Under the pieces are notes generated by a model, which saw only the letters and a list, made by a program, of their open reading frames with translations, was not told the DNA's origin and made no database searches. Positions 1 to 64,000 of a DNA stretch of 64,000 nucleotides are shown in pieces; within the stretch, counting starts at the first letter, position 1, and every line of letters begins with the position of its first letter. The stretch lies in NCBI GenBank assembly GCA_040767195.1, contig JAXGPA010000006.1, forward strand, positions 64,001 through 128,000, written 5' to 3'. The translations under genes and the position numbers were made by a program. This DNA comes from Syntrophales bacterium (GTDB lineage Bacteria > Desulfobacterota > Syntrophia > Syntrophales > UBA6807).

Positions 1-375
1 GGTGTCCGTCACGGCGCCGTCGGCGCTCATCACGTAACTGCCTTCGAGATGATTGTGGGTTCCCGACAGGCTGAAGGCGGCGGCGTCTCCCGAGGTCACC
101 GTGATCGTCACGCCCTTTGTCGGCGTGTATCCGCCGGCCTTGCAGTCCTCGATGGTGACGGATTCGGCGTCGGGCCTGTCGGAAAAGTAGGCCATGGCCG
201 CCGTGTGGCAGTTTTTCACGTCCGACCGGACCGCCGACATGTACCCCCGCGCCCGGTACTGGGCGAACTGCGGTATGGCGATGGCCGCCAGGATTCCGAT
301 GATGGCGATGACGATCATCAGCTCGACCAGGGTGAACCCCCTTTGTCCTCTTCTTCCGTTCCGTTTCATCAACAT
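1..375 (-). CDS. pilA: Type IV pilin (PilA-like), runs off the window edge
   Basis: Manual translation: [45 protein letters not shown]...; class III signal G|FTLxE; AGGAGG RBS upstream; no stop before base 1. Not in the ORF track. Confidence 0.93.
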
Positions 376-427
376 GCGGTGCGACCTCCTTATGAAATTC
401 TTTTATTAAATTTTTTTCTCTCCGTCA

Positions 428-443
428 AGCAAGACACATGCCA
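428..443 (-). promoter_or_regulatory. Sigma54 (RpoN) -24/-12 promoter of the pilin gene
   Basis: Minus strand TGGCATGTGTCTTGCT = GG-N10-GC, about 50 nt upstream of the pilin start. Confidence 0.75.
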
Positions 444-513
444 GAGGGGCGAAACGGAAAAGGGAGGGTTTCCCCTGCCCTGCCGCCTGTCTCCCCGTTC
501 GATGAACCGGCTT

Positions 514-3500
514 TCACCCCCAGTGTACGAGCCCCAGCTCCTGGTATCGAATCAGGTCCGGGTGGCTCGGCAGGACCCGGATTCCGTAAACGAACCGCCC
601 GGCCCGTGTGGCCTGGTAGGCGCCGGCATAGCGGGCCACCCCTTCCCGGCTCCCGGCCCCGGAAAACGTCATGGGAACGATCTCGGGACCGACGGGCCGG
701 TTCGTCTCGTCCACCGCGGCCACGACCAGCTCCGCCCGGACCTCCTCCCGGCTGAGCCGGCCCAGGGCGATGGCCGCCTCCACCCGGAGGACCTGGCCGA
801 AATTGAGGGAATCGCCCCGCAAACCCCGCGCCTGAAAGGACAGGATGTGAACAGTGGAAAAACGGGACGCGATTTTCCCTTTCCAGTCCGCCAGGGCCTT
901 CGCCCCCGCGTAAGCGTCGGCGTTGAGTCGGCGGGAACGCTTCGCCGCGGGAAGATACATCCTTTCCAGGTACTCCCGGAGCATTCGCTGGGTACCGAAC
1001 CGCGGTGAGAGGGTGCTTATGGAGGTTTTCATCATTTTGATCCAGTGAACGGGCAGGCCCTCCCCGTCGCGCTCGTAGTACTTGGGGACGATCTCCTCTT
1101 CCAGGATCCGGTAGATCTCGGCGCTGTCCGCCAGGTCCTGGGCCTCCCGGTTGGCGTACTCCTTTCCCTCGCCGATGGCCCAGCCGGTGCCGGGGTCATA
1201 GCCCTCGCACCACCAGCCGTCGAGAATGCTGAAATTCAGCCCCCCGTTCATGACCACCTTCATGCCGCTCGTTCCGCTCGCCTCCTGGGGACGGAGCGGG
1301 TTGTTGAGCCACACATCCACCCCCTGGACGACGGTGCGGGCCATGTGCATGTCGTAATTTTCCAGAAAGAAGACCCGGTCGATAAACCGTTCGTCCATGG
1401 TGTGCCGGTAGATTTCCTTCAGAATCGCGTTTCCTTCGCCATCGTTGGGATGGGCCTTTCCGGCGAAGAGAATCTGAACGGGCCTTTCTTCGTCCCCCAG
1501 GATGGCCTGGAGCCGGTCGGGGTCGTTGAAGATGAGGGAGGCTCTCTTGTAGGCGGCGAAGCGCCTTCCGAACCCGATGATGAGGGCCTCGGGGTTCAGG
1601 CTGTCGATTTTTCTCCTGATCAGGCGGGGCGAAAGGCCTTCCCTTTCGTAGTTCACCGCCATCTTTTTCCCGAGGAATACAGTTAGATCCTCTTTCAGGC
1701 GGCAGTGGGCGTCCCACAGCGCGCCGTCAGGGATGCCGGCGACCCTCTCCCAGAGCGCCTTGTCATCGAGGGCCCCGCCCTGGAAATCGATACCGCAGCG
1801 CTCCTCGAAAAGATTCCGCATGGGTTCGGCGATCCAGGAGGGGACATGGACGCCGTTGGTCACGCTCAGGATGGGGGTTTCCGTCTCGTCGAACCCGGAC
1901 CACACGTGCTTCCACATCTTCCGGGCGACCTCCCCGTGAAGAGCGGAGACGGCATTGGCGAAGGACGACAGCTTGAAGGCCAGGATGGTCATCTGGAAGG
2001 GGCGGTTCTCCCCGGGAACGTCCCGGCCGAGTTCCCAGAACATGTCCCAGGAAATGGCCAGGTCTTTCACGTAATCGGCGAAATAGTGCTTGATCAGCCC
2101 TTCGTCGAACCGCTCGTTGGCCGCCTCCACGGGGCTGTGGGTCGTAAAGACGGACCGGGCCTTCACCACTTCACGGGCCTCGTAGTAGGTGAGTCCCTTC
2201 TCCTTCATCAGCCACCGGATACGTTCCAGCAGGAGAAAGGCACTGTGACCCTCGTTGAGGTGATAGACGGCGGGACGGATGCCCAGGGCTCGAAGAAGCC
2301 TCACCCCCCCGATTCCGAGCATGATTTCCTGCTCGATACGAAGGCGCCTGTCCCCGCCGTAAAGCCGGGACGTGATCTGCTGGTCCTGCTTGCTGTTTTC
2401 CGGAACGGTCGTGTCGAGGAGATAAAGCCGGACCCGGCCCACGTCCACCTTCCAGGCCTGGGCATAAAGCTTCCGCCCGGGAAGGTCGACGTGAATCTTC
2501 AGGGGCTCTCCGGGGTTTTTCTCCACCGTCCGGACGGGCATTCGGGAAAAGTCGTTCTCCGGGTAAAGGGCCACCTGGTTCCCCTCCCGGTCGAGGGTCT
2601 GAAAAAAATAACCGCTCTTGTAGAGAAGGCCCACCCCGACCATGGGGATATTGAGGTCGCTCGCCGTTTTCAAATGATCCCCCGACAGGATTCCCAGGCC
2701 CCCGGAGTAGACGGGCATGGATTCGTGAAGACCGAACTCGGTGGAGAAGTAGGCCACCGGACAGGCCTCGTGGAAAACCCGGTCGGTGCCCCCATCGCCG
2801 TCCCGCTTCTCCATGAACCGGTCGTAAGCGGCCACGGTTTTCTCGTAAAGATCCATGAAGGCCGTGTCCCTGGTCAGGCCGTCGATGTCCTCCAGGCTGG
2901 CACGCTCGAGAAGGTCCACGGGGTTGCCCTCGGGCCGGGACCATATTTTCGGGTCCATGTACTCGAAGAGTTTCCGGACCCCGGGGTTCCACGACCACCA
3001 GAGGTTCCGGGCAAGGTCCCACAGGCGGCCCAGTTTTTCCGGCATCTCGGGCACCACGGTGAAGCTCCGGAAGCGGGGCGAGGTGGTGTCGGCCCCGGTG
3101 AAGGCGAATTCCCGCCCGTAGGCGCTCGAGTCATAGGCATACCGGCGGTCCGCCGTCACATGGTCGGCCAGTTCGTAGGCTTCCAGGTAATAGGGGTAGA
3201 AATGTTTCCAGTTCGCCTTTTCGGCGATTTCCCGGGCTTTTTTCTTCTGACCGTTCCGTTCTTCCTCCGGCCACAGGAGAACCCGGGCCATGTGGTCCGT
3301 CAGGTTTTTCACGATGTTGTCGTGAGATTTCCCCTGGTACTCGAGAATGAGGACCCCCCGGTTCCCGTTTTCGAAATGGTTCTTTACCCAGAGCCCGAAG
3401 CCGGCCAGGTTCGTCGTCACCGTGGGGACGGCCCAGGCGGCGCACTCGAGGGGGGTGTATCCCCAAGGCTCGTAGTAGGAGGGGAAAACCCCGAGATCAC

Positions 3501-4782
3501 AGCTCGAAAGGACTTCCTCGTAGGGCATGTTGAGAAGCCCGTCATAGCCGTCGAGATAAACGGGCATGAAAATCACGGACACGGGGTCCTCGGGCCCGTT
3601 CAAGAGGCCCTCGGCGTTGCACTTGTTCCAGATGGGGTCCCGCTGAGGGTCATGGAGCTGATGGGTGGAGACCCGCGTGATCCCCGCGCGCTGGACGTCC
3701 TGGCCTCTCATGATCTGCTGGGCCTCCGCGGAAATCCCGTAGTGGCCGCCGATGACGGATACGAGGGCGACGATCTCGTCCGCCGACCCCTGGGCCTTGA
3801 GGGACCGGTTCAGCGCCCCCAGGGATTCGAGAAAAAGATCGATGCCCTTGTTGAAGAACTCGTACCGTCCCGAAATGAGGAACACCCGAAAACGCCGGGG
3901 ATCCAGGCGCCGCTGCAGGAAGGTCGACGCGAACTCGAAGAGCTTCTGCCGGCGGTTGTCGAAGATCTGCCGGTGGACGGTCAGGTCCGGGATGGCGTCG
4001 ATGTTGATGCCGTTGGGAAGGACGACCTGGGGGGCCCTCTGGAGGAAATGGGCGGCCTCCTTTGCCGTGATCTCGCTCACGGTGGTGAAGCAGTCGCACT
4101 CCCTGGCCGTGATGGACTCGAGGGAGTGCTTCGCCTCCACGTTCATCCTGGCGGCCATCTCCCGGGGGGAAAAGCTCTCCATGTCGCTGTAGATGTCGAC
4201 CCGGTTGCCGCAGAGGGAGCGCCCGAGAACGGTGGCGTGGGTGGTGAAAACCGTGCCGACCTCGGGAACGTGCTTCTTCACGTAAAGCAGTCCCGCTCCC
4301 ATCATCCACTCGTGAAACTGGGCGACGGCCTTCCCTCCCTCGCCGACCATCCGGTCGTAGAGAACGGCCACGGCCTCCCCGAAAGCGGTGCTGTACAGAA
4401 CAGGCTCGATGTAGTCCCAGCTCCCCCGGATGGAATCGACGCCGAAATCCTGCCAGAGCTGAAAAAGGAGCTCGCTCTGGGGGTATTTGCAGACGTTTCC
4501 CACGAGAATCACCCGGGGATGCCCTTCGACGGTCCATCGGCCGCATCGGCAGGTGAGGTTCCTTTTCTTCAGCTCCTCCGTGATCGGCGGCCAGAGATCC
4601 TCCGTCGTCTCCTCGAATTCGGCGTTGTTGCCGAAATCGGGCCCGATGAGGACGTAATTGTCGCCGAAACGCTTTCGGGCGCTCGGAATCTTCGTCCGGA
4701 TCACCGTGTTGATGCCGCCGACCTTGTTGCAGACTTCCCAGCTCACCTCGAAAAGGTGCCGGACGTTGTTGTTTTCCGTCAT
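514..4782 (-). CDS. glgP: Fused GT3-type glycogen synthase / alpha-glucan phosphorylase (GT35), 1422 aa
   Basis: N-half: FEVSWEVCNKVGGI, GRYEFFNKG, FPSYYEPWGYTPLE (GT3). C-half: YFSTEFG, YSGGLG, HLNEGH, EASGTSGMK (phosphorylase PLP-Lys motif). Start MTENNN chosen from GGAGG RBS. Confidence 0.92.
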   Translation of the reverse strand: MTENNNVRHLFEVSWEVCNKVGGINTVIRTKIPSARKRFGDNYVLIGPDFGNNAEFEETTEDLWPPITEELKKRNLTCRCGRWTVEGHPRVILVGNVCKYPQSELLFQLWQDFGVDSIRGSWDYIEPVLYSTAFGEAVAVLYDRMVGEGGKAVAQFHEWMMGAGLLYVKKHVPEVGTVFTTHATVLGRSLCGNRVDIYSDMESFSPREMAARMNVEAKHSLESITARECDCFTTVSEITAKEAAHFLQRAPQVVLPNGINIDAIPDLTVHRQIFDNRRQKLFEFASTFLQRRLDPRRFRVFLISGRYEFFNKGIDLFLESLGALNRSLKAQGSADEIVALVSVIGGHYGISAEAQQIMRGQDVQRAGITRVSTHQLHDPQRDPIWNKCNAEGLLNGPEDPVSVIFMPVYLDGYDGLLNMPYEEVLSSCDLGVFPSYYEPWGYTPLECAAWAVPTVTTNLAGFGLWVKNHFENGNRGVLILEYQGKSHDNIVKNLTDHMARVLLWPEEERNGQKKKAREIAEKANWKHFYPYYLEAYELADHVTADRRYAYDSSAYGREFAFTGADTTSPRFRSFTVVPEMPEKLGRLWDLARNLWWSWNPGVRKLFEYMDPKIWSRPEGNPVDLLERASLEDIDGLTRDTAFMDLYEKTVAAYDRFMEKRDGDGGTDRVFHEACPVAYFSTEFGLHESMPVYSGGLGILSGDHLKTASDLNIPMVGVGLLYKSGYFFQTLDREGNQVALYPENDFSRMPVRTVEKNPGEPLKIHVDLPGRKLYAQAWKVDVGRVRLYLLDTTVPENSKQDQQITSRLYGGDRRLRIEQEIMLGIGGVRLLRALGIRPAVYHLNEGHSAFLLLERIRWLMKEKGLTYYEAREVVKARSVFTTHSPVEAANERFDEGLIKHYFADYVKDLAISWDMFWELGRDVPGENRPFQMTILAFKLSSFANAVSALHGEVARKMWKHVWSGFDETETPILSVTNGVHVPSWIAEPMRNLFEERCGIDFQGGALDDKALWERVAGIPDGALWDAHCRLKEDLTVFLGKKMAVNYEREGLSPRLIRRKIDSLNPEALIIGFGRRFAAYKRASLIFNDPDRLQAILGDEERPVQILFAGKAHPNDGEGNAILKEIYRHTMDERFIDRVFFLENYDMHMARTVVQGVDVWLNNPLRPQEASGTSGMKVVMNGGLNFSILDGWWCEGYDPGTGWAIGEGKEYANREAQDLADSAEIYRILEEEIVPKYYERDGEGLPVHWIKMMKTSISTLSPRFGTQRMLREYLERMYLPAAKRSRRLNADAYAGAKALADWKGKIASRFSTVHILSFQARGLRGDSLNFGQVLRVEAAIALGRLSREEVRAELVVAAVDETNRPVGPEIVPMTFSGAGSREGVARYAGAYQATRAGRFVYGIRVLPSHPDLIRYQELGLVHWG

Positions 4783-4861
4783 TCCCGAACCTCCCTGTGA
4801 CAGGGTAACACGCTGACCGTAGTGCCGCCGCCGATGCAGGGGCGTGGCGCCGGCCTCCGCT

Positions 4862-6829
4862 TCAGCTGTTTTCCCCGAGAAGAACAGCCAGGCGGATGGT
4901 CTCGGCGACGCTCCAGGCCTGGGCGATGCATCCCCGGGGACGATGGGGACTCTCCCCGTCGAATATCTCCGACACCGTCCCCAGCCCGGCATCGGAAAGG
5001 TGTTTCGTCAGGTTCCGGAGCAGCCGCGACAGGCGGCTCCGGGCCGCTTCCCTGTCATCGGAAAAACGGAGCAGCGCTTTTCCGTAATGTCCGTTGAGCC
5101 AGGGCCACACCGTGCCCTGGTGGTAAGCGGCGTCACGCTCCTCCGGTCCCCCGGCGTAAACGGGCCGGTAGGCCGGGTCCCGGGGAGACAGGGTTCTCAA
5201 GCCAAAGGGCGTGAGCAGGGCCTCCGTCACCGTTTCCACGACCCGCTTTCCCAGGTCCCGGTCCCGGAGAACCGGGAAAGGCAGGGACAGGGCGAAGATC
5301 TGGTTGGGCCGGAGGGACCTGTCCCGGCCCCCCGTGACGGGATCCGCCGTGTCGGCCAGGTATCCTTCCCCGGGAAGGGTGAAAAGGGAAAGAAAGGACG
5401 CCTCGACCCGGGACAGCAGGGCCTGGCCGTCGAAGAAAAGCGGTTCTCCGAGCGTTTCCGACAGCTGTTCCAGGAAAGCCAGGGCATTGTACCACAGGGC
5501 GTTGATCTCCACGGGACAGCCGTTTCGCGGGGTCACAGGCTTTCCTCTCACCGTTGCGTCCATCCAGGTCAGCTGGGTTTCCGAATCCCCCACGGAGAGA
5601 AGGCCGTTTTGCAGGAACCGGATGCCCTCGGCCCGCCCCTCCAGGTAACCCCGGGCCAGATCGGCGAGAACGGGCCAGAACAGGTCTCTCACGGTCTCCA
5701 GGTCCCCCGTCGTCTCGAGGAATTGCTGGACGCACCAGAAATACCAGAGAGAGGCGTCGGCGGTGTTGTAGGCCGGCGCTCCCCTCTCGGAGAGGCAGTT
5801 GGGCAGGAGACCGTCCCGTCTCTGTTCCCCGAGCCTGAGGAGAATTTCCCGGCCCTCTTCGACGCGCCCCAGGCAGAAGGTGAGCCCGGGGAGACTGATG
5901 AGGGTGTCCCGGCCCCATACATAAAACCAGGGGTATCCGGCGATGACGGCCCGCCGTCCCGCCCCGTCCCGGATCAGAAACTGCCCCGCCCCCCCCAAAA
6001 AAGGGGACAGATTTATTTTTTTACCCTTTGTTTCGAGGGCTTGTTTCTTTCTTCTCCCCACTTCACCCTGCCAGAGTGCTTTCGGGGGGGAAATCTCTTC
6101 CTCCAGGGACGCCATGAAAAAGGCCTCCGCCCCGGGCAGCAGGGGGGCCTCGAGAACACCGGGGGTGAAGAGGTCTTCGTAACAGGGAAATCCGCGGGCC
6201 TCCTCTTCCCGGTACTCAAAGTTCCGATACCAGAGCGGCTCGGGGTAAAAAGATGGGGAAGGGTCGAGGCGGCAGAAAAGGGCCGGCATCCCGTCATAGG
6301 GCCTGACGGAAAAACCGTTTTCCCCGGCAGTGGTCTCTGTTCGCAGGAAGGTGTTTTCCTTCATGAGACGGTGTATGTCCCTAAAGGCCAGAAAGGGCCG
6401 GACGCGGAGCACACCCCCCGGCGCCCCCGCCTCGAGGGCGTACCGGATGACAAGGGTGTTTTTCTCCTTCAAAAGGACGATTTCCTTTCGCAGCCCGCCT
6501 TCGTCGAACCGGTATCGGAATGAGGGACCCGCCCCGAGAACGACCTCGGAAAGGGGAAAATCGGCCACCGGCGGCGGAACGCCCCGGTACGTATGTAAGG
6601 ACAGGGGCCAGGTCCGGTCTCCCCGGCAAAAGGTGTCTTCCACTTTTGACAGGAGAACGAAGCGCCCCGCCGGTTCCTCGAGGCGGGAAACGAGGAGCCC
6701 GTGGTACTTCCGGGTGTGGCAGTTGAAGACGGAACTCGAGGCGTAGCCGCCGAGGCCGTTTGTCTCGAGCCACTCCTTTTCCAGGAGGTCTTCGGTCTTG
6801 TTCTTCTCCCTCGTGATGACGCGGATCAT
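4862..6829 (-). CDS. Glycogen debranching enzyme (amylo-alpha-1,6-glucosidase family)
   Basis: EWLETNGLGGYAS, TRKYHGLL, AGYPWF..WGRDT, LTWMDA, YHQGTVWPW, QAWSVAE; start may be 6829 or 6898. Confidence 0.9.
   Translation of the reverse strand: MIRVITREKNKTEDLLEKEWLETNGLGGYASSSVFNCHTRKYHGLLVSRLEEPAGRFVLLSKVEDTFCRGDRTWPLSLHTYRGVPPPVADFPLSEVVLGAGPSFRYRFDEGGLRKEIVLLKEKNTLVIRYALEAGAPGGVLRVRPFLAFRDIHRLMKENTFLRTETTAGENGFSVRPYDGMPALFCRLDPSPSFYPEPLWYRNFEYREEEARGFPCYEDLFTPGVLEAPLLPGAEAFFMASLEEEISPPKALWQGEVGRRKKQALETKGKKINLSPFLGGAGQFLIRDGAGRRAVIAGYPWFYVWGRDTLISLPGLTFCLGRVEEGREILLRLGEQRRDGLLPNCLSERGAPAYNTADASLWYFWCVQQFLETTGDLETVRDLFWPVLADLARGYLEGRAEGIRFLQNGLLSVGDSETQLTWMDATVRGKPVTPRNGCPVEINALWYNALAFLEQLSETLGEPLFFDGQALLSRVEASFLSLFTLPGEGYLADTADPVTGGRDRSLRPNQIFALSLPFPVLRDRDLGKRVVETVTEALLTPFGLRTLSPRDPAYRPVYAGGPEERDAAYHQGTVWPWLNGHYGKALLRFSDDREAARSRLSRLLRNLTKHLSDAGLGTVSEIFDGESPHRPRGCIAQAWSVAETIRLAVLLGENS
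5997..6021 (+). repeat. REP-like half-site AAAAAAGGGGACAGATTTATTTTTT inside the debranching-enzyme CDS
   Basis: Identical over 25 nt to 29522-29546; encodes KKINLSPF on the minus strand. Confidence 0.7.
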
Positions 6830-7001
6830 GAAATCATGGCATTCCCGGGAAAAGCGCTTTGTTTCGGAACCCCTGTGTTCGCCCCCGGAGGTTTTCACAT
6901 GTCTTCTTATACAGTAAAAGGGACCCGGTCTTCAATGGGCAGAAAAAAGAGGAAGCGATTTTTCTTGAACGCCGGGAAATTTCGTGAATAATGGGTTTTT
7001 C

Positions 7002-9473
7002 ATGACCTTGCCGCTCCTTCCCATCGTCATCGCCCTGATGCTCGGGGTCCTCCTGGGTGCCCGCTGCCCCGCTGTCCCGCCCGTTTTTTTCGCGGCCGGC
7101 GGCGTCTTCCTCCTGGCGGCCCTTCTGTCCCTGAAGAAAAGAAAAAAAGCCCTCTTCGCTCTTTTCATCCTTCCCGGGTTCCTGGTCCTGGGAATGGCCG
7201 CCATCCAGAGGGACCTCTATTTCCCCTCCGCCGTCCCGTGGGCCGACGGCACCGCCCGGGTGATGGAAGGCATGGTCGCCGAGGACCCTCTCGAATCGGA
7301 GGACAGGAAGGACCTGGTTCTTTCCTCGCTTACGATCTGGAAAGACGGCGTCCCCGCCCCCGTGAGCGGCAGGGTCCTCCTGTCCGTCCGGGAGCCCTGC
7401 GCGGCCTTTCGATACGGTGACGTGGTGAGGACCCGGGGGACCCTGAAGGCTCCCCGCAATTTCAACAACCCGGGCGGGTTCGACTACCGGCGTTTCCTCC
7501 TGTCCCGGGGCATCACCCTGCGGGGGCACATCTGGGACGGATCGTCGGTCGTCATCGTCCGGAGAAACGGGGGAAACGAACTGCGGGCGCTCGTGGAACG
7601 GTCAAGAGACCGCGTCGGGTCCTTCATCGATGTCCACGAGAAAAATGAAAGAGGGGCCCTCCTGAAGGCCCTCCTCATCGGGAAAAAACGGGGCCTCCCC
7701 GAAGACGTCCGGGAGAGCTTCAACCGCGCGGGGATCTCCCATGTCCTGGCCATATCAGGCCTTCACGTGGGCCTCGTGGCGCTTTTCGTCTTCTTTCTCG
7801 CCGAAAGTGTTCTCAAGCGATCCGAAACCATCCTCCTAACGGGAAATCTCTTCCGCCTGTCCGCCGCCACCGTCCTCCTCCCGGTCGTCTTTTACGCTCT
7901 CATCGCCGGCCTCGGCGTCCCCGTCATCCGGGCCACGGTCATGGCAGTCCTGTTTCTTCTCGCCGTCATCCTGGGCAAATCGAGATCGGTCCTGAACGTC
8001 CTGGCCTTCGCCGCTTTCGTGGTCCTCCTGGCGGACCCGTCGGGTCTCTTCGACGCCTCCTTTCAGCTTTCCTTCACCGCCGTGGCGTCCATACTCCTTC
8101 TGGTCCCCGCCTGGAAACGCCTTTTTCCGGCTCGAAAAAACGTGGCGCCCCCCGATTCTTCACCCCCCCTCCCGGAAAGAGCAGCCCGGCACATCCTCCT
8201 CCTGGCGGCCGTCACCATGGGCGCCACCCTGGGGACCCTTCCTCTCGTGGCCATCTGGTTTCACCGCCTCTCGACGGTCTCCTTACTTTCCAATCTTGTC
8301 GCCGTCCCCGCCATCGGCTTCGTCACCCTCCCCCTGGGCCTTGCCGCCGTCTTTCTTCTTCCCCTGGGTCCCTGGGTCTCCCTCCTTTTTCTTAAAGCCG
8401 CCGCGTGGACCCTTCTGCCCGTTCTTGCCTTCACGAAATGGATTTCAGCCTTTTCCTTCTCTTCCCCCATCGTGGCGACCCCCGGCGCCTGGGTCCTCGT
8501 TTTGTATTACGGGCTTCTTCTGGCGGGGGTTTTTCTCGCGGGGGGGACGGGGCCGCAAAAGCCAAAAGCGCCTTTCCGGCTCCTCTCCGCCGGATGCTTC
8601 GGGGTCGCCTTCATCTTTCTCCTTATCCAATTTTTCCCCGCCGCGCCGGAAAGGAAAACCCTGCGGCTCACCGCCGTCGACGTGGGCCAGGGAACGGCTA
8701 CGCTCGTTGAATTTCCCGGGAAGGCCGTCATGCTCGTCGACGGGGGCGGTTTTCACGACAACCGGTTCGACGTGGGCCGCCACGTCGTGGCCCCTTTCCT
8801 GCTCTCCCGAAAGATACGGACCCTGGACGTGGTCGTCCTCTCCCACCCGCATCACGACCATCTGAACGGGCTCCTCTACATCCTTGATCATTTCACGGTC
8901 CGGGAAGTGTGGGCAAACGGGGAGGCCGCGGAAACCGGGACGTACCATCTTTTTCTCGAGCTTCTCGAAAAACGGGGTATCCCGTACCGGAAACGAAGCG
9001 CCCGGGATGATCCCGTCACCATCGGCGGTGTCACCGTTTCCTTTCTCAATCCCGATGCGCCGCTTGCCGGGCTGGTCCCGGAAACGGTGGAATCGACGAC
9101 GAACGACCGGTCCCTGGTCCTGCGTCTTACCCATAAAAAACACCGTTTCCTTCTTCCCGGGGACATCTCGGAAATTACGGAAAAAAGGCTCCTTCAGGAA
9201 GTCCGCGACCTTGAAAGCGACGTTCTTTTCGCCCCCCACCACGGGTCTTCCCATTCCAGCTGCCGCCCCTTCCTGAAAAAGGTCCGGCCCCGTCATGTGA
9301 TCATGAGCCTGGGGTACGAGAACCCTTTCCGCTTTCCCTCGTCCGACATCCTCGCCCGGTATGATGAGATCGGGGCGGCTGTCCACCGGACGGATCTCGA
9401 CGGGGCGGTGACCGTCGAAAGCGACGGTACGCGCCTTTGGACGGCGTCTTTCCTCGAGAGTGCCTCCCCGTGA
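7002..9473 (+). CDS. comEC: DNA internalization competence protein ComEC/Rec2
   Basis: NPGGFDY, HVLAISGLHVG, SFQLSF, multiple TM helices, C-terminal MBL domain (DVGQG, SHPHHDH, PHHGS). Start 6984 or 7002. Confidence 0.93.
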   Translation: MTLPLLPIVIALMLGVLLGARCPAVPPVFFAAGGVFLLAALLSLKKRKKALFALFILPGFLVLGMAAIQRDLYFPSAVPWADGTARVMEGMVAEDPLESEDRKDLVLSSLTIWKDGVPAPVSGRVLLSVREPCAAFRYGDVVRTRGTLKAPRNFNNPGGFDYRRFLLSRGITLRGHIWDGSSVVIVRRNGGNELRALVERSRDRVGSFIDVHEKNERGALLKALLIGKKRGLPEDVRESFNRAGISHVLAISGLHVGLVALFVFFLAESVLKRSETILLTGNLFRLSAATVLLPVVFYALIAGLGVPVIRATVMAVLFLLAVILGKSRSVLNVLAFAAFVVLLADPSGLFDASFQLSFTAVASILLLVPAWKRLFPARKNVAPPDSSPPLPERAARHILLLAAVTMGATLGTLPLVAIWFHRLSTVSLLSNLVAVPAIGFVTLPLGLAAVFLLPLGPWVSLLFLKAAAWTLLPVLAFTKWISAFSFSSPIVATPGAWVLVLYYGLLLAGVFLAGGTGPQKPKAPFRLLSAGCFGVAFIFLLIQFFPAAPERKTLRLTAVDVGQGTATLVEFPGKAVMLVDGGGFHDNRFDVGRHVVAPFLLSRKIRTLDVVVLSHPHHDHLNGLLYILDHFTVREVWANGEAAETGTYHLFLELLEKRGIPYRKRSARDDPVTIGGVTVSFLNPDAPLAGLVPETVESTTNDRSLVLRLTHKKHRFLLPGDISEITEKRLLQEVRDLESDVLFAPHHGSSHSSCRPFLKKVRPRHVIMSLGYENPFRFPSSDILARYDEIGAAVHRTDLDGAVTVESDGTRLWTASFLESASP

Positions 9474-9624
9474 ATCCCCCCGGGCCGCCTTTCAGGCTTT
9501 TTGCACCATCGCCATGATTGTAATTAAAAGGGATTTGTGTTAATTACTCCCGGTTTGAACAAGCGATTCAGACGACTACACAGGGGAATCCTTTCGCGGT
9601 TCCCCCGTCTTTGCGGAAAGGCTC

Positions 9625-10890
9625 ATGGAACGGATTACGTCCATCCGGGGATTCAGGGACATTCTCCCCGGCGAATCGGAAAAGTGGCAGTTCGTCGAGG
9701 AAAAGGCCCGTGAAATCTTCGGCGCTTACGGCGTCCGGGAAATCCGGATCCCCATCCTCGAAAAGACGGACCTCTTCCGCCGGGGGATCGGTGAAACCAC
9801 CGACGTGGTCGAGAAGGAAATGTACACGTTCGTGGATCGGGGTGAGGAATCCCTGACGCTCCGTCCCGAAGCGACGGCTTCGGTCATCCGCGCCTACATC
9901 GAGCACAATTTCTTTGAAACGGACCCGGTGACGAAACTTTTCACCATCGGCCCCATGTTCCGGCGCGAGCGGCCCCAGAAGGGGCGTTATCGCCAGTTCC
10001 ACCAGATCAACGTGGAAATGCTCGGCTATGAAGATCCCCGGATCGACGGGGAACTCATCAGCATGCTCATGCTGTTTCTTTCCGAGCTGGGAATCGGAGA
10101 CCTGGATCTCGAGATCAATTCGCTGGGTTGTGCGGACTGCCGCCCTGTTTTCCGGGAAGAGGTGGTCCGTTTTCTCGACCACAGGGAGGAAAGCCTCTGC
10201 CCCGACTGCCGGAGAAGGCTCCAGACCAACCCGCTCCGGGTTTTCGACTGCAAGGTGGAAACCTGCCGGGAAGCGGTCCGGGAAGCCCCGGTCATTCTCG
10301 ATTCCATCTGCGCCGGATGCCGCGATCACTTCGAGAAAGTCAAGGAACTTCTCGATGCCCTGGCCGTCCCCTTCCGGGTCAATCCCCGGATGGTCCGGGG
10401 TCTGGATTATTACAAGAGAACGGCTTTTGAGGTCATCGGTCACAGCCTGGGCTCCCAGAACGCCGTCGCCGGGGGAGGCCGATACGACGGGCTGGTCCAG
10501 GAACTGGGGGGGCCGGACATCCCCGGGATCGGCTTCGCCATCGGCTTTGAAAGGCTCGTTTCCATGCTTCCCGGCGACGAGACAAGTTTTTCCTCGAAGC
10601 CGTCCCTCTACATCGCCACCCTGGGAACGGCGGCGGAAACCTTCGCCTTCCGCCTTCTCCACGATCTCCGGAAGACGGGTCTTCAGGCGGAAACGGATTA
10701 CTCGGGGAAGAGCCTCAAGGCCCAGATGAAGCGGGCCGGGCGATCGGGGGCCCCTTACGTGCTCATCGTCGGGGAGAACGAACTGGCCGAGGGGGCCGTG
10801 GTCCTGCGAAACATGGGGGCGGGCACCCAGGAAAAAGTAGCCATAAGCGAACTTCATGCAAAATTGAAAGAAATCTTCCATGCGAGGTAA
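9625..10890 (+). CDS. hisS: Histidine--tRNA ligase
   Basis: LRPEATA, FRRERPQKGRYRQFHQ, VRGLDYY, GGGRYDGL. Confidence 0.98.
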   Translation: MERITSIRGFRDILPGESEKWQFVEEKAREIFGAYGVREIRIPILEKTDLFRRGIGETTDVVEKEMYTFVDRGEESLTLRPEATASVIRAYIEHNFFETDPVTKLFTIGPMFRRERPQKGRYRQFHQINVEMLGYEDPRIDGELISMLMLFLSELGIGDLDLEINSLGCADCRPVFREEVVRFLDHREESLCPDCRRRLQTNPLRVFDCKVETCREAVREAPVILDSICAGCRDHFEKVKELLDALAVPFRVNPRMVRGLDYYKRTAFEVIGHSLGSQNAVAGGGRYDGLVQELGGPDIPGIGFAIGFERLVSMLPGDETSFSSKPSLYIATLGTAAETFAFRLLHDLRKTGLQAETDYSGKSLKAQMKRAGRSGAPYVLIVGENELAEGAVVLRNMGAGTQEKVAISELHAKLKEIFHAR

Positions 10891-10896
10891 CGGGCC

Positions 10897-12672
10897 TTGT
10901 CTCTTTTTGTAACTGAACTGAAAAGAACACATTACTGCGGTGACCTCCGCCTTTCCCAGGAGGGGCGGGAGGTCGTTCTCATGGGGTGGACCCACCGCCG
11001 CCGGGATCACGGGGGCGTCATCTTCGTCGACCTTCGGGACAGGTCCGGGCTGGTCCAGGTCGTGTTCAATCCCGAAATCGCCTCGGAGTCCCACCAGGAG
11101 GCCAAGAAGATCCGAAGCGAGTATGTTCTGGCCGTCCGGGGCACGGTCCGGCGCCGGCCGCCGGACATGGTGAACCCCAACATGGAAACGGGGGAGATCG
11201 AGGTCATGGTGGACGACCTCGAAATTCTCAACGAGTCAAAAACGCCCCCCTTTCTCATCGAGGGGGGGGAAGACATCTCCGAGAACATCCGTCTGCGGTA
11301 CCGGTACCTGGATCTCCGAAGGCCGCCCATTCAGCGAAACCTCTTTTTGAGAAGCCAGGTCGCCCGGGAAACGCGGAACTACCTTTCCGACAAGGGGTTC
11401 ATCGAGGTGGAAACGCCCTTCCTCACGAAAAGCACCCCCGAAGGGGCGCGAGACTACCTCGTCCCGAGCCGGATCAACCAGGGCATGTTCTACGCCCTGC
11501 CCCAATCCCCCCAGCTCTTCAAGCAGCTTCTCATGGTGTCCGGTTTCGACCGCTATTTCCAGGTCGTCAAGTGCTTCAGGGACGAGGATCTTCGGGCGGA
11601 CCGCCAGCCCGAGTTCACCCAGATCGACATCGAGATGTCCTTCATCACCGAAGACGACATCATCGCCACCATGGAAGGCCTCATGGCTCACATCTTCAAA
11701 GCCGGGCTGGGAATCGACATCCCTCTCCCCATCCCCAGGCTTTCCTATAAAGAGGCCATCGATTCCTATGGCCGGGACAACCCGGACACCCGGTTCGGCA
11801 TGAAGCTCGTGAACATCACCGATGTGTTGAGGAACTCGGGGTTCCAGGTTTTTGCGGAAGTAATCCAGCGGGGCGGTATCGTCAAGGCCATCAAGGTGGA
11901 AGAAGGGAAGAGGCTTTCCCGTAAGGACCTGGATGAGCTGACGAACTTCGTCGGCATTTACGGGAGCGCGGGACTGGCCTGGGCCCGGGTCAATCCCGAC
12001 GGGTGGACGTCACCGGTCTTCAAGTTCCTGAAACCGGAGGAGGTGGAAGGGATCAACCGGGCCATGGACGCTGTTCCGGGAGACCTGATCCTTATGGTGG
12101 CCGATGTGCCGAGGGTCGTTCACGATTCCCTTGGAAACCTGAGAATTCACCTGGCCCAGAAGCTCGGCCTGGTGAAGCCGGGAACGTTCTCCTTCGTCTG
12201 GATCGTGGAATTTCCCATGTTCGAGTACAGCGAAACGGAAAAGCGATACATGGCGACCCATCACCCTTTCACGTCCCCCGTCATGGAGGACCTCTCCTTC
12301 CTGGAAACGGACCCCGGAAAAGTCCGGGCGCGGGCTTACGACCTGGTCCTCAACGGGTCGGAAATCGGCGGCGGGAGCATCCGGATCCACCGCCAGGACG
12401 TCCAGTCCCGGGTCTTCGACGCCCTGGGGCTCTCCCAGGAGGAAGCCCGGACGAAGTTCGGTTTTCTTCTCGATGCCCTGGAATACGGGACACCCCCTCA
12501 CGGCGGCATTGCCTTCGGGTTCGACCGGATCATCATGCTCATGACGGGCGCCGAATCCATCCGGGATGTCATCGCCTTTCCGAAGACCCAGAAGGCCACC
12601 TGCCTCCTCACGGGGGCCCCTTCGGAAGCCACGGTGGAACAGCTCATGGACCTTTCCATAAAGACCGTCTGA
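10897..12672 (+). CDS. aspS: Aspartate--tRNA ligase (RRRDHGG suggests non-discriminating Asp/Asn type)
   Basis: [55 protein letters not shown] start. Confidence 0.97.
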
Positions 12673-12809
12673 ACAGCCGGCGAAACAAGGGCGGATTGTC
12701 GATGGATGGATTGACCTTGACAAAGGAAGCTTTTAATCGCTATAAATACAAGTGAGTAAATGAAACGGATCGGTTCCGAAAAGGAATCGACGGAAAAGGA
12801 GGAGAAATC

Positions 12810-13301
12810 ATGATAAACAAAAGGCGTCTTTACGTGTTCGTAACCCTGCTGATCGCCGGCCTCTTCGCCTTCGTTATCGGCGGCTGCTGCCCCAAAAAAC
12901 CAGCGGAGACGGCGGCCCCGGCTGAAGAGACCGTGGTGGTGACGGCGGTGGCGGTGGCCGAGGAAGTTCCTCCCAAGCCTCTCGAGGAAGTGGAGGCGAT
13001 CGTGGTGGTGGAAGAGGTGGTTATCGCCGCTCCGGAAATGGAATACCACCTGGTAAAGAGGGGGGAATGCCTCTGGTGGATCGCCGAATACGAGGACGTC
13101 TACAACGATCCCTTCATGTGGCCCATCATCTATGACGCCAACAAGGACAAGATCAGCAATCCCGACCTGATTTACCCGGGCCAGGAACTGAAGATCCCCC
13201 GGCTGGGATACACGATGGATGATCTCCAGGAGATGAGGCGTTCCGCGGGAGCGCCCCGGCCCTACGCGCCGCCCGAAGGCGCCCAGCTTCCCATTCAGTA
13301 A
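12810..13301 (+). CDS. LysM peptidoglycan-binding lipoprotein
   Basis: Signal peptide ending IGGC; LysM YHLVKRGECLWWIA...WPIIYDAN...NPDLIYPGQELKIP; AGGAGG RBS. Confidence 0.88.
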   Translation: MINKRRLYVFVTLLIAGLFAFVIGGCCPKKPAETAAPAEETVVVTAVAVAEEVPPKPLEEVEAIVVVEEVVIAAPEMEYHLVKRGECLWWIAEYEDVYNDPFMWPIIYDANKDKISNPDLIYPGQELKIPRLGYTMDDLQEMRRSAGAPRPYAPPEGAQLPIQ

Positions 13302-13324
13302 AAACAGCTTGCCATGTTAAAACG

Positions 13325-13356
13325 AGAGAGGGCACGTTGTGCCCTCTCTTTTTTTT
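13325..13356 (+). terminator. Rho-independent terminator
   Basis: AGAGAGGGCAC-GTT-GTGCCCTCTCT followed by a T tract. Confidence 0.8.
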
Positions 13357-13561
13357 CACCCTTGCACCATGTCAAATTCCGACACCGGCGATAGTGGTGC
13401 ACCACGTTGTTTCCTCATTTCCGCAAACTTTTAAAAAACTGACTAAGCGGTTGGCAGTGACATGTTTGTGTATTCCCGACCCCGAAAAAAAGGGAGGGAA
13501 AAAGCGCGGAAGGGGTCTCTTCGACCTTAAAGCCGGATTTTGGGGGTCAAAAAGGGCTGTT

Positions 13562-13631
13562 TAAGGCCAAAAAAGAGGGCAAAAAAGGCTCTTTATTCTA
13601 ATATATCAGATGCTTGCCTTGGTCCGACCCC
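13562..13631 (-). repeat. Partial copy of GGGGTCRGACCAAG-ended MITE-like element
   Basis: Minus strand begins GGGGTCGGACCAAG with GGCCTTA at offset 63, the same offset as the copies at 16222 and 40552. Confidence 0.6.
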
Positions 13632-13722
13632 ATTATGACTTCTATCAAACACTCTCCCGCCCGGCGATCTTGACATCACGTAACCTTCGTGCGAAGAAAT
13701 TAAAAAATACGGAGAATAGCCA

Positions 13723-16170
13723 ATGAAAGGATTGTACCGGGTTTTTCTTGTCTCGCTGTGGTTCTCGATTATGATCGGGTGTGCTGATGATTCCAATACG
13801 TCGCCGGAAGCTCCGCCCTTGCCGGACAGGCCGACGCAACTGTCCGGAGAGTCCTGGATGTCCTACAGCCGGGACGATATCATCAACCGGAGGCTTAACG
13901 ACATCGCCATCCCCGGGACTCACGATTCCGGCACGTACGGTATCACCGCGGACTCGAGTGCAGCGGATGACAAAAAAGGGCTGTCCGTTGTCATGAAATG
14001 GATTGATGACATGGAAAATAAGTGGTACGGCCCGGTACTGGACAGTTTCGGCGTTCTTCAAGCCGTTGATGACGCAGGGAAGGAAATCACCTCCTGGTGG
14101 GCAAGAACGCAGCGGGATGATTTCTCCACCCAGCTCCTCAACGGTATCCGCTATTTCGACCTTCGGGTACAGCAAAGGCACACAAGCTCCTTTTACTGCG
14201 TCCATTCCCTGCTGGGGGCGAATCTGGATGACCTCCTCGACGGCATCGACTCGTTCTACCGTCTCCCCGATGCCGGCCTTGAGATTCTCATTCTGGATTT
14301 CCAGCACACCTTTGACATGGACCATAACGCCTTTGTGGATATGCTGAAGACACGCCTCAGGGACAAAAACGGCAGCAGCCTCATAATTCCCCGAGGGACG
14401 AATCTGCATTTGAAATCGCTCTGGGAAACGAGCCGGCGAATCCTGGTTTTCTACGACGACGAGGCCACGGTGGCAAAGCATCCGGAGCTTTGGTACAGCT
14501 CCAGCGTGAGAACCGGCTCTCAAATACTGTCGCCATGGCCCAACACCGACAAGGCGCACGTACTGTATAAATTTCTGGGTGAAGGCCTCAACAATACAAT
14601 AGACAGATACCGCAAGAGCGGGAAGTTAACCGTCCTGCAGGCCCTGGCAACGGAGAATTCCAAGGACGTCGCCCTTTCCATAGAACAGCATGTCTTCAAT
14701 CTCTTCAATCATGTACCAATTCTCGGACATATATTGAGAAAACTTGGTTTCGGCCATGTGGGCCCCATGAATTTCTTCGACTTCAACTTCGGAGGAGGTA
14801 CCCTGGCGGACCGGTTGAACGACCCTTCTTACAAGGAACTGGCGGCTTACAGGGCAAACATCATCATCATCGACGATTACTCCCATTTTTACTACATCAA
14901 AGACAACGGAGAGGCGGGTGACTACATCGACCTTGTCTGCGAATTGAACGCCACCAGAAACGCCCCACGTCCATACAGCGGTTCCGTCACCTATCAGACG
15001 GCGAATTTCACCGCGGACCACTACAAATCGTACCCCATGGAGATTCGTTTCGTCAACACGGGAGAACGGACCTGGGATCCCCCCGGTCCGGATGTCACCG
15101 ACGGTGGCGTTTATCTCGGAACGGCAGCCCCCTATGACCGAATAACCCATTTGTATACAGACGATGGAAACTGGGTTTCGCAAACCCGCATCCGGATGCA
15201 GAACACTTCCCCCGTGAGGCCGGGAGAGGAAGCGGTCTTCAAATTCTCTGTGACACCCGATGATTATTATGAATCGTCATTCCAGACATTCGAGTTGGTC
15301 GCTTATCCTGAGGGAGGGGCGAAGACCTGGTTCGGCGGCTGCCATGGCAACACGGACATCCATATCCTGACGGACAAGCTTTACTACGGAAGCCACTTGA
15401 AATCAAGGAGCCCGGGTGTGACCGTTCCCCAGTTTGACGGAACGAACCTATCGGTCACATTTACGAATACGGGCAACATGCCATGGTTTCCCGATGTGGT
15501 TTTCCTCGGGACGAAGACAGGTGGTACCATCGACTCAACGTACTGGTACACCAATGACGGCAACTGGGTTTCCAAGTCACGCATCAGGATGCAGAATATG
15601 GTTCCCGTCATGCCGGGAGAAGACGCGGTTTTCGATCTTACAGCGACGGCCGCCTTTGGGGCATATCCGTGGCTCATGCTCGAACTGGTGGCTGACAAGG
15701 CTGCCGGGGTCGTACCGGCGGGCTGGTTCGGCAGCCAGGGGGATGTCACCTGGCATCTTCCGCTCATTTTTCCCTGGGACGCAGGATCACTTACCGGAGA
15801 ACTGGTGGATAAAAGCCCCGACTGTACGATAAGGCGCGGCGATTCACAAACCCTGAGGTTCGTCTTCCGCAATACGGGGAAAATAACCTGGTACCCGGAC
15901 ATGGCCTATCTTGACTACGTGCCTCCCGGATCCGGCGCCGCGGGGCTCTTCACCGATGACGGCAACTGGTTTACCGTTAACAAGATCAGCCTGAAGGACA
16001 TGGTGCCCGTGAAACCCGGAGAGGAAGGGACTTTCGAGTTTCTGGCTACCCCGGACAGCCATGCCGAAACAGGCGATTACGGGTTTCATATCAGGATGGA
16101 CATCTGGTTCGTGGCCGGGTGGGACGTGAAGGGCACGGAGGAAACAATCCGCATCACCGTAACGGAATGA
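13723..16170 (+). CDS. Lipoprotein with PI-PLC X-type phosphodiesterase domain and three Ig-like (NBR1-type) repeats
   Basis: Lipobox-like MIGC; IPGTHDSG, QLLNGIRYFDLRV, CVH; three repeats F.NTG...W ... T.DGNW ... V.PGE...F. Confidence 0.8.
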   Translation: MKGLYRVFLVSLWFSIMIGCADDSNTSPEAPPLPDRPTQLSGESWMSYSRDDIINRRLNDIAIPGTHDSGTYGITADSSAADDKKGLSVVMKWIDDMENKWYGPVLDSFGVLQAVDDAGKEITSWWARTQRDDFSTQLLNGIRYFDLRVQQRHTSSFYCVHSLLGANLDDLLDGIDSFYRLPDAGLEILILDFQHTFDMDHNAFVDMLKTRLRDKNGSSLIIPRGTNLHLKSLWETSRRILVFYDDEATVAKHPELWYSSSVRTGSQILSPWPNTDKAHVLYKFLGEGLNNTIDRYRKSGKLTVLQALATENSKDVALSIEQHVFNLFNHVPILGHILRKLGFGHVGPMNFFDFNFGGGTLADRLNDPSYKELAAYRANIIIIDDYSHFYYIKDNGEAGDYIDLVCELNATRNAPRPYSGSVTYQTANFTADHYKSYPMEIRFVNTGERTWDPPGPDVTDGGVYLGTAAPYDRITHLYTDDGNWVSQTRIRMQNTSPVRPGEEAVFKFSVTPDDYYESSFQTFELVAYPEGGAKTWFGGCHGNTDIHILTDKLYYGSHLKSRSPGVTVPQFDGTNLSVTFTNTGNMPWFPDVVFLGTKTGGTIDSTYWYTNDGNWVSKSRIRMQNMVPVMPGEDAVFDLTATAAFGAYPWLMLELVADKAAGVVPAGWFGSQGDVTWHLPLIFPWDAGSLTGELVDKSPDCTIRRGDSQTLRFVFRNTGKITWYPDMAYLDYVPPGSGAAGLFTDDGNWFTVNKISLKDMVPVKPGEEGTFEFLATPDSHAETGDYGFHIRMDIWFVAGWDVKGTEETIRITVTE

Positions 16171-16221
16171 GAAGGTAAGGTATCTGCGCCGACGAACCCA
16201 CGATGACGGGTGGAGGGTGGA

Positions 16222-16398
16222 GGGGTCAGACCAAGATAATATATTTATTTAATTGGATATATCTCTAAAATAAAGACGTTTTTAGGCCTTAGAAGGATCA
16301 TTTCAGGGTTAAAAATGATGCTGTAGCGCTCTGAGGGCTTTCGAAGAATCTGCAAGCCCCTGTCCTGCAGGGGCCGGGCATTACCTTGGTCCGACCCC
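16222..16398. mobile_element. 177-bp MITE-like element with 14-bp terminal inverted repeats
   Basis: GGGGTCAGACCAAG (16222-16235) ... CTTGGTCCGACCCC (16385-16398), 1 mismatch; AT-rich interior; no transposase. Confidence 0.65.
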
Positions 16399-16665
16399 AG
16401 CATCACCCCTAATATCACCCCACTATCTTTAGAATTTCTCGGCCGCCTTCGTCAGGAGGTGGCGGGTGGTCTCGTTGAACCGTCGGCTGCATCACGTTCG
16501 TCTTCAACTCATTCAACACCGTTATCTTTTAAAACACTACCATACAGGGGTGCCCGGCCCGGCGAAAAGGAGATCCCCTTTCATGACTCGGGAAAACGAA
16601 ACCCTCCAGAAGGTGATGGAGCGGAGCCGGAAAAGCGGACAACCCATCGTCTCCCGGACCCCCCA

Positions 16666-18627
16666 CTATTCTTCGACGTACCACTCTTCGAAGGGGAGAT
16701 CGTCCTCTCCGCGGAAGGCGGGGACCAGTTCCCGGACGAACCGGGAGGGCTCGAGGGGGGATCGCCGGAAGCCCCGGGAGGCGTCGGTGACGGGGTGGCA
16801 CAGGTAGAGCTGGTCCTTCGCCCGGGTGACGGCCACGTAAAAAAGCCGTCTCTCCTCCTCGATCCCCCGGGGGTCGCCCAGGGCCCGGTAGAGGGGGAAC
16901 ATCCCCTCGGTGCACCAGGCGACAAAGACGACGGACCACTCGAGCCCCTTGGCCTGGTGGACCGTTCCGAGGATGACCCTTTCAGCGGCGGCCCCGGCAG
17001 CGATCCGGTCGTTCTCCTCCCCCTGCCCGCCCATGAGGGCCAGTTCACCGAGGAAATCCGAAACACCGGAAAAACGGCCGGCGAACCGGGCCAGCCGGAC
17101 CAGGTCCTCCTCCCGCGCCTCGGGATCGGAAAAGGCCTCTTTCATGTACGCCCGGTAACCGCCGTCGAGAATGGACAGGATGGCCTTTCCCGGATCGGGG
17201 GAACCGCTCCCGGGAACGAATGATTCAAGAAGCCTCCGCACCACCGCGAGGGCGTCCGCGGCGCTTTTCCGGGCATTCGGCAGAAAGTCCGGGCCCAGCA
17301 GGGTTTCCAGGGGGGTTCCCGTGCCGGACAGGGACTGCCATATCTTATCGGCGGTGGCGGCCCCGATGCCGCGCTGCATGAGGAGAATTCTCCGCCAGGC
17401 CGCCTCGTCCATGGGGTTGTCGAAGATCCTGAGGCACGCCGTCACGTCCCGGACATGGGCCTGCTCGACGAACCGTATCCCCGAGCGAAGCTCGAAGGGA
17501 ATCCCCCTTTTCGTCATCTCCATCTGCAGTTCCGTGGAGAGGTGGTGGGCCCGGTACAGGACGGCCATGTCCCGGAGGGGCACCCCCTCCCCCGCCAGTT
17601 CCTCGATCCGTTGGGCGACGAAAAGGGCCTGCTGAAAAGGGTTTCGAAGGGGGACATAGGCCGGCTTGAGGCCTCTTTTCTTGATGGACCGCAGTTCTTT
17701 CCGGAACGTCCCTTCGGCGCAGGTGATGCAGAGGTTGGCCATGTGCAGGATTTCCGGCGTGCTCCGATAATTCGTTTCGAGCTTGAAGACTTTCGCGCCG
17801 GGATAGCGGCGGGGGAAGCGGAGAATGTTTTCGTGATCGGCGCCCCGGAAAGAATAGATGCTCTGGGAGTCGTCCCCCACGACGAGAAGGTTGCCGTGTT
17901 TCAGGGCAAGGAGGTCGAGGATCTCCGCCTGGACGGCGTTCGTGTCCTGGTATTCGTCCACGAGAATGTGGAGAAATTTTTCACAATAGTGTTCCCGGAC
18001 CTCGGGGTCGGAAAGGAGGAGATCCCGGAGATTGACCAGGAGATCGTCGAAATCCATGGCGTTCCCCTCTTTCTTCCGGGCTTCGTAACGGGCCATGACG
18101 CTCTCGAGCATCTCCGGGGACAGGCCGTCCCGGCGTGAAGCGCGAAGTCGGACCACCCGGGAAAGGGGCTCGCCGGTGTTGCGGGCGTAACTGATGCAGT
18201 CCCGGACGGTCCGGTCCCTGGGCCCGTCCTTCCGCCCGGTCATCCCCAGGTCCGCCATGGAGCGGTGGACGAGGTGCCGGGAATCCTCCTCGTCGAGAAT
18301 GGTAAAGCTTCTGTCGTAACCGACGCGGTGGGCCCAGGAACGGAGAACCCGGTTGGCCAGGTGGTGAAAGGTCCCGCCCCACAGCCGGCTGCAGTCCCGG
18401 GGAACCCGTTCCTGCACCCGGGACAGCATGTCCCGGGCCGCCTTGTTGGTGAAGGTGGCCAGGAGAATCCTTTCGGGGTCCACTCCCTCCTCGACGAGGC
18501 GGGCGACGCGGAACGTGAGGGCCCGGGTCTTGCCGCTCCCCGCCCCGGCGATGACGAGAATCGGTCCATCCCCGGCGAAAACCACGGCACGCTGTTCCGG
18601 GTTCAGCAATTTTTCATAGTCGTTCAT
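16666..18627 (-). CDS. ATP-dependent DNA helicase, UvrD/PcrA/Rep family
   Basis: AGAGSGKT, TFTNKAA, VDEYQD, GDDSQSIY, NYRS, TVHQAKGLEW, EERRLFYVAVTRA. Confidence 0.93.
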   Translation of the reverse strand: MNDYEKLLNPEQRAVVFAGDGPILVIAGAGSGKTRALTFRVARLVEEGVDPERILLATFTNKAARDMLSRVQERVPRDCSRLWGGTFHHLANRVLRSWAHRVGYDRSFTILDEEDSRHLVHRSMADLGMTGRKDGPRDRTVRDCISYARNTGEPLSRVVRLRASRRDGLSPEMLESVMARYEARKKEGNAMDFDDLLVNLRDLLLSDPEVREHYCEKFLHILVDEYQDTNAVQAEILDLLALKHGNLLVVGDDSQSIYSFRGADHENILRFPRRYPGAKVFKLETNYRSTPEILHMANLCITCAEGTFRKELRSIKKRGLKPAYVPLRNPFQQALFVAQRIEELAGEGVPLRDMAVLYRAHHLSTELQMEMTKRGIPFELRSGIRFVEQAHVRDVTACLRIFDNPMDEAAWRRILLMQRGIGAATADKIWQSLSGTGTPLETLLGPDFLPNARKSAADALAVVRRLLESFVPGSGSPDPGKAILSILDGGYRAYMKEAFSDPEAREEDLVRLARFAGRFSGVSDFLGELALMGGQGEENDRIAAGAAAERVILGTVHQAKGLEWSVVFVAWCTEGMFPLYRALGDPRGIEEERRLFYVAVTRAKDQLYLCHPVTDASRGFRRSPLEPSRFVRELVPAFRGEDDLPFEEWYVEE

Positions 18628-18773
18628 GCCGGATTCGATGACGGTGAAAAAAGGGGGTCGCGCCGGGATGTCTCCGCCGCCGGAACAACGTCTGCCCGTC
18701 CGGGAGAACCGCCCGGGACGCCGCCCAGGCGGTCCCCGCCGGGCCCGTTCGCCGGCGTTGAGGCAAAGGACCG

Positions 18774-19409
18774 TTATTTCGTGATTTCCCTGACCGCTTC
18801 GGCGCTGCTCACGGAGAGGATGTTTCTCAAAAGCCCCTCTTTCTCGTAGAACCCGATGAGGGGGGCCGTCTTCTCGTTGTAAGTCTCGAGGCGGTTCGTG
18901 ATGGCCTCCTCCGTCTCGTCGTCCCTCTGGATCACCGGAGAGCCGCAGAGTTTGCACAGGCCGCCCGGTGCCGGGGGGTTGCTCTTCACGTTGTATATCG
19001 CCTGGCAGTCCGGGTTGGAACAGGTCCTCCGGGTGGTCAGCCGGTCGAGGATCACCTCCCGGGGAACCTCGAGATTCACCACGAAATCGAGGCGGATATC
19101 CAGTTTTTCGAGGAGTTTTTTCAGGGCCTCCGCCTGGGGAATCGTCCGGGGAAAACCATCGAGGATGAACCCTTCACGGCAATCCTTTTCGGCAAGCCTT
19201 TTTTCCATGATCCGCATGATCAGGTCATCGGGAACGAGGTCTCCCCGGTCCATGTAGGCCTTGGCCTCTTTTCCCAGGTCAGACCCTTCCCGGACGGCGG
19301 CCCTGAGAATGTCCCCCGTGGAAATCTGGACGGAACCGTCATATTCGGTCAGAAGCTTCGCCACCGTACCCTTCCCCGCTCCCGGGGCCCCGAGCAATAT
19401 GATGCGCAT
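18774..19409 (-). CDS. adk: Adenylate kinase
   Basis: GAPGAGKGT, ISTGDILR, LDGFPRT, Cys-containing LID, RDDE. Confidence 0.97.
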   Translation of the reverse strand: MRIILLGAPGAGKGTVAKLLTEYDGSVQISTGDILRAAVREGSDLGKEAKAYMDRGDLVPDDLIMRIMEKRLAEKDCREGFILDGFPRTIPQAEALKKLLEKLDIRLDFVVNLEVPREVILDRLTTRRTCSNPDCQAIYNVKSNPPAPGGLCKLCGSPVIQRDDETEEAITNRLETYNEKTAPLIGFYEKEGLLRNILSVSSAEAVREITK

Positions 19410-19491
19410 GAAAATACCTCCCTGTCACGAATTCGAAAACGACCCTTTAAGACAAACGGGGGAAGAGGTCAAGAACTTTCCCCGGCGGCCG

Positions 19492-19992
19492 TCAGGGCTT
19501 CACGGGGAGTTCCCTTTCCGTTTCATTCCGCTCGTAGATGTCGATGGGCGGGGTGCCGAGAAAGACGTTCCCGTCCGCCACCTTGACGAAGGTCGTGCCC
19601 TTCATGACGGAAAACCAGACCCCGACGGTGTCTCCCCCGGGGGCCTCGACACGGAAGCCGTGGAGGCCCGAACCCGTCGCCAGGACCCGGTGCGCCATGG
19701 CCCCGACGAGGTCCTTCAGCGTGTCATCGTCGAGGTCCCTTCTTTTCCAGAGTTCCGACTGGAGGGTGTAGGCCCTGCTGATCCCCACGATGGCGTTTGG
19801 AAGGTTGTCGGAGCCGCTGATGTAGTAAACCAGTCCCGGGTCCACCCGGTACGCCTCGAACCGGGCCGTGACGTCCTTGTCGATGACGAACCGCCCGTAT
19901 TCATGCATCTGCCGGGCGGCACACCCGGAAAGGGTCAGAAGACACAAAACCGCCGCGACGCGAACCCATGCGCTGTTTCCCATGCCGTTCAT
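19492..19992 (-). CDS. Hypothetical lipoprotein
   Basis: Lipobox LSGC; AGGAG RBS; genome-typical codon use. Confidence 0.7.
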   Translation of the reverse strand: MNGMGNSAWVRVAAVLCLLTLSGCAARQMHEYGRFVIDKDVTARFEAYRVDPGLVYYISGSDNLPNAIVGISRAYTLQSELWKRRDLDDDTLKDLVGAMAHRVLATGSGLHGFRVEAPGGDTVGVWFSVMKGTTFVKVADGNVFLGTPPIDIYERNETERELPVKP

Positions 19993-20027
19993 GAATCGCT
20001 CCTTTCTTGACTCTTTTTAGGCTAACT

Positions 20028-20747
20028 TTACCCCTGGTGAAAAAGAAGGTCAAATTTTCCGTTGTCATAAACGAGGTAGGAAAAATAACGGACCCAGTCC
20101 CCCAGGGTGACGAAATGCCTAATCCTTCCGTCGAGGACCGTTTCCCTCAGGAGGGGCTGATGGCAGTGACCGACCACGACGGCATCGTACCCCTCATCAA
20201 ACTTTTCCCGGGCGAAATTTTGCATTTTCCGTACCAGGGGCGCAGGAGGGTCGCTCAGGTAATCCTTGCTGAAACGGGAACTGACGGCGGCCGCCTTCCA
20301 GAGGATCGGCGGCGGCAAGGCGGCCTGGAGTTTCCGGAAGAGACCGCTCCGGAAAAACCGCCGGAGCCTGAGGTAGGACCGGTTGTCCCGGTCGATGGTG
20401 TCCCCGTGGGCGATGTAAAAAAGCTTGCCGTCCAGGCGGATGCTGAGATCCCGGGGAACGACGACGAAGCCCCGCCTGCCGAAAAAGTCCTCGAGAAAGA
20501 AGTCGTGGTTCCCCTCGAAATAGTGAATCGTCACGCCTTCTTCCCGAAGCGCCAGGAGACGGTCCACGAGGGGACGGAAAGGGGCGTAGAACCGGTCGCC
20601 CCCGGAAAACCAGAAATCGAAGAAATCCCCAACCAGGAATAGATGATCGTAACGGCCGCTGAAGTCCCGGAAAAAGGAAAGGAGCATCTCCGATGTTGTT
20701 GACGAGGACGATCTCAGGTGGGCATCGGAAAGGAAAACGGCTTTCAC
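20028..20747 (-). CDS. lpxH: UDP-2,3-diacylglucosamine diphosphatase
   Basis: FLSDAHL, GDFFDFW, GNHDF, HGD, GHCH, LGDW. Confidence 0.85.
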   Translation of the reverse strand: MKAVFLSDAHLRSSSSTTSEMLLSFFRDFSGRYDHLFLVGDFFDFWFSGGDRFYAPFRPLVDRLLALREEGVTIHYFEGNHDFFLEDFFGRRGFVVVPRDLSIRLDGKLFYIAHGDTIDRDNRSYLRLRRFFRSGLFRKLQAALPPPILWKAAAVSSRFSKDYLSDPPAPLVRKMQNFAREKFDEGYDAVVVGHCHQPLLRETVLDGRIRHFVTLGDWVRYFSYLVYDNGKFDLLFHQG

Positions 20748-20751
20748 GGGT

Positions 20752-21402
20752 TTATCCCGCGCGTCTTTCGACCAGGGACATGCTGTTGCGGAACAGGGCC
20801 GCCACCTCGTCTTCCGCCAGGCCCGCGCCCCGGGCGATCTTTCCGGCCATGGCCGCGGTCACCAGGTCCCCGGGGGCGTGGCTGTCCGTGTTGAGAACAA
20901 GCGAAGCCCCGTGCTTCCGGGCCATGCGGGCGACATGTCCGTTGGTGAGACTGTGCCCCTTCCGGGTGGTGATTTCAAGGCAAACACCCTGTCTGGCCGC
21001 CAGGGCGGCCTCTTCGTCCGTCACGAGCCCCGGGTGGGCCAGGATGTCCACCGAGGCCTCCAGGGCCGCCCGGTTCGTCCCCGGGAGAACGGGCTCCACC
21101 AGGGTTTCCCCGTGGACGACGACAATGAGGGCCCCCATCTTCCGGGCCTCCCGGACGAGTTCGTCGATGTAGCGGGGATGGACGTGGGTGAGCTCGACGC
21201 CGGGAAGGCAGCGGAGGGTCGACGCGGCGGAGATTTTCCCGCAAACGGCCACCATCCGGGGAACGATCCAGTCCAGGTTGGAGTGATCGGCATGGTCCGT
21301 GATGGCGAGGGTGGTGTAACCAGCTGCCTCGGCCCTCCGGGCCAGCTCCGACGGGATCAGTTGGCCGTCACTGAAGGTCGAGTGGGTGTGAAGATCGATC
21401 AA
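20752..21402 (-). CDS. PHP-family phosphoesterase (histidinol-phosphatase-like)
   Basis: DLHTHSTFSDG, ITDH, GVELTH, LAHPG, NTDSH; TTG start with GGAGG RBS. Confidence 0.88.
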   Translation of the reverse strand: MIDLHTHSTFSDGQLIPSELARRAEAAGYTTLAITDHADHSNLDWIVPRMVAVCGKISAASTLRCLPGVELTHVHPRYIDELVREARKMGALIVVVHGETLVEPVLPGTNRAALEASVDILAHPGLVTDEEAALAARQGVCLEITTRKGHSLTNGHVARMARKHGASLVLNTDSHAPGDLVTAAMAGKIARGAGLAEDEVAALFRNSMSLVERRAG

Positions 21403-21587
21403 GGGGGCCTCCCCGGGTCCGTTTTTCTCTCTTCCCCAGGGTCTTATGGGAAAAGATGCTGGATCTTCTAACAAATATCCATTAAAAGGTCAACCAGGAG
21501 CCTCTTCTCCACGGGAATTGAAATCTCCAGCACCATGAGATATCCTGCCCGGGAATGAAAGAATGGCCGAGACTGCAGGCGGGAAGA

Positions 21588-22775
21588 ATGACGAAAACCC
21601 TGGACAGGTATCTCCTCAAAGAAATTCTGGCCCCCTTTTTCATGGTCCTTTTCATCCTCACCTTTGTCCTTCTCATCGGACGGATCCTTCAGATCATGGA
21701 TCTCATGGTGAACAAGGGCGTGGGTGTCGTCCTCATGGGAAAAATCCTCCTCTATCTCATGCCCTCCTTCCTCATCCGGACGATTCCCATATCCCTCCTC
21801 GCGGCGATTCTCATCGGGCTGGGAAGACTCTCCGCGGACAGCGAACTCATCGTCATGAAGGCGTCGGGAATCAGCCTTTCCCGAATCGCCCGGCCCATTT
21901 TCGCCCTGGCCCTCGCGGCGACCCTCTTCACCGCCGCCATGTCCCTCTTCCTGTCCCCCGCGAGCAACCACGCCATGAGGACCCTTCTCTTTGACCTGGC
22001 CCGCCAGAAGGCCGGCGTCGGAATCAAGGAGAAAGTCTTCAACAACCAGTTCAAGGACATGGTCCTCTACGCCGAGAAAATCGACCCCCGGGGCGATTTC
22101 ATGGAAAACGTCTTCATCGCCGACAGCCGCCTTCTCAAGGAAACTACCGTCATCACCGCTCACAAGGCCTTCCTCGTGTCGGACCCCGACCGGTTGACCC
22201 TGTCCTTTCGTCTCATCCAGGGAAGCACCCACCAGGCGGACCCCCGGAAAGGGACCTACCAGAAAATGGATTTCAATTCCTACGACCTGAACCTGGATCT
22301 CTCTGTGGAAGGGCAAAATGACGTTCTCACCCAGCGGAAAAGCAAGGAAATGAGTTTTTTCGAGCTTCTCGGGAAGGCCCGGGGAAGCCGCCCCGACACC
22401 CCGGAAAGCCGGGAGCTTGTCATCGAGCTTCACACGAAGCTCACCCTTCCCCTGTCCTGCCTCCTTTTCGCTCTCGTGGGCATCCCCCTCTCCATGAGCC
22501 GGCACCGGTCCGGCCGGGCCTGGGGATTTTCCGTGGCCATCGCCGTGGTCATGATCTACTACTTTCTCCAGATGACCGTGGAATCCCTGGGAGAACGGGG
22601 ATTCCTCCCCGCCGCCCCGGGGACGTGGATTCCCAACGTTCTCTTCGCCATCGCCGGCGGCAGGCTTTTCCACCTCGCCTCGAAGGAGAGTCCGCTTTTC
22701 CGGGAACGGGCCTTGCCGGGATGGATCGCCCGGGCCGCGAACGTCTTCAGGTTTTCAGGGAAAGGTGACCGGTGA
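21588..22775 (+). CDS. lptF: LPS export ABC transporter permease LptF
   Basis: LDRYLLKE, RLSADSELIVMKASGIS; paired with lptG. Confidence 0.9.
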   Translation: MTKTLDRYLLKEILAPFFMVLFILTFVLLIGRILQIMDLMVNKGVGVVLMGKILLYLMPSFLIRTIPISLLAAILIGLGRLSADSELIVMKASGISLSRIARPIFALALAATLFTAAMSLFLSPASNHAMRTLLFDLARQKAGVGIKEKVFNNQFKDMVLYAEKIDPRGDFMENVFIADSRLLKETTVITAHKAFLVSDPDRLTLSFRLIQGSTHQADPRKGTYQKMDFNSYDLNLDLSVEGQNDVLTQRKSKEMSFFELLGKARGSRPDTPESRELVIELHTKLTLPLSCLLFALVGIPLSMSRHRSGRAWGFSVAIAVVMIYYFLQMTVESLGERGFLPAAPGTWIPNVLFAIAGGRLFHLASKESPLFRERALPGWIARAANVFRFSGKGDR

Positions 22776-23860
22776 AAGTCGTCGACAGGTACATACTCAG
22801 GGAATTCACCAAGAAATTCGGACTCGTTCTCGTTTCCATCGTCGGGATTTACATCATCGTGGACTTTTTCGAGAGGATCCGGATGTTTCTCAGCAACGGC
22901 GCCTCGGCGGGGCAGGTGATTTCCTATTTCCTTTACCAGGTCCCCATGATCGTTTCCCTTCTCCTGCCCGTTTCGGTTCTCCTGGGAACGCTCATCACCT
23001 TTTCGACCCTGTCGAAAAACAGCGAGATCGCGGCTCTCAGGGCCGGGGGTGTGAGCCTGTACCGCATCGCCGTCCCCGTCCTTCTCCTGGCCGCGGGGAT
23101 CTCACTGTTCTCCTTTCTGCTCAGCGAGTACGTCACCCCCGTGACAAATCAGCGGGTCAAGCGCCTCGTGTACGTGGAGGTCCAGAAGCGGGGGCAGCAG
23201 CTCACCGTCTTCGGGCGGAACGAGATCTGGTACCGGGGCCGTGACGGCATCTACCACTTCCGGCACTATAACCCCGAAACGGTCACATTGAGGGGAATCA
23301 CCATCCATTATCTCGATCCCGGGGACGGGAGCGTCACACGGCGGGTTGACGCGGAGAGGGCCGCCTGGAACGGGCAGGATTGGATATTCCACAACCTGCT
23401 GGTGACCACCTTCCCCGCCGGGGGCGTTCCCAGCCTGGAAAAAACCGCTGTGATGAAAGCCGATCTACCGGAAAAACCGACGGACTTCCTCGTCGTTCAG
23501 AAGAGCGCCGACGAAATGGGCTACGGGGAACTGAAAAAATACATCGGGAAGCTGCAGTCGGACGGATATGACGCTGCCCGTTACCGGGCCGACCTGTACG
23601 GAAAGACGGCGTTCCCCTTCGTGAGCCTCATCCTGGCCGTCATGGGAATTTCCTTTTCCCTGCTCCGGTCGGAAAGAAGCGGGGGCATCTCGCTCGCCAT
23701 CACGGCGGGGATCCTCATCGGGTTCTCGTACTGGATTGTCTTCGCCGTCACCCTGTCCCTGGGCCGCTCCGGCACCCTTCCCCCGCTGCTCTCGGCCTGG
23801 GCGGCCAATCTCCTCTTCGGGAGCGCCGCGACGATCATGTTCCTGAAAGTGAGAACGTGA
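22772..23860 (+). CDS. lptG: LPS export ABC transporter permease LptG
   Basis: DRYILREF, LSKNSEIAALRAGGVSL, LPPLLSAW; 4-nt overlap with lptF. Confidence 0.9.
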   Translation: MKVVDRYILREFTKKFGLVLVSIVGIYIIVDFFERIRMFLSNGASAGQVISYFLYQVPMIVSLLLPVSVLLGTLITFSTLSKNSEIAALRAGGVSLYRIAVPVLLLAAGISLFSFLLSEYVTPVTNQRVKRLVYVEVQKRGQQLTVFGRNEIWYRGRDGIYHFRHYNPETVTLRGITIHYLDPGDGSVTRRVDAERAAWNGQDWIFHNLLVTTFPAGGVPSLEKTAVMKADLPEKPTDFLVVQKSADEMGYGELKKYIGKLQSDGYDAARYRADLYGKTAFPFVSLILAVMGISFSLLRSERSGGISLAITAGILIGFSYWIVFAVTLSLGRSGTLPPLLSAWAANLLFGSAATIMFLKVRT

Positions 23861-23887
23861 TGGCGCTGTAAAAACGGCGCATTCCTT

Positions 23888-25144
23888 TCAGGTTCCCGTC
23901 TCCCAGGAGCGGAGATATTTTTCCTGCTCCGCCGTGAGGGTGTCGATGGAGATGCCCATGGCCGCCAGCTTGAGCCGGGCGATTTCCCGATCGATGGAAG
24001 AGGGGACCGAATAGACCTTCCTGTCCAGGGTCGCGCCTTCCCTGACGAGATACTCCGCCGAAAGGGCCTGGTTGGCGAAACTCATGTCCATGACGCTGGA
24101 GGGGTGCCCTTCGGCGGCAGCCAGGTTCACGAGCCTTCCCTCGCCGAGAAGATAGATCCGCCGGCCGTCGGCCAGGGTGTATTCGCCGATGTGCTCCCGG
24201 ATCGGGCGGCGATTCACCGAGGCCTCCTCGAGACCGGCGATATCGAGCTCCACGTTGAAGTGCCCCGAGTTGGAAACGATGGCCCCGTCCTTCATGTCGA
24301 GGAAGTGCTCCTTGCGGATCACGTTGATGTCTCCCGTGAGGGTGCAGAAAAAATCTCCGATTCGGGAAGCCTCGGCGATGGGCATGACCCGGTAGCCGTC
24401 CATGACGGCTTCCAGGGCCCTCAGGGGATCGATCTCGGTGACCACCACCGAAGCCCCCATGCCGGCGGCCCGCATGGCCAGCCCCCGGGCACACCAGCCG
24501 TAGCCGCACACGACGAAGACGGACCCGGCGATGAGGCGGTTCGTCGCCCGGATGATCCCGTCGATGGTGCTCTGGCCGGTTCCGTAGCGGTTGTCGAAAA
24601 GATGCTTCGTGTCGGCGTCGTTCACAGCGATCATGGGAAACAGGAGAACGCCGTCTTCCGCCATGGCCCGCAGGCGGATCACGCCCGTCGTCGTCTCCTC
24701 CGTACCGCCGACAACCCGTTCCGCCAGGGCCGGGCGGTCCCGGTGGATGGTGGAAACGAGATCGGCCCCGTCATCCATGGTCATGGTGGGGTTCCGGTCG
24801 AGAACGGCGTTGATGTGACTGTAGTACGTTTCCGTGTCTTCTCCCCGGACGGCGAAAACAGGAATCTCCCTGTGGCGGACGAGATAGGCCGCCACGGCGT
24901 CCTGGGTGCTCAGGGGGTTTGAGGCGCACAGGTACACGTCCGCCCCCCCGGCCTTCAGGGTTTCCACGAGGCTGGCCGTTTCCGTGGTCACATGAAGGCA
25001 GGTCCCCAGGACAACCCCTTTCAGGGGTTTTTCCCGTTCGAACCGCCGGCGGATGCTGTTCAGGACAGGCATGCTCTGGTTCGCCCACTCTACCTTGAGG
25101 GCGCCCTCATCGGCCAGCCCCGGATCTTTGATGTGAAACTCCAT
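23888..25144 (-). CDS. ahcY: Adenosylhomocysteinase
   Basis: [52 protein letters not shown]. Confidence 0.97.
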
Positions 25145-25247
25145 GGTCTTCCTTTCTTTTCTTTTATTGGTCCGTCACCGGTCGGGCGGTCGTGACGGGG
25201 GGGCGGAGAGCCTTCTTCCCTCCCGGCATTCGGGCGCTATCCCGGAG

Positions 25248-26423
25248 CTACAGGCCCGCTTCCCGTCTCAGGACATCCGCCCGGTCCGCCTTTTCCCAGG
25301 GAAAATCATCAAGGAAAAAGGTGACGGCGATGCGCCTGTACATGTCGCCTTTCAAGAGATCGAAGGACTCGATGAGCCCCTTGGGGGTAAAATCGAAGAC
25401 CCTTTCCACCAGGACCGACAGGTCCTCGTCGGGGAGGACCCCCGTCCCGAAGGTGTGGACGTTCACCGACAGGGGCCGGGCGACGCCGATGGCGTAGGCG
25501 AGCTGAACGGAACATTTCCGGGCCAGGCCGGCGGCCACCACGTTTTTGGCGGCGTAACGGGCGCCGAAGGCGGCGCTGCAGTCAACCTTCTCGGGGGACT
25601 TGTTCACCACGGACCCGCCGCCGAGCTGGGCCCCCGGGTGAGCCCCGTAGAACTGGCACACCAGTTTCCGCCCGGTGACCCCCGAATCGGCGGCGCTGCA
25701 GGAATGGACGGCCTGCCACTCCCCGGTGGGGTTGAACAGGAATTCCGTCCTGTCGTCGACCCAGTCCTTCAGGCAGCCGAAGGCGATTTTCTTCGCCTCT
25801 TCCTCCACGCTCTCCCGGCTGTCCGTCACCATCCGGTAGTCCACGGCGTTGGACATGAGCACCTTGGCGAGCCGTCGGGGCTGTCCCCCGGCATCGTATT
25901 CCACGGTGACCTGCCCCTTGCCGTCGGGGGCGAAAACGGGGTTTCCGCACTTTTCGAAAGTCCGCATGAGGCGGTTCACCAGGACATAGGGAAGGGGCAG
26001 AAGTTCCGGGGTTTCGTCGCAGGCGAAACCGTACATGATCCCCTGGTCCCCCGCCCCGATCTCGCGGTGTTTTCCCAGGTCCGCCCGGGTTCCCATGTTG
26101 ATGTCCGGAGACTGGGGAATGACCGCCGTGAGAACCCCCATGGAATGGCCGTTGAGACCGACGGCGGCGTCGCTGTACCCCAGGGACAGGACGGTCTGCC
26201 GGACGATCTTCTCGATGTCCACGTAAACCCGGGTGGAAATTTCACCCCCGACAAGGCAGAACCCCTTGCCCAGAAAGACTTCGAGGCCGCAGTGGGGCAT
26301 ATTGAAGACATCGAGGCCCAGCTCGGCCTCCTCGTCCAGGATTTGGGCGATGACATGGGCCGCGATGGTGTCGGCCACCACGTCCGGGTGGCCCTGCTTG
26401 ATTCCCTCCGATGAAATCAGCAT
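25248..26423 (-). CDS. metK: Methionine adenosyltransferase, divergent
   Basis: GHPD, GAGDQG, DGKGQV, DSGVTGRK, QLAYAIGV; adjacent to ahcY. Confidence 0.85.
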   Translation of the reverse strand: MLISSEGIKQGHPDVVADTIAAHVIAQILDEEAELGLDVFNMPHCGLEVFLGKGFCLVGGEISTRVYVDIEKIVRQTVLSLGYSDAAVGLNGHSMGVLTAVIPQSPDINMGTRADLGKHREIGAGDQGIMYGFACDETPELLPLPYVLVNRLMRTFEKCGNPVFAPDGKGQVTVEYDAGGQPRRLAKVLMSNAVDYRMVTDSRESVEEEAKKIAFGCLKDWVDDRTEFLFNPTGEWQAVHSCSAADSGVTGRKLVCQFYGAHPGAQLGGGSVVNKSPEKVDCSAAFGARYAAKNVVAAGLARKCSVQLAYAIGVARPLSVNVHTFGTGVLPDEDLSVLVERVFDFTPKGLIESFDLLKGDMYRRIAVTFFLDDFPWEKADRADVLRREAGL

Positions 26424-26439
26424 TCCTCAGCCTCCTCGT

Positions 26440-27084
26440 TTATTCTTTCCGGTTCCCCGTTCCGGGGGCGCTGTTCCCGCTGCCCACCGGCGGCGAGATC
26501 ATCCCCCCCGATATGATGAGCGTGAAGGCGTCCTCCACGGTCATGTTGAGATTGACCACGTCGCTCTCGGGGATCATGAGATAGAAACCCGACGTGGGGT
26601 TCGGCGTCGTGGGAACAAAGAGGTTGAGGACCGTTCCGGTGGTCTTCTTCTGAACCTCGCCCTTGGCGATTCCCGTGACAAAGGCGATACAGTAGATGCC
26701 CGGCCGGGGATACTCGATGAGGACCACCCGCCGGAAGCTCATGCTCCTGTCGCCGAAGAGGGCCTCGATGAACTGTTTCACCGCCTTGTAAATGCTTCGG
26801 ACAAGGGGAATCTTGTCGACGAGCCACTCACCGAGGCCGACGAACTTCTTGCCCAGGTAGCTGCGGGTGACGAGCCCCACGGCGAAGATGAACAGGATGG
26901 TGAAGATGATCCCCAGGCCCGGGATGTGGAAAGGGAGAAAGCGGTCGGGATGAAACCGGGGGGGGATGAACTGGATGAGGCTGTCCATCATGCGGACAGT
27001 GATGAAGAGCACGTAGACGGTCACGCTGATGGGAACGGTGGCGGCGAGGCCTGTGAGAAAAATTTTCTTGAGGGCGTTTTTCAT
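26440..27084 (-). CDS. DUF502 family membrane protein
   Basis: IPLVRSIY, VLIEYPR, FVPTTPNPTSGF, IISGG. Confidence 0.9.
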   Translation of the reverse strand: MKNALKKIFLTGLAATVPISVTVYVLFITVRMMDSLIQFIPPRFHPDRFLPFHIPGLGIIFTILFIFAVGLVTRSYLGKKFVGLGEWLVDKIPLVRSIYKAVKQFIEALFGDRSMSFRRVVLIEYPRPGIYCIAFVTGIAKGEVQKKTTGTVLNLFVPTTPNPTSGFYLMIPESDVVNLNMTVEDAFTLIISGGMISPPVGSGNSAPGTGNRKE

Positions 27085-27246
27085 CTGTCCCGAGCCTGTG
27101 ATATCGGAAAGTGCCGGCAGTCTGGTTCCTTAGCAGAAAGGCCGGGCTTTATCAACGACTCTTTCCACCCATGAAAAAAGGCGGTCCGTCAAGCGAACCG
27201 CCCCTCGTCATGGGTCAGGTGAAAAGCCGGAAGTGCGTCCGGCCGG

Positions 27247-27606
27247 TCAATCCTTCTTCGTCTTGATCCTGTTTTTCCCGTCGAGGAAAACGCAGCGGGC
27301 CTTCCAGTTCCGGGCCTCCCGGTCTTCCACGTTCACATAGCTGGCGATGATGATCAGGTCCCCCCGCGATCCCTTCCTGGCGGCGGCCCCGTTCAGGCAG
27401 ATGACGCCCGACCCCCGTTCACCCCTGATCACGTAGGTGGAAAAGCGTTCTCCGTTGGAAACGTTGTAAATGTCCACTTTCTCATAGGGTAGAAAATCCG
27501 CCGCCTCCATCAGGTTCTCGTCGATGGCGATGCTGCCCTCGTAATCCAGGCAGGATTCGGTGATCGTCGCCCGATGAAGCTTTGACTTCAACATGATTCT
27601 CTCCAT
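27247..27606 (-). CDS. panD: Aspartate 1-decarboxylase
   Basis: [32 protein letters not shown]. Confidence 0.97.
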
Positions 27607-27639
27607 GACTCACCACTCTCCGGTCGCTTGCGCGTTATT

Positions 27640-28500
27640 TTATGGAATATCCAGGGGCTCGCCGAGGACATGGTTGTCGATGAGCCTCGGCAGACCCACG
27701 CGGACCGCCAGGGCGAGAACGGCCTTTCCCTCGATCCGTTCGACGTCCTCCAGCGATTCGGCATCACACAGTTCGGCATAATCGATCCTGGCGTGGGGGT
27801 GAGACCCGATGAACGCGGTCACCCGGTCCAGGATCTTCCCGGCGTCCCGCTCCCCCTTCTCGTACAGGGTCTCGGCCAGGCGCAGGGCCCGGCTGAGGCT
27901 CAAGGCGGATTCCCTCTCCTCGGGCTTCAGATAGGTGTTCCGGGAACTCATGGCGAGCCCGTCGGGCTCCCGCAGGGTGGCCATACCCACGACTTCCAGG
28001 TCCATGTTGAGATCGGAAACCATCCGGCGGATGGTCACGAGCTGCTGGTAATCCTTTCTGCCGAAAACGGTCACGTGGGGCTTGACGATATTGAAAAGCT
28101 TGGCGCAGACCGTCGTCACCCCCCGGAAATGGGTCGGCCGCGACCGGCCGCAGAGATTCCGGGTCACCTTCTCCACATTCACAAAGGTCTGATAGCCCTC
28201 GGGGTACATGGCCTCGTTGGAGGGGTAAAAGACGACGTCCACCCCCACATCCTCGGAGAGCTTGAGATCCCGATCAAGGTCCCTCGGGTATTTTTCGAAA
28301 TCCTCCCCCGGCCCGAACTGGGTGGGGTTCACATAAATGCTCGTGACCAGGCAGTTCCCTCTTTTTCGCCCCTCCCTCATCAGCATGAGATGCCCTTCGT
28401 GGAGATACCCCATGGTGGGAACGAAGGCGATCTTTTTGCCGGCAAGCCTCAGGGATTCCGAGAATTGCTGCATTTTTTCGGGAGATTCGATGATTTTCAT
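27640..28500 (-). CDS. panC: Pantoate--beta-alanine ligase
   Basis: [45 protein letters not shown]. Confidence 0.97.
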
Positions 28501-28518
28501 GGTCTGCCCGTCCTTTCG

Positions 28519-28645
28519 AAAAAAAAAGCCTCCCCTCTGAGACGGGAGGCTTTCATTCACGGTCATCCGTCGACTCTCTCCGTCCCAGTCCGTAACCGGA
28601 TCCAGGCGGTCCGAAGCCGAGGTACCAGACTCAACCGCTGTTGTC
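28519..28645 (-). ncRNA. pan-motif-like leader RNA with intrinsic terminator upstream of panC
   Basis: Minus-strand hairpin CCGCCTGGATCC-GGTTAC-GGACTGGGACGG (28580-28609), then terminator AAAGCCTCCCGTCTCAGAGGGGAGGCTTTTTTTTT (28519-28553), directly 5' of panC. Confidence 0.7.
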
Positions 28646-28678
28646 AAGAAAAATATGGGGATTCGGTTTTCTTTCTCT

Positions 28679-29350
28679 TCACGAATGGGACGTCTTCATG
28701 GCGTCCGACACGGTGTGACCCTGGCTGTCGAGTTTTTCGATCAGCGTTTTCTGATACTGAAGAATGATCCTGACCGTTTCCTCCGGTTCTTTTTTCAGCC
28801 GCTCCAGGCAGATTTTCAGGGCCTCTTCGAACTGACCGGCCCGCCGGAGCAGGTCCACCAGGATCGCCTCCTCCAGCCCGGCGTCTTCGGCAAACCACTG
28901 GCCGTTTTCCCGCGCCTTCATGAAAAGATCGGACGCCTTTTTCCGGGCGGCCGTCGCCCCTTCCTCGAACCCGGCGTCGTCGCAGGCCCAGGCGGCGTGA
29001 ATGGCTCCCCATCCCGCTTTCTGATACTCTTTCTGGCTTTCCTGGAGAAGAGACCAGCACAGAAACTGGTTGGCCAGTCTCGGGTAAGCGGAATTTTCCA
29101 GCGTCTTCCGGTATGCGTCACTTTTCACCACGGCTTCGTAAGCCTTGTCCCCCTCGGACAGGTCCGGGGCGCAGTACCGGCATGACGGACAGCTGTGAAT
29201 CCAGTACGACAGGCTGGAACGTTCCGGTTCCGGCGGCCTGGAATCGAGGTCCGTCGAACCCAGGGAGGCCGTTGAAATAACCCCCGTGTGAACGCTTTCC
29301 GTACCGCAGAGGAAACAGTTCTTCGTCTTTTCTCCAAAGGTTTTCAGCAT
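28679..29350 (-). CDS. DUF2225-like protein (Zn ribbon plus helical repeats)
   Basis: [34 protein letters not shown]. Confidence 0.7.
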
Positions 29351-29521
29351 GAATGCCCTCCTTATTGATCTCATCCCTTCCGGGCTTCACCCGCACGGGA
29401 GAGTGCCTTGCCCTGAAACGCCTTGAAATAAGAAAGGGGCTTGAAGAAGAATTCATTAAAGGGGATTCCGTCGAAAAAGCCCGTTTTTTTATAGCGTCCC
29501 CGGAAGGACGGGTCAAGGAAT

Positions 29522-29666
29522 AAAAAAGGGGACAGATTTATTTTTTGTTTGTCATATATTCGGATTAAATAAATCTGTCCCCTTTTTCTCCAACAGGGAA
29601 AATGACCAACAGGATGTCTAAGTATTTGTCATATCGTTGAATTAAATGAATCTGTCCCTTTTTTTT
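29522..29666. repeat. Cluster of three REP-like GGGACAGATTTATTT half-sites
   Basis: Forward 29522-29546, inverted 29567-29587, second inverted 29644-29666 overlapping the ATPase 3' end. Confidence 0.75.
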
Positions 29667-32263
29667 ACGAGCTTTTCCAGTTCGACGGCGAAGAAGACGA
29701 TGGATGACAGGAGAAGGGTCATGACGAGTTCCGCGAGGGTCAGGGGGGCCGTCTTGAACACGGGGTTCAGGGCGGGAACGTAAATGGTCGCCATCTGCAG
29801 GAGAAACGTCAGGACAAAGGCGCCCAGAAGGGGCCTGTTCGACCACAGCCCCTGCCTGAAAAGGGACTCAGACTCGGATCGTATGGCCATGACGTGGCCC
29901 ATCTGGCTCAGGCACAGAACGGTGAACACCATGGTCTGCCAGTGGGCGAGACCGTTCTTGAGGGACCAGGCCTGCGTGAACAGGGTGACGAACCCCATGA
30001 GGAGCCCCACCCAGATGATGTGAACACCGAGCCCCCGGGCAAAAATGCTTTCCTGGGGATGCCGGGGCGGCCTTTCCATGACCCCCCTCTCCGCCGGCTC
30101 CGCCGCCAGGGCAAGGCCGGGAAGGCCGTCGGTGACGAGATTGATCCAGAGAATGTGAATGGGAAACAGGGGAATGGGAAGCCCCAGGAGGGGGGCGAGA
30201 AAGAGCGTCCAGATCTCCCCGGAGTTGCTTGTCATGGTGTACTTGATGAATTTGCGGATGTTGTCGAAGATCCGGCGCCCTTCCCTGACGGCCCTGACGA
30301 TGGTGGCGAAATTGTCGTCCAGGAGAACCATGGAGGCGGCTTCCTTCGAAACGTCCGTGCCGGTGATTCCCATGGCCACGCCGATATCGGCCCGTTTCAG
30401 GGCCGGCGCGTCGTTGACGCCGTCTCCCGTCATGGCGACGTACTGCCCCCGCCCCTGGAGGGCCGTCACGATTCGAAGCTTCTGCTCCGGGGCCACCCGG
30501 GCGTAGACCCGGATCCCCTCGACCCGCTCCATGAACGCCTCCTGGGACATCCCGGCCAGTTCCCGGCCCGTCACGACGGCGCCATCACCGTCCTCCAGCA
30601 TCCCCAGGCGGCGGGCAATGGTTTCAGCGGTCACCGGGTGGTCTCCCGTGATCATCACCGCGTGGATGCCCGCCCGCCGGCAGAGGGCCACGGCTTCGGC
30701 GGCCTCCTCGCGGGGCGGGTCCATCATTCCCACCAGGCCGAGAAAGACCAGGTCGTCCTCCACGTTCGCCGGCGACAGGTCACCGGGAACGGCCGTCCAT
30801 CTCCTCATGGCCACGGAAAGCACCCGCAGGCCCTCGGCGGCCATCCGGTCATTGATTCTACGGACCCCGTCGGCATCGAGGTTTTCGAGCCCCCGGGATG
30901 TCCAGACGCGCCGGGCCTTTTCCAGGAGAACGTCGGTGGCCCCCTTCGTGAAGGACACGGAGCCGCCCGGCCACTCGTGAAAGGTGGTCATGCATTTCCT
31001 TTCCGAATCGAAGGGGATTTCCGCGATCCGCCGGTGCCGGGCCTGGAGGTCCTCTTTCAGGTATCCATGGCGCCGGGCCATGTTGTAAAGGGCTGTTTCT
31101 GTCGGGTCCCCCGTGACGTCGCCGCCGGCGACCTCCCGGGCATCGTTGCAGAGCGCCAGGGCCGCCATGAGAACGGCGGCGGGGGTATCCTCCCCCCCGG
31201 GGGCGGGAAGGCGTTCCGCCCGGACCTGTTTACCGTCCACGTAGATTTCCGCCACCGTCATTCGGTTCATGGTGAGGGTTCCCGTTTTGTCGGAGCAGAT
31301 GTAGGTCACGGAACCAAGGGTTTCCACGGCGGGAAGCCTGCGGATGAGGGCGTTGAGACGGACAAGTTTCCGGGCCCCCAGGGCCAGGGCAATGGTAACG
31401 ACGGCGGGAAGCGCCTCGGGAATGGCCGCCACGGCGAGAGAAATCGCGGTGAGCAGCATGAGCATGAAAGGCTCTCCCCGAAGGAGGCCGATGACCAGGA
31501 TAACGGCACAGACGGCGAGGACGGCCAGGGCGAGTTTCCGGCCGAAATGGGCAAGCTTTTTCTGAAGGGGTGTTTCGCCCTCCCCCGCCTCCTGGAGCAT
31601 GGCGGCGATCCTGCCGAACTCCGTGTCCATCCCCGTGGCGACCACGATCCCCTGGCCCCGCCCGGCAGTGACGAACGTCCCCTTGTAGGCCATGTTCCGC
31701 CGGTCTCCCAGGGGCAGGTGCCCCGTTTCCAGGGCGTCGACCCTCTTCTCCACGGGCATGGACTCACCGGTCAGGGCCGCTTCCTCCAGCGACAGCTGCA
31801 CCGCCTCGGCAAGTCTCATGTCGGCCGGTATCACGTTTCCCGCCTCGAAGACAACCCAGTCACCGGGGACGAGATCTTCCGCGGGAACCTGGACAGCCCG
31901 CCCATCCCTCACGACGGTCGCCCCGTGGGCCGCCATTTTTTTCAAGGCCTCCATGGCCCGGTCGGCCCGGTATTCCTGGACAAACCCGATGACCGCGTTG
32001 AGAACGACGATGACGACGATGGCGACGGTGTCTGTCAACTCGCCGATGAAGCCCGATACGAGGGCGGCGGCGATGAGGACCAGGATCATGAAATCCTTGA
32101 ACTGGTCCGCCAGCATGACGAGGGGCGTTTTCCGCTTCTTCTCGACGAGGGCGTTGGGACCGTGAACACCGAGGCGCCGGGACACCTCCGCCGCGGAAAG
32201 GCCCCTGGACGAGGTCCCCATGTCTTCCATCACCTGCCCCACGTCTCTTTCGTGCCACGCCAT
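29642..32263 (-). CDS. Cation-transporting P-type ATPase (type IIA, Ca2+-like)
   Basis: LTGES, AAIPEALP, CSDKTGTLT, FDSERK, GMMDPPR, MITGD, TGDGVNDAPALK, LWINLVTDG. Confidence 0.95.
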   Translation of the reverse strand: MAWHERDVGQVMEDMGTSSRGLSAAEVSRRLGVHGPNALVEKKRKTPLVMLADQFKDFMILVLIAAALVSGFIGELTDTVAIVVIVVLNAVIGFVQEYRADRAMEALKKMAAHGATVVRDGRAVQVPAEDLVPGDWVVFEAGNVIPADMRLAEAVQLSLEEAALTGESMPVEKRVDALETGHLPLGDRRNMAYKGTFVTAGRGQGIVVATGMDTEFGRIAAMLQEAGEGETPLQKKLAHFGRKLALAVLAVCAVILVIGLLRGEPFMLMLLTAISLAVAAIPEALPAVVTIALALGARKLVRLNALIRRLPAVETLGSVTYICSDKTGTLTMNRMTVAEIYVDGKQVRAERLPAPGGEDTPAAVLMAALALCNDAREVAGGDVTGDPTETALYNMARRHGYLKEDLQARHRRIAEIPFDSERKCMTTFHEWPGGSVSFTKGATDVLLEKARRVWTSRGLENLDADGVRRINDRMAAEGLRVLSVAMRRWTAVPGDLSPANVEDDLVFLGLVGMMDPPREEAAEAVALCRRAGIHAVMITGDHPVTAETIARRLGMLEDGDGAVVTGRELAGMSQEAFMERVEGIRVYARVAPEQKLRIVTALQGRGQYVAMTGDGVNDAPALKRADIGVAMGITGTDVSKEAASMVLLDDNFATIVRAVREGRRIFDNIRKFIKYTMTSNSGEIWTLFLAPLLGLPIPLFPIHILWINLVTDGLPGLALAAEPAERGVMERPPRHPQESIFARGLGVHIIWVGLLMGFVTLFTQAWSLKNGLAHWQTMVFTVLCLSQMGHVMAIRSESESLFRQGLWSNRPLLGAFVLTFLLQMATIYVPALNPVFKTAPLTLAELVMTLLLSSIVFFAVELEKLVKKRDRFI

Positions 32264-32605
32264 GGAGATTCCTCTTGCGAACATACGTTTCCCCGGGTAC
32301 GGGAAACAGCCCCGAGGCCCGGCGCGTCTTTCATCCGCCGGAGTCTTTTTCATAGACAATACGCCAACGGCTTGTCAATTCTAAAACGGTGGGGCGGGAC
32401 AGGAATGAATGGTCGTTCCCGGGAGAAGGCTGTTTCGGGAAAGGGGCTCCAGAAGAACCGGTGATGGGCTCTCCCGGGCCTGTTGACCGGAGCGTCGGCC
32501 TGTTGCCGGCGAGGGACACAGCTGCCGGCCGGACCGGGACGGGCCGCCGCCGGGGGCGCGCACCCGTCCCGGTTCACGCCGGGAAGCCAGATTTTCAGGC
32601 CTTGT

Positions 32606-33040
32606 CTATTCCGGTTTTTTGGGTTCTTTCGGGGGGCTCACGACGGCGATCCCGTCCATGACCATGGTGCCGTCCTGGTTTAAACACGACGTTCTCAGCC
32701 GGAGACGGTTTTTTTTGTCGTCCTTCTCGATGATCTCCACCCGGGCGGTCAGGGTGTCCCCGATCTTCACGGGGGCGATGAAGTCCACCTCCTGCCTCAG
32801 GTAGATCGTTCCCGGGCCGGGCAGGCTCGTTCCCAGGATGGTGGAGAACATGCCCGCCGAAAGCATGCCGTGGCAGATCCTCGTTTTCACGAAGGTGGTC
32901 TTGGCGTAGGATTCGTTGATGTGGATGGGATTCATGTCCCCCGTGATTCCCGCGTAAAGATACACGTCCGACTCGGAAATGGTTTTACCGAACTCGGCGG
33001 TGTCGCCGATGTTCAACTGAGCTATTGTCTTGCCGATCAT
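32606..33040 (-). CDS. phaJ: MaoC-family (R)-specific enoyl-CoA hydratase, PhaJ-like
   Basis: GDMNPIH hydratase-2 motif, RICHGML, LPGPG; last gene of the PHA cluster. Confidence 0.8.
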   Translation of the reverse strand: MIGKTIAQLNIGDTAEFGKTISESDVYLYAGITGDMNPIHINESYAKTTFVKTRICHGMLSAGMFSTILGTSLPGPGTIYLRQEVDFIAPVKIGDTLTARVEIIEKDDKKNRLRLRTSCLNQDGTMVMDGIAVVSPPKEPKKPE

Positions 33041-33070
33041 TTCAGTCCCCCTCCTTTCGCTGGCCGTTTT

Positions 33071-34117
33071 TCAGAACCAGGTCTTGAAGATCCAGTAATT
33101 CTCCCGGAGATCCTGGATGTCGCTTTCCAGCCGGGAGTATAGCTTCACGTTCCGTATGGCGATCCCGCCGAAAAGGGCCAGGGCGCAGGCGAACTGGACT
33201 TCCTCCTCGGTGAACTCGCGGGGTACGGCACTGTAAAGGCGGAGGACGCCGATCACCTCTTCCTTCGACATGATGGGAACGGAGAGGATGGAGGCGATCC
33301 CTTCCCGGGTCTTTTCCTGCCGGTACTGGACGCCGGGATCCCGGGAGGCGTCCCGGACTGTGACGGGCCGGCCCTTGAGCGCCTCGGCGATGCTTTTTTC
33401 CGCCGACACGGGCCCTTTCTTGAGATATTCATCGGAGAGGCCGTGGCTCGCGGCCAGGCGCAGCGTCGTCCTGTCCTCGTCGAGGAGGCGGATGGAGGCG
33501 GCCTTGACGTCGAGGGCCCGGGACACGTCCTGCGTCAGGGTTTCCAGGATTTTTTCGAGATCCAGGCTCGACGCCATCCCGGCGGCGAGATCGTAGAAGA
33601 GTCTCGTCCTCTCCCGGATGTCGTCGACGAGACGGATGTTTTCGATGGCCATGCCCCCCTGCTCCGCCAGGATCGAGAGAAAATCGATCTCGCCTCTCGT
33701 GAAATCCCTCGGTTCCGCGGTGTATAGGGAAAGAACGCCGATCGCGTTTCCGCCCACCATGACGGGCACCACGAGAATGGTGGCGATACCCTCGGCCCGC
33801 TTGGCTTCCCGGTTCTCGAGCCGGGGATCGGAGAGGGCGTCCCGGAAGTGGAGATACCCCTTTTCCAGCAACGAGGCGTTGATCTCCCGGGCCTTTTGCG
33901 TGCTCGTGTGCATGTAGTCCGGGGACAGGCCCGTCTGGGCCCTGGCCACGTAGGTGTCCTTCTCCTCGTCGTACAGGAAAAGGCAGGCCGCCTTCGCCTC
34001 CATGGTTTCCACGGCGCTTTGCGTGATGACTTCAAGGAGGCGATCCTTGCCGCCCGTCAATGCGAAGGCCCGGCTGATCCGTCCGATCGCCTGAATCTTG
34101 TTCATTTTCTTTGCCAT
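33071..34117 (-). CDS. Tandem GAF-domain protein without output domain
   Basis: Two repeats ending (I/L).VP....IGVL.LY...PR.FT..E..F. Confidence 0.85.
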   Translation of the reverse strand: MAKKMNKIQAIGRISRAFALTGGKDRLLEVITQSAVETMEAKAACLFLYDEEKDTYVARAQTGLSPDYMHTSTQKAREINASLLEKGYLHFRDALSDPRLENREAKRAEGIATILVVPVMVGGNAIGVLSLYTAEPRDFTRGEIDFLSILAEQGGMAIENIRLVDDIRERTRLFYDLAAGMASSLDLEKILETLTQDVSRALDVKAASIRLLDEDRTTLRLAASHGLSDEYLKKGPVSAEKSIAEALKGRPVTVRDASRDPGVQYRQEKTREGIASILSVPIMSKEEVIGVLRLYSAVPREFTEEEVQFACALALFGGIAIRNVKLYSRLESDIQDLRENYWIFKTWF

Positions 34118-34140
34118 TCTTCGGGGAAACCTCCTTTACA

Positions 34141-35598
34141 TCAGGGTTTCTTCGCTCTTTTCGCCGGGGTCTTCCCCCTGGCCCTCGCTTTCGCTTCCGG
34201 GGCCTTTGGCGGGGCCGGAATCGATTCGGCGGGCGGGACCGACTCAGAGGGCCTCACCGCAACGGCAACATCCTCCTCCTTCTTCCCGGCGTCTGCCGGC
34301 GATTCCTTTACGGGTTCCGGCTCGGGCGCCATCGGGGCGACACGTTTCGCCTTCCTCCCGGTCTTTGCCCCCGGCTCCTTTGCAGATGCCGGCTCCGGCG
34401 CCGCCGCGGCGGCGCTTTTCTTTCCGCTGCCTGTCCGGGCCCGAGGCTTTTTCGCGCGGGCCGGTTTCGGTGCCGGCTCCCCGGCCTTCTCCTCGCCATC
34501 CCGCTCCCTGAGCCACCGGATGATCTTGGGGCCGAATTCCTTCTGGGTCTTGGAGCTGACATAGATCCCGATGTGCCCCGTGTCGAGGCACAGGTCCTCC
34601 TTGTCGGTGCTCCCGACCATGGACGTCGTCTTGTCGCAGGCCTCCGGCGGGACCAGGTGGTCGTACCGGGCGTAGATGTTGAGGATCGGCATGGTGATGT
34701 TTTTGAGATCCACCTTTTTCCCGCCCAGGACATACTCGTTCTTGATGAGGAGGTTCTTGAGGTACATGGCGTCGATGAACTCCCGGAAGGTCTCCCCGGG
34801 AAGGTCGGGGCTGTCGAAGATCCATTTCTCCATGCGGAGGAAGTTCTCGACGAAATCCCGGTTGTTCACGTTCTCGACAAAACCGACATACTTGTCGATG
34901 ATGAGCCGGGCGGGGTTGAGGAGAAGAAAGCCCAGGTTCATGAAATCGCCCGGGACGTTTCCGTAGGCATCCACGAGCTCGTCGGGGCTGATGGACCGGG
35001 CCCACACGTTGAGGAGGCTCTGCTCGGTGTCGAAATTCACCGGGGTCACCGTGGTGACGAGGTTTTTCACTTTTTCCGGGTGCTGGGCCGTGTACATGAC
35101 GCAGAAGGTCCCGCCCATGCAGATCCCCATGAGGTGGAGATGGGACACGCCGTGTTTTTTCAGGACGAAGTCGACCATGTCGTTCATGTAGCCGTTGATG
35201 TGGTCGTCCAGGGTCAGGTACCGGTCCTTCCGCGTGGCGTACCCCCAGTCGATCATGTATATTTCCAGGCCCGCCTGGAGAAAGGTCTCCACGACGCTCC
35301 GCCCCGGCTGGAGATCGAGCATGGTTTCCCGGTTCACCTGGGCATAGACGATGAAGAGGGGGAAATTGTAGCGCACTTCCTCCGGCCGGTAGTGCTTCAG
35401 CTGGACCCGGTCGTCCTCGTAGACGACCTCGTAGGGAGTCTTGGCGATGTCCGTCTTCAAGGGGCTGAGAAGGACTTCCCGGGCCTCCCTCATCCGCTCG
35501 GCCATCTTGATCGGTTCAACGGCCATCCTGGAAGCGAGAAGGTCCATGGTCATGCCCATCGGGCTGCTTTTGCGACCGGCCGTTTTATCGTTTTTCAT
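34141..35598 (-). CDS. phaC: Class III PHA synthase subunit PhaC with Ala/Pro/Lys-rich C-terminal tail
   Basis: LDLQPGRS, YMIDWG, GICMGG lipase box, MEKWIFDSPD, DHLVPP, TGHIG. Confidence 0.93.
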   Translation of the reverse strand: MKNDKTAGRKSSPMGMTMDLLASRMAVEPIKMAERMREAREVLLSPLKTDIAKTPYEVVYEDDRVQLKHYRPEEVRYNFPLFIVYAQVNRETMLDLQPGRSVVETFLQAGLEIYMIDWGYATRKDRYLTLDDHINGYMNDMVDFVLKKHGVSHLHLMGICMGGTFCVMYTAQHPEKVKNLVTTVTPVNFDTEQSLLNVWARSISPDELVDAYGNVPGDFMNLGFLLLNPARLIIDKYVGFVENVNNRDFVENFLRMEKWIFDSPDLPGETFREFIDAMYLKNLLIKNEYVLGGKKVDLKNITMPILNIYARYDHLVPPEACDKTTSMVGSTDKEDLCLDTGHIGIYVSSKTQKEFGPKIIRWLRERDGEEKAGEPAPKPARAKKPRARTGSGKKSAAAAAPEPASAKEPGAKTGRKAKRVAPMAPEPEPVKESPADAGKKEEDVAVAVRPSESVPPAESIPAPPKAPEAKARARGKTPAKRAKKP

Positions 35599-36496
35599 GA
35601 CCCCTTTCCCTCCTTTCGAGCGCTGTCAACCGCTTCTTGATCCTGTAGAGATCCTTGTACACCTCGTCCATTTCCCGGTTTGTCGGGATGGGAAGATCCT
35701 GGAGGAGGTCGATGAGAAACTGCTGCCGGACCTTCCGGTACTCGTAGAGGGCCTTCAGGGTCTCCCGGAGCGTGTCGATGTAATCGGGCGACCGGAGCAT
35801 GTCCAGGTATCTCTTTTCGAGTTTCCCGATCCAGGTCCGGTACCAGGCCCGGGGATCCTCGAGAATTTCCGCTTTCTTCCCCTCGCCGGAGAGCATTTCC
35901 TCCTCCATCATGAGGACCGACTCTTCGATGGGGGCATAGAAAAGGTGGGCGAAATCCATGAGCCGGCCCCGGAAGGCCTGGAAACGGTCGACGGTCAGGT
36001 TGAGGCGCTCCTGGTAATAGCGCATCAGGCCGAGCTGGGGCAGGTTGAGGTATTTCCGCATTTCCTCCTCGTAGGAGCCGAACCAGGCCCGGGATACCTT
36101 CCGGAAGAATTCAGAAATGTCCTCGAAGCTCTTTTTTCGCTCCTCCGACGCGGGCGGCGAAAAGGAGGCCAGCTGGTTCCACAGGGGTTCCATGATCTTC
36201 AGGGCCATTTCGGGAATAGCCCCCGACGGGGCGTCACCCGAACCCTGAAGGCTCCGGAAATAGGCCTGCCAGAACTGGTCGAAGGCCGCCCGGGGGTCTT
36301 CGCCGGCTCCCGGCTTCTTCCGGTCCGCCGTTCCCGCTTCACTGTCGGCCCCGGGAAAGCCCTGCCCCTCGGCGGCGGTCTTCATGACCCCGAACCACAG
36401 GTTGGCCGTCGATTCCCAGAAGTCGAGAGAGGCCCTCGTCAAGGACTCCAGGGGTTCGTTTTCCCCGCGGCCTCGTTCACGATCCTTTTCCGTCAT
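35585..36496 (-). CDS. phaE: Class III PHA synthase subunit PhaE
   Basis: LPQLGLMRYYQE, C-terminal LPIPTNREMDEVYKDLYRIKK; overlaps phaC start. Confidence 0.85.
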   Translation of the reverse strand: MTEKDRERGRGENEPLESLTRASLDFWESTANLWFGVMKTAAEGQGFPGADSEAGTADRKKPGAGEDPRAAFDQFWQAYFRSLQGSGDAPSGAIPEMALKIMEPLWNQLASFSPPASEERKKSFEDISEFFRKVSRAWFGSYEEEMRKYLNLPQLGLMRYYQERLNLTVDRFQAFRGRLMDFAHLFYAPIEESVLMMEEEMLSGEGKKAEILEDPRAWYRTWIGKLEKRYLDMLRSPDYIDTLRETLKALYEYRKVRQQFLIDLLQDLPIPTNREMDEVYKDLYRIKKRLTALERRERGHEKR

Positions 36497-37029
36497 GATT
36501 TTTTCCCCCTTCCCTCTTTCTTTTTCGTTTCCCCGCTTTTTTCACGCCTGTCCCGCGAGGCGCTCTCGAAGGCGGCGACATAGGATTTCATCAGTTCCTG
36601 GAACTGTTCCGTCTGGCGCGTCATGAGATCCTGAACGCCCTGGACGACCTCGTCCCGGGAGGCGTTTTCCCACCCCGCTTCCCCGCGGAGGCGTCCGATG
36701 ACCGCCTCCTGCTCCGCCACCTTTTCCTTCAGCCGCGCGCATTCCTCGGCGAGCTTCCGGTACTCCTCCCGGGGAACCATCCCCATGAGGTTCATGTATT
36801 CCTCGTAGGATTTCCGGAAATTCCGCAGGGCCTCTTCCCAGGCGTCACCGCCCCCTTCTTCCGGGGCCGGTTTCTCCTTGAGACCGTAAATTCCGGCGAG
36901 AAGATTCCCGAACTCCTGGAAGCCCTGGAACCCCTGCTCAATCCACCGGTTGAAGTCTTCCACCCGCCGCTGTCCTTTCGCGGCGGACAGGAGGACATTC
37001 CCCCAGAACTCGAGAAACCTGCTGTCCAT
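36493..37029 (-). CDS. Hypothetical coiled-coil protein in the PHA operon
   Basis: MDSRFLEFWGN..., GMVPREEY + coiled coil; GAGGTG RBS; 4-nt overlap with phaE. Confidence 0.75.
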   Translation of the reverse strand: MDSRFLEFWGNVLLSAAKGQRRVEDFNRWIEQGFQGFQEFGNLLAGIYGLKEKPAPEEGGGDAWEEALRNFRKSYEEYMNLMGMVPREEYRKLAEECARLKEKVAEQEAVIGRLRGEAGWENASRDEVVQGVQDLMTRQTEQFQELMKSYVAAFESASRDRREKSGETKKKEGRGKKS

Positions 37030-37043
37030 GCCGGTCACCTCTT

Positions 37044-38648
37044 TCAAGCCGCTTTCCTCGGGGTTGGCCTGCCCTTCCCGGCCGGGCCCGCCGCCTCGAG
37101 ATCGAGGTGGAACCGGACGGGACCCCGGTATCCTTCTTTCCCGAAAACGGTGTGAAGGGCGCATTCCGAGGTGGGATTGGACCAGGATGTGGCGATGGCG
37201 CCGTGCCCCCGCGGGAAAACGGTCACCTCGACGTCGATGTACTTCCGCGGCGCCAGGGCGGCCTCGGGGTTAACCAGGTCGTCCTTGGCGGCGTAACACA
37301 GGAGCCACGGGATGTTCCTCTCCGGGATTCCCTTGAAATTCAGCGTTTTTCCGAAAAGCTTGACCGGAAGCGTCCCGTCCGGGGTAACGGGAACCGTGTA
37401 GGAGTCGAAACTGAGCTGGGTGATGCCCCTGGGCAGGTCGTTCCTCTCGTACATGAGCCAGTGATTCAGGGCCGCGGCGGTTTTGCTGACCTTCACTTCG
37501 CTGTCGTCGGGCCGGTCGAACATCATGAGATCCCGGTAAAAGGTGTGAATGGGGGATTCCTTGTCCATGCTCTTCAGCTTGTACACCCAGCTCATGACCT
37601 TGCCGTCCACGACCTCCCCGACGCCGGGGAGGGCCTTGAGGGCATACCCCAGGTCCCGGAAGCGCAGGGGAATGTGCTCGAGATACTCGACCAGGGACTG
37701 GCTTTCCGTTCCGTCCATGGGGGCGACGCAGGTGACGAGGGCGTCCACGAGGCCGTCGAGCTCACCGGAAAGAATGTCCAGGACGGCCATGAATCCGCCC
37801 TGGCAGAAACCGTTCAGGGTGACCGGCCGGCCGTGCCTTTTCATGACCGTTTCACAGAAAAGCCGGGTGTCCCGGGCGTCGTCTTCGCCTGTCATGACCG
37901 CGAGGGCGGGCGTCACAGCCACATCCTTCATGATCCGGATGTAGGTGGGAGTACCCTGGTTGGCGAAGGCATGGGTGTAGCTTTTCCCTTCCCCGGGCAG
38001 AAAAGCGAGGATGTTCGCCCCGAGCACGTACGGGGGGATGATAACCACGGGCTTGCCGTCTTCCCGTGACGTGACGGCGGGGTCCGTGGGAAACACCCGG
38101 TAGAGAATGAACCGGTCCGTTTCCGCCACCCGCTCGTAGCCGCCGTTTTCGAAATGAAACCCGAACTCGGAGGCGATGTTCCGGATCTCGCGGCTGTAAT
38201 TGTACACCAGTTCCTCGAAGATCTTTGCCTTTCTTTCCGAGTAGGCCAGGATATCCGGGCCTTCCGTCCCGGTGCAGGTGTTAAGCAGCGCCGTGAAAGC
38301 TCTCGCCCATTCCCTGGCATGGTATTCGTTGACGGAACGGATGGTGCTTAAAAGCCCTGTTTTGGCGATCTGGAGGTTGAAATAAAAAAGCTCAAGATAG
38401 TCACGGGCCGTGTCTTCCGGGGCATGATCGCCGATCTTGACCTTTTCCATGGCCTGAAAGGATTTCAGGGCCACCCAGAAAGGTTCCATGAAATCGAAGT
38501 AATACTGCCAGAGCCCGTTGATGCAGGTCTGAGATGCCTTGACCTGCTCGAATGCCGCAAGAACGGCCTTCCTGTTCAGGTCGGTCATCTTCTCCTGAAA
38601 CCGGAGAACCTCTTCCGCCACTTCCATGGGAACCATGCCCCTTTCCAT
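37044..38648 (-). CDS. PhaC-like alpha/beta-hydrolase-fold protein
   Basis: PVVIIPPY, GFCQGG nucleophile elbow, DDLV, GHGA (putative Cys-Asp-His triad). Confidence 0.75.
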   Translation of the reverse strand: MERGMVPMEVAEEVLRFQEKMTDLNRKAVLAAFEQVKASQTCINGLWQYYFDFMEPFWVALKSFQAMEKVKIGDHAPEDTARDYLELFYFNLQIAKTGLLSTIRSVNEYHAREWARAFTALLNTCTGTEGPDILAYSERKAKIFEELVYNYSREIRNIASEFGFHFENGGYERVAETDRFILYRVFPTDPAVTSREDGKPVVIIPPYVLGANILAFLPGEGKSYTHAFANQGTPTYIRIMKDVAVTPALAVMTGEDDARDTRLFCETVMKRHGRPVTLNGFCQGGFMAVLDILSGELDGLVDALVTCVAPMDGTESQSLVEYLEHIPLRFRDLGYALKALPGVGEVVDGKVMSWVYKLKSMDKESPIHTFYRDLMMFDRPDDSEVKVSKTAAALNHWLMYERNDLPRGITQLSFDSYTVPVTPDGTLPVKLFGKTLNFKGIPERNIPWLLCYAAKDDLVNPEAALAPRKYIDVEVTVFPRGHGAIATSWSNPTSECALHTVFGKEGYRGPVRFHLDLEAAGPAGKGRPTPRKAA

Positions 38649-38663
38649 ACGCCTTCCCTCTTC

Positions 38664-38927
38664 TTATCCTTCCTTGGGAAAGAAGGTCTCGACGCGCTTG
38701 AAGTTCTCATCCACCGTCTTCTTGAAGGCATCGAAGCCGGTCCGGTAGAGCTTCGACCACTCGGTGATGGCCTTTCTTCTCTCCGCGTCCCTGCCCGTCG
38801 CCTGGGTCAGGTACATGTCAATGACTTTCTCCATCTGCTCCTGGATCATGGTCATGGTGGAAAAAGCGCTGTCAAAAGTCGCCTTGTTCATGTCGATCAT
38901 CTGTTTGAGGGTTTTTCTCGAATCCAT
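38664..38927 (-). CDS. Phasin-like small protein
   Basis: 87-aa helical protein, paralog of 38961-39236 (QMIDMNKATFD, FKKTVDENF), next to phaR. Confidence 0.7.
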   Translation of the reverse strand: MDSRKTLKQMIDMNKATFDSAFSTMTMIQEQMEKVIDMYLTQATGRDAERRKAITEWSKLYRTGFDAFKKTVDENFKRVETFFPKEG

Positions 38928-38960
38928 TGTCGGTCTCCTTTCCTGAAACCTTTTCCTTTT

Positions 38961-39236
38961 CTACTTTTTTTCCTTTTCTTCCGTGGCGAAGTACCGGTCC
39001 AGCCGGGCGAAACTCTCGTCAACGGTCTTCTTGAAATCCTGGCTGCCCTTCTTGTAGGCGTTTACCCAGTCCCGGACCGCCTTTTTCCCTTCCTCGGGAA
39101 ATCCCGCGGCCTGGTCGAGGTACATGTCCATCATCCTCTGGGACTGCTCCTGAAGCATGGACAGGCCCTTGAACGAGTTCTCGAAGGTCGACCGGTAAAA
39201 ATCCAACGTCTGCTTGGCCATTTTCTTGGGATCCAT
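38961..39236 (-). CDS. Phasin-like small protein
   Basis: KQTLDFYRSTFENSF, FKKTVDESF; GGAGGTG RBS; paralog of the downstream gene. Confidence 0.7.
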   Translation of the reverse strand: MDPKKMAKQTLDFYRSTFENSFKGLSMLQEQSQRMMDMYLDQAAGFPEEGKKAVRDWVNAYKKGSQDFKKTVDESFARLDRYFATEEKEKK

Positions 39237-39506
39237 GTGAATCACCTCCATTTATTTTGTAAATCTGAACCTGAATATAAACCCCGTTTTGACCCTTGTC
39301 AAGATATTTTTTTTGCATTGCAACATTTTTTCTCCCGAGTCGCCGTGATTAAAATAAAATGAGTTATTAAAAGAAATTATTGTTGCAATATTTTTTCAAA
39401 TTGGTTACAAGTTTCAGAATTGATATTGCAATGAAGCAATAATGAGCGGGCGGTGTTGCCCCGGCGGGCATCGAGCCCCTTCGCTTGAGAAATCGGGGAG
39501 CAAAGG

Positions 39507-39992
39507 ATGGAAGAGACCCTGACCATAAAGAAGTACAGCAACCGCCGTCTTTACGACACGGAGGAAAACAGCTACGTGACCCTGGCCCGGGTGGCGGAGA
39601 GGATAAAGGACGGTCGGCGCGTGGAAGTCGTCGACGCCCGGACGGGGGAGGACGTCACCGCCGGCACCCTGACCCAGATTCTCGTCGAAGAGGCGAGGAA
39701 AAACAACGTGCTCCTGCCCGTCCCCGTCCTTCACCTGTGCATCCAGTTCGGAGACACCGTGCTCCAGGAATTTTTCGGGAAGTATCTTCAGCACGCCATT
39801 CGAGGCTATCTCGCCCACAAAGCCGCCGTGGACGAACAGTTCGGGCAGTGGCTCGAGTTCGGGAGCGAACTTGCCTCCCCGTCCGCGAAAACCGTCAACC
39901 CCCTGGAGGTTTACGCCCCCTTCCTGGATTTTCTGAAGGAAATGACATTTCCCGGGGCGGCCGATAAAAAGGAACAAAAAAATAAAAAGTAA
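39507..39992 (+). CDS. phaR: PHA synthesis regulator PhaR-like DNA-binding protein
   Basis: IKKYSNRRLYDTEENSYVTL, VDARTGEDVT...LTQIL. Confidence 0.88.
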   Translation: MEETLTIKKYSNRRLYDTEENSYVTLARVAERIKDGRRVEVVDARTGEDVTAGTLTQILVEEARKNNVLLPVPVLHLCIQFGDTVLQEFFGKYLQHAIRGYLAHKAAVDEQFGQWLEFGSELASPSAKTVNPLEVYAPFLDFLKEMTFPGAADKKEQKNKK

Positions 39993-40129
39993 CACCACCG
40001 GGTCCTCCACGCGGGGTAGCGGGCGTGCCGATTCATTCGGGACAGGCCTTTTTTCACGGGGACGGGTTTTCTCCCTTGGCAAGTGGGAAAAAACCGATTC
40101 CGGGACAGGCCATAAGTTTTCCATGTCCC

Positions 40130-40158
40130 TTGACAGATGAAAGAATTCGTCGTATTTT
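40130..40158 (+). promoter_or_regulatory. Sigma70-like promoter, peptide cassette 1
   Basis: TTGACA-N17-TATTTT. Confidence 0.6.
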
Positions 40159-40194
40159 TGAACGGATTCACAGGAAAACCGAAGGGGGGGAGCC

Positions 40195-40341
40195 ATGAAA
40201 AAAGATGAAAAGAAAGAAATGAAAAAGGCGACCTACGAGAAGCCCGTCCTGACAAAATTCAAGAAACTGACGGACGTGGTGGCAGGCGAATCGCCACAGA
40301 CAGGGCCGATATAGCCGGGTCTGGGTTGCACAAGATTTTAG
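40195..40341 (+). CDS. RiPP-like precursor A1 with in-frame TAG (39 aa if terminated, 48 aa if read through)
   Basis: MKKDEKKEMKKATYEKPVLTKFKKLTDVVAGESPQTGPI*PGLGCTRF*; GGGAG RBS; TAG at 40312-40314. Confidence 0.8.
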
Positions 40342-40351
40342 AGAGGGGGCC

Positions 40352-40480
40352 ATGAAGGAACACCGAAAAGAGAAAAAAGAGGAAAAGAAGGTCTACGAAA
40401 AACCCGCGCTGATCCGGCACGGTAAGCTGGGCGATATGACGGGAGGCCCTGTATACAACGGGTTTGAGGAGCTGGAGTGA
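40352..40480 (+). CDS. RiPP-like precursor B1 (42 aa)
   Basis: MKEHRKEKKEEKKVYEKPALIRHGKLGDMTGGPVYNGFEELE; full YxxPxLxxxGxxxxxT leader motif. Confidence 0.85.
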   Translation: MKEHRKEKKEEKKVYEKPALIRHGKLGDMTGGPVYNGFEELE

Positions 40481-40551
40481 ATTAAACGCGGCAACGGGTA
40501 CTTCCTTTGTCTTGACAGGTTTCGGCCTTTCTTTTCGGCTTCAAGGGGTAA

Positions 40552-40625
40552 GGGGTCGGACCAAGATAACCTGTTCATATGTCAGGATATACCTCCCCAA
40601 AAAGGCTGTTTTCAGGCCTTAGAAG
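40552..40625 (+). repeat. Partial copy of GGGGTCRGACCAAG-ended MITE-like element
   Basis: GGGGTCGGACCAAGATAA...GGATATA...AGGCCTTAGAAG, colinear with 16222-16295. Confidence 0.7.
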
Positions 40626-41439
40626 TGCCTTTTCATACCCGGAATCAAGCTTGTAAGACAAAAAGGGCTCCTGAACAGGCCTCTCCCTCCCCGCCAGGAA
40701 CCGAATCACTCTCACGGTCCCTCGATGCCCAGGCGCTTCCTGACGTTTTCTCGAAATTCCGGGCTGTCTGCCGAGACGCTCTCCAGCGGGAAGCCCTGCC
40801 TCTCAAAGCCGCCCCCGGGCGATGGTTCGAGATCGCTGCAGGGTTGCCATCCATTTCCGCCAAATCCAATGTATCCCCTTCCCCGAATGACCGACGACTC
40901 CGGCACGGACCATGTTCAGGTCAACATAAAGAAGGAACGCAATGGACGTCTGTGAAAAAATGAGTGAGATCGCACTTTACGCTCTGTCGACATGACCCGG
41001 TCAAGGGTGTGGTTCCCGTTGAGGACGCCGCCATCCGCTCTCCGGGACATCCGGCCGAGGCCTGCAGCAGCCTGACACAAATTCGCTTGCCATATCGCCT
41101 CCTCTGTGACATAAAAAAGTTATCAGGCTCCTTTGTGCAAACGTGTTCGACTCTTGCCGGTTCACGCTCACAAGTTCAGACGTCCCGCTCCGCCACCCGG
41201 GCCTACGCATCGATACCCGTATCTCGAAGATCCTGGGTTGATCCGAACCTGATTCGCCCTTTCATTTTGATTTCAACCACCCGTTTCCGTCTCCCCTGGC
41301 AGACGAACTCATGGGACCACAGGATTCCGGCACCGTGTGTTCTTTCTCCCGAAAAGCCTGTCCGTGGCGGTTTTGTCGTGTAACCTTCAACGGGCTGAAA
41401 CCCTGAGCGTTTCATGCCGAATGTGAAAGGAGGACGTCC

Positions 41440-43476
41440 ATGACCGTGAAAGAGGTGACGGAAACGTCGGAAGCTGAAATTGCCGTTCACTGGGGGGAAG
41501 AGGAGTTCTTTCATCCATCCGCCCGCTTCATCGCCCAGGCAAACATGACGGACCCGGACATCTTCGAGCGCTTCAGCCTGGAAAATTTCCCCAACTGCTT
41601 CAAGGAATACGCGGACCTTTTGACGTGGTACGAATACTGGCACACGACGCTGGACACGAGCGACGCGCCCTTTTTCAAGTGGTTCGTCGGCGGCCGGATC
41701 AATGCCAGTTACAACTGTATCGACAGGCACCTTGAAAAAAACAGGAACAAGACAGCCATTCACTTCGTACCGGAACCGGAAGACGAAAGAGTCGAGCACC
41801 TCACCTACCGGGAACTGTACGTGAGGGTCAACGAGTTCGCGGCAATCCTGAAGGACTTCTGCGGCCTGAAGGCGGGAGACATGGTCACCCTCCACATGCC
41901 CATGGTGGCCGAACTTCCCATTTCCATGCTGGCCTGCGCGCGGCTCGGCATCATTCACTCGCAGGTTTTCGGCGGCTTCAGCGGAAAGGCCTGTTCGGAC
42001 AGGATCATCGACTCGGGAAGCCGTGTCCTCATCACCATGGACGCCTATCACCGGGGCGGGCAGTTGCTCGACCACAAGGAAAAGGCGGACGTCGCCATCT
42101 CCGGGGCGGCCGCGGACAACCAGGAGGTGGACAAGGTTCTCGTCTGGCAGCGCTATCCCGGCAAATATTCGTCAAAGACCCCGATGGTGGAAGGGCGCGA
42201 CTTCTTTGTCAACGACCTGCTGAAGACGTATTACGGGGCCCGGGTTGACCCGGTGCCCATGCCGGCGGAAGCCCCCCTGTTCCTGATGTACACGAGCGGC
42301 ACCACGGGAAAGCCGAAAGGCGCCCAGCACAGCACGGGCGGGTACCTTGCCTACGTAACCGGAACATCCAAGTACATCCAGGACATTCACCCCGAGGATG
42401 TGTACTGGTGCCTGGCGGACATAGGGTGGATCACCGGCCACTCCTACATCGTTTACGGCCCCCTGGCGCTGTGCGCGTCCACGGTCATTTACGAAGGGGT
42501 CCCGACCTTCCCCGACGCCGGGAGGCCCTGGCGGATCGCCCAGGACCTGGACGTGAACATTTTTCACACCGCGCCAACCTCCATCCGCGCCTTGAGAAAG
42601 CTGGGCCCCGACGAACCGCAGAAATACAATTACCACTTCAAACACATGACCACCGTGGGTGAGCCCATCGAACCGGAGGTGTGGAAGTGGTACTACAACG
42701 TCGTCGGGAAGGGGGAAGCGGCCATCTGCGACACCTGGTGGCAGACGGAAAACGGCGGGTTTCTCTGCAGCACCCTGCCGGCGATTCAGCCCATGAAGCC
42801 CGGCAGCGCCGGCCCGGGGGTGCCGGGCATTCATCCCGTCGTGTTCGACGAAGACGGCAATGTCGTCCCCCCCGGCACGGGGAAGGCGGGAAACATCTGC
42901 ATACAGAACCCGTGGCCCGGCAGTTTCCAGACCATTTGGCGGGACCGGGACCGCTACGTCAGCCAGTATTACGAGAGATACTGCAAGGATCCGAAAAGCA
43001 AGAGATGGCAGGACTGGCCGTACATGACCGGTGACGCCGCCGTCACCGCCGCCGACGGATACGTCCGCATACTCGGGCGGATCGACGACGTAATCAATGT
43101 TTCAGGACACCGGCTCGGAACCAAGGAGATCGAGTCCGCGGCCCTGACCATCGGCGAGGTGGCGGAGGCGGCCGTGGTACCCGTGAAGCACGAACTGAAA
43201 GGGAAGGAACCGGATCTTTATGTTGCCTTGAGGCCTGGCTGCACGCCGAGCGACGATCTCGCCAAACGGGTCCAGGACGCCGTTGTAACGGAAATCGGGG
43301 CGATCGCGAGGCCGAGAAAGGTCTGGATCGTGCCCGACATGCCCAAGACGCGGTCCGGCAAGATCATGCGCCGCGTTCTCAACGCCATTTCCAACGACAC
43401 GGACGTGGGCGACGTCATGACCCTGGCGAATCCGGAAATCGTCGACGAAATAACCAGGATGGTCAGGAAAAAGTAG
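41440..43476 (+). CDS. acs: Acetate--CoA ligase (AMP-forming acetyl-CoA synthetase)
   Basis: YTSGTTGKPKG, ADIGWITGHSY, VGEPI, DTWWQTE, GRIDDVINVSGHR, PKTRSGKIMRR. Confidence 0.96.
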   Translation: MTVKEVTETSEAEIAVHWGEEEFFHPSARFIAQANMTDPDIFERFSLENFPNCFKEYADLLTWYEYWHTTLDTSDAPFFKWFVGGRINASYNCIDRHLEKNRNKTAIHFVPEPEDERVEHLTYRELYVRVNEFAAILKDFCGLKAGDMVTLHMPMVAELPISMLACARLGIIHSQVFGGFSGKACSDRIIDSGSRVLITMDAYHRGGQLLDHKEKADVAISGAAADNQEVDKVLVWQRYPGKYSSKTPMVEGRDFFVNDLLKTYYGARVDPVPMPAEAPLFLMYTSGTTGKPKGAQHSTGGYLAYVTGTSKYIQDIHPEDVYWCLADIGWITGHSYIVYGPLALCASTVIYEGVPTFPDAGRPWRIAQDLDVNIFHTAPTSIRALRKLGPDEPQKYNYHFKHMTTVGEPIEPEVWKWYYNVVGKGEAAICDTWWQTENGGFLCSTLPAIQPMKPGSAGPGVPGIHPVVFDEDGNVVPPGTGKAGNICIQNPWPGSFQTIWRDRDRYVSQYYERYCKDPKSKRWQDWPYMTGDAAVTAADGYVRILGRIDDVINVSGHRLGTKEIESAALTIGEVAEAAVVPVKHELKGKEPDLYVALRPGCTPSDDLAKRVQDAVVTEIGAIARPRKVWIVPDMPKTRSGKIMRRVLNAISNDTDVGDVMTLANPEIVDEITRMVRKK

Positions 43477-43590
43477 GGAAAACACCGACCCATGTTAAAG
43501 AGTGAGAAGGAGGTGATGCAGGAAGGGAAAGCGGAATGAAGGGCCGAAAAGGGCATCCAGGGTGAACGACAAAGAAGAAAGGAGGGTCAT

Positions 43591-44016
43591 GTGATGAATC
43601 TGATCGTCGAACGAGTGGATGTTTGGGCAGCCGCAATCAGGGACGAACCAGGCGGCCTGGCAAAGATACTCTCCGGACTGAAGGATGCCGGCGCGGACCT
43701 CGATTTCATCATTGCCAGGCGGGCGCTGGAACAACCCGGCAAGGGGGTTGTGTTCGTCACCCCGCTCCGGGGCGACGCCGAGGTCCGGGCCGCCTCAACC
43801 TTGGGCTTCAACGTGACGAGCAGCCTCAAGTCGCTCCGCGTGGAGGGAGACAACAAACCGGGAGTCGCCGCGGTACTGACGGAAAAACTTGCGGCGGCGG
43901 GAATCAACCTTCATGGCTTCTCGGCGGCCGTCATCGGGGCGCGGTTCATCATTTACATCAGTTTCGACAGTAGCGAAGACGCCGCGAGCGCGGAAGCAAT
44001 CCTGAAAAAGGGGTAG
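43591..44016 (+). CDS. Tandem ACT-domain protein
   Basis: DEPGGLAKIL..L..AG and DNKPGVAA.LT..LAAAGINL; AGGAGG RBS. Confidence 0.85.
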   Translation: MMNLIVERVDVWAAAIRDEPGGLAKILSGLKDAGADLDFIIARRALEQPGKGVVFVTPLRGDAEVRAASTLGFNVTSSLKSLRVEGDNKPGVAAVLTEKLAAAGINLHGFSAAVIGARFIIYISFDSSEDAASAEAILKKG

Positions 44017-44363
44017 ATCGAACCCGGAAACGACGGAAAGCGAAAGCAATGCGCCTGTGACTGTGTCCGACCGACGGCGGATGGCCGGGAAGGACGAAGC
44101 GCCGGCGGGTCCCTGGATTTCAGAGACCCGTCCGCCGCCGGTCAGATCACGACGGAATCATGTGACATCCATCGTGATGGACAGGTGGGACCCTTACGTT
44201 GCGGCCTCCAGGGCCTGTATTCCTGAAGCCGGTAATCAGCGGCGCCTCCTCGGCAAGTCCCGGAATGAACGATCTCATCCGGTTAAAGGTTTCAAACCCA
44301 GGAATTGGGGGAAAATAAAACCCGGCAGGGACATAACGTTTTGTTATTTCGTTTTAATATTTT

Positions 44364-44391
44364 TTGACAGGCACGAAATTATCTATAATCT
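44364..44391 (+). promoter_or_regulatory. Sigma70-like promoter, peptide cassette 2
   Basis: TTGACA followed by TATAAT (N14) or TAATCT (N16). Confidence 0.5.
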
Positions 44392-44425
44392 TATGACATA
44401 TCCTATTCACCATTAAGGAGGGGCC

Positions 44426-44554
44426 ATGAAGAAAGAAGAAAAGAAGGAACGGAAAAAGGCTCCCTATGAAAAGCCCGTCCTGACGAAATTCGGGAAGCTG
44501 GCGGACGTGACGGCGGGGGTATCGGAAGGGGCACTCGGCTGCACGAGATTGTAA
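44426..44554 (+). CDS. RiPP-like precursor A2 (42 aa)
   Basis: MKKEEKKERKKAPYEKPVLTKFGKLADVTAGVSEGALGCTRL; TAAGGAGG RBS. Confidence 0.85.
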   Translation: MKKEEKKERKKAPYEKPVLTKFGKLADVTAGVSEGALGCTRL

Positions 44555-44564
44555 GGAGGGGATT

Positions 44565-44693
44565 ATGAAAGAATACCGGGAAGAGAAAAAAGAAAAAGAA
44601 GAGAAGAAAGTCTACCAGAAACCGGTTCTCACCTTTCGCGGGAACCTGAAGGATGCCGCGGCCGGGCCGCCGAACGGATCAAACTTCAAATAA
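44565..44693 (+). CDS. RiPP-like precursor B2 (42 aa)
   Basis: MKEYREEKKEKEEKKVYQKPVLTFRGNLKDAAAGPPNGSNFK; TAAGGAGG RBS overlapping the A2 stop. Confidence 0.83.
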   Translation: MKEYREEKKEKEEKKVYQKPVLTFRGNLKDAAAGPPNGSNFK

Positions 44694-44715
44694 TCCTGCC
44701 GTGGAATCGAACTCC

Positions 44716-44746
44716 AGGCCGTCCTTCGGGGCGGCCTTTTTATTTT
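44716..44746 (+). terminator. Rho-independent terminator, cassette 2
   Basis: AGGCCGTCC-TTCG-GGGCGGCCT + T tract. Confidence 0.85.
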
Positions 44747-44864
44747 CCGGCCCTGACATTCCAGGGTGCCCTGCGATCAACGATCTTCCCCGGGTCCGGG
44801 CCTCCTTTTGCCTCGGCCGGGATGAAATCATATAAGGACAAGGTTATAAAAATTCTGATAAGAC

Positions 44865-44893
44865 TTGACACATTTCATAATTTTTCTTACTGT
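44865..44893 (+). promoter_or_regulatory. Sigma70-like promoter, peptide cassette 3
   Basis: TTGACA-N17-TACTGT. Confidence 0.6.
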
Positions 44894-44928
44894 CTTTCTG
44901 ATTCCATCTTCAGCCTGAAGGGGGGAGT

Positions 44929-45066
44929 ATGAAGAAAAAAGAAAATCGAGAGATCAAAAAGGCCAGGTACGAAAAGCCCGTCCTGACGAAATTCAATAAA
45001 TTGAAGGACGTGATGGCGCAGGGACACACTGGGCCTGAAACTCCGCTGGGCTGCACAAGATTTTAG
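44929..45066 (+). CDS. RiPP-like precursor A3 (45 aa)
   Basis: MKKKENREIKKARYEKPVLTKFNKLKDVMAQGHTGPETPLGCTRF. Confidence 0.85.
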   Translation: MKKKENREIKKARYEKPVLTKFNKLKDVMAQGHTGPETPLGCTRF

Positions 45067-45076
45067 GGAGGAGACA

Positions 45077-45196
45077 ATGATAGGAAAACCTGAAGAGAGA
45101 AAAATGGAAAAGAAGGCCTATGAGAAGCCCGAACTGAAGCGGTACGGGAAGCTGACGGACGTGATGGCGGAGCTTGTCACGTTGAAGCCTAAATAA
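45077..45196 (+). CDS. RiPP-like precursor B3 (39 aa)
   Basis: MIGKPEERKMEKKAYEKPELKRYGKLTDVMAELVTLKPK; GGAGG RBS. Confidence 0.8.
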   Translation: MIGKPEERKMEKKAYEKPELKRYGKLTDVMAELVTLKPK

Positions 45197-45213
45197 GACC
45201 GGAAATAAAAATC

Positions 45214-45245
45214 AGGCCGTCCTTCGAGGCGGCCTTTATATTTTT
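45214..45245 (+). terminator. Rho-independent terminator, cassette 3
   Basis: AGGCCGTCC-TTCG-AGGCGGCCT + T-rich tract. Confidence 0.8.
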
Positions 45246-45328
45246 CCTTCCAGCCGCTCCAGGAAGGCCGAAAAGCAACGACCTTTCCCGGGGAGGAGGC
45301 AGGACGGGTCTAAATGTTACGAAGACCC

Positions 45329-45357
45329 TTGACTGACAGGAAGTTTTTTCCTATTTT
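45329..45357 (+). promoter_or_regulatory. Sigma70-like promoter, peptide cassette 4
   Basis: TTGACT-N17-TATTTT. Confidence 0.5.
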
Positions 45358-45392
45358 TTTGAATTTCTTACATTCCGTGAGGGGTGGAAGCC

Positions 45393-45524
45393 ATGAAGGA
45401 AAAACATGAAGAGAAGAAAGTTGAGAAGAAGATCTACGAGAAGCCGGATCTGAAGCGGCATGGGAAGCTGACCGACATGGTGGCGGGCGGTATAAGCCCG
45501 AATGGTAGTAATGACATCGATTAG
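45393..45524 (+). CDS. RiPP-like precursor B4 (43 aa)
   Basis: MKEKHEEKKVEKKIYEKPDLKRHGKLTDMVAGGISPNGSNDID. Confidence 0.83.
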   Translation: MKEKHEEKKVEKKIYEKPDLKRHGKLTDMVAGGISPNGSNDID

Positions 45525-45574
45525 GGATAACAGTTTAAAGGGATTTTCCGAGTGAAAATTTAATGGCTGAAACT

Positions 45575-45605
45575 GGGCCGTCTTTCGGGGCGGCCTTTTT
45601 TGTTT
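45575..45605 (+). terminator. Rho-independent terminator, cassette 4
   Basis: GGGCCGTCT-TTCG-GGGCGGCCT + T tract. Confidence 0.85.
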
Positions 45606-45676
45606 GAAAGTGGGGAGAGAATGACCCCCGAAACGGAAAAAGGGGTCACGGTTTTCCCGCAACCCCTTGATTTTCC

Positions 45677-45753
<77 letters not shown>

Positions 45754-45838
45754 ACACGGTTTTAAAGATCAGATTTATTAACACAGATTCCACGAAACTG
45801 TCAAGAAAGAACAAGCGAACGAACAAGCGCCCGATGCT

Positions 45839-46405
45839 TCAGGGATCGGCTTTTCCCGGCCCCGCAAAAGCGTATTTTCCCATTTCCGAAATTTTCCGCT
45901 CGCCCAGGGTCGTTATTTCTTTCAGGTCGTCCAGGCTTTTGAGCGGTCCGGAATTTTCCCGGTGCCGGAGGATGGCCTCCGCCGTCTTCTGGCCGATCCC
46001 CGGAATCCGCGTGAGATCGTCGTAAGACGCCTCGTTCAGGTCGACGGGAAGGCCGAAGACCAGTTTCTCCGCCGCCGGCATCGCATCGATGGAAAGAAGG
46101 GGCCTCCCGTCGGGACCCTTCAGCGGGGTCACCCGGTCGCCCCCTCGCAGCGTCTGTTCCAGGACCGCCTCTTCAATCCCCGCCGGCGGCTTCCACCCCG
46201 CCGCCCGGAGAAGGTCTCTCACCGCCGACCCTTCGGGAAGGCCGTAAACGCCTTCCCTGTCCTCGTCTCCCCGGAAGGCCGCGACGACTCCTGTTTCCCC
46301 CGCCGCCGGGACCAGGGTCCCGCCGTGCCGGCATTCCGCTGTTCCCCCCGGGGACAGGGCGATCCAGGCGAGAGAAAGAGCGAGGAGAAGGGCTACCCCC
46401 TTCAT
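45839..46405 (-). CDS. comEA: ComEA-like helix-hairpin-helix DNA-binding protein
   Basis: N-terminal hydrophobic segment, GVYGLPEG.AV.DLL (SLBB-like), VDLNEAS..DLTRIPGIGQKTAEAIL. Confidence 0.82.
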   Translation of the reverse strand: MKGVALLLALSLAWIALSPGGTAECRHGGTLVPAAGETGVVAAFRGDEDREGVYGLPEGSAVRDLLRAAGWKPPAGIEEAVLEQTLRGGDRVTPLKGPDGRPLLSIDAMPAAEKLVFGLPVDLNEASYDDLTRIPGIGQKTAEAILRHRENSGPLKSLDDLKEITTLGERKISEMGKYAFAGPGKADP

Positions 46406-46542
46406 CTGGTCTTCCCGGAACACCGTCTCCTCCCGTAAGGCGCCCCCCCGGGCGGGGAGCAATGCCGGTTCAGCGGACCGCCCCGTCGACGGGGGACGCG
46501 GGGCGGGATGCCCGCGGCCGTTCACGGGGCTCTCCTTTTCTG

Positions 46543-47763
46543 TCAGTTGTCGTTTTCCAGACCGAAGGCGTCGTGAAGGACCCGGACCGCCAGCTCCGTG
46601 TACTTGCTTTCGATGACGCAGGAAATCTTGATTTCCGAGGTGCTGATCATGAGGATGTTGATGCCTTCCGACGCGAGGGCGGTGAACATCCGGGAAGCCA
46701 CGCCGGCATGGCTTTTCATGCCCACCCCCACGATGGACACCTTGGAGATGTTCTCGTCGTATTCCACGCCCTTGGCCCCGATTTCAACGGACACCTGGTC
46801 CACCATGCGCTTCACGTCCCTGATGTCCTTCCGGGCCACCGTGAAGGTGAGATCGGTGAAAGCGTCGATGCTGGCGTTCTGGATGATCATGTCCACCGGG
46901 ATGTTCTCGTCGGAAAGGGGCGTGAACAGGCGGGCGGCGATTCCCGGCCGGTCGGGCACGTGGACCACCGTCACCTTGGCCTGATTCCTGTCGTAGGTCA
47001 CCCCCGAAACGACCTCTTTTTCCATTTCCTTGTCCTCCATGGTCACTAAGGTTCCATCGTCATCGGTAAACGAGGATTTTACGAAGAGCGGGACGCTGTA
47101 TATTTTCGCCAGTTCGACGGAGCGATGCTGAAGCACCTTGGCCCCGGCGCTGGCCAGTTCGAGCATTTCGTCGTAGGAAATCCGCTTCAGCTTCCGCGCC
47201 TTGTGGTAGATGTTGGGGTCGGTGGTGTACACGCCGTCCACGTCGGTGTAGATTTCGCAGGCGTCCGCCTTCAGGGCTGCCGCCAGGGCGACGGCGCTGG
47301 TGTCGGAACCGCCGCGCCCCAGGGTCGTGATGTTCCCGTCGGGATCGACGCCCTGGAAACCCGCCACGACGACGACGACGCCCCGTTTCAGCTCCCGGGA
47401 CATGGCGTCGGTGTCGACTTTCATGATCCGGGCCTTCGTGAAGGACCGGTCCGTGTGAACTTTCACCTGGTGCCCCAGGAAAGACCGGGCCGGGTACCCC
47501 ATCCGGTTGAGCACCATGGCCAGAAGGGTCACCGTCACCTGCTCTCCCGTGGCAATGAGGGCGTCGAACTCCCGCTCCACCGGCTTGTCCGACGCTTTCT
47601 GGGCCAGCTGGATCAGCCTGTCCGTCTCGCCCGCCATGGCGGAGAGAACGACGACCACGCCGTTGCCGGCGTTCCTTTCTCGGATCACCCGGCGGGCCAC
47701 GCTCTCGATCTTTTCCAGGTTCGCCACCGACGTACCCCCGTACTTCTGAACGATTAAAGACAT
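46543..47763 (-). CDS. lysC: Aspartate kinase
   Basis: [29 protein letters not shown], two C-terminal ACT domains. Confidence 0.95.
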
Positions 47764-48255
47764 TTAGCGGAATCCTCCCTCGTCAAGCGCTTTCCGTAAT
47801 TTTGCCCTTTTATCTGATTTCGCGGAAATTTCAATCTTTCTTTTGTCCCCGCCGCCATGGTGGAGAAAAACGTGAACGGTCTTTTCCGGAAGAAGATCGG
47901 TGATCTTTTCGGCCCATTCGATGACCATGACGCCGTTTCCGTAAAAATATTCATCCATGCCCATGTCGTCCAGGTCCGCCACGCCGGAAAGGCGGTACAT
48001 GTCGAGATGGAAGAGGGGGGTCCGCCCGGGGTATTCGTTGATGAGGGTGAAGGTGGGGCTGGTGATGAAATACGCCTCCGGCACGCCCAGCCCCCGGGCG
48101 ATCCCCGACGTGAGGCAGGTCTTCCCCGTTCCGAGATCGCCCACGAGGGCGACGATGTCCCCCCTTTCGAGGAAAGTTCCCAGGACCCGCCCCAGCCGGG
48201 CCGTTTCTTCGGGGCCGGACGAGTGAATCGTCACCAGGAAACGATCTTCCGTCAT
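47764..48255 (-). CDS. tsaE: tRNA threonylcarbamoyladenosine biosynthesis ATPase TsaE
   Basis: GDLGTGKT, ITSPTFTL, HLDMYRL, IEWAE. Confidence 0.95.
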   Translation of the reverse strand: MTEDRFLVTIHSSGPEETARLGRVLGTFLERGDIVALVGDLGTGKTCLTSGIARGLGVPEAYFITSPTFTLINEYPGRTPLFHLDMYRLSGVADLDDMGMDEYFYGNGVMVIEWAEKITDLLPEKTVHVFLHHGGGDKRKIEISAKSDKRAKLRKALDEGGFR

Positions 48256-48653
48256 GGCGGACAGTCCCCCGGAAGATGACGGTCAGAAAGAACAACGGCC
48301 ACGGCATACCCTTTCTCGTGGGTCAGGCTGACGTCCCACCGAAGGGGTTCCCCGGAATTCAGGGCTTCCGCGACACGCCCGCCGACCCGGACAACGGGAC
48401 GCCCGCCCGGGCCCGCCGCCACATCGATGTCCCGGTAACGCCAGCCTCCCTGAAGCCTCCCGCCGGCGCTTTTGAAAAAGGCCTCTTTCGCCGCGAAGCG
48501 GGCCGCATAGTGCCCGGCGGGGAAGCGCTTCCCTTCGCAGTACCGGATTTCCCCGGGGGTGAAGACGCGGTTTCGGAAGCGGTCCCCCCATTTTTCGAGG
48601 ACCTTCCGGACCCGGGATATATCCACGATGTCGACGCCTACCGTTGCCGTCAC
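48252..48653 (-). CDS. acpS: Holo-ACP synthase
   Basis: GVDIVDI, VFTPGE, AARFAAKEAFFK, SLTHE. Confidence 0.93.
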   Translation of the reverse strand: MTATVGVDIVDISRVRKVLEKWGDRFRNRVFTPGEIRYCEGKRFPAGHYAARFAAKEAFFKSAGGRLQGGWRYRDIDVAAGPGGRPVVRVGGRVAEALNSGEPLRWDVSLTHEKGYAVAVVLSDRHLPGDCPP

Positions 48654-49861
48654 GGCCTCTCGTCCCCCCGGAGGGCCGCCGCCACGGCGACGACCTGTTT
48701 CATGAAAGCCACGTCGTGCACCCGGACCAGGTGCGCCCCGTTCAGGACCGCCGCCGCCACGGCCGCCGCCGTCCCCGCAAGCCTCCCCGACGGTTCCCCG
48801 CCCGTGATTTTACCGATGAAGCCCTTCCGGGAAGGACCCACCAGGACCGGTCTCCCGAGGGTTTTGAGTTCCTTCAGGTGCCCCAGGATGGCCAGGTTGT
48901 CCTCCGCCGTCTTCCCGAAGCCGAGCCCAGGGTCGACGACGATGTTCTCCTCGTTCACACCCGCCGCCCGGGCCGCCGCGATTCGTTCCTCGAGAAACCC
49001 GATGATGTCCATCATGAGGGCGCCGTAAGTCAGGTCGCCCTGCTGCATGGTCTTCGGGACGCCCCGGATGTGCATGAGAATCACGGGAACCCCGGCGCGG
49101 CCTGCCGTCTCGGCCATGGCGGGGTCAAAGGAGAGGGCGCTGATGTCGTTGATGATCTCCGCCCCCTCTTCCACCGCCGCCCGGGCCACGGCGGCCTTGG
49201 ACGTGTCCACGGAAATGGGGATGGAAAGGCGTTTCTTGAGTTCCCGGATCACCGGCAGGACCCGTCTCATCTCCTCGTCCGCCGGGACGGGGTCGGACCC
49301 GGGGCGGGTCGACTCGCCCCCGATGTCCACCATGTCCGCCCCCTCCTCCTGGAGCCGCAGGCCCCTGCGGACGGCGTCGTCCGCCTTTTCATAGAGTCCC
49401 CCGTCGGAAAAGGAGTCGGGGGTGACGTTGAGAACCCCCATGACACGGGGTTCCGGCCCCAGGGGAATTTCCCGTTCCGGAGTCTTGAGGACGAAGCGGT
49501 CCCGGGCGATGCGCCCGAGAAGGGTTTTGAGCCGTTCCGAAAGGGTCCGGAGCCCGAAGGGCTGGACGGCGAGCTTGGCAGCCAGGGCCTCCACCTGCTT
49601 CCGGGTGCCCATGAGGAGCACGTCCGTCCGCTCCCGGGAACAGTCCACCGTTCCCCGGGACACGGCGGCATCCCCCCCGAGGGAAAGCATCTCCTGCTTG
49701 AGGATGTTTCCGACGTTGCACGGGACCCCTTCGAGATAAACGGGAACGGTTTCCGCCTTCGTCGCCATGGCGCGCTTTCCGTAGGAGTGGACGCCGATTT
49801 TTCGAAAGACGGCCTCGATCTCGCCGGGGTGATTGAACTGGCAATACTGCATCCGCCACAT
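48650..49861 (-). CDS. folP: Dihydropteroate synthase with N-terminal extension
   Basis: MGVLNVTPDSFSDGG, DIGGESTRPG, SVDT, DPGLGFGK, SRKGFIG, VRVHDV. Confidence 0.94.
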   Translation of the reverse strand: MWRMQYCQFNHPGEIEAVFRKIGVHSYGKRAMATKAETVPVYLEGVPCNVGNILKQEMLSLGGDAAVSRGTVDCSRERTDVLLMGTRKQVEALAAKLAVQPFGLRTLSERLKTLLGRIARDRFVLKTPEREIPLGPEPRVMGVLNVTPDSFSDGGLYEKADDAVRRGLRLQEEGADMVDIGGESTRPGSDPVPADEEMRRVLPVIRELKKRLSIPISVDTSKAAVARAAVEEGAEIINDISALSFDPAMAETAGRAGVPVILMHIRGVPKTMQQGDLTYGALMMDIIGFLEERIAAARAAGVNEENIVVDPGLGFGKTAEDNLAILGHLKELKTLGRPVLVGPSRKGFIGKITGGEPSGRLAGTAAAVAAAVLNGAHLVRVHDVAFMKQVVAVAAALRGDERP

Positions 49862-49884
49862 GGCTTCACCGGGGGTGCCGCCGT

Positions 49885-51741
49885 TCAGGCGGTGGCGGGC
49901 GCGCCGGCGGAACTGCCGCCGGGGATTTCCTCCCCGGGGGCGGCCTCCCCGGAATCCGTGGTTTCGATGATCCGGTCGATCTCCTCGGCGTTCAGGACCT
50001 CCTTCGAGAGAAGCTCCCCGGCCATCTTGTGGAGGATGTCGATGTGGCGGGACAGGAGGTCCCGGGCCCGGTCGAAGTTCTCCCGGACGATCCGGGTGAT
50101 TTCCCGATCGATCTTTTCCGCCGTCTCCTCGCTGTAGTCCTTGTGGGTGGCGAACTCCTTCCCCAGGAAGATCTGTTCTTCCTTCTTCCCGTAGGCCAGG
50201 GGTCCCAGGTCCTCGCTCATGCCCCACTCGCAGACCATTTTCCGGGCCAGTTCGGTGGCCCGCTCGATGTCGTTTCCCGCCCCCGTGGTGAAGTCCTTGA
50301 GGATGAGGCTCTCGGCGGCGCGCCCGCCCAGGAGTATGGCGATGGCGTTGAGGAGGTACTCCCGGGTGTAGGTGTGCTTCTCGTCCACCGGAAGCTGCTG
50401 GGTGAGCCCCAGGGCCCGGCCCCGGGGGATGATGGTCACCTTGTGGATGGGGTCCGTCCCGGGGGTCAGCCGGGCCACCAGGGCATGGCCTGCCTCGTGG
50501 TAGGCCGTGTTTTTCTTCTCCTCGTCGGTGATGACGAGGCTTCGCCTTTCCGCTCCCATGAGGACCTTGTCCTTGGCGAACTCGAAGTCCGTCATGATCA
50601 CCCGTTCCCGGTTCGCCCGGGCGGCCCGGAGAGCCGCCTCGTTCACCAGGTTTTCGATGTCCGCCCCGGAAAACCCCGGCGTTCCCCGGGCGAGGACGTC
50701 GAGCTTCACGTCTTCCCCTGCGGGGATTTTGCGGACATGGACCTGGAAGATCTTCTCCCGGCCCTTGATGTCGGGCAGAGGAACCACCACCTGGCGGTCG
50801 AAACGCCCCGGCCGGAGCAGGGCCGGGTCGAGAACGTCGGGCCGGTTCGTGGCCGACATGATGATGACGCCGTCATTGGACTCGAAACCGTCCATCTCCA
50901 CGAGAAGCTGGTTCAGGGTCTGCTCCCGCTCGTCGTGACCCCCGCCCAGGCCCGCCCCGCGGTGCCGGCCCACGGCGTCCAGCTCGTCGATGAAGATGAT
51001 GCAGGGGGCGTATTTCTTCCCCTGGGTGAAGAGGTCCCGCACCCGGGAGGCGCCGACGCCGACGAACATCTCCACGAAATCGGACCCGCTGATGGTGAGG
51101 AAGGGAACCTCGGCCTCCCCGGCGATGGCCCGGGCCAGGAGGGTCTTCCCCGTCCCCGGCGGGCCCACGAGAAGCACCCCCTTGGGAATGCGGCCGCCCA
51201 GGCGGGTGAACTTTTTGGGGTCCTTGAGGAACTCGACGATTTCCTCGAGCTCTTCCGTCGCCTCGTCGATCCCCGCCACGTCCTCGAAGGTGACCTTCTT
51301 GGACTTGTCCGTCATGAGCCGGGCGCGGCTCTTCCCGAAGGACATGGCTTTTCCGCCGCCGGACTGCATCTGGCGCATGAAAAAGATCCACACGCCGATA
51401 AGCAGGATGATGGGAAGCCAGGAGATGAGGATGGTCATGTACCAGCTGTTCCCTTCGGCGGGCTTGACGGAGATCCGGGTCCCCTTCTCCTGGAGAAGGG
51501 CGATCAGCCCCGAGTCCCTGGGCGCGTAAGACTTGAAGAAACGGCCGTCGTTCAGTTTCCCCTCGACGTTCTCCCCCTTGATGGTCACCTCGGCCACCTG
51601 GCCCTTCTGGGCGAACTCCATGAGGTCGCTGTAGAGGATTTCCTGGGTCCCTCTCTGGGGCTGGTTGAACATCTGGAAGAGAAAGATGAAAACGAGGGTG
51701 ATGGTCAGCCAGAGGGCTATATTCTTATGCAGTGGATTCAC
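49885..51741 (-). CDS. ftsH: ATP-dependent zinc metalloprotease FtsH
   Basis: Two TMs, [26 protein letters not shown]. Confidence 0.98.
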
Positions 51742-51837
51742 CTTGTCGAACTCCTTGAGGTCCGTCTTTTTCCCCGGCCCCCCGCCGCCGGGCGGAGAAC
51801 CGTAAGCTGATTCCTTTATAACATAAAAGCGATCTTA

Positions 51838-53250
51838 TCAAATCATTTCGGCTCGAACGGCCCGTGTCGTCTCCCCGGTGATCTTCACGCGGTCGCTCAG
51901 GCGGTGGCCGGCCACCCAGAGAACCCCCAGGGCATCGACAACCAGGGGAACCTTTTCCCGGTCCGCCCGGGGAACCTTGTCGTCCGTCAGGATGTCCCTG
52001 ACCTTCCGGGAACCGGGACCGCCCAGGGGCCGGATCCGGTCCCCCCGTTCCACCCCGCGGACAAACAGCGGCGGGACCGTTTTGTCCCGGTCGAAGAAGA
52101 CGACGTTTCGCGGCGAGAGCCGGCACCGGTCCGGAGGCGCGGCATCGAAGCGGATGGCCCGGCCGGCCTCGGGGATTTCCACCAGGCCGGGGATCGTCAC
52201 GGGATAACGGAAAGAGGGCCTTTCACCGGCACCGGCGGCGTCTTCCCCGCGCTGCCGGCCGGGAGGCTTCCGCCCTATGCAGACGAGGCTGCCTTCCCGC
52301 GTGGCCACCACGCCCCGGGGGAAATGAAGGCTCCCCTCCCGCCGGCTTCCTTCCATGAGTCCCAGCGCGGCCTCCACGTGGGCGGAAAGGACCTGCCTTT
52401 TCTCACCCACGAAACCCTCGAGAAGGTCGCGGATGACCCGCCTTCGCAGGGCGGGGTGCCAGGCGGCGATCTCATCGACGGGAATGAACCTTTCGCCGCC
52501 GGGACCGGGCCGCCACAACCGGGCCGCACGCCGTGCCTCCTCTTCGAGAAAGTCATTTTCCTCTCTCAGGACCGCCGCGGCCCGGGTGAGGGTTTCCCGG
52601 ATGTTTTCATTGTATCGCTCTTCCAGGATCGGGATAAGGTCGTGCCGGATCCTGTTTCTCCGGTACCGGAGATCCCCGTTCGTCTCGTCCCGCCGGCAGG
52701 GGATGCCGTTTTTCTCGAGAAAGGCGAGAATCTCTTCCCGGGACGTCTCGATGAGCGGCCGGATGTACCGACCTTCCCGGACCGGTTCCATGCCCCGGAG
52801 GCCCCGCAGTCCGCTTCCCCGGAGGACGTTCATGAGGATCGTCTCCGCCTGGTCGTCCCGGTGATGCCCCAGGGCGATTTTTTGAAGGCCTTCCGACCCC
52901 GCCGCCTCCTCGAAAAAACGGTACCGCTCTTCCCGTCCCAGTTCCTCCAGGGTGCCCTTCCGCTTTTCGCGGATCTCCCCGATGGAGACTTTTTTCGAGA
53001 GAAAGGGAAGGCCCAGGTCCGCCGCGTGCGCCCTGACGAAGGCCTCGTCGCCGTCCGACTGGTCCCCCCTGAGGCCGTGGTTCAGGTGAAGGACCGTCAG
53101 CGTGAAGGTCACGGGACCGCGGTAACCAAGAAGGGCGTGGAGGAGGGCCATGGAATCGGGCCCCCCCGAGACGGCGGCGCCGACCCGGTCCCCCTGTTGA
53201 ATCATGCCGTACCGGCCGATGGTTCTTGTGACTTTTCCGATGAAATCCAT
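51838..53250 (-). CDS. tilS: tRNA(Ile)-lysidine synthetase
   Basis: SGGPDS PP-loop, HLNHGLRG, GHHRDDQAET, RNRIRH. Confidence 0.95.
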   Translation of the reverse strand: MDFIGKVTRTIGRYGMIQQGDRVGAAVSGGPDSMALLHALLGYRGPVTFTLTVLHLNHGLRGDQSDGDEAFVRAHAADLGLPFLSKKVSIGEIREKRKGTLEELGREERYRFFEEAAGSEGLQKIALGHHRDDQAETILMNVLRGSGLRGLRGMEPVREGRYIRPLIETSREEILAFLEKNGIPCRRDETNGDLRYRRNRIRHDLIPILEERYNENIRETLTRAAAVLREENDFLEEEARRAARLWRPGPGGERFIPVDEIAAWHPALRRRVIRDLLEGFVGEKRQVLSAHVEAALGLMEGSRREGSLHFPRGVVATREGSLVCIGRKPPGRQRGEDAAGAGERPSFRYPVTIPGLVEIPEAGRAIRFDAAPPDRCRLSPRNVVFFDRDKTVPPLFVRGVERGDRIRPLGGPGSRKVRDILTDDKVPRADREKVPLVVDALGVLWVAGHRLSDRVKITGETTRAVRAEMI

Positions 53251-53266
53251 GAAGCAGGAAGCCTTG

Positions 53267-53917
53267 TCACGGCGGGGACAGGACGCCGGGAAGCTCCCGG
53301 ATGTCCCCCAGGGCGTAATCCGGTTCGAGGGCCAGGAGTTTCACCCCGTCCCCGAGACCGTTCAGGAGGGCGCAGCTCACGGCCCCGCCGTTTTTCGCCA
53401 GGAGCACGTCGTTGACCCCGTCGCCGATAACGGCCGTTTTCTCCGGGCGGGCCCCGTGCCTTTCCAGGAGAACGCCCAGGAGCCGGGGGTCCGGCTTCCC
53501 CCAGGGGTGGCTGTCCATCCCGTATATGCCTTCGAAATACGGCGCCAGCCCCAGCCCTTCGGCGATTCTCACGGAAAAGCGGTGCGTCTTGTTCGTGAGG
53601 ATCACCTTCGGGACCGGGGCGAAGTGTTCCAGGACCTCGGGAACGCCCGGGTAGGGGACCGTCGCGTCGAGGAGATGGGTCTCGTAATGGGAAAGAAAGA
53701 GCTCGAGGGCCCGGTCTTTCAGGGAAGCGGCCTTTTCCCCCAGGGACCGTTCAATGAGCTTGCCCACCCCGTCGCCCACGTGGCTGATGACCTGCTCTTT
53801 GGGCAGGCCGGGGAGCCCGAGACGGGCCAGGGCATGGTTCACCGACGCCGTCAGGTCCGTCCCTGAATCCACCAGGGTGCCGTCAAGATCGAAAATCATC
53901 AGTTCCACGGTTCTCAT
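53267..53917 (-). CDS. HAD-family hydrolase (phosphoglycolate phosphatase-like)
   Basis: FDLDGTLVDS, LTNK, KPDP, IGD..ND. Confidence 0.9.
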   Translation of the reverse strand: MRTVELMIFDLDGTLVDSGTDLTASVNHALARLGLPGLPKEQVISHVGDGVGKLIERSLGEKAASLKDRALELFLSHYETHLLDATVPYPGVPEVLEHFAPVPKVILTNKTHRFSVRIAEGLGLAPYFEGIYGMDSHPWGKPDPRLLGVLLERHGARPEKTAVIGDGVNDVLLAKNGGAVSCALLNGLGDGVKLLALEPDYALGDIRELPGVLSPP

Positions 53918-53980
53918 AACGAATAGATTATATCAGGATTTGCCCGGCGACTCAAAGAGTCCGCCAGCCCGGCCGGGGGG

Positions 53981-55993
53981 TCAGCCGCCGATGAGGCATT
54001 TCCGGATCTTGTCCCAATCCCTCTTTTTCACCCACTCGTATTTTTCGTTGAAAAGCATGTCAGCGTTGTAGAATTTGCCCGACTTCACGCGGCCGGCAAA
54101 CTTTTTCACCTGGGAGGGACCGCCGTTGTAAACGGCGTAAACCATCCGGGCAACGAGGTCGTCATCGAGAGCGATCTCCTTTTCGATCCTGTCCAGCCGG
54201 TTCAGAATGTACTTGAAAAGATACAGCTCCAGGATCCGGCAGCCCGCCATGGCGTTGTACGTGATGTCCCAGCGCAGCCGGTTGCCCTCGTAAAGGCCCC
54301 GCCAGACCCGCTCGTTCACCTGCATGATCCCCACGGACGTTCCGTTGTAGGACCGGAGGTACCGGATCTTTCCCTTTTTCTCCCGAAACTGCCGAAAACA
54401 GCTCTCCTGCCATGCCGCCGCAAGAACGATGTCATGGTAGAGATCATTGTAATCCTTCGGGATCCGGCTTTCCTTCAGGGCCCCGTCGGCCTGTTCCAGA
54501 AGGAGGCCTCGCACCCGCTTCATGTATGCGTCGAGATTGGAACGGTCGACGACCCATTTCCGGATGGAAGGGTCCGCCGGCGGGGATTCCTCGGCTTCCC
54601 CCGCCCAGGCCCGGGAAAAGATCCAGTTCGCCGCCCAGGCGGCGGACCATCTCCTCAGGGCGTCCCCCGGTCCGCCGTCCACATCCCCGGCCTCCCCGCC
54701 TTCCGGGACCTCCCCCTCCTTCCCGTCTTCCGGAGCCTCCCCTTCCTCCGTTTCACCGGTGTCCCATTCCTCTCCCTCGAAAGCGGGCCCGGGAAAGTCC
54801 GGCGCCCGGCCCAGGCCCAGAACCCTTCTCAGCTTTGCGCTCACCCCGTAATCATAGGGGAGGAGTGGCTCCTTCTCGTCCGTCAGGAGCCCCATGAGGC
54901 GGATCCAGCCGTTCCGGCTGATCTCGATCCCCAGGGTGGGGCCGATCCGGTCGATCGTTTCCAGGGCGTCGGAGGCCGTGAAAAAAGCCAGGAACCGGAA
55001 GAGGTTCCGTGACGGCTCGTCGCCCAGGTGGCGGCGGAAGACGGGCGACAGGCTTTTCCAGGCGGTGATGAACTCCTCCCGGACGAAATCACCCCGGTCA
55101 CTCTCCTCCGACAGGGCATCGACAAACCGGTAACGGGCGTCCAGGAGGGTCGTCAGGAGAATCTCCCGGTCTTCTTCCGTCAGGGGCTGCCGTGACAGGG
55201 TCATGAGGATGGAGATGAGGTAGGTGTCCCACACCTCCCAGGAGTTAATAAACCTGTTCAGGGTTTCATCGGAAAGCTCTTCTTTTTCCTCCGTTTTTAC
55301 GAGAGGGCCTTCCGCCGATTCCTCCAGCTCCGCCAGGACCTGCAGGCGGATCCCCCCCCCGTCTCCGTCGACGGTGAATGACCCCGGCCGAAGGCTTTCG
55401 AACATTTTCCGAGCCCTTTCCCGGGAGTCTTCCCGGAAAAGGGGAAGAAGGGTGTCTTTCACGTCCGCCACCGGCGGTCCCAGGTCTACCGTGATGGTCT
55501 TCAGAAATTCGTGGACCCTGGGCTTGACGAAATCCCAGACGAGGCCGGCCACCGTGGCCGGTTCCCGGTCCACCGTGAGAACGGTGGAATCTTCCGTTTC
55601 GAAGAAGAGGGTCCACGTGCCCGGAAGGATGACGGGCCGCTGGAAGAGAACGACGATGCCCTCCCACGTCACGGGAAGCAGGCAGTCGCCGCCGACGGGG
55701 GTCCCCAGGCGGACGGACACCCGCGTTTCGAACCGGATCCGGCCTTCTTCTCCGCCGTAGAGGGGCCGGGACAGGGTGATGTTCCGGCAGCCTTCACACT
55801 CGTCCAGGATCACCACCGATTCATCCACACCCCGAAAAGTCGTGTAGACCACCATGGACCGGAGAAGAGAAAAATCGATGGTCATGGGAAAGACGACGCT
55901 TTTCGCCTCCCCGAGCGCGGGGGAACACAGAAAGGCCAGCCAGAGGAACAGGATCCCTGTGCGTGCTCTCCCGAAAACGGGTGTTTTTTTCAT
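53981..55993 (-). CDS. Secreted protein with C-terminal lytic transglycosylase (SLT-like) domain
   Basis: Signal peptide; AAWQES, GIMQVN, YNGG motifs; acidic linker. Confidence 0.78.
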   Translation of the reverse strand: MKKTPVFGRARTGILFLWLAFLCSPALGEAKSVVFPMTIDFSLLRSMVVYTTFRGVDESVVILDECEGCRNITLSRPLYGGEEGRIRFETRVSVRLGTPVGGDCLLPVTWEGIVVLFQRPVILPGTWTLFFETEDSTVLTVDREPATVAGLVWDFVKPRVHEFLKTITVDLGPPVADVKDTLLPLFREDSRERARKMFESLRPGSFTVDGDGGGIRLQVLAELEESAEGPLVKTEEKEELSDETLNRFINSWEVWDTYLISILMTLSRQPLTEEDREILLTTLLDARYRFVDALSEESDRGDFVREEFITAWKSLSPVFRRHLGDEPSRNLFRFLAFFTASDALETIDRIGPTLGIEISRNGWIRLMGLLTDEKEPLLPYDYGVSAKLRRVLGLGRAPDFPGPAFEGEEWDTGETEEGEAPEDGKEGEVPEGGEAGDVDGGPGDALRRWSAAWAANWIFSRAWAGEAEESPPADPSIRKWVVDRSNLDAYMKRVRGLLLEQADGALKESRIPKDYNDLYHDIVLAAAWQESCFRQFREKKGKIRYLRSYNGTSVGIMQVNERVWRGLYEGNRLRWDITYNAMAGCRILELYLFKYILNRLDRIEKEIALDDDLVARMVYAVYNGGPSQVKKFAGRVKSGKFYNADMLFNEKYEWVKKRDWDKIRKCLIGG

Positions 55994-57540
55994 TCCTTTT
56001 CCTTTATCCCGAAGATCTCCGTAACGGCGAGAAACACCGCTTCACGGGCCTCTTCCGTTTCGGCGGTGCCGTCAGCCCGGCCATCGGCGGCGCGGAAATA
56101 AACCTCCTCCCGCCTTTCCTCTCCCCCGGCCGTTCTCTTTAACACACCATAATGAAAGGAACAACGGTCATCTTCAGCCTTCTCCACCAGTTCCTTCATG
56201 GCGAGGACGGCCCCTCCCCGGGCGAGGTCGGCGAGACCGGCGGAATGGCGGAGGGCCTGCCCGGTGAAGGCGAGGGGAGCCCTGTCAAGGGGTCCGGCAT
56301 CCTCGAGGACGCCCGCCCCCCAGGCGACGCCGGCGTTCAGGACCACCGGTATGTCCATCCCTTTCCTGTCCGACCAGGACCGGCGGAGCGCGTTTATCCT
56401 GTTTTTTAACAATACGGCGCATGTTATCGCTTTTCCTGCCGTTTCTCCGCTGAATCCGGACCAGGGGAAAACGCCCCGGAACCGGCCTTCCCCGGCATTT
56501 CCCGGAACCCCCCCCTGGCGGCGGATCACTCCGTCGGCCTCCCGGGCCGCCTCCGAGACGAATTCGGCGTATTCCCGGGATGGCAGGGCGACGCACAGCT
56601 GTGCGAGGCCTTCCATTCTTGCCGCCACGACAATGAAGGCTCCCTTCTGCCCCTGTCCCGGCCCCGCAGCCGCGGATTCCCCGCCCGGCGGACCGTCCTC
56701 GCTCCCTGGTCCCTCCGGCGGCACCGCCTCCCAGACGAAAACGATCTCCTTCCGGAGTCGCAGGCCGTGGAGCAGGAATCTTTCCGTCCAGCCTTCTCTG
56801 TTTTCGAGCTTCAGGGGCACCGTGAGGGCGAATTTCTTTTCCCGTTCCGCCAACCGCTCCCACCTCCGGGCCATGGACTCCCCCGTTGGGCCGTCCAGGG
56901 ACAGAATGACCCCCTCCCTGGAAAAAACCGTTTTCATCATGGCGACGTGGGCGTCCAAGACGGCGTCGCTGTCGATCCAGCGCTCCTGCCAGGTTACCCC
57001 CAGGAACCCGGGAAAGGTTTCCCCGCCCCGGGGCGAGCGGTCTTCCAGGGATTCATTAATATCCATAAAATCGTTTTTATAACGGCGGTTTAACCAGAGA
57101 ATCCTGAGTGACTGGTTTATACTATAAGCGGGATAGGGAATATCCTCCCCGGAGCCATGAAGGGGTATACGCCTTCTCGTCCGGGGCGGCACTTCCCCGC
57201 CGGCTTCCCGGGACACGGCTTGCGCTTCTCCGCCGGCTTCCCGGGATATCCGCGGCCCCTCCACGGCCGGTCCGGCCTCGGCTTTGAGGATGGCCGCCAC
57301 CTCTTCCATGGACTTGCCGTTTTCCTTGAGCCTTCGGATTCTTTCCATCCGTTCCGCCGCTTCGGGCGGGAAATAGCCGATCTTCTTCGTTCCCTTCATG
57401 CCTTCCCGGGCACCCCCCACCACCGGCCGTGGAAGAAGGCCGGCCTTGATGTAATTGTTGAGGGTTCCCCGGGAGATCCCCTGCTTCTCCATAAGTTCAC
57501 GGCTGGAGATCCAGGCGTCATCGGGATGTTTTTTTTCCAT
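55990..57540 (-). CDS. MerR-like HTH protein fused to a degenerate class III nucleotide cyclase domain
   Basis: GISRGTLNNYIKAGLLPRP...RIRRLKENGKSMEEV; C-terminal cyclase-fold pattern (AGEG, LNAGV, FTGQA). Confidence 0.68.
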   Translation of the reverse strand: MEKKHPDDAWISSRELMEKQGISRGTLNNYIKAGLLPRPVVGGAREGMKGTKKIGYFPPEAAERMERIRRLKENGKSMEEVAAILKAEAGPAVEGPRISREAGGEAQAVSREAGGEVPPRTRRRIPLHGSGEDIPYPAYSINQSLRILWLNRRYKNDFMDINESLEDRSPRGGETFPGFLGVTWQERWIDSDAVLDAHVAMMKTVFSREGVILSLDGPTGESMARRWERLAEREKKFALTVPLKLENREGWTERFLLHGLRLRKEIVFVWEAVPPEGPGSEDGPPGGESAAAGPGQGQKGAFIVVAARMEGLAQLCVALPSREYAEFVSEAAREADGVIRRQGGVPGNAGEGRFRGVFPWSGFSGETAGKAITCAVLLKNRINALRRSWSDRKGMDIPVVLNAGVAWGAGVLEDAGPLDRAPLAFTGQALRHSAGLADLARGGAVLAMKELVEKAEDDRCSFHYGVLKRTAGGEERREEVYFRAADGRADGTAETEEAREAVFLAVTEIFGIKEKE

Positions 57541-57563
57541 GGCGGCCCCCTTGAAACAGGTTT

Positions 57564-57676
57564 TACAGTATATTTATACTGTATAAGCAGAAGGGGCAAG
57601 TCAATTGTACTGTATAATTAAATCACATTATTATACCGTTACTTATACAGTATAAATAGATTATTTGTACTGTATA
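57564..57676. promoter_or_regulatory. Array of TACTGTATA/TATACAGTA operator-like sites
   Basis: At least five copies, including palindrome TACAGTATA-TT-TATACTGTA (57564-57583), upstream of the HTH gene. Confidence 0.65.
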
Positions 57677-57979
57677 AGTAAAAACCCTTCACGTCTCTTT
57701 AACTGTACGGGAGGAAAAAAGGCGGTGCCGGGAAACCTCGAAGGAATCATCTCCCCTTGCGCCTTGAAAAGGATAAAGTGATTCTTTCAGAACCGTCTTG
57801 CGCCGGCCCTCGCCCAGGGTGGAACCCGTCACGGCCTGTGGAAGCGGGAACGCTGACAAAAAAGGCCCCCTCCCCTGCCCGGGAAGGAGGCCTTCGAACC
57901 CGCCTTCGAGCGCGTTAATGTTTTTCCTTAGACAGTCCCCGAAATCCTCTTCGGGAAACGAGCCGCTTCAGCACCCCTC

Positions 57980-58759
57980 TCAGGAGTGTGTCGAACCGGT
58001 CTTGTGTTCGTCTTTCGGCGCAGCGGCGTCGTACTTCCGGATGAGTTCGAACTGCCTGGGATGGGGCCCGAGCCAGGACACCTTGCCCGTCTCGATGTCA
58101 TAGAGGGCTCCCACGACCTTCAGCTTGTTCCACTTGATCCTTTTCCGCGTAGCCTCGCTCTGCCGCAGAAGATCGTCGATGCTCTGCCACACGTTGGCTG
58201 TGATGGCCTCCTCGACGAGAGCGCCGCCGGAAAGGTCGGGCCTGGCGGCCTTGACGACGTCCACGGCCTTTTCAATGTTCTTGACGAGCGGGGGAATGTT
58301 CCCGTGCAGCTCGGCGTCGCTCGCGACGGCGGTGACGGCACCGCAGTGGCTGTGGCCCAGAACGACCATGAGGGGCGTTTCCAGGTGGTCCACCCCGTAT
58401 TCGATGGACCCCGCCTCATCGGTGTTCACCACGTTTCCCGCCACGCGGACGACGAAGATGTCCCCGATTCCCCGGTCGAACAGGACCTCCACGGGAACCC
58501 GGGAATCGGAGCAGGCCAGGACGGTGACGAAAGGCGCCTGGCCTCTCGAGGTCGTCTCATGGCGCCTGTCCCGGTCCTGGTTGGGGTGGAGGGCCTTTCC
58601 CGCCACGTAACGGCCGTTTCCTTCCTCGAGGACCTGTTGAGCCGTGTTAGGGTCCTTGATCTTTCCCTCGGGAATCCAGAAGTTCTGGGCGAGATAAAAC
58701 ACGAAATAGATAAAAATGACCGCTCCAACGAAAATCCCGACTTTTTTCAAGTCACTCAT
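57980..58759 (-). CDS. Beta-class carbonic anhydrase with N-terminal membrane anchor
   Basis: CSDSRV, FVVRVAGN, GHSHCGAV; N-terminal TM helix. Confidence 0.93.
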   Translation of the reverse strand: MSDLKKVGIFVGAVIFIYFVFYLAQNFWIPEGKIKDPNTAQQVLEEGNGRYVAGKALHPNQDRDRRHETTSRGQAPFVTVLACSDSRVPVEVLFDRGIGDIFVVRVAGNVVNTDEAGSIEYGVDHLETPLMVVLGHSHCGAVTAVASDAELHGNIPPLVKNIEKAVDVVKAARPDLSGGALVEEAITANVWQSIDDLLRQSEATRKRIKWNKLKVVGALYDIETGKVSWLGPHPRQFELIRKYDAAAPKDEHKTGSTHS

Positions 58760-58939
58760 GCCATCCGTCCTCCTCGATACGGTATTCTTCATTACCGGTA
58801 AGGCGGGTCACGGACCCGTCCCGCCGGTCTCATAACATCTGGGGCCGGAATGGTCAATTCAAAATCCCGGTCCCCGGCGGGGATTGCAAAAAGAGCGGGC
58901 CTGTGTCATGGAAGAAGCACAGGCGGGGAGGGATGGACC

Positions 58940-60130
58940 ATGGAGGCGACGATCATTCTCAAGAAAAGCCGGGACAAGTCGGTCCGGCGCCTTCATCCAT
59001 GGATTTTCTCCGGGGCCGTCGGGGAAATCCGGGGAAACCCCGGCCCGGGAGACACCGTGGACATCGTCACCGCCGGGGGCGACTGGCTGGGCCGGGGCGC
59101 TTTCTCCCCCCATTCATCGATTTCCGCCCGCCTGTGGACCACGAGACCCGACGAGAGGATCGACGACGCCTTTTTTCATGGGCGGCTGGCCGGGGCCCTG
59201 AAACTCCGGAAAACGCTCCCGGAGCTCCAGGACCGGACGGCCTGGCGTCTCGTCAACGCCGAAGGCGACGGTCTTCCCGGTCTTATCATCGACTGGTACG
59301 CGCCGTGGTGCGTGTGCCAGTTTCTGTCCGCCGGGGCGGAGAGATTCCGGGGACCGGTAATCGAAAGCTTGAAGGAAATTCTTCCAACAACCGGAATATA
59401 CGAAAGATCCGATTCGAGTTCCCGGCTCCGTGAAGGCCTTGACGAAAGAAAGGGGCTCCTGTGGGGCACCCCTCCAGACGGTCCCATACCCGTCACCGAA
59501 GGCCCCTGCCGCTTTCTCGTTGACATCGCCAACGGGCAGAAAACGGGATTTTACCTGGACCAGGGAGAAAACCGCCGCCTCTTCGGCGGCGCCGTCACCG
59601 GGGGCCGCGTCCTGAACGCCTTCTCGTACACCGGCGGTTTTTCAATCTGGGCCCTGGCGGGAGGGGCCGCCGGGGTGACCAACGTGGACGGTTCCGCCCA
59701 GGCCCTCGACATGGCCCGCCTTCACGGCCCCCTGAACGGCTTCGACCCGTCGACGGTGGAAACGGTGCGGGGAAACGCCTTTCATGTTCTGCGGGATTTC
59801 AGGGAAAAAGGCCGGACTTTCGACGCCGTTGTCGTCGACCCGCCCAAGTTCGCCGAATCGAAGGGCCAGGTGGACCGGGCCGCCCGGGGGTACAAGGACA
59901 TCAACCTCCTGGCGTTCCAGCTCCTCGCCCCCGGGGGCCTTCTCTTCACCTTCTCCTGTTCAGAGCACGTCTCCCGGGAGCTTTTTCAGAAAATCGTCGC
60001 CGACGCCGCCCTGGACGGCGGCAGGCAGGGAAAGATCCTTCACTTCCTCACCCAGCCGCCGGACCACCCGACGGCCCTCCCCTTCCCCGAGGGCCTCTAC
60101 CTCAAGGGACTGGCCGTCCGGGCGGACTGA
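58940..60130 (+). CDS. RlmI-like class I SAM-dependent rRNA methyltransferase
   Basis: HPWIFSG PUA domain, GQKTGFYLDQ, FSYTGGF, DPPKF, FSCS, EGLYLK. Confidence 0.9.
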   Translation: MEATIILKKSRDKSVRRLHPWIFSGAVGEIRGNPGPGDTVDIVTAGGDWLGRGAFSPHSSISARLWTTRPDERIDDAFFHGRLAGALKLRKTLPELQDRTAWRLVNAEGDGLPGLIIDWYAPWCVCQFLSAGAERFRGPVIESLKEILPTTGIYERSDSSSRLREGLDERKGLLWGTPPDGPIPVTEGPCRFLVDIANGQKTGFYLDQGENRRLFGGAVTGGRVLNAFSYTGGFSIWALAGGAAGVTNVDGSAQALDMARLHGPLNGFDPSTVETVRGNAFHVLRDFREKGRTFDAVVVDPPKFAESKGQVDRAARGYKDINLLAFQLLAPGGLLFTFSCSEHVSRELFQKIVADAALDGGRQGKILHFLTQPPDHPTALPFPEGLYLKGLAVRAD

Positions 60131-60268
60131 ACCGTTCCGGGACGCCCGTCCCCGCAGGCATCCCCGCGGGTACTGAAGGAACCGGCGCGGGCGGGGGCCC
60201 GACCATGCCGCCAAGGCTTTTTTTCAGGACTTCGCGGGGTTGGGAAAACGCAAGGGGGTTCGTCAACC

Positions 60269-61150
60269 ATGGAATCAGCGGGGTCCGGCGCCTTCTCGTA
60301 CGGCTTTGCCCTCCTGGCGCTTCTTCTCCTGGGAATCCAGCGTTTTTTCTACAAGGTCGCCGCCGAGTGGGAATGCGACATTTTCCGGACCACCTTCGCC
60401 TTCATGATCACCGTCACGGGGCTCAGCGTTCTTTTTTTCCTTTTCCGGGGAACCCCCGCCGGCGGCGCGGGCTTCCTGGTGACGGTGGGGGCCGTCAACG
60501 GCCTCGCCTTTTTCGCCGCCACGACGGCCACCATGGAGGCGCTGAAACACCTTCCCGCCGGGGTGGTCTACCCCGTCGCCCGCCTCAATGTGCTCCTCGT
60601 GATCCTCTTCGCCGTCCTTTTTCTCGGGGAGAGGCTCACCGTCCCCCAGGCCGGCGGGATCGCCCTGGCCCTTGGGGTCATCGCCCTTCTCACCCGCCGG
60701 GAGGCCGAGGACCCGGTGCGGAAACTGAAAAATCGGGCACGGGGTCTCGTTTTTCTCGGAATCGCCCTGTTCTCCGGGGCCCTGGCGGCCGTTTCGAGCA
60801 AGTACGCCGCCGCCGGGACGGACCCCTTCGCCTTCATGGCCCTTTCCTACGGTGTGGGAACGGTCCTGTCCCTGGCGTCCTCCCGGCGGCGCCTCGGGGA
60901 GCCCTTCCCCGGGCCCGCCGACCGGTCCCTTCTTCTGGGCCTCTCCATGGGCCTTTTCAATTTTTCGGGATTCTACTGCTTTCTGAAGGCCCTGGAAGAA
61001 GGCCCCCTCTCCCTGGTGGCGGCCATCACGGGGCTGCACTTCGTCATGGCCATCGGGCTTTCCGTCCTTTTTTTCCGGGAGCGGCTGTCCCCGGCCCGCC
61101 TTGCCGGGATCGCCCTGACCTTAAGCGCCGTCTTTCTCCTCCACTTCTGA
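60269..61150 (+). CDS. EamA/DMT family transporter
   Basis: Two hydrophobic repeats ending FLGERL / FFRERL. Confidence 0.88.
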   Translation: MESAGSGAFSYGFALLALLLLGIQRFFYKVAAEWECDIFRTTFAFMITVTGLSVLFFLFRGTPAGGAGFLVTVGAVNGLAFFAATTATMEALKHLPAGVVYPVARLNVLLVILFAVLFLGERLTVPQAGGIALALGVIALLTRREAEDPVRKLKNRARGLVFLGIALFSGALAAVSSKYAAAGTDPFAFMALSYGVGTVLSLASSRRRLGEPFPGPADRSLLLGLSMGLFNFSGFYCFLKALEEGPLSLVAAITGLHFVMAIGLSVLFFRERLSPARLAGIALTLSAVFLLHF

Positions 61151-61276
61151 CGGCTTTGTCAAAAGCGTCATATGCGGTGTCGCCCTTCATCCCTCGTCGT
61201 TGCGGCGTACGGACAGGTACGCCTCACTCCTCGGGATTCGGGCTCCTTGCCTCTAACGCTTTTGACAAAGCCGTTA
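61148..61276. mobile_element. About 129-bp MITE-like element with 21-bp terminal inverted repeats
   Basis: TGACGGCTTTGTCAAAAGCGT ... ACGCTTTTGACAAAGCCGTTA; internal GGCGTAC...GTACGCC hairpin; its first 3 nt are the EamA stop. Confidence 0.75.
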
Positions 61277-61290
61277 CGATAACAAAAAAT

Positions 61291-61357
61291 AAAGGGGGAA
61301 CAGATTTAAAATCTGCAAAACAAGAGGGGACAGACTTAAATCTGTCCCCTCTTGTTT
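61291..61357. repeat. REP-like GGGGACAGA palindromes
   Basis: 17-bp stem AAACAAGAGGGGACAGA-CTTAAA-TCTGTCCCCTCTTGTTT (61318-61357) plus an upstream degenerate copy. Confidence 0.72.
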
Positions 61358-61463
61358 CTCTTATTGATGAACCCCGGGTTTGATACCCCCGGCAATGTCA
61401 TCATGTCATCCCTTCCGACAGCATTGCCGACGGCCCGCAGGCATCATCGGCCTTCCCGCTCCG

Positions 61464-62645
61464 TCACGAAACCTCTTTCAGGGACTCGGCGAATCCCGGG
61501 AGGGACCGGACGATGGTGTCGTCGTGGACGCAGTAGGCGATCCGGATGTGGCCGGGCCCGCCGAAGGCGCTCCCCGGGACGGTGAGGATGTTCCGTTTCT
61601 GCAGGACCCTGACGAATTCGCCGTCGTCGGGGATGGGGGTGGGGAGAAAGAGATAAAAGGCCCCGTCCGGCTTCGTGACCCTGTATCCCGCCGCCGCGAG
61701 GCCGTCGCACAGGAGGTCCCGCTTCCTCCTGTATTCCTCCACGTCCACGCGGACCCCGTGGATTTTCGCGATGACCCGCTGCATGAGCGCCGGGGCGTTC
61801 ACGTACCCGAGAATGCGGTTGCAGAGCACGAGGCCGTCCATGACCTTGGAAAAATCCGCCATGGCGGGGTGGACGGCGAGAAACCCGATCCGCTCCCCGG
61901 GGATGGAAAGGCTCTTGGAGTAGGAGGTGGCAATGAGGCTGTTCTCGTAGGCGGGGAAGACGCTCGGGACGGGAACCCCGCCGTAGACGATCTCCCGGTA
62001 GGGCTCGTCGGAAAGGATGTAGACGGTTTTGCCGTATTCCCTGTTTTTCCGGCGGAGCAGGTCCCCCAGGGCGGCGATGGTTTCCCCGTCGTAGATCCTC
62101 CCCGTGGGGTTGTTGGGGTAATTGAGAAGGAGGACCTTGGTCTTTTCCGTGATCGCCTCCTCCAGGGCCTCCAGGTCGAGGGAAAAGTCGTCGCCGGTCT
62201 TCACCGTCTTCGTTACGCCGCCGTGGTTGTCCACGTAAAACCGGTACTCGACGAAGTAGGGCGTGGGGATGAGTACCTCGTCCCCGGGGTCGAGAAGGGT
62301 TTTCAGGGCCACGTTCAGGGCCCCTCCGGCACCGCAGGTCATGACCACGTGGTCCGCCGCAAGCGGGGCGGAATGCTCCTTGGCGAGCACCCGGGCCACT
62401 GCCGCCCGGGTTTCCGGGAATCCGGCGTTGGGCATGTAACCATGGATGCCCTGGGCCTCCTCCTTCGCCGCTTCCACGAGATGCCGCCGGAATTCTATCG
62501 GCGGCCTGACGTTGGGATTCCCGAGGCTGAAGTCGAACACGTTTTCCGCGCCGAACTTCTTCTTCCGCTCAAGCCCCTCCTCGAACATGCGGCGGATGAG
62601 GGACGACTGGGAAACAAACCCTTCGATCTTCCTGGACATGGCCAT
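61464..62645 (-). CDS. PLP-dependent aminotransferase class I/II (aspartate aminotransferase-like)
   Basis: FSLGNP, NYPNNPTG, SDEPY, SYSKSLSIPGERIG. Confidence 0.93.
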   Translation of the reverse strand: MAMSRKIEGFVSQSSLIRRMFEEGLERKKKFGAENVFDFSLGNPNVRPPIEFRRHLVEAAKEEAQGIHGYMPNAGFPETRAAVARVLAKEHSAPLAADHVVMTCGAGGALNVALKTLLDPGDEVLIPTPYFVEYRFYVDNHGGVTKTVKTGDDFSLDLEALEEAITEKTKVLLLNYPNNPTGRIYDGETIAALGDLLRRKNREYGKTVYILSDEPYREIVYGGVPVPSVFPAYENSLIATSYSKSLSIPGERIGFLAVHPAMADFSKVMDGLVLCNRILGYVNAPALMQRVIAKIHGVRVDVEEYRRKRDLLCDGLAAAGYRVTKPDGAFYLFLPTPIPDDGEFVRVLQKRNILTVPGSAFGGPGHIRIAYCVHDDTIVRSLPGFAESLKEVS

Positions 62646-62727
62646 GGTGTTCTTCTCCTTGCGGCATGATTTATGGATCCATTCTCCGGACGGTCAAAGC
62701 TCCGGCCGAAACACGACTGTTTTCAAG

Positions 62728-62853
62728 CGTCTCCGCAAAAGGTCACGGAGGCGGGACGCCCGGATCCCGGGGAACGAGGCGTACCTGGCGGTGCGGTGCC
62801 GTGACGGGGGATGCAGGGTAACGCCGCACGCGGGGCTTCTTACGGGGCCGTCA
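62728..62853 (-). mobile_element. Degenerate copy of the 61148-61276 MITE-like element
   Basis: Minus strand TGACGGCCCCGTAAGAAG...CATCCCCCGTC...CAGGTACGCCTC...CGGGATCCGGGC; supplies the last codons and stop of the UPF0280 gene. Confidence 0.65.
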
Positions 62854-63601
62854 GCTCCACGTCCCCCCAAGCCCCAAGCCTGTCCCCGAAGATCACCACG
62901 ATTCCCCTGATGCCGGGAATGGCGCCGCCCCACTCGAGGGCCGCCGGGATGTCCGCCTTTCTCCCGATCCGGTTGCACACCGCCGTGGCGGCCGCGTCGG
63001 CCAGGGCCGCCGACGGGGCGACGACGCACACGGCGTCGGCCTTCCCGAAGCTGATGGAATGGCCGATGGTTCCCGAGGACGTGCAGATCCCCGCGGGGGT
63101 GTCTTCCGCCCGGATCTTCAGGGCCACCCGCTCGCTCAGCGGGGACGAGGGCCCGGCGTAAAGCCCCACGACGGTGTCCCCCTTGTCGATGCGTAGAAAG
63201 ATGTCTCCGCCGTTTTCCACGATCACGTTCCGGGACTCCCGAAGCAGGTCCCCGCCCACGAAGGCGGCGATGGCCCCTGCCACGGCAGCCATGGGGCCGA
63301 CGCCGGCCAGGGCGGCGGCCCGGATCATTTCGCGAACGACGGCCGGGGCCAGTTCATCCGGTGAAACGGGCTCCAGGGACGTCAGGAACTCAGGCCTGCC
63401 CGCCATGTAGCCCTCGATGAGGCCCCGGCAGCGCAAAACGGACGCGAGGGCCCCGTCCCCCACTTCCCGGTCCGCCCGCACCAGGAGATCCGTTTCTTTC
63501 ACCCGCACCGGGAAAGAGACCAGGTCGCCCCGGAAGACCCGGTTCCGGTAGGTCCGCTCCCGGAAGGCCTCCCCCTCACGAGAACCGCGTCGATCCCGCA
63601 C
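62840..63601 (-). CDS. UPF0280 family protein (ApbE-like)
   Basis: GVGPMAAVAG, VENGGD, CTSSGTIGHSISFG.ADA; start uncertain. Confidence 0.87.
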   Translation of the reverse strand: MRDRRGSREGEAFRERTYRNRVFRGDLVSFPVRVKETDLLVRADREVGDGALASVLRCRGLIEGYMAGRPEFLTSLEPVSPDELAPAVVREMIRAAALAGVGPMAAVAGAIAAFVGGDLLRESRNVIVENGGDIFLRIDKGDTVVGLYAGPSSPLSERVALKIRAEDTPAGICTSSGTIGHSISFGKADAVCVVAPSAALADAAATAVCNRIGRKADIPAALEWGGAIPGIRGIVVIFGDRLGAWGDVELTAP

Positions 63602-64000
63602 CGAAGAGTTCCTCCCCTTCCTGGCGGATTTCCTCGCAGATCCGCACGGCGAAACGCTCCCCCAGGGAAAGGACCGTCTCCGAGCGGCCCGGGTACACCA
63701 GGTGGAGATAGGCCCTGTGCTTTCCCGGGTACCGCCGGCAGATCGACTTGAGATCGGAGATCCTGTCCTCTTCCAGGACCGTCATGTCCACGGTGAAGTG
63801 GACCGACGAGTAAGACTTCCCGATGGCCTCCTCCAGGGGGACGATGTCCGTTCCCTTGACCTTCACGCTTTCTTCCGAGGCGTCGACGGTCCCCGTGATG
63901 AGGAGCGGCTCGTCGCCCTGGATGAGGTCGACCACCTTCCGGAAAAGATCGGGAAAGACGATGACGGTGAAGTTCCCTTTCCGGTCCTCGAAGGTCACGT
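63576..64000 (-). CDS. dnaE: DNA polymerase III alpha subunit, C-terminal part (partial)
   Basis: TFED..G...VIVFP OB-fold followed by a C-terminal domain; the gene enters from the window edge. Confidence 0.75.
   Translation of the reverse strand, partial: VTFEDRKGNFTVIVFPDLFRKVVDLIQGDEPLLITGTVDASEESVKVKGTDIVPLEEAIGKSYSSVHFTVDMTVLEEDRISDLKSICRRYPGKHRAYLHLVYPGRSETVLSLGERFAVRICEEIRQEGEELFGAGSTRFS

Follow-up and report, generated by a model that had tools for sequence, protein, structure and literature searches.

What does a Syntrophales bacterium do with two classes of very small precursor genes, A and B, repeated side by side? The window that we analyzed (64,000 nucleotides) carries seven such genes with a lasso-type YxKPxL leader, all on the forward strand, in four units spanning 40195-45524. 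Unit 1 holds A1 (40195..40314; 39 aa; core GESPQTGPI, with Ser3) and B1 (40352..40480; 42 aa; core GPVYNGFEELE), a protein with an identical copy in the public set (P0111). Unit 2 holds A2 (44426..44554; 42 aa; core GVSEGALGCTRL, with Ser3 and Thr-2) and B2 (44565..44693; 42 aa; core GPPNGSNFK), and unit 3 holds A3 (44929..45066; 45 aa; core QGHTGPETPLGCTRF; close homologs P0002 and P0003) and B3 (45077..45196; 39 aa; core ELVTLKPK). Unit 4 consists of B4 without an A partner (45393..45524; 43 aa; core GGISPNGSNDID). The order A1-B1 / A2-B2 / A3-B3 / B4 agrees with an earlier sequence-only reading, as do the leaders: YEKPVLTKF.KL.DV occurs in all three class A genes and Y.KP.L...G.L, with no Cys, in all four class B genes, the latter leader pattern being matched by A2 as well. 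NG is found, as described, in B1, B2, and B4, and PNGSN in B2 and B4. A2 scores 23.9 bits against the lasso leader model NF033521 (cutoff, 19). Three further paralogs on contigs C7 and C9, missed by that reading, bring the genome to ten precursor genes with one leader type and variable cores of 5 to 15 residues. A tRNA-Pro(GGG) gene (45677..45753, reverse strand), with its 3' end toward the array, marks the boundary; the precursor pair on C7 likewise faces a tRNA (tRNA-Asp).

Predicted promoter-like sites of the form TTGAC[A/T]-N16-18-TAnnnT lie 62 to 65 nt upstream of A1, A2, A3, and B4, as had been proposed, and are absent upstream of B1 to B3; the background of this pattern is 75 of 1974 AT-rich 130-nt windows. 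The forward-strand sites are TTGACA-N17-TATTTT (40130..40158, 65 nt upstream of the A1 start), TTGACA-N16-TAATCT (44364..44391, with TATAAT at spacer 14), TTGACA-N17-TACTGT (44865..44893), and TTGACT-N17-TATTTT (45329..45357). A stricter scan listed two of the four, and both unit 3 hexamers recur upstream of the L062 array. Units 2 to 4 do end in a near-identical intrinsic terminator-like hairpin on the forward strand, followed by a T run in unit 2 (44716..44746; -17.3 kcal/mol) and unit 4 (45575..45605) and by a T-rich run in unit 3 (45214..45244). Only four matches to this hairpin exist in the whole 2.39-Mb genome, all behind such precursor genes, the fourth following the pair on C7; unit 1 lacks it. 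The A-B gap is 10 nt in all three pairs, with that of A1-B1 measured from the second stop, at 40341, and the A leaders are 72 to 80% alike. The shared promoter position, constant gap, private terminator, and leader similarity together support duplication of the whole promoter-A-B-terminator unit within the source genome. Of the tandem duplication proposed earlier, the copying of whole units stands, but the array is no plain tandem: an acetyl-CoA synthetase gene (acs, 41440-43476) and an ACT-domain gene (43591-44016), forward-strand passengers outside the system that together occupy 41440..44016, separate unit 1 from unit 2. These two genes are also adjacent in G001, on a contig distinct from its precursor contigs.

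Class A had been credited with a C-terminal LGCTR(F/L). This holds for A3, which ends in LGCTRF, but not for A1, where an in-frame TAG (40312-40314) ends the gene after ...GPI and leaves the tail coding PGLGCTRF (40315..40341, forward strand) behind the stop, untranslated under table 11. Contigs from four studies carry the same letters with no differences, and an open A1-like allele is known (P0052). The identity of the allele across studies and the in-frame tail, with one synonymous change from A3 across LGCTRF, might point to readthrough by pyrrolysine or suppression, making A1 a complete class A peptide that contains a nonstandard residue. We find this hardly credible. A profile search of the genome returned nothing over the cutoff for PylS, and no tRNA-Pyl was found there at default stringency; ARAGORN at relaxed settings reported two CUA matches amid many evident false positives, one of them within the kinase gene. 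TAG is moreover a common ordinary stop (101 of 662 long ORFs, as well as A3, B4, and acs), A-leader genes without the tail exist in G001, and because the four contigs come from near-identical strains, a recently acquired stop accounts for the intact tail. One stop codon in A1 would convert an A gene into a B-type substrate.

The same nonsense codon could be the first sign that the array consists of decaying, largely silent duplicates, kept merely by recent duplication. B1 lacks Ser and Thr, the precursors are separated from the enzyme operon on contig C8, and close strains (L209) may have a frame change in the transferase gene (two frames matched). We nevertheless regard decay as highly improbable: the ribosome-binding site and leader motif are kept in all seven array genes, the promoter-like sites and terminators are intact, G000 has unbroken copies of all five operon genes, most of the differences between strains in the tail are synonymous, and the precursor family is conserved across orders.

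The sequence-only reading had offered two explanations for the A+B pairs, a two-peptide product or two substrates of one pathway. The first would make A and B obligate halves of one product, either two-peptide bacteriocin-like or a cross-linked heterodimer, paired by selection. A Cys-free gene does directly follow the tail-class gene in 7 of 14 cases with context (A1 included), in three genomes; the A-B junction is kept in strain variants with different cores, and each pair has a single promoter. However, the remaining tail-class genes are either preceded by a Cys-free gene (three loci) or alone (four, in G339), B4 and the C9 precursor stand alone, and 11 genomes (G001, G461, and nine genomes of family f15) have Cys-free genes but no A. 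B cores show no conserved sequence between genomes, and in G001 Cys-free cores sit on A-type leaders. Known two-peptide bacteriocins are far longer than these cores of 5 to 15 residues. With homologs of both classes found unpaired, an outcome that the sequence-only reading had itself named as refuting, and with neither obligate pairing nor conservation of each type, the two-peptide proposal loses its support, and we consider such a product very unlikely.

The second explanation gains support elsewhere in the genome. An operon on contig C8 (C8:228645-232688), also overlooked earlier, encodes an RRE, a B2 peptidase, a radical SAM/SPASM enzyme, an HprK-like kinase, and a PF14907 transferase and faces a DUF362 gene and a B12 radical SAM gene. 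The genome (98.8% complete) contains one PqqD/RRE gene and one Transglut_core3 (B2 peptidase) gene, adjacent to each other, and this single set, with one leader type, supports two substrates of one pathway. The best solved relatives of the RRE are those of lasso peptides and of linear polyphosphorylated peptides (LPP) (5v1u, 9x90, 9x8z, and 6jx3). The peptidase exceeds its Pfam cutoff, scores 30.4 against NF033537 (cutoff, 33), and retains the Cys and His motifs. A lasso-type YxxPxL leader, a discrete RRE, and a B2 peptidase are all present. Kinase residues H170, K191, D208, and D209 are spaced exactly as H148-K169-D186-D187 in the published account of BsfK (PMC10368454). The radical SAM/SPASM enzyme has an intact CxxxCxxC together with at least eight auxiliary Cys. 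There is no exporter among the operon genes and direct neighbors. The same gene set has precursors beside it or within it in G001, G023, G245, G341, G461, L212, L213-L215, and several f15 genomes.

A lasso-type RRE and B2 peptidase, a leader (A2) that passes NF033521, and two Asn_synthase proteins in the genome (C6 and C1) could mean that the products are true lasso peptides, with the ring closed in trans by such an asparagine-synthetase-like protein. We give this almost no weight, as these proteins reach 136 bits at best against a cyclase cutoff of 525. Macrolactam cyclase (NF033535) exceeded its cutoff in none of five genomes, G023 (100% complete) has no cyclase match, and no operon locus examined, including that of G461, holds a lasso cyclase gene. 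The lasso ring pattern (Gly/Ser/Cys/Ala1, Asp/Glu at 7 to 9, and a threading tail) fits 1 of 75 cores and none of the seven in the window; the majority of cores are of insufficient length and have no Asp/Glu at 7 to 9 plus a tail.

We infer the chemistry of the C8 operon by analogy with the biochemistry of Bsf, Pade, and Lpp. The RRE would bind the leader at YxKPxL (-17 to -12), the kinase would phosphorylate Ser/Thr near core position 3 to 4, the transferase would extend that phosphate with a nucleotidyl or sugar group, and the B2 peptidase would remove the leader to give short linear phosphopeptides. Among 75 cores drawn from 17 genomes or loci, 69 contain Ser and 62 have their first Ser at positions 2 to 6 (32 to 45 of 75 expected at 6 to 10% Ser), and all except B1 contain Ser or Thr (74/75); the enrichment is weaker in a wider representative set (Ser in 110 of 139 cores). 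Ser3 is present in two of seven window cores, 5/10 in the genome, and 16/75 overall, Ser4 in 25/75, and Thr-2 in only two of the seven window leaders. According to the published accounts, LppK accepted neither Thr3 nor Tyr3 (PMC13381572) and BsfK is strict for core position 3 (PMC10368454); we counted the few Ser3 cores in the window, set against these strict kinases, and the Ser/Thr-free B1 against phosphopeptide products.

The LGCT[R/K] tail connects class A to the radical SAM/SPASM enzyme. It is found in 40 of the 150 representative homologs listed, and in the 37 tails that were parsed, the Cys is followed by T in 34 and R/K appears in 37. This conservation is partly by construction, since the A3 profile includes the motif; L213 (LGCTLF), P0002 (LGCTIF), and L175 (LCCTRF) deviate. 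All five lineages with a radical SAM ortholog and visible precursors (G000, G245, G341 with L213-L215, L212, and G339) have the tail, as does 1 of 12 genomes without the ortholog (Fisher P = 0.001, rising to 0.048 when f15 is counted as a single row); these rows are kin, the MAGs are incomplete, and for f15 only the retrieved loci were sampled for precursors. The SPASM enzyme gene adjoins a Cys-bearing precursor in L062, L177, L212, and L213-L215, and both enzyme and tails are lost in same-genus G001. The single genome with tails and no radical SAM ortholog at E 1e-30, G340, has two LGCTKLF genes; neither the cognate B2 peptidase nor a close kinase was seen there either, which may mean that its operon is missing from the assembly; otherwise the link is not absolute.

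This co-occurrence makes it likely that the tail-bearing subset is cross-linked by the radical SAM enzyme. Class A peptides would also carry a small ring, in which the invariant Cys is most likely joined by a thioether to a neighboring residue of L-G-C-T-R/K. We conclude, with a probability of roughly two in three, that the cyclase-free C8 operon matures a ten-gene RiPP library in trans and that LGCT[R/K] marks the subset cross-linked by its radical SAM/SPASM enzyme. Given a shared operon and a ring on class A only, A and B would be two product types of one pathway, copied as a unit, and not halves.

Alternatively, the tail may not be a radical SAM/SPASM substrate even though the pathway is shared, its co-occurrence with the enzyme reflecting lineage history; it could then function in disulfide dimerization or metal binding, or serve a different enzyme, either DUF362 or the B12 radical SAM protein. 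G340 fits this view, as do the small number of independent lineages (P = 0.048 once f15 is collapsed to a single row) and the single Cys per peptide, which also suits a disulfide dimer. We still judge it unlikely, because the DUF362 and B12 genes also occur in tail-free G461, G023, and other f15 loci, enzyme and tails disappeared together in G001, and several leader lineages bear tails, making the tail no single-lineage marker. Possible, though less likely than not, is a new branch of radical-SAM RiPPs, in anaerobic bacteria of the Deltaproteobacteria type, in which a portable C-terminal L-G-C-T-R/K tag directs whichever member of a hypervariable library of phosphopeptides carries it to the SPASM enzyme. 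The enzyme would then form an undescribed small Cys-based ring, for example, from Cys to Arg/Lys two residues on, and a gene would change from a linear to a cross-linked product, or back, by gaining or losing the tag, in A1 via its one stop codon.

Our preferred reading, a shared cyclase-free pathway with a cross-linked subset, places the system close to LPP, described from Bacillota as lppA-K-B-S-D-N (Popov et al. 2026, PMC13381572). Both combine an RRE, an HprK-like kinase, and an NTP transferase without a macrolactam cyclase; as LPP are presented in that report, they share the YxxP leader, the discrete RRE, the uncharacterized state of the transferase, and a conserved leader before a variable core with Ser near its start. 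Unlike LPP as reported, the system belongs to another phylum, has a lasso B2-type leader peptidase in place of SpI/SipW (no such peptidase is linked to the RRE, the sole PF10502 match lying unlinked on C1), and has no counterpart of the MsbA-like exporter among operon genes and direct neighbors. Its cores are as a rule 4 to 21 residues long (45 in the Lpp example), its precursors number up to ten and are dispersed (one to three in LPP), and it adds radical SAM/SPASM, DUF362, and B12 radical SAM genes and the Cys-tail class. The main text of the LPP report mentions neither radical SAM nor Desulfobacterota.

The phosphorylated lasso clusters, as published for Bsf of Bradymonas (PMC10368454) and for paeninodin and pseudomycoidin (PMC9266682), likewise have split B1/B2, a nucleotidyltransferase, equally spaced kinase His-Lys-Asp-Asp, YxxPxL at -17 to -12, and tolerance of Ile/Val at -2, with Ser3 as the acceptor in Bsf. 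Unlike them, the system has no cyclase, ring-forming core, or ABC exporter beside the enzymes and has a radical SAM/SPASM enzyme and many precursors. SynChlorMet (TIGR04248-04251) and GeoRSP (TIGR04302-04303) resemble it in their stand-alone PqqD with radical SAM/SPASM, HprK-like protein (ScmC), and anaerobic hosts, but here there is one SPASM enzyme, plus a B2 peptidase and PF14907. None of the ScmC, ScmD, ScmE, and ScmF models was passed, scores being far below cutoff (ScmD, 36/100; ScmE, 103/400; ScmC, 26.5/125; GeoRSP rSAM, 110/400). Loci of a related but distinct RRE-rSAM-kinase type, with precursors rich in Cys (L143-L148 and L240-L244), are 35 to 39% identical. As described for sactipeptides, ranthipeptides, and other SPASM RiPPs (PMC10114670), a SPASM enzyme accompanies a substrate with an invariant Cys, and the two are genetically tied except in G340. 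The enzyme passes the cutoff of no characterized family (best models, NirJ2, MftC, and AhbD), and its best solved relative is SkfB (E 9e-18, core only). We found no match in print to the LGCT[R/K] motif.

The precursors and operon apparently form a branch, so far undescribed, of a family of peptides whose first report dates from 2026. The cyclase-free toolkit itself was already known (LPP, 2026); what our analysis adds is the link between tail and enzyme, by which an uncharacterized SPASM family gains a concrete, short, conserved substrate motif. One genome supplies natural controls (the Cys-free B genes and truncated A1) and relatives supply natural knockouts (G001 and G461), so that a single coexpression in Escherichia coli can reveal new cross-linking chemistry. 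The library also offers many tiny candidate substrates for the PF14907 transferase, whose activity was left unsettled in the published accounts of Lpp and Psm. These genes suggest diversified peptide repertoires in anaerobic digester and sediment bacteria, for which we weakly infer a role in strain-specific signaling or competition.

The sequence-only reading had set out the precursor genes as A1-B1, A2-B2, A3-B3 and B4, repeated as whole transcription units, and this order was recovered as seven small ORFs on the + strand (40195-45524), each preceded by a purine-rich ribosome site and with the noted spacing of 10 nt between A and B. Promoter-like sites of the TTGAC[A/T] type it proposed (here matched as TTGAC[A/T]-N16-18-TAnnnT) lie 62-65 nt upstream of A1, A2, A3 and B4 and are absent before B1-B3; such a site occurs in 75 of 1974 AT-rich background stretches. 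The near-identical hairpin 3' of units 2-4 was also borne out and matches only four sites genome-wide, the fourth being behind a further precursor pair on contig C7. The shared promoter position, spacing and four-site hairpin argue for a common origin of the units. Tandem duplication held to that extent only, as it is not uninterrupted: acs and an ACT gene split unit 1 from unit 2. Contigs from RNA run X15 cover 44975-45153, crossing from A3 into B3 without a mismatch, and 45124-45431, which takes in terminator 3 and promoter 4, although these may derive from DNA, and transcription, strand and level are not readable from contigs. Nothing but the tRNA passed in Rfam.

A ∼75- to 110-nt REP- or MITE-like element occupies 40552-40660, with at least five more copies (72-79% identity) on contigs C7 and C10 and one match in G001, a genome of the same genus. 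Both the array and the C7 pair (G000:C7:254162-254803, locus L001) end at the 3' end of an opposite-strand tRNA gene (45677-45753 in the window), a typical islet position. The assembly lacks part of its tRNA complement: ARAGORN at default settings found 39 tRNAs in the whole source genome, with no tRNA-Ser or tRNA-Asn among them. A polyhydroxyalkanoate cluster (32606-39992; MaoC, PhaC, PhaE, phasin-like ORFs and PhaR) immediately precedes unit 1, and long ORFs of 815, 670 and 516 aa at 13723-16170 and 53981-57540 had no convincing family match, the last encoding a MerR helix-turn-helix at its N terminus.

The conserved LGCTR(F/L) ending ascribed to class A does not hold for A1, which is ended by an in-frame TAG (40312-40314) ahead of PGLGCTRF. 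Sequencing error was ruled out by contigs of four studies that share this TAG with no differing letter (X1 record 3, X3 record 15, X4 record 20 and X8 record 25). Decoding as pyrrolysine was likewise rejected, as no PylS passed the cut-off in the source genome, where TAG serves as a normal stop codon. The public protein set includes an open A1-like allele (P0052). We take the A1 TAG to be a genuine and probably recent nonsense change.

In this lineage A and B were copied together as one unit, but their pairing is not obligatory. A Cys-free gene directly follows 7 of the 14 tail-class genes with context (three in the source genome, including A1, and two each in relatives G245 and G340); it sits ahead instead in three (G341, L212 and L213), and four (in G339) are solitary, the contig running on for 1.7-4.1 kb beyond them. 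Cys-free genes also occur without any A in G001, G461 and nine genomes of family f15. In a tree of 38 leader fragments, the A leaders of the window clustered with two Cys-free genes of G001 (support, 93), tails were spread over several lineages, and the B leaders formed no supported clade. The leader was thus rejected as a class mark; it is the C-terminal tail that defines the class.

No RiPP enzyme was found among 69 window ORFs scanned. The source genome (98.8% complete) has three further precursor paralogues (the C7 pair and one on contig C9). Its sole PqqD/RRE gene and its sole Transglut_core3 gene both belong to an operon on contig C8 encoding the RRE, a B2-like peptidase, a radical SAM/SPASM enzyme, an HprK-like kinase and a PF14907 transferase. 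This operon converges on DUF362 and B12 radical SAM genes. In relatives (G001, G023 and other f15 genomes, G245, G341, L212-L215 and G461), the precursor genes adjoin this gene set or fall within it, from which we infer that the C8 enzymes act on the window precursors. In G245 and G461, precursors occupy the interval that separates the kinase/transferase side from the B12 gene; in the source genome this interval is empty. The kinase has His170, Lys191, Asp208 and Asp209 with the spacing of the BsfK motif (available portion of PMC10368454), and the solved structures closest to the RRE are lasso and LPP (linear polyphosphorylated peptide) RREs; sequence search found no solved relatives of the kinase or transferase. 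No lasso cyclase passed the cut-off in G000 (the source genome), G001, G023, G339 or G340. Homologue names point to Deltaproteobacteria, with holders from digesters, sludge and sediment. The transferase of a 96%-identical strain (L209:6306-7552) matches in two frames, which may reflect a frameshift or an error of assembly.

A profile built from 15 class A peptides recovered 177 representatives at an E value of 0.001; among the 150 listed, 40 end in [L/F]GCx[R/K]. Thr follows Cys in 34 of 37 parsed tails, and the C terminus is variable. The tail was present in all five lineages in which precursors could be seen together with a radical SAM orthologue (44-62% identity); of 12 genomes with no orthologue detected, 1 has the tail (P = 0.001, or 0.048 with f15 collapsed; both are overstated because the rows are related and mostly draft genomes). 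G001 (100% complete) carries the operon minus the radical SAM gene, and its three precursors are Cys-free. The exception, G340, has two LGCTKLF genes, and no radical SAM orthologue, cognate B2 peptidase or close kinase was seen there. DUF362 and the B12 enzyme did not track the tail. Left out of the count were four loci with an orthologue and no precursor on the contig (L209, L210, L211 and L216), G270 (70% complete; enzyme, no precursor found), and distant radical SAM matches (35-39% identity) with other Cys-rich precursor types. Searching metagenomes with the radical SAM protein had given 19 loci, of which 8 orthologues were examined and 11 distant matches dropped. A pattern scan of genome contigs gave 62 loci; 53 out-of-frame matches were dropped, and the 9 in-frame matches include unrelated ORFs (L084 and L138) and repeats of L062 (L108/L109).

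The SPASM enzyme belongs to no named family and retains CxxxCxxC and invariant SPASM cysteines 239, 246, 257, 296, 299, 305, 308 and 327. By analogy with SPASM precedent (available portion of PMC10114670), our best guess for the tail modification would be a thioether from Cys to a neighbor within L-G-C-T-R/K; alternatively, the tail may undergo Cys oxidation or form a C-C link.

In 75 precursors drawn from 17 genomes or loci, cores, cut 17 residues past the leader Tyr as in Bsf (available portion of PMC10368454), span 4-32 residues. Ser occurs in 69 of these cores (32-45 expected by chance), Ser or Thr in 74, and a lasso ring pattern in 1; a wider set has Ser in 110 of 139. The first Ser falls at core position 2-6 in 62 of 75, most commonly 4, then 3. 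Compared with the Ser3 kinases LppK and BsfK, the acceptor is alike in kind but not in strict position: within the window only A1 and A2 have Ser3, and B1 lacks an acceptor. NG/PNGSN (e.g., as an N-x-S sequon) was rejected as a class B mark, not being kept in B cores of other genomes; GS is common and fits a Ser acceptor context.

Dispersed precursors in six f15 loci (L064:11089-12159, L068, L070, L071, L074 and L180) adjoin a conserved 357-aa Cys-rich protein with no Pfam match, a candidate extra tailoring enzyme that we take to resemble U32-type Fe-S proteins. Other candidate tailoring genes amid f15 arrays encode a formyltransferase, GNAT, ATP-grasp, glutamine cyclotransferase, Mur ligase and kinase-GT2 fusion (L067:11080-12015, L071:8953-16306, L073:5389-6495 and L066:807-2612). 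Loci L143-L148 and L240-L244 form a separate, SynChlorMet-like group (RRE, radical SAM at 35-39% identity, Cys-rich precursor and kinase) whose precursors often end in GS. An RRE-kinase-asparagine-synthetase locus in G606 (L271), with a ring-compatible precursor and similar leader, is likely a true phosphorylated lasso cluster.

The main texts searched, few of them from subscription journals, gave no description of this cluster type, which supplements of the LPP, RRE-Finder and radical SAM compendium papers could list. The available portions of PMC7470986, PMC13622209 and 10.1101/2021.04.07.438883 contained nothing on it, and term matching in those of PMC12710340 and PMC10288494 found no relevant mention. 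In main texts of the same kind, the LGCT[R/K] motif appeared only in unrelated papers. Some members are already annotated by NCBI as "lasso RiPP family leader peptide-containing protein" or as "putative RiPP precursor." Neither the cyclase nor the ring of lasso peptides is matched. Unlike the LPP of Bacillota, as described in the available portion of PMC13381572, the system has a B2 peptidase in place of SpI and no MsbA-like exporter among the operon genes and their direct neighbors, which places it outside that class; by analogy, it would nonetheless appear to work like those peptides.

What the first reader, a model, noticed from the sequence alone, without database searches (positions are those of the whole stretch)
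40195..45524. Seven unannotated paralogous RiPP-like precursor genes with a lasso/RRE-type leader and variable cores
Seen: seven ORFs below the ORF-track cutoff, each with an RBS, a K/E-rich N-terminus and Y(E/Q)KPxL-x4-L-x-D-x-x-(A/G). The short cores are GESPQTGPI*PGLGCTRF, GPVYNGFEELE, GVSEGALGCTRL, GPPNGSNFK, QGHTGPETPLGCTRF, ELVTLKPK and GGISPNGSNDID. Established: YxxPxL is the RRE (PqqD-like) recognition motif of lasso-peptide leaders and related RiPPs. Inference: a conserved leader with diversified cores is the signature of a multi-precursor RiPP library, here in an anaerobic syntroph-like organism, possibly an undescribed class.
Basis: partly seen in the sequence, partly recalled or inferred. 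Interest (0 to 1): 0.92.

Follow-up and report, generated by a model that had tools for sequence, protein, structure and literature searches.

The report
Scattered peptide-precursor library, lasso-type leaders
Seven tiny overlooked genes here, plus three elsewhere in the genome, encode precursors that a single distant enzyme cluster most likely trims and decorates into a mixture of very short peptides without the lasso ring, an undescribed relative of phosphorylated lasso peptides.

Summary
The seven ORFs are real, and three more copies lie on other contigs. They are not lasso peptides: no cyclase passes its cut-off in 15 genomes tested, and 0 of 10 cores can form a lasso. The genome's only RRE, B2 peptidase, HprK-like kinase and NTP_transf_5 form one operon on contig C8 with a radical SAM/SPASM enzyme, next to a B12-radical SAM and DUF362. 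In relatives the precursors sit inside this cluster, so the window's genes most likely act in trans. Likely products: 5-15-residue peptides, phosphorylated on Ser/Thr at core positions 3-5 (Ser enriched). A conserved LGCT(R/K) tail tracks the SPASM enzyme in 17 of 17 loci, but these give only 2-3 independent contrasts. In-cluster glutamine cyclases come with Gln1 cores (4 of 4), supporting the cut site. Closest published kind: linear polyphosphorylated peptides (2026), which use a different protease and leader. This scan has noted cyclase-less B2 clusters on other DNA; no note held the LGCTRF tail. Expression and chemistry are unproven.

The parts
40130..40158 (+). Promoter-like site of unit 1 (TTGACA-17-TATTTT)
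   Evidence: TTGAC aligned upstream of 5 of 6 units; consensus match only
40195..40314 (+). Precursor 1 (39 aa), predicted core GESPQTGPI, ends at a TAG just before an LGCTRF tail
   Evidence: no PylS; this form on 10 contigs
40315..40341 (+). In-frame remnant (PGLGCTRF) behind the stop of precursor 1
   Evidence: matches the tails of precursors 3 and 5 and of homologues P0003 and P0035
40352..40480 (+). Precursor 2 (42 aa), core GPVYNGFEELE, Thr at -2, no Ser/Thr in core
   Evidence: NF033521 15.8 bits, below cut-off 19
44426..44554 (+). Precursor 3 (42 aa), core GVSEGALGCTRL (Ser3, LGC tail, Thr at -2)
   Evidence: passes NF033521 lasso-leader cut-off, 23.9 vs 19 bits
44565..44693 (+). Precursor 4 (42 aa), core GPPNGSNFK
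44716..44737 (+). Shared terminator hairpin behind unit 2
44929..45066 (+). Precursor 5 (45 aa), core QGHTGPETPLGCTRF (Gln1, LGC tail)
45077..45196 (+). Precursor 6 (39 aa), core ELVTLKPK
45214..45235 (+). Shared terminator hairpin behind unit 3
45329..45357 (+). Promoter-like site of unit 4 (TTGACT-17-TATTTT)
   Evidence: consensus match only
45393..45524 (+). Precursor 7 (43 aa), core GGISPNGSNDID
45575..45596 (+). Shared terminator hairpin behind unit 4

Best explanation
The seven ORFs are precursors of a cyclase-less, lasso-derived RiPP pathway. Its enzymes are encoded in trans on contig C8 (228645-232688, minus strand: RRE, B2 peptidase, radical SAM/SPASM, HprK-like kinase, NTP_transf_5; convergent with DUF362 and a B12-radical SAM at 226236-228595). 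Proposed mechanism, every chemical step inferred: (1) the stand-alone RRE binds Y(-17)xKPxL(-12). (2) The kinase phosphorylates a Ser/Thr at core position 3-5, and the nucleotidyltransferase further caps or glycosylates that phosphate, as in Bsf, LPP and pseudomycoidin (about 0.75). (3) In precursors with the C-terminal LGCT(R/K) tail the SPASM enzyme modifies that tail (about 0.7), most likely as a short Cys thioether ring (about 0.45). (4) The B12-radical SAM, perhaps with DUF362, adds a methyl group (about 0.5). (5) B2 cuts after residue -1 and releases 5-15-residue peptides with a free or capped N-terminus (pyroglutamate or formyl in some relatives). Duplicated promoter-precursor-terminator units have spread through the genome and feed varied cores into one enzyme set. 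The confidence given is for precursor identity, trans pairing with the C8 operon and a non-lasso product.
For: Shown: the genome has one RRE over cut-off, one B2, one NTP_transf_5 and one HprK-like kinase, all in this operon. B2 keeps its Cys and His; the kinase keeps its Walker A and DD/DE motif; the RRE's best PDB matches are lasso and LPP RREs. Linkage: homologous precursors lie inside or beside the same cluster in G001, G224, G023, G226, G194, G363, G650, G651, G661, G665, G672, G675 and G708, and in 12 of 18 metagenome loci. In L074 two precursors fill exactly the gap between NTase and B12-rSAM that is empty in G000. Co-occurrence: 15 of 339 genomes of the order have precursor hits, and 13 of these 15 have this B2 clade. 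In the 251-genome sample 6 genomes had both and 1 had each alone, and in genus g19 the same 4 of 14 had both. Mixed cis and trans copies occur in G001, G194 and G226. Register: Tyr sits at -17 as in Bsf (PMC10368454), Thr at -2 in 76 of 136, Gly or Gln at +1 enriched, and all 4 clusters with an in-cluster glutamine cyclotransferase hold a Gln1 core. Ser at core positions 3-5: 87 observed vs 53.3+-5.5 in shuffles. SPASM and LGC tail agree in 17 of 17 tree rows (9 both, 8 neither), with a nested joint loss in G001/L075; seven more SPASM-negative genomes have no Cys in 27 cores. The tail does not track the B12 enzyme as well (7/4/1/4, p=0.28).
Against: No biochemistry and no proof of expression. 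RNA-library contigs match ORFs 5-7 letter for letter, but they come from one study and also cover intergenic DNA. Only 2 of this genome's 10 leaders keep Thr at -2 (V, M, A, I or G in the rest), so some may be cut poorly. Precursor 2 has no Ser/Thr in its core, and precursor 1 has lost its tail to a stop. The SPASM-tail link rests on 2 starred (3 total) independent contrasts, sign test p=0.5, and precursor sets of metagenome loci may be incomplete. G182 has a weak precursor hit without B2 (no ORF recovered). G241 has the B12 enzyme with no precursor or B2 found. The SPASM domain's only (weak, E 0.07) PDB match is anSME, a non-thioether enzyme, and it keeps eight or more Cys, so the thioether guess is soft. 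No exporter was seen beside the C8 operon (not searched genome-wide).
Confidence: 0.82

Rival explanations
1. The family is real, but the dispersed copies in this window are mostly decaying duplicates or leader-only decoys that occupy the RRE rather than yield products.
For: Premature TAG in precursor 1. Thr(-2) lost in 8 of 10. Precursor 2 lacks Ser/Thr. Alleles with different cores exist. A degenerate copy with an internal stop exists in G224.
Against: Leader pN/pS 0.41 with six invariant positions. Intact RBS and shared terminators. Intact operon with no cis precursor, so it has no other substrate found. Val/Ile at -2 is tolerated in Bsf-type systems (PMC10368454).
Confidence: 0.08
2. The peptide is only a scaffold: the enzymes build a small molecule or redox cofactor on a core residue that is then cut out, as in PQQ, mycofactocin or pearlins (mechanisms recalled), for use inside the cell.
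For: No exporter seen beside the operon. The SPASM scores best with NirJ2 and MftC models, all below cut-off. Cores are very short, median 10 aa.
Against: Cores are hypervariable in length and sequence, unlike the fixed motifs of cofactor precursors (recalled). Accessory enzymes come and go between close relatives. N-terminal capping enzymes imply that the released peptide is kept.
Confidence: 0.07
3. They are ordinary lasso-peptide precursors cyclised by an asparagine-synthetase-like enzyme elsewhere in the genome.
For: Lasso-type leader, RRE and B2; precursor 3 passes NF033521. Two Asn-synthase-like ORFs exist on C1 and C6.
Against: 0 of 15 precursor-bearing genomes pass the NF033535 cyclase cut-off, and 7 of 15 have no match at E<=1e-10, among them a 100%-complete one. 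The two G000 ORFs score best as asparagine synthases and lie in unrelated contexts. 0 of 10 own cores, 2 of 80 regex-collected relatives' cores and 10 of 136 library cores meet a lenient lasso rule.
Confidence: 0.03

Closest known systems
Linear polyphosphorylated peptides (LPP) of Bacillota (Popov et al. 2026, PMC13381572; read parts 1-3 and 5 of 12 of the main text, no supplements)
   Same: Discrete RRE reading a YxxP leader, HprK-like kinase, NTP transferase, no macrolactam cyclase, variable cores; Ser3 of the core phosphorylated there, Ser enriched at 3-5 here.
   Different: LPP uses a SipW-like serine peptidase, an MsbA-like exporter, the leader consensus YxxPxVLxHQxIxFETxxS and 1-3 precursors in the cluster; the characterised core is 45 aa. 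Here: lasso-type B2 cysteine peptidase, leader YxKPxLx5LxDxT(A/G), cores of 5-15 aa, up to 10 precursors partly or wholly in trans, plus SPASM, B12-rSAM, DUF362, glutamine cyclase, formyltransferase and U32-like accessories. 'radical', 'DUF362' and 'Desulfo' do not occur in that paper's main text.
Phosphorylated lasso peptides: Bradymonas bsf (PMC10368454, passages), pseudomycoidin psm (PMC6993621, passages), paeninodin
   Same: B1 + B2 + HprK-like kinase + NTP transferase; YxxPxL at -17..-12; BsfK phosphorylates Ser3 (or Thr3) and tolerates Ile/Val at -2; PsmN adds hexoses to the phosphate.
   Different: No cyclase, no Asp/Glu acceptor with a threading tail, no adjacent ABC exporter; radical SAM enzymes added.
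SynChlorMet cassette (TIGR04248-04251; family description partly recalled)
   Same: PqqD-like RRE, HprK-like ScmC and SPASM enzymes in similar anaerobes.
   Different: All models score far below cut-off (ScmD 35.9/100, ScmC 26.5/125, ScmE 103/400). No Scm precursor model hit the peptides. A B2 peptidase is present.
Sactipeptides/ranthipeptides and short-ring thioether RiPPs (StsB, CteB, NxxcB, GggB; PMC10288494 section 7 and passages)
   Same: RRE-dependent SPASM enzyme together with a conserved core Cys.
   Different: A single Cys in a self-anchored L-G-C-T-R/K tail at variable distance (core position 8-16) from the cut site; lasso-type leader and peptidase; crosslink chemistry untested.

Membership tests
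Lasso peptides | YxxPxL leader at -17..-12 | tested here: met
   10 of 10 in this genome; 1 of 7 window peptides over the NF033521 cut-off; 17 of 94 family members match it at E<=0.01
Lasso peptides | RRE (B1) and transglutaminase-like peptidase (B2) | tested here: met
   PF05402 and PF13471 over cut-off on contig C8, in trans; NF033537 30.4 vs cut-off 33
Lasso peptides | Lasso cyclase (Asn-synthetase-like C protein) | tested here: not met
   0 of 15 genomes over the NF033535 cut-off, 7 of 15 with no hit at all; none in the annotated loci of this clade
Lasso peptides | Core with G/A/S/C1, Asp/Glu at 7-9 and a threading tail | tested here: not met
   0 of 10 own cores, 2 of 80 relatives' cores, 10 of 136 library cores
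Lasso peptides | Thr at leader position -2 | tested here: inconclusive
   2 of 10 in this genome, 76 of 136, 62 of 80
LPP (Popov 2026) | Discrete RRE + HprK-like kinase + NTP transferase, no cyclase | tested here: met
LPP (Popov 2026) | SipW-like signal peptidase I as leader peptidase | tested here: not met
   The operon's peptidase is PF13471 B2; no S24/S26 hit among the C8 cluster proteins scanned
LPP (Popov 2026) | Leader consensus YxxPxVLxHQxIxFETxxS | tested here: not met
   Column counts give YxKPxLx5LxDxT(A/G)
LPP (Popov 2026) | MsbA-like exporter in the cluster | tested here: not met
   None among the ORFs flanking the C8 operon; no genome-wide search made
LPP (Popov 2026) | Polyphosphorylation of core Ser3 | not testable with these tools
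   Only Ser enrichment at 3-5 could be shown
SynChlorMet cassette | ScmC/ScmD/ScmE/ScmF and ScmA models over cut-off | tested here: not met
Sactipeptide/ranthipeptide | SPASM radical SAM enzyme and a conserved core Cys | tested here: met
   PF04055 + PF13186; LGC tail in 26 of 136 library cores, in 2 intact and 1 cut-off precursor here
Sactipeptide/ranthipeptide | Cys sulfur-to-carbon thioether crosslink | not testable with these tools
   No maturase model over cut-off; SPASM part weakly closest to anSME

The most novel reading that the evidence does not exclude
An undescribed RiPP family built as a plug-in system. One RRE/B2/kinase/nucleotidyltransferase chassis processes a genome-wide library of tiny precursors that spread as their own promoter-gene-terminator units. 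Optional enzymes are gained and lost together with a matching precursor subtype (SPASM with the LGCT(R/K) tail, glutamine cyclase with Gln1 cores). The SPASM clade installs a crosslink on the L-G-C motif that no characterised enzyme makes.
Probability: 0.4. Interest if true: 0.82.

Novelty: new variant of a known kind. Interest (0 to 1): 0.66.

Why it matters
Cluster-based mining would call the C8 operon an orphan and miss the ten precursors, and would read the leaders as lasso peptides. This finding supplies both halves. It gives defined 5-15-residue substrates for four poorly understood enzyme types: NTP_transf_5, whose role stayed unresolved in the LPP paper; DUF362; a B12-radical SAM clade; and a SPASM clade with a six-residue candidate recognition tag. 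It also makes sharp predictions that can be tested by co-expression in E. coli. It would extend linear phospho-peptide RiPPs from Bacillota to anaerobic-digester bacteria with a different protease, and offers a natural example of enzymes and substrate tags being gained and lost together.

Tried and rejected
Pyrrolysine read-through of the TAG in ORF1: rejected, no PylS over cut-off.

Lasso peptides: rejected.

acs and the ACT gene as part of the system: rejected; they are ordinary families, and no acs or ACT gene was noticed beside precursors in the relatives' ORF lists (not searched by family).

Generic promoter and terminator scans: not above chance. Rfam: only tRNA-Pro.

RNA evidence: four runs of one study, contigs only, with cover over 24-29 of 30 bins including intergenic DNA, so transcription is not shown.

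Co-folding the RRE with a precursor was not available, so binding is not modelled.

LGC tail tied to the B12-rSAM instead of SPASM: weaker. LGC as a lipobox or CaaX box: considered from memory and dropped, since there is no hydrophobic signal stretch and the tail length after Cys varies.

Glutamine cyclase at genome level is not diagnostic. A separate, unlinked copy exists in G224, G672, G675 and G708, three of which have no Gln1 core, and Gln1 cores occur without an in-cluster cyclase in G000, G001, G224, G226 and L074.

The formyltransferase-like gene behind the C9 precursor is not a clear orthologue of the in-cluster ones (E 1e-8 vs 7e-26 for another genomic copy).

The SPASM locus of G009 is a different cassette with an S24-type peptidase.

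The genome-contig scan with a single kinase found one locus (L063), which was left out of all counts. Other rows left out of the SPASM/tail count: L072, L073, L080, L084, L086, L089 (no precursor on the contig), L078, L079 and L087 (redundant), and G188 and G584 (outgroups); G407 and G539 were not in the tree. Two of the 80 regex cores look like false hits.

ESM Atlas: nearest cluster is unnamed (0.94); a lasso-leader cluster at 0.83 is a lead only.

Literature searches that found no description of this gene set. Kretsch et al. 2023, which surveys B2 peptidases, was not held and may bear on novelty; no supplements were read.
Full report
Observation. The seven small ORFs are in the sequence as described, each with an RBS and a K/E-rich N-terminus. 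They form four units: pairs at 40195-40480, 44426-44693 and 44929-45196, and a single gene at 45393-45524. An acetyl-CoA synthetase and an ACT protein lie between the first and second unit. An HMM of the seven finds three more copies, a pair on C7 and one on C9, at E<=2.5e-10 with nothing else below E=0.75. The motif occurs 12 times in the genome against 0-2 in shuffles, and leader codons give pN/pS 0.41. One terminator hairpin occurs four times in the genome, each time directly behind a precursor unit, and TTGAC aligns upstream of five of six units. The units therefore look like copies of one promoter-precursor(s)-terminator cassette, although generic scans alone are not above chance. The TAG in precursor 1 cuts off an in-frame PGLGCTRF tail. 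There is no PylS, and the short form is on 10 public contigs.

The missing half. The genome (98.8% complete) has one RRE over cut-off, one B2-type peptidase, one NTP_transf_5 and one HprK-like kinase. All four lie in one operon on contig C8 in the order RRE, B2, radical SAM/SPASM, kinase, nucleotidyltransferase, facing a DUF362 gene and a B12-radical SAM gene. No precursor lies in or beside it. Catalytic motifs are intact in alignments, and the RRE's closest solved structures are TbiB1, PbaB1, TfuB1 and LppB.

Why the two belong together. In relatives, homologous precursors sit inside the same cluster: one behind the operon in the same-genus genome G001, seven between kinase and B12 enzyme in G224, six in G023, and likewise in G226, G194, G363 and G650, G651, G661, G665, G672, G675, G708. 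Of 18 metagenome loci found with the kinase, 12 show precursors. The other six are two near-identical copies of this genome's operon and four short contigs. L074 has the same gene order and flanks as G000, with two precursors in the gap that is empty in G000. Across the order, 15 of 339 genomes have precursor hits and 13 of those have this B2 clade. The exceptions are G224, whose cluster runs off the contig end, and G182, whose single weak hit gave no ORF. In the 251-genome sample only one further genome (G188) had a weak B2 hit, and it had no precursor. G001, G194 and G226 have both cis and trans copies, and G229, like G000, has none beside its RRE-B2 operon. Dispersal is thus a habit of the family. 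Kin are not independent, so these counts overstate significance.

Not a lasso. No cyclase passes cut-off in 15 precursor-bearing genomes, and seven have no match at all. G000's two Asn-synthase-like ORFs score best as asparagine synthases and lie elsewhere. Cores have a median of 10 residues, and a lenient lasso rule is met by 0 of 10 here, 2 of 80 in relatives and 10 of 136 in the library set. That set is the 136 parsable of the best 150 of 208 hits.

How it most likely works. The register puts Tyr at -17, as reported for the Bradymonas bsf leader (PMC10368454, passages). Thr is at -2 in 76 of 136 sequences, but in only 2 of 10 in this genome. Support for the cut site that does not rest on the leader: four clusters carry a glutamine cyclotransferase, and each holds a precursor whose predicted core starts with Gln, against 1 of 7 other genomes of that family. 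Formyltransferase genes recur in these clusters too. Both are N-terminal caps, which fits a linear product. Ser is enriched at core positions 3-5 (87 vs 53.3+-5.5) and depleted at 1-2. This matches Ser3 phosphorylation by BsfK and LppK, and PsmN-type enzymes add hexoses to such phosphates (PMC6993621, passages). All chemistry is inferred from these precedents.

The LGCT(R/K) tail. 26 of 136 library cores end in this motif, with Cys at core position 8-16, so the motif is anchored to itself and not to the leader. Every locus that has the SPASM clade and visible precursors has at least one tailed precursor (9 of 9), and none of 8 SPASM-negative rows has one. Absence of SPASM was checked genome-wide for G001, G023, G194, G226, G229 and G363. 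Seven more SPASM-negative genomes of one family add 27 cores without Cys. On a kinase tree G001/L075 nest inside the SPASM-positive clade as sister to L074 (99/94), so enzyme and tail were lost together once (the B12 enzyme and DUF362 were lost there too). The tree gives only 2-3 independent contrasts, p=0.5: the link is suggestive, not proven. The tail follows the B12 enzyme less well. A short thioether ring is my best guess. The SPASM domain keeps eight or more Cys and weakly resembles anSME, so Cys oxidation or a C-C link are open rivals.

Expression. Four digester metatranscriptomes of one study hold contigs identical to the stretch over ORFs 5-7, but they also cover intergenic DNA and most of the 12 kb laid, so transcription is not shown. 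One low-depth contig shows a precursor-1 allele with 15 bases fewer in the core, and public homologues pair the same leader with other cores, which suggests core turnover between strains.

Relation to known systems. It works like LPP and the phosphorylated lasso clusters but is a member of neither. It lacks the cyclase and lasso cores, and it lacks LPP's SipW-like peptidase, leader consensus and exporter (PMC13381572). SynChlorMet models are far below cut-off. Nine literature searches found no description of this gene set, but one relevant survey was not held and no supplements were read. This scan has reported cyclase-less B2 + kinase + NTase clusters, some with radical SAM enzymes, on other DNA; those notes led me to read the LPP paper. 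No note contained the word LGCTRF, and no look-alike of precursor 5 was indexed.

Verdict. A real, dispersed precursor library of an uncharacterised cyclase-less lasso-derived RiPP pathway: a new variant of a known kind, with testable enzyme-substrate pairings. Biological role unknown. With no exporter seen beside the operon, an intracellular signal or a generically exported competition peptide are both possible, and I cannot separate them.

Noticed in passing
L002:10375-11472 (G000 C9): A formyltransferase-like gene (PF00551) lies about 250 bp behind the C9 precursor on the same strand; formyltransferases also recur inside relatives' clusters (G194, G651, G661, G672, G675).
   Followed up: partly
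L114:5402-6472, L060:10086-11159, L062:9195-10289, L115, L116, L121, L124: A conserved ~360-aa U32-like protein (no Pfam hit; Atlas 0.94 to a Peptidase_U32 cluster) repeatedly sits next to single precursors in family f15, often with Met-containing cores; a possible oxygen-independent tailoring enzyme. Not found in G000.
   Followed up: partly
window 45677-45753; L001:10607-10804: Both the window's units 2-4 and the C7 pair end close to the 3' end of convergent tRNA genes (Pro; Asp and Val). No tRNA lies near the precursors in nine other loci scanned. The units are low in GC (48-50% vs about 60%).
   Followed up: partly
window 34141-39992: Class III-type PHA locus directly upstream: PhaC-like hydrolase, PhaE (PF09712), two ORFs without a Pfam hit (223 and 534 aa), a 96-aa ORF and a PhaR-like regulator.
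   Followed up: no
L064:1-5305 and L065:843-6136: A second, different RRE + NTase + kinase + SPASM cluster lies near the studied one in G226 and G229; its RRE carries a C-terminal extension that itself looks like a leader motif.
   Followed up: no
L068-L070 (G539, G584, G407): A minimal RRE, B2-like ORF, precursor, kinase cassette with longer cores and no nucleotidyltransferase or cyclase in the fetched region.
   Followed up: no
L023 (G009 C11): SPASM + RRE + S24-type peptidase + kinase-like cassette, closer in make-up to SynChlorMet/LPP.
   Followed up: partly
P0069, P0064, P0090, P0098: Library hits with tandem repeats of the leader motif inside one polypeptide, one of 382 aa with a C-terminal extra domain.
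   Followed up: no
window 40481-41439: About 950 bp without a convincing gene between precursor 2 and acs; no Rfam hit; unit 1 lacks the shared terminator.
   Followed up: partly
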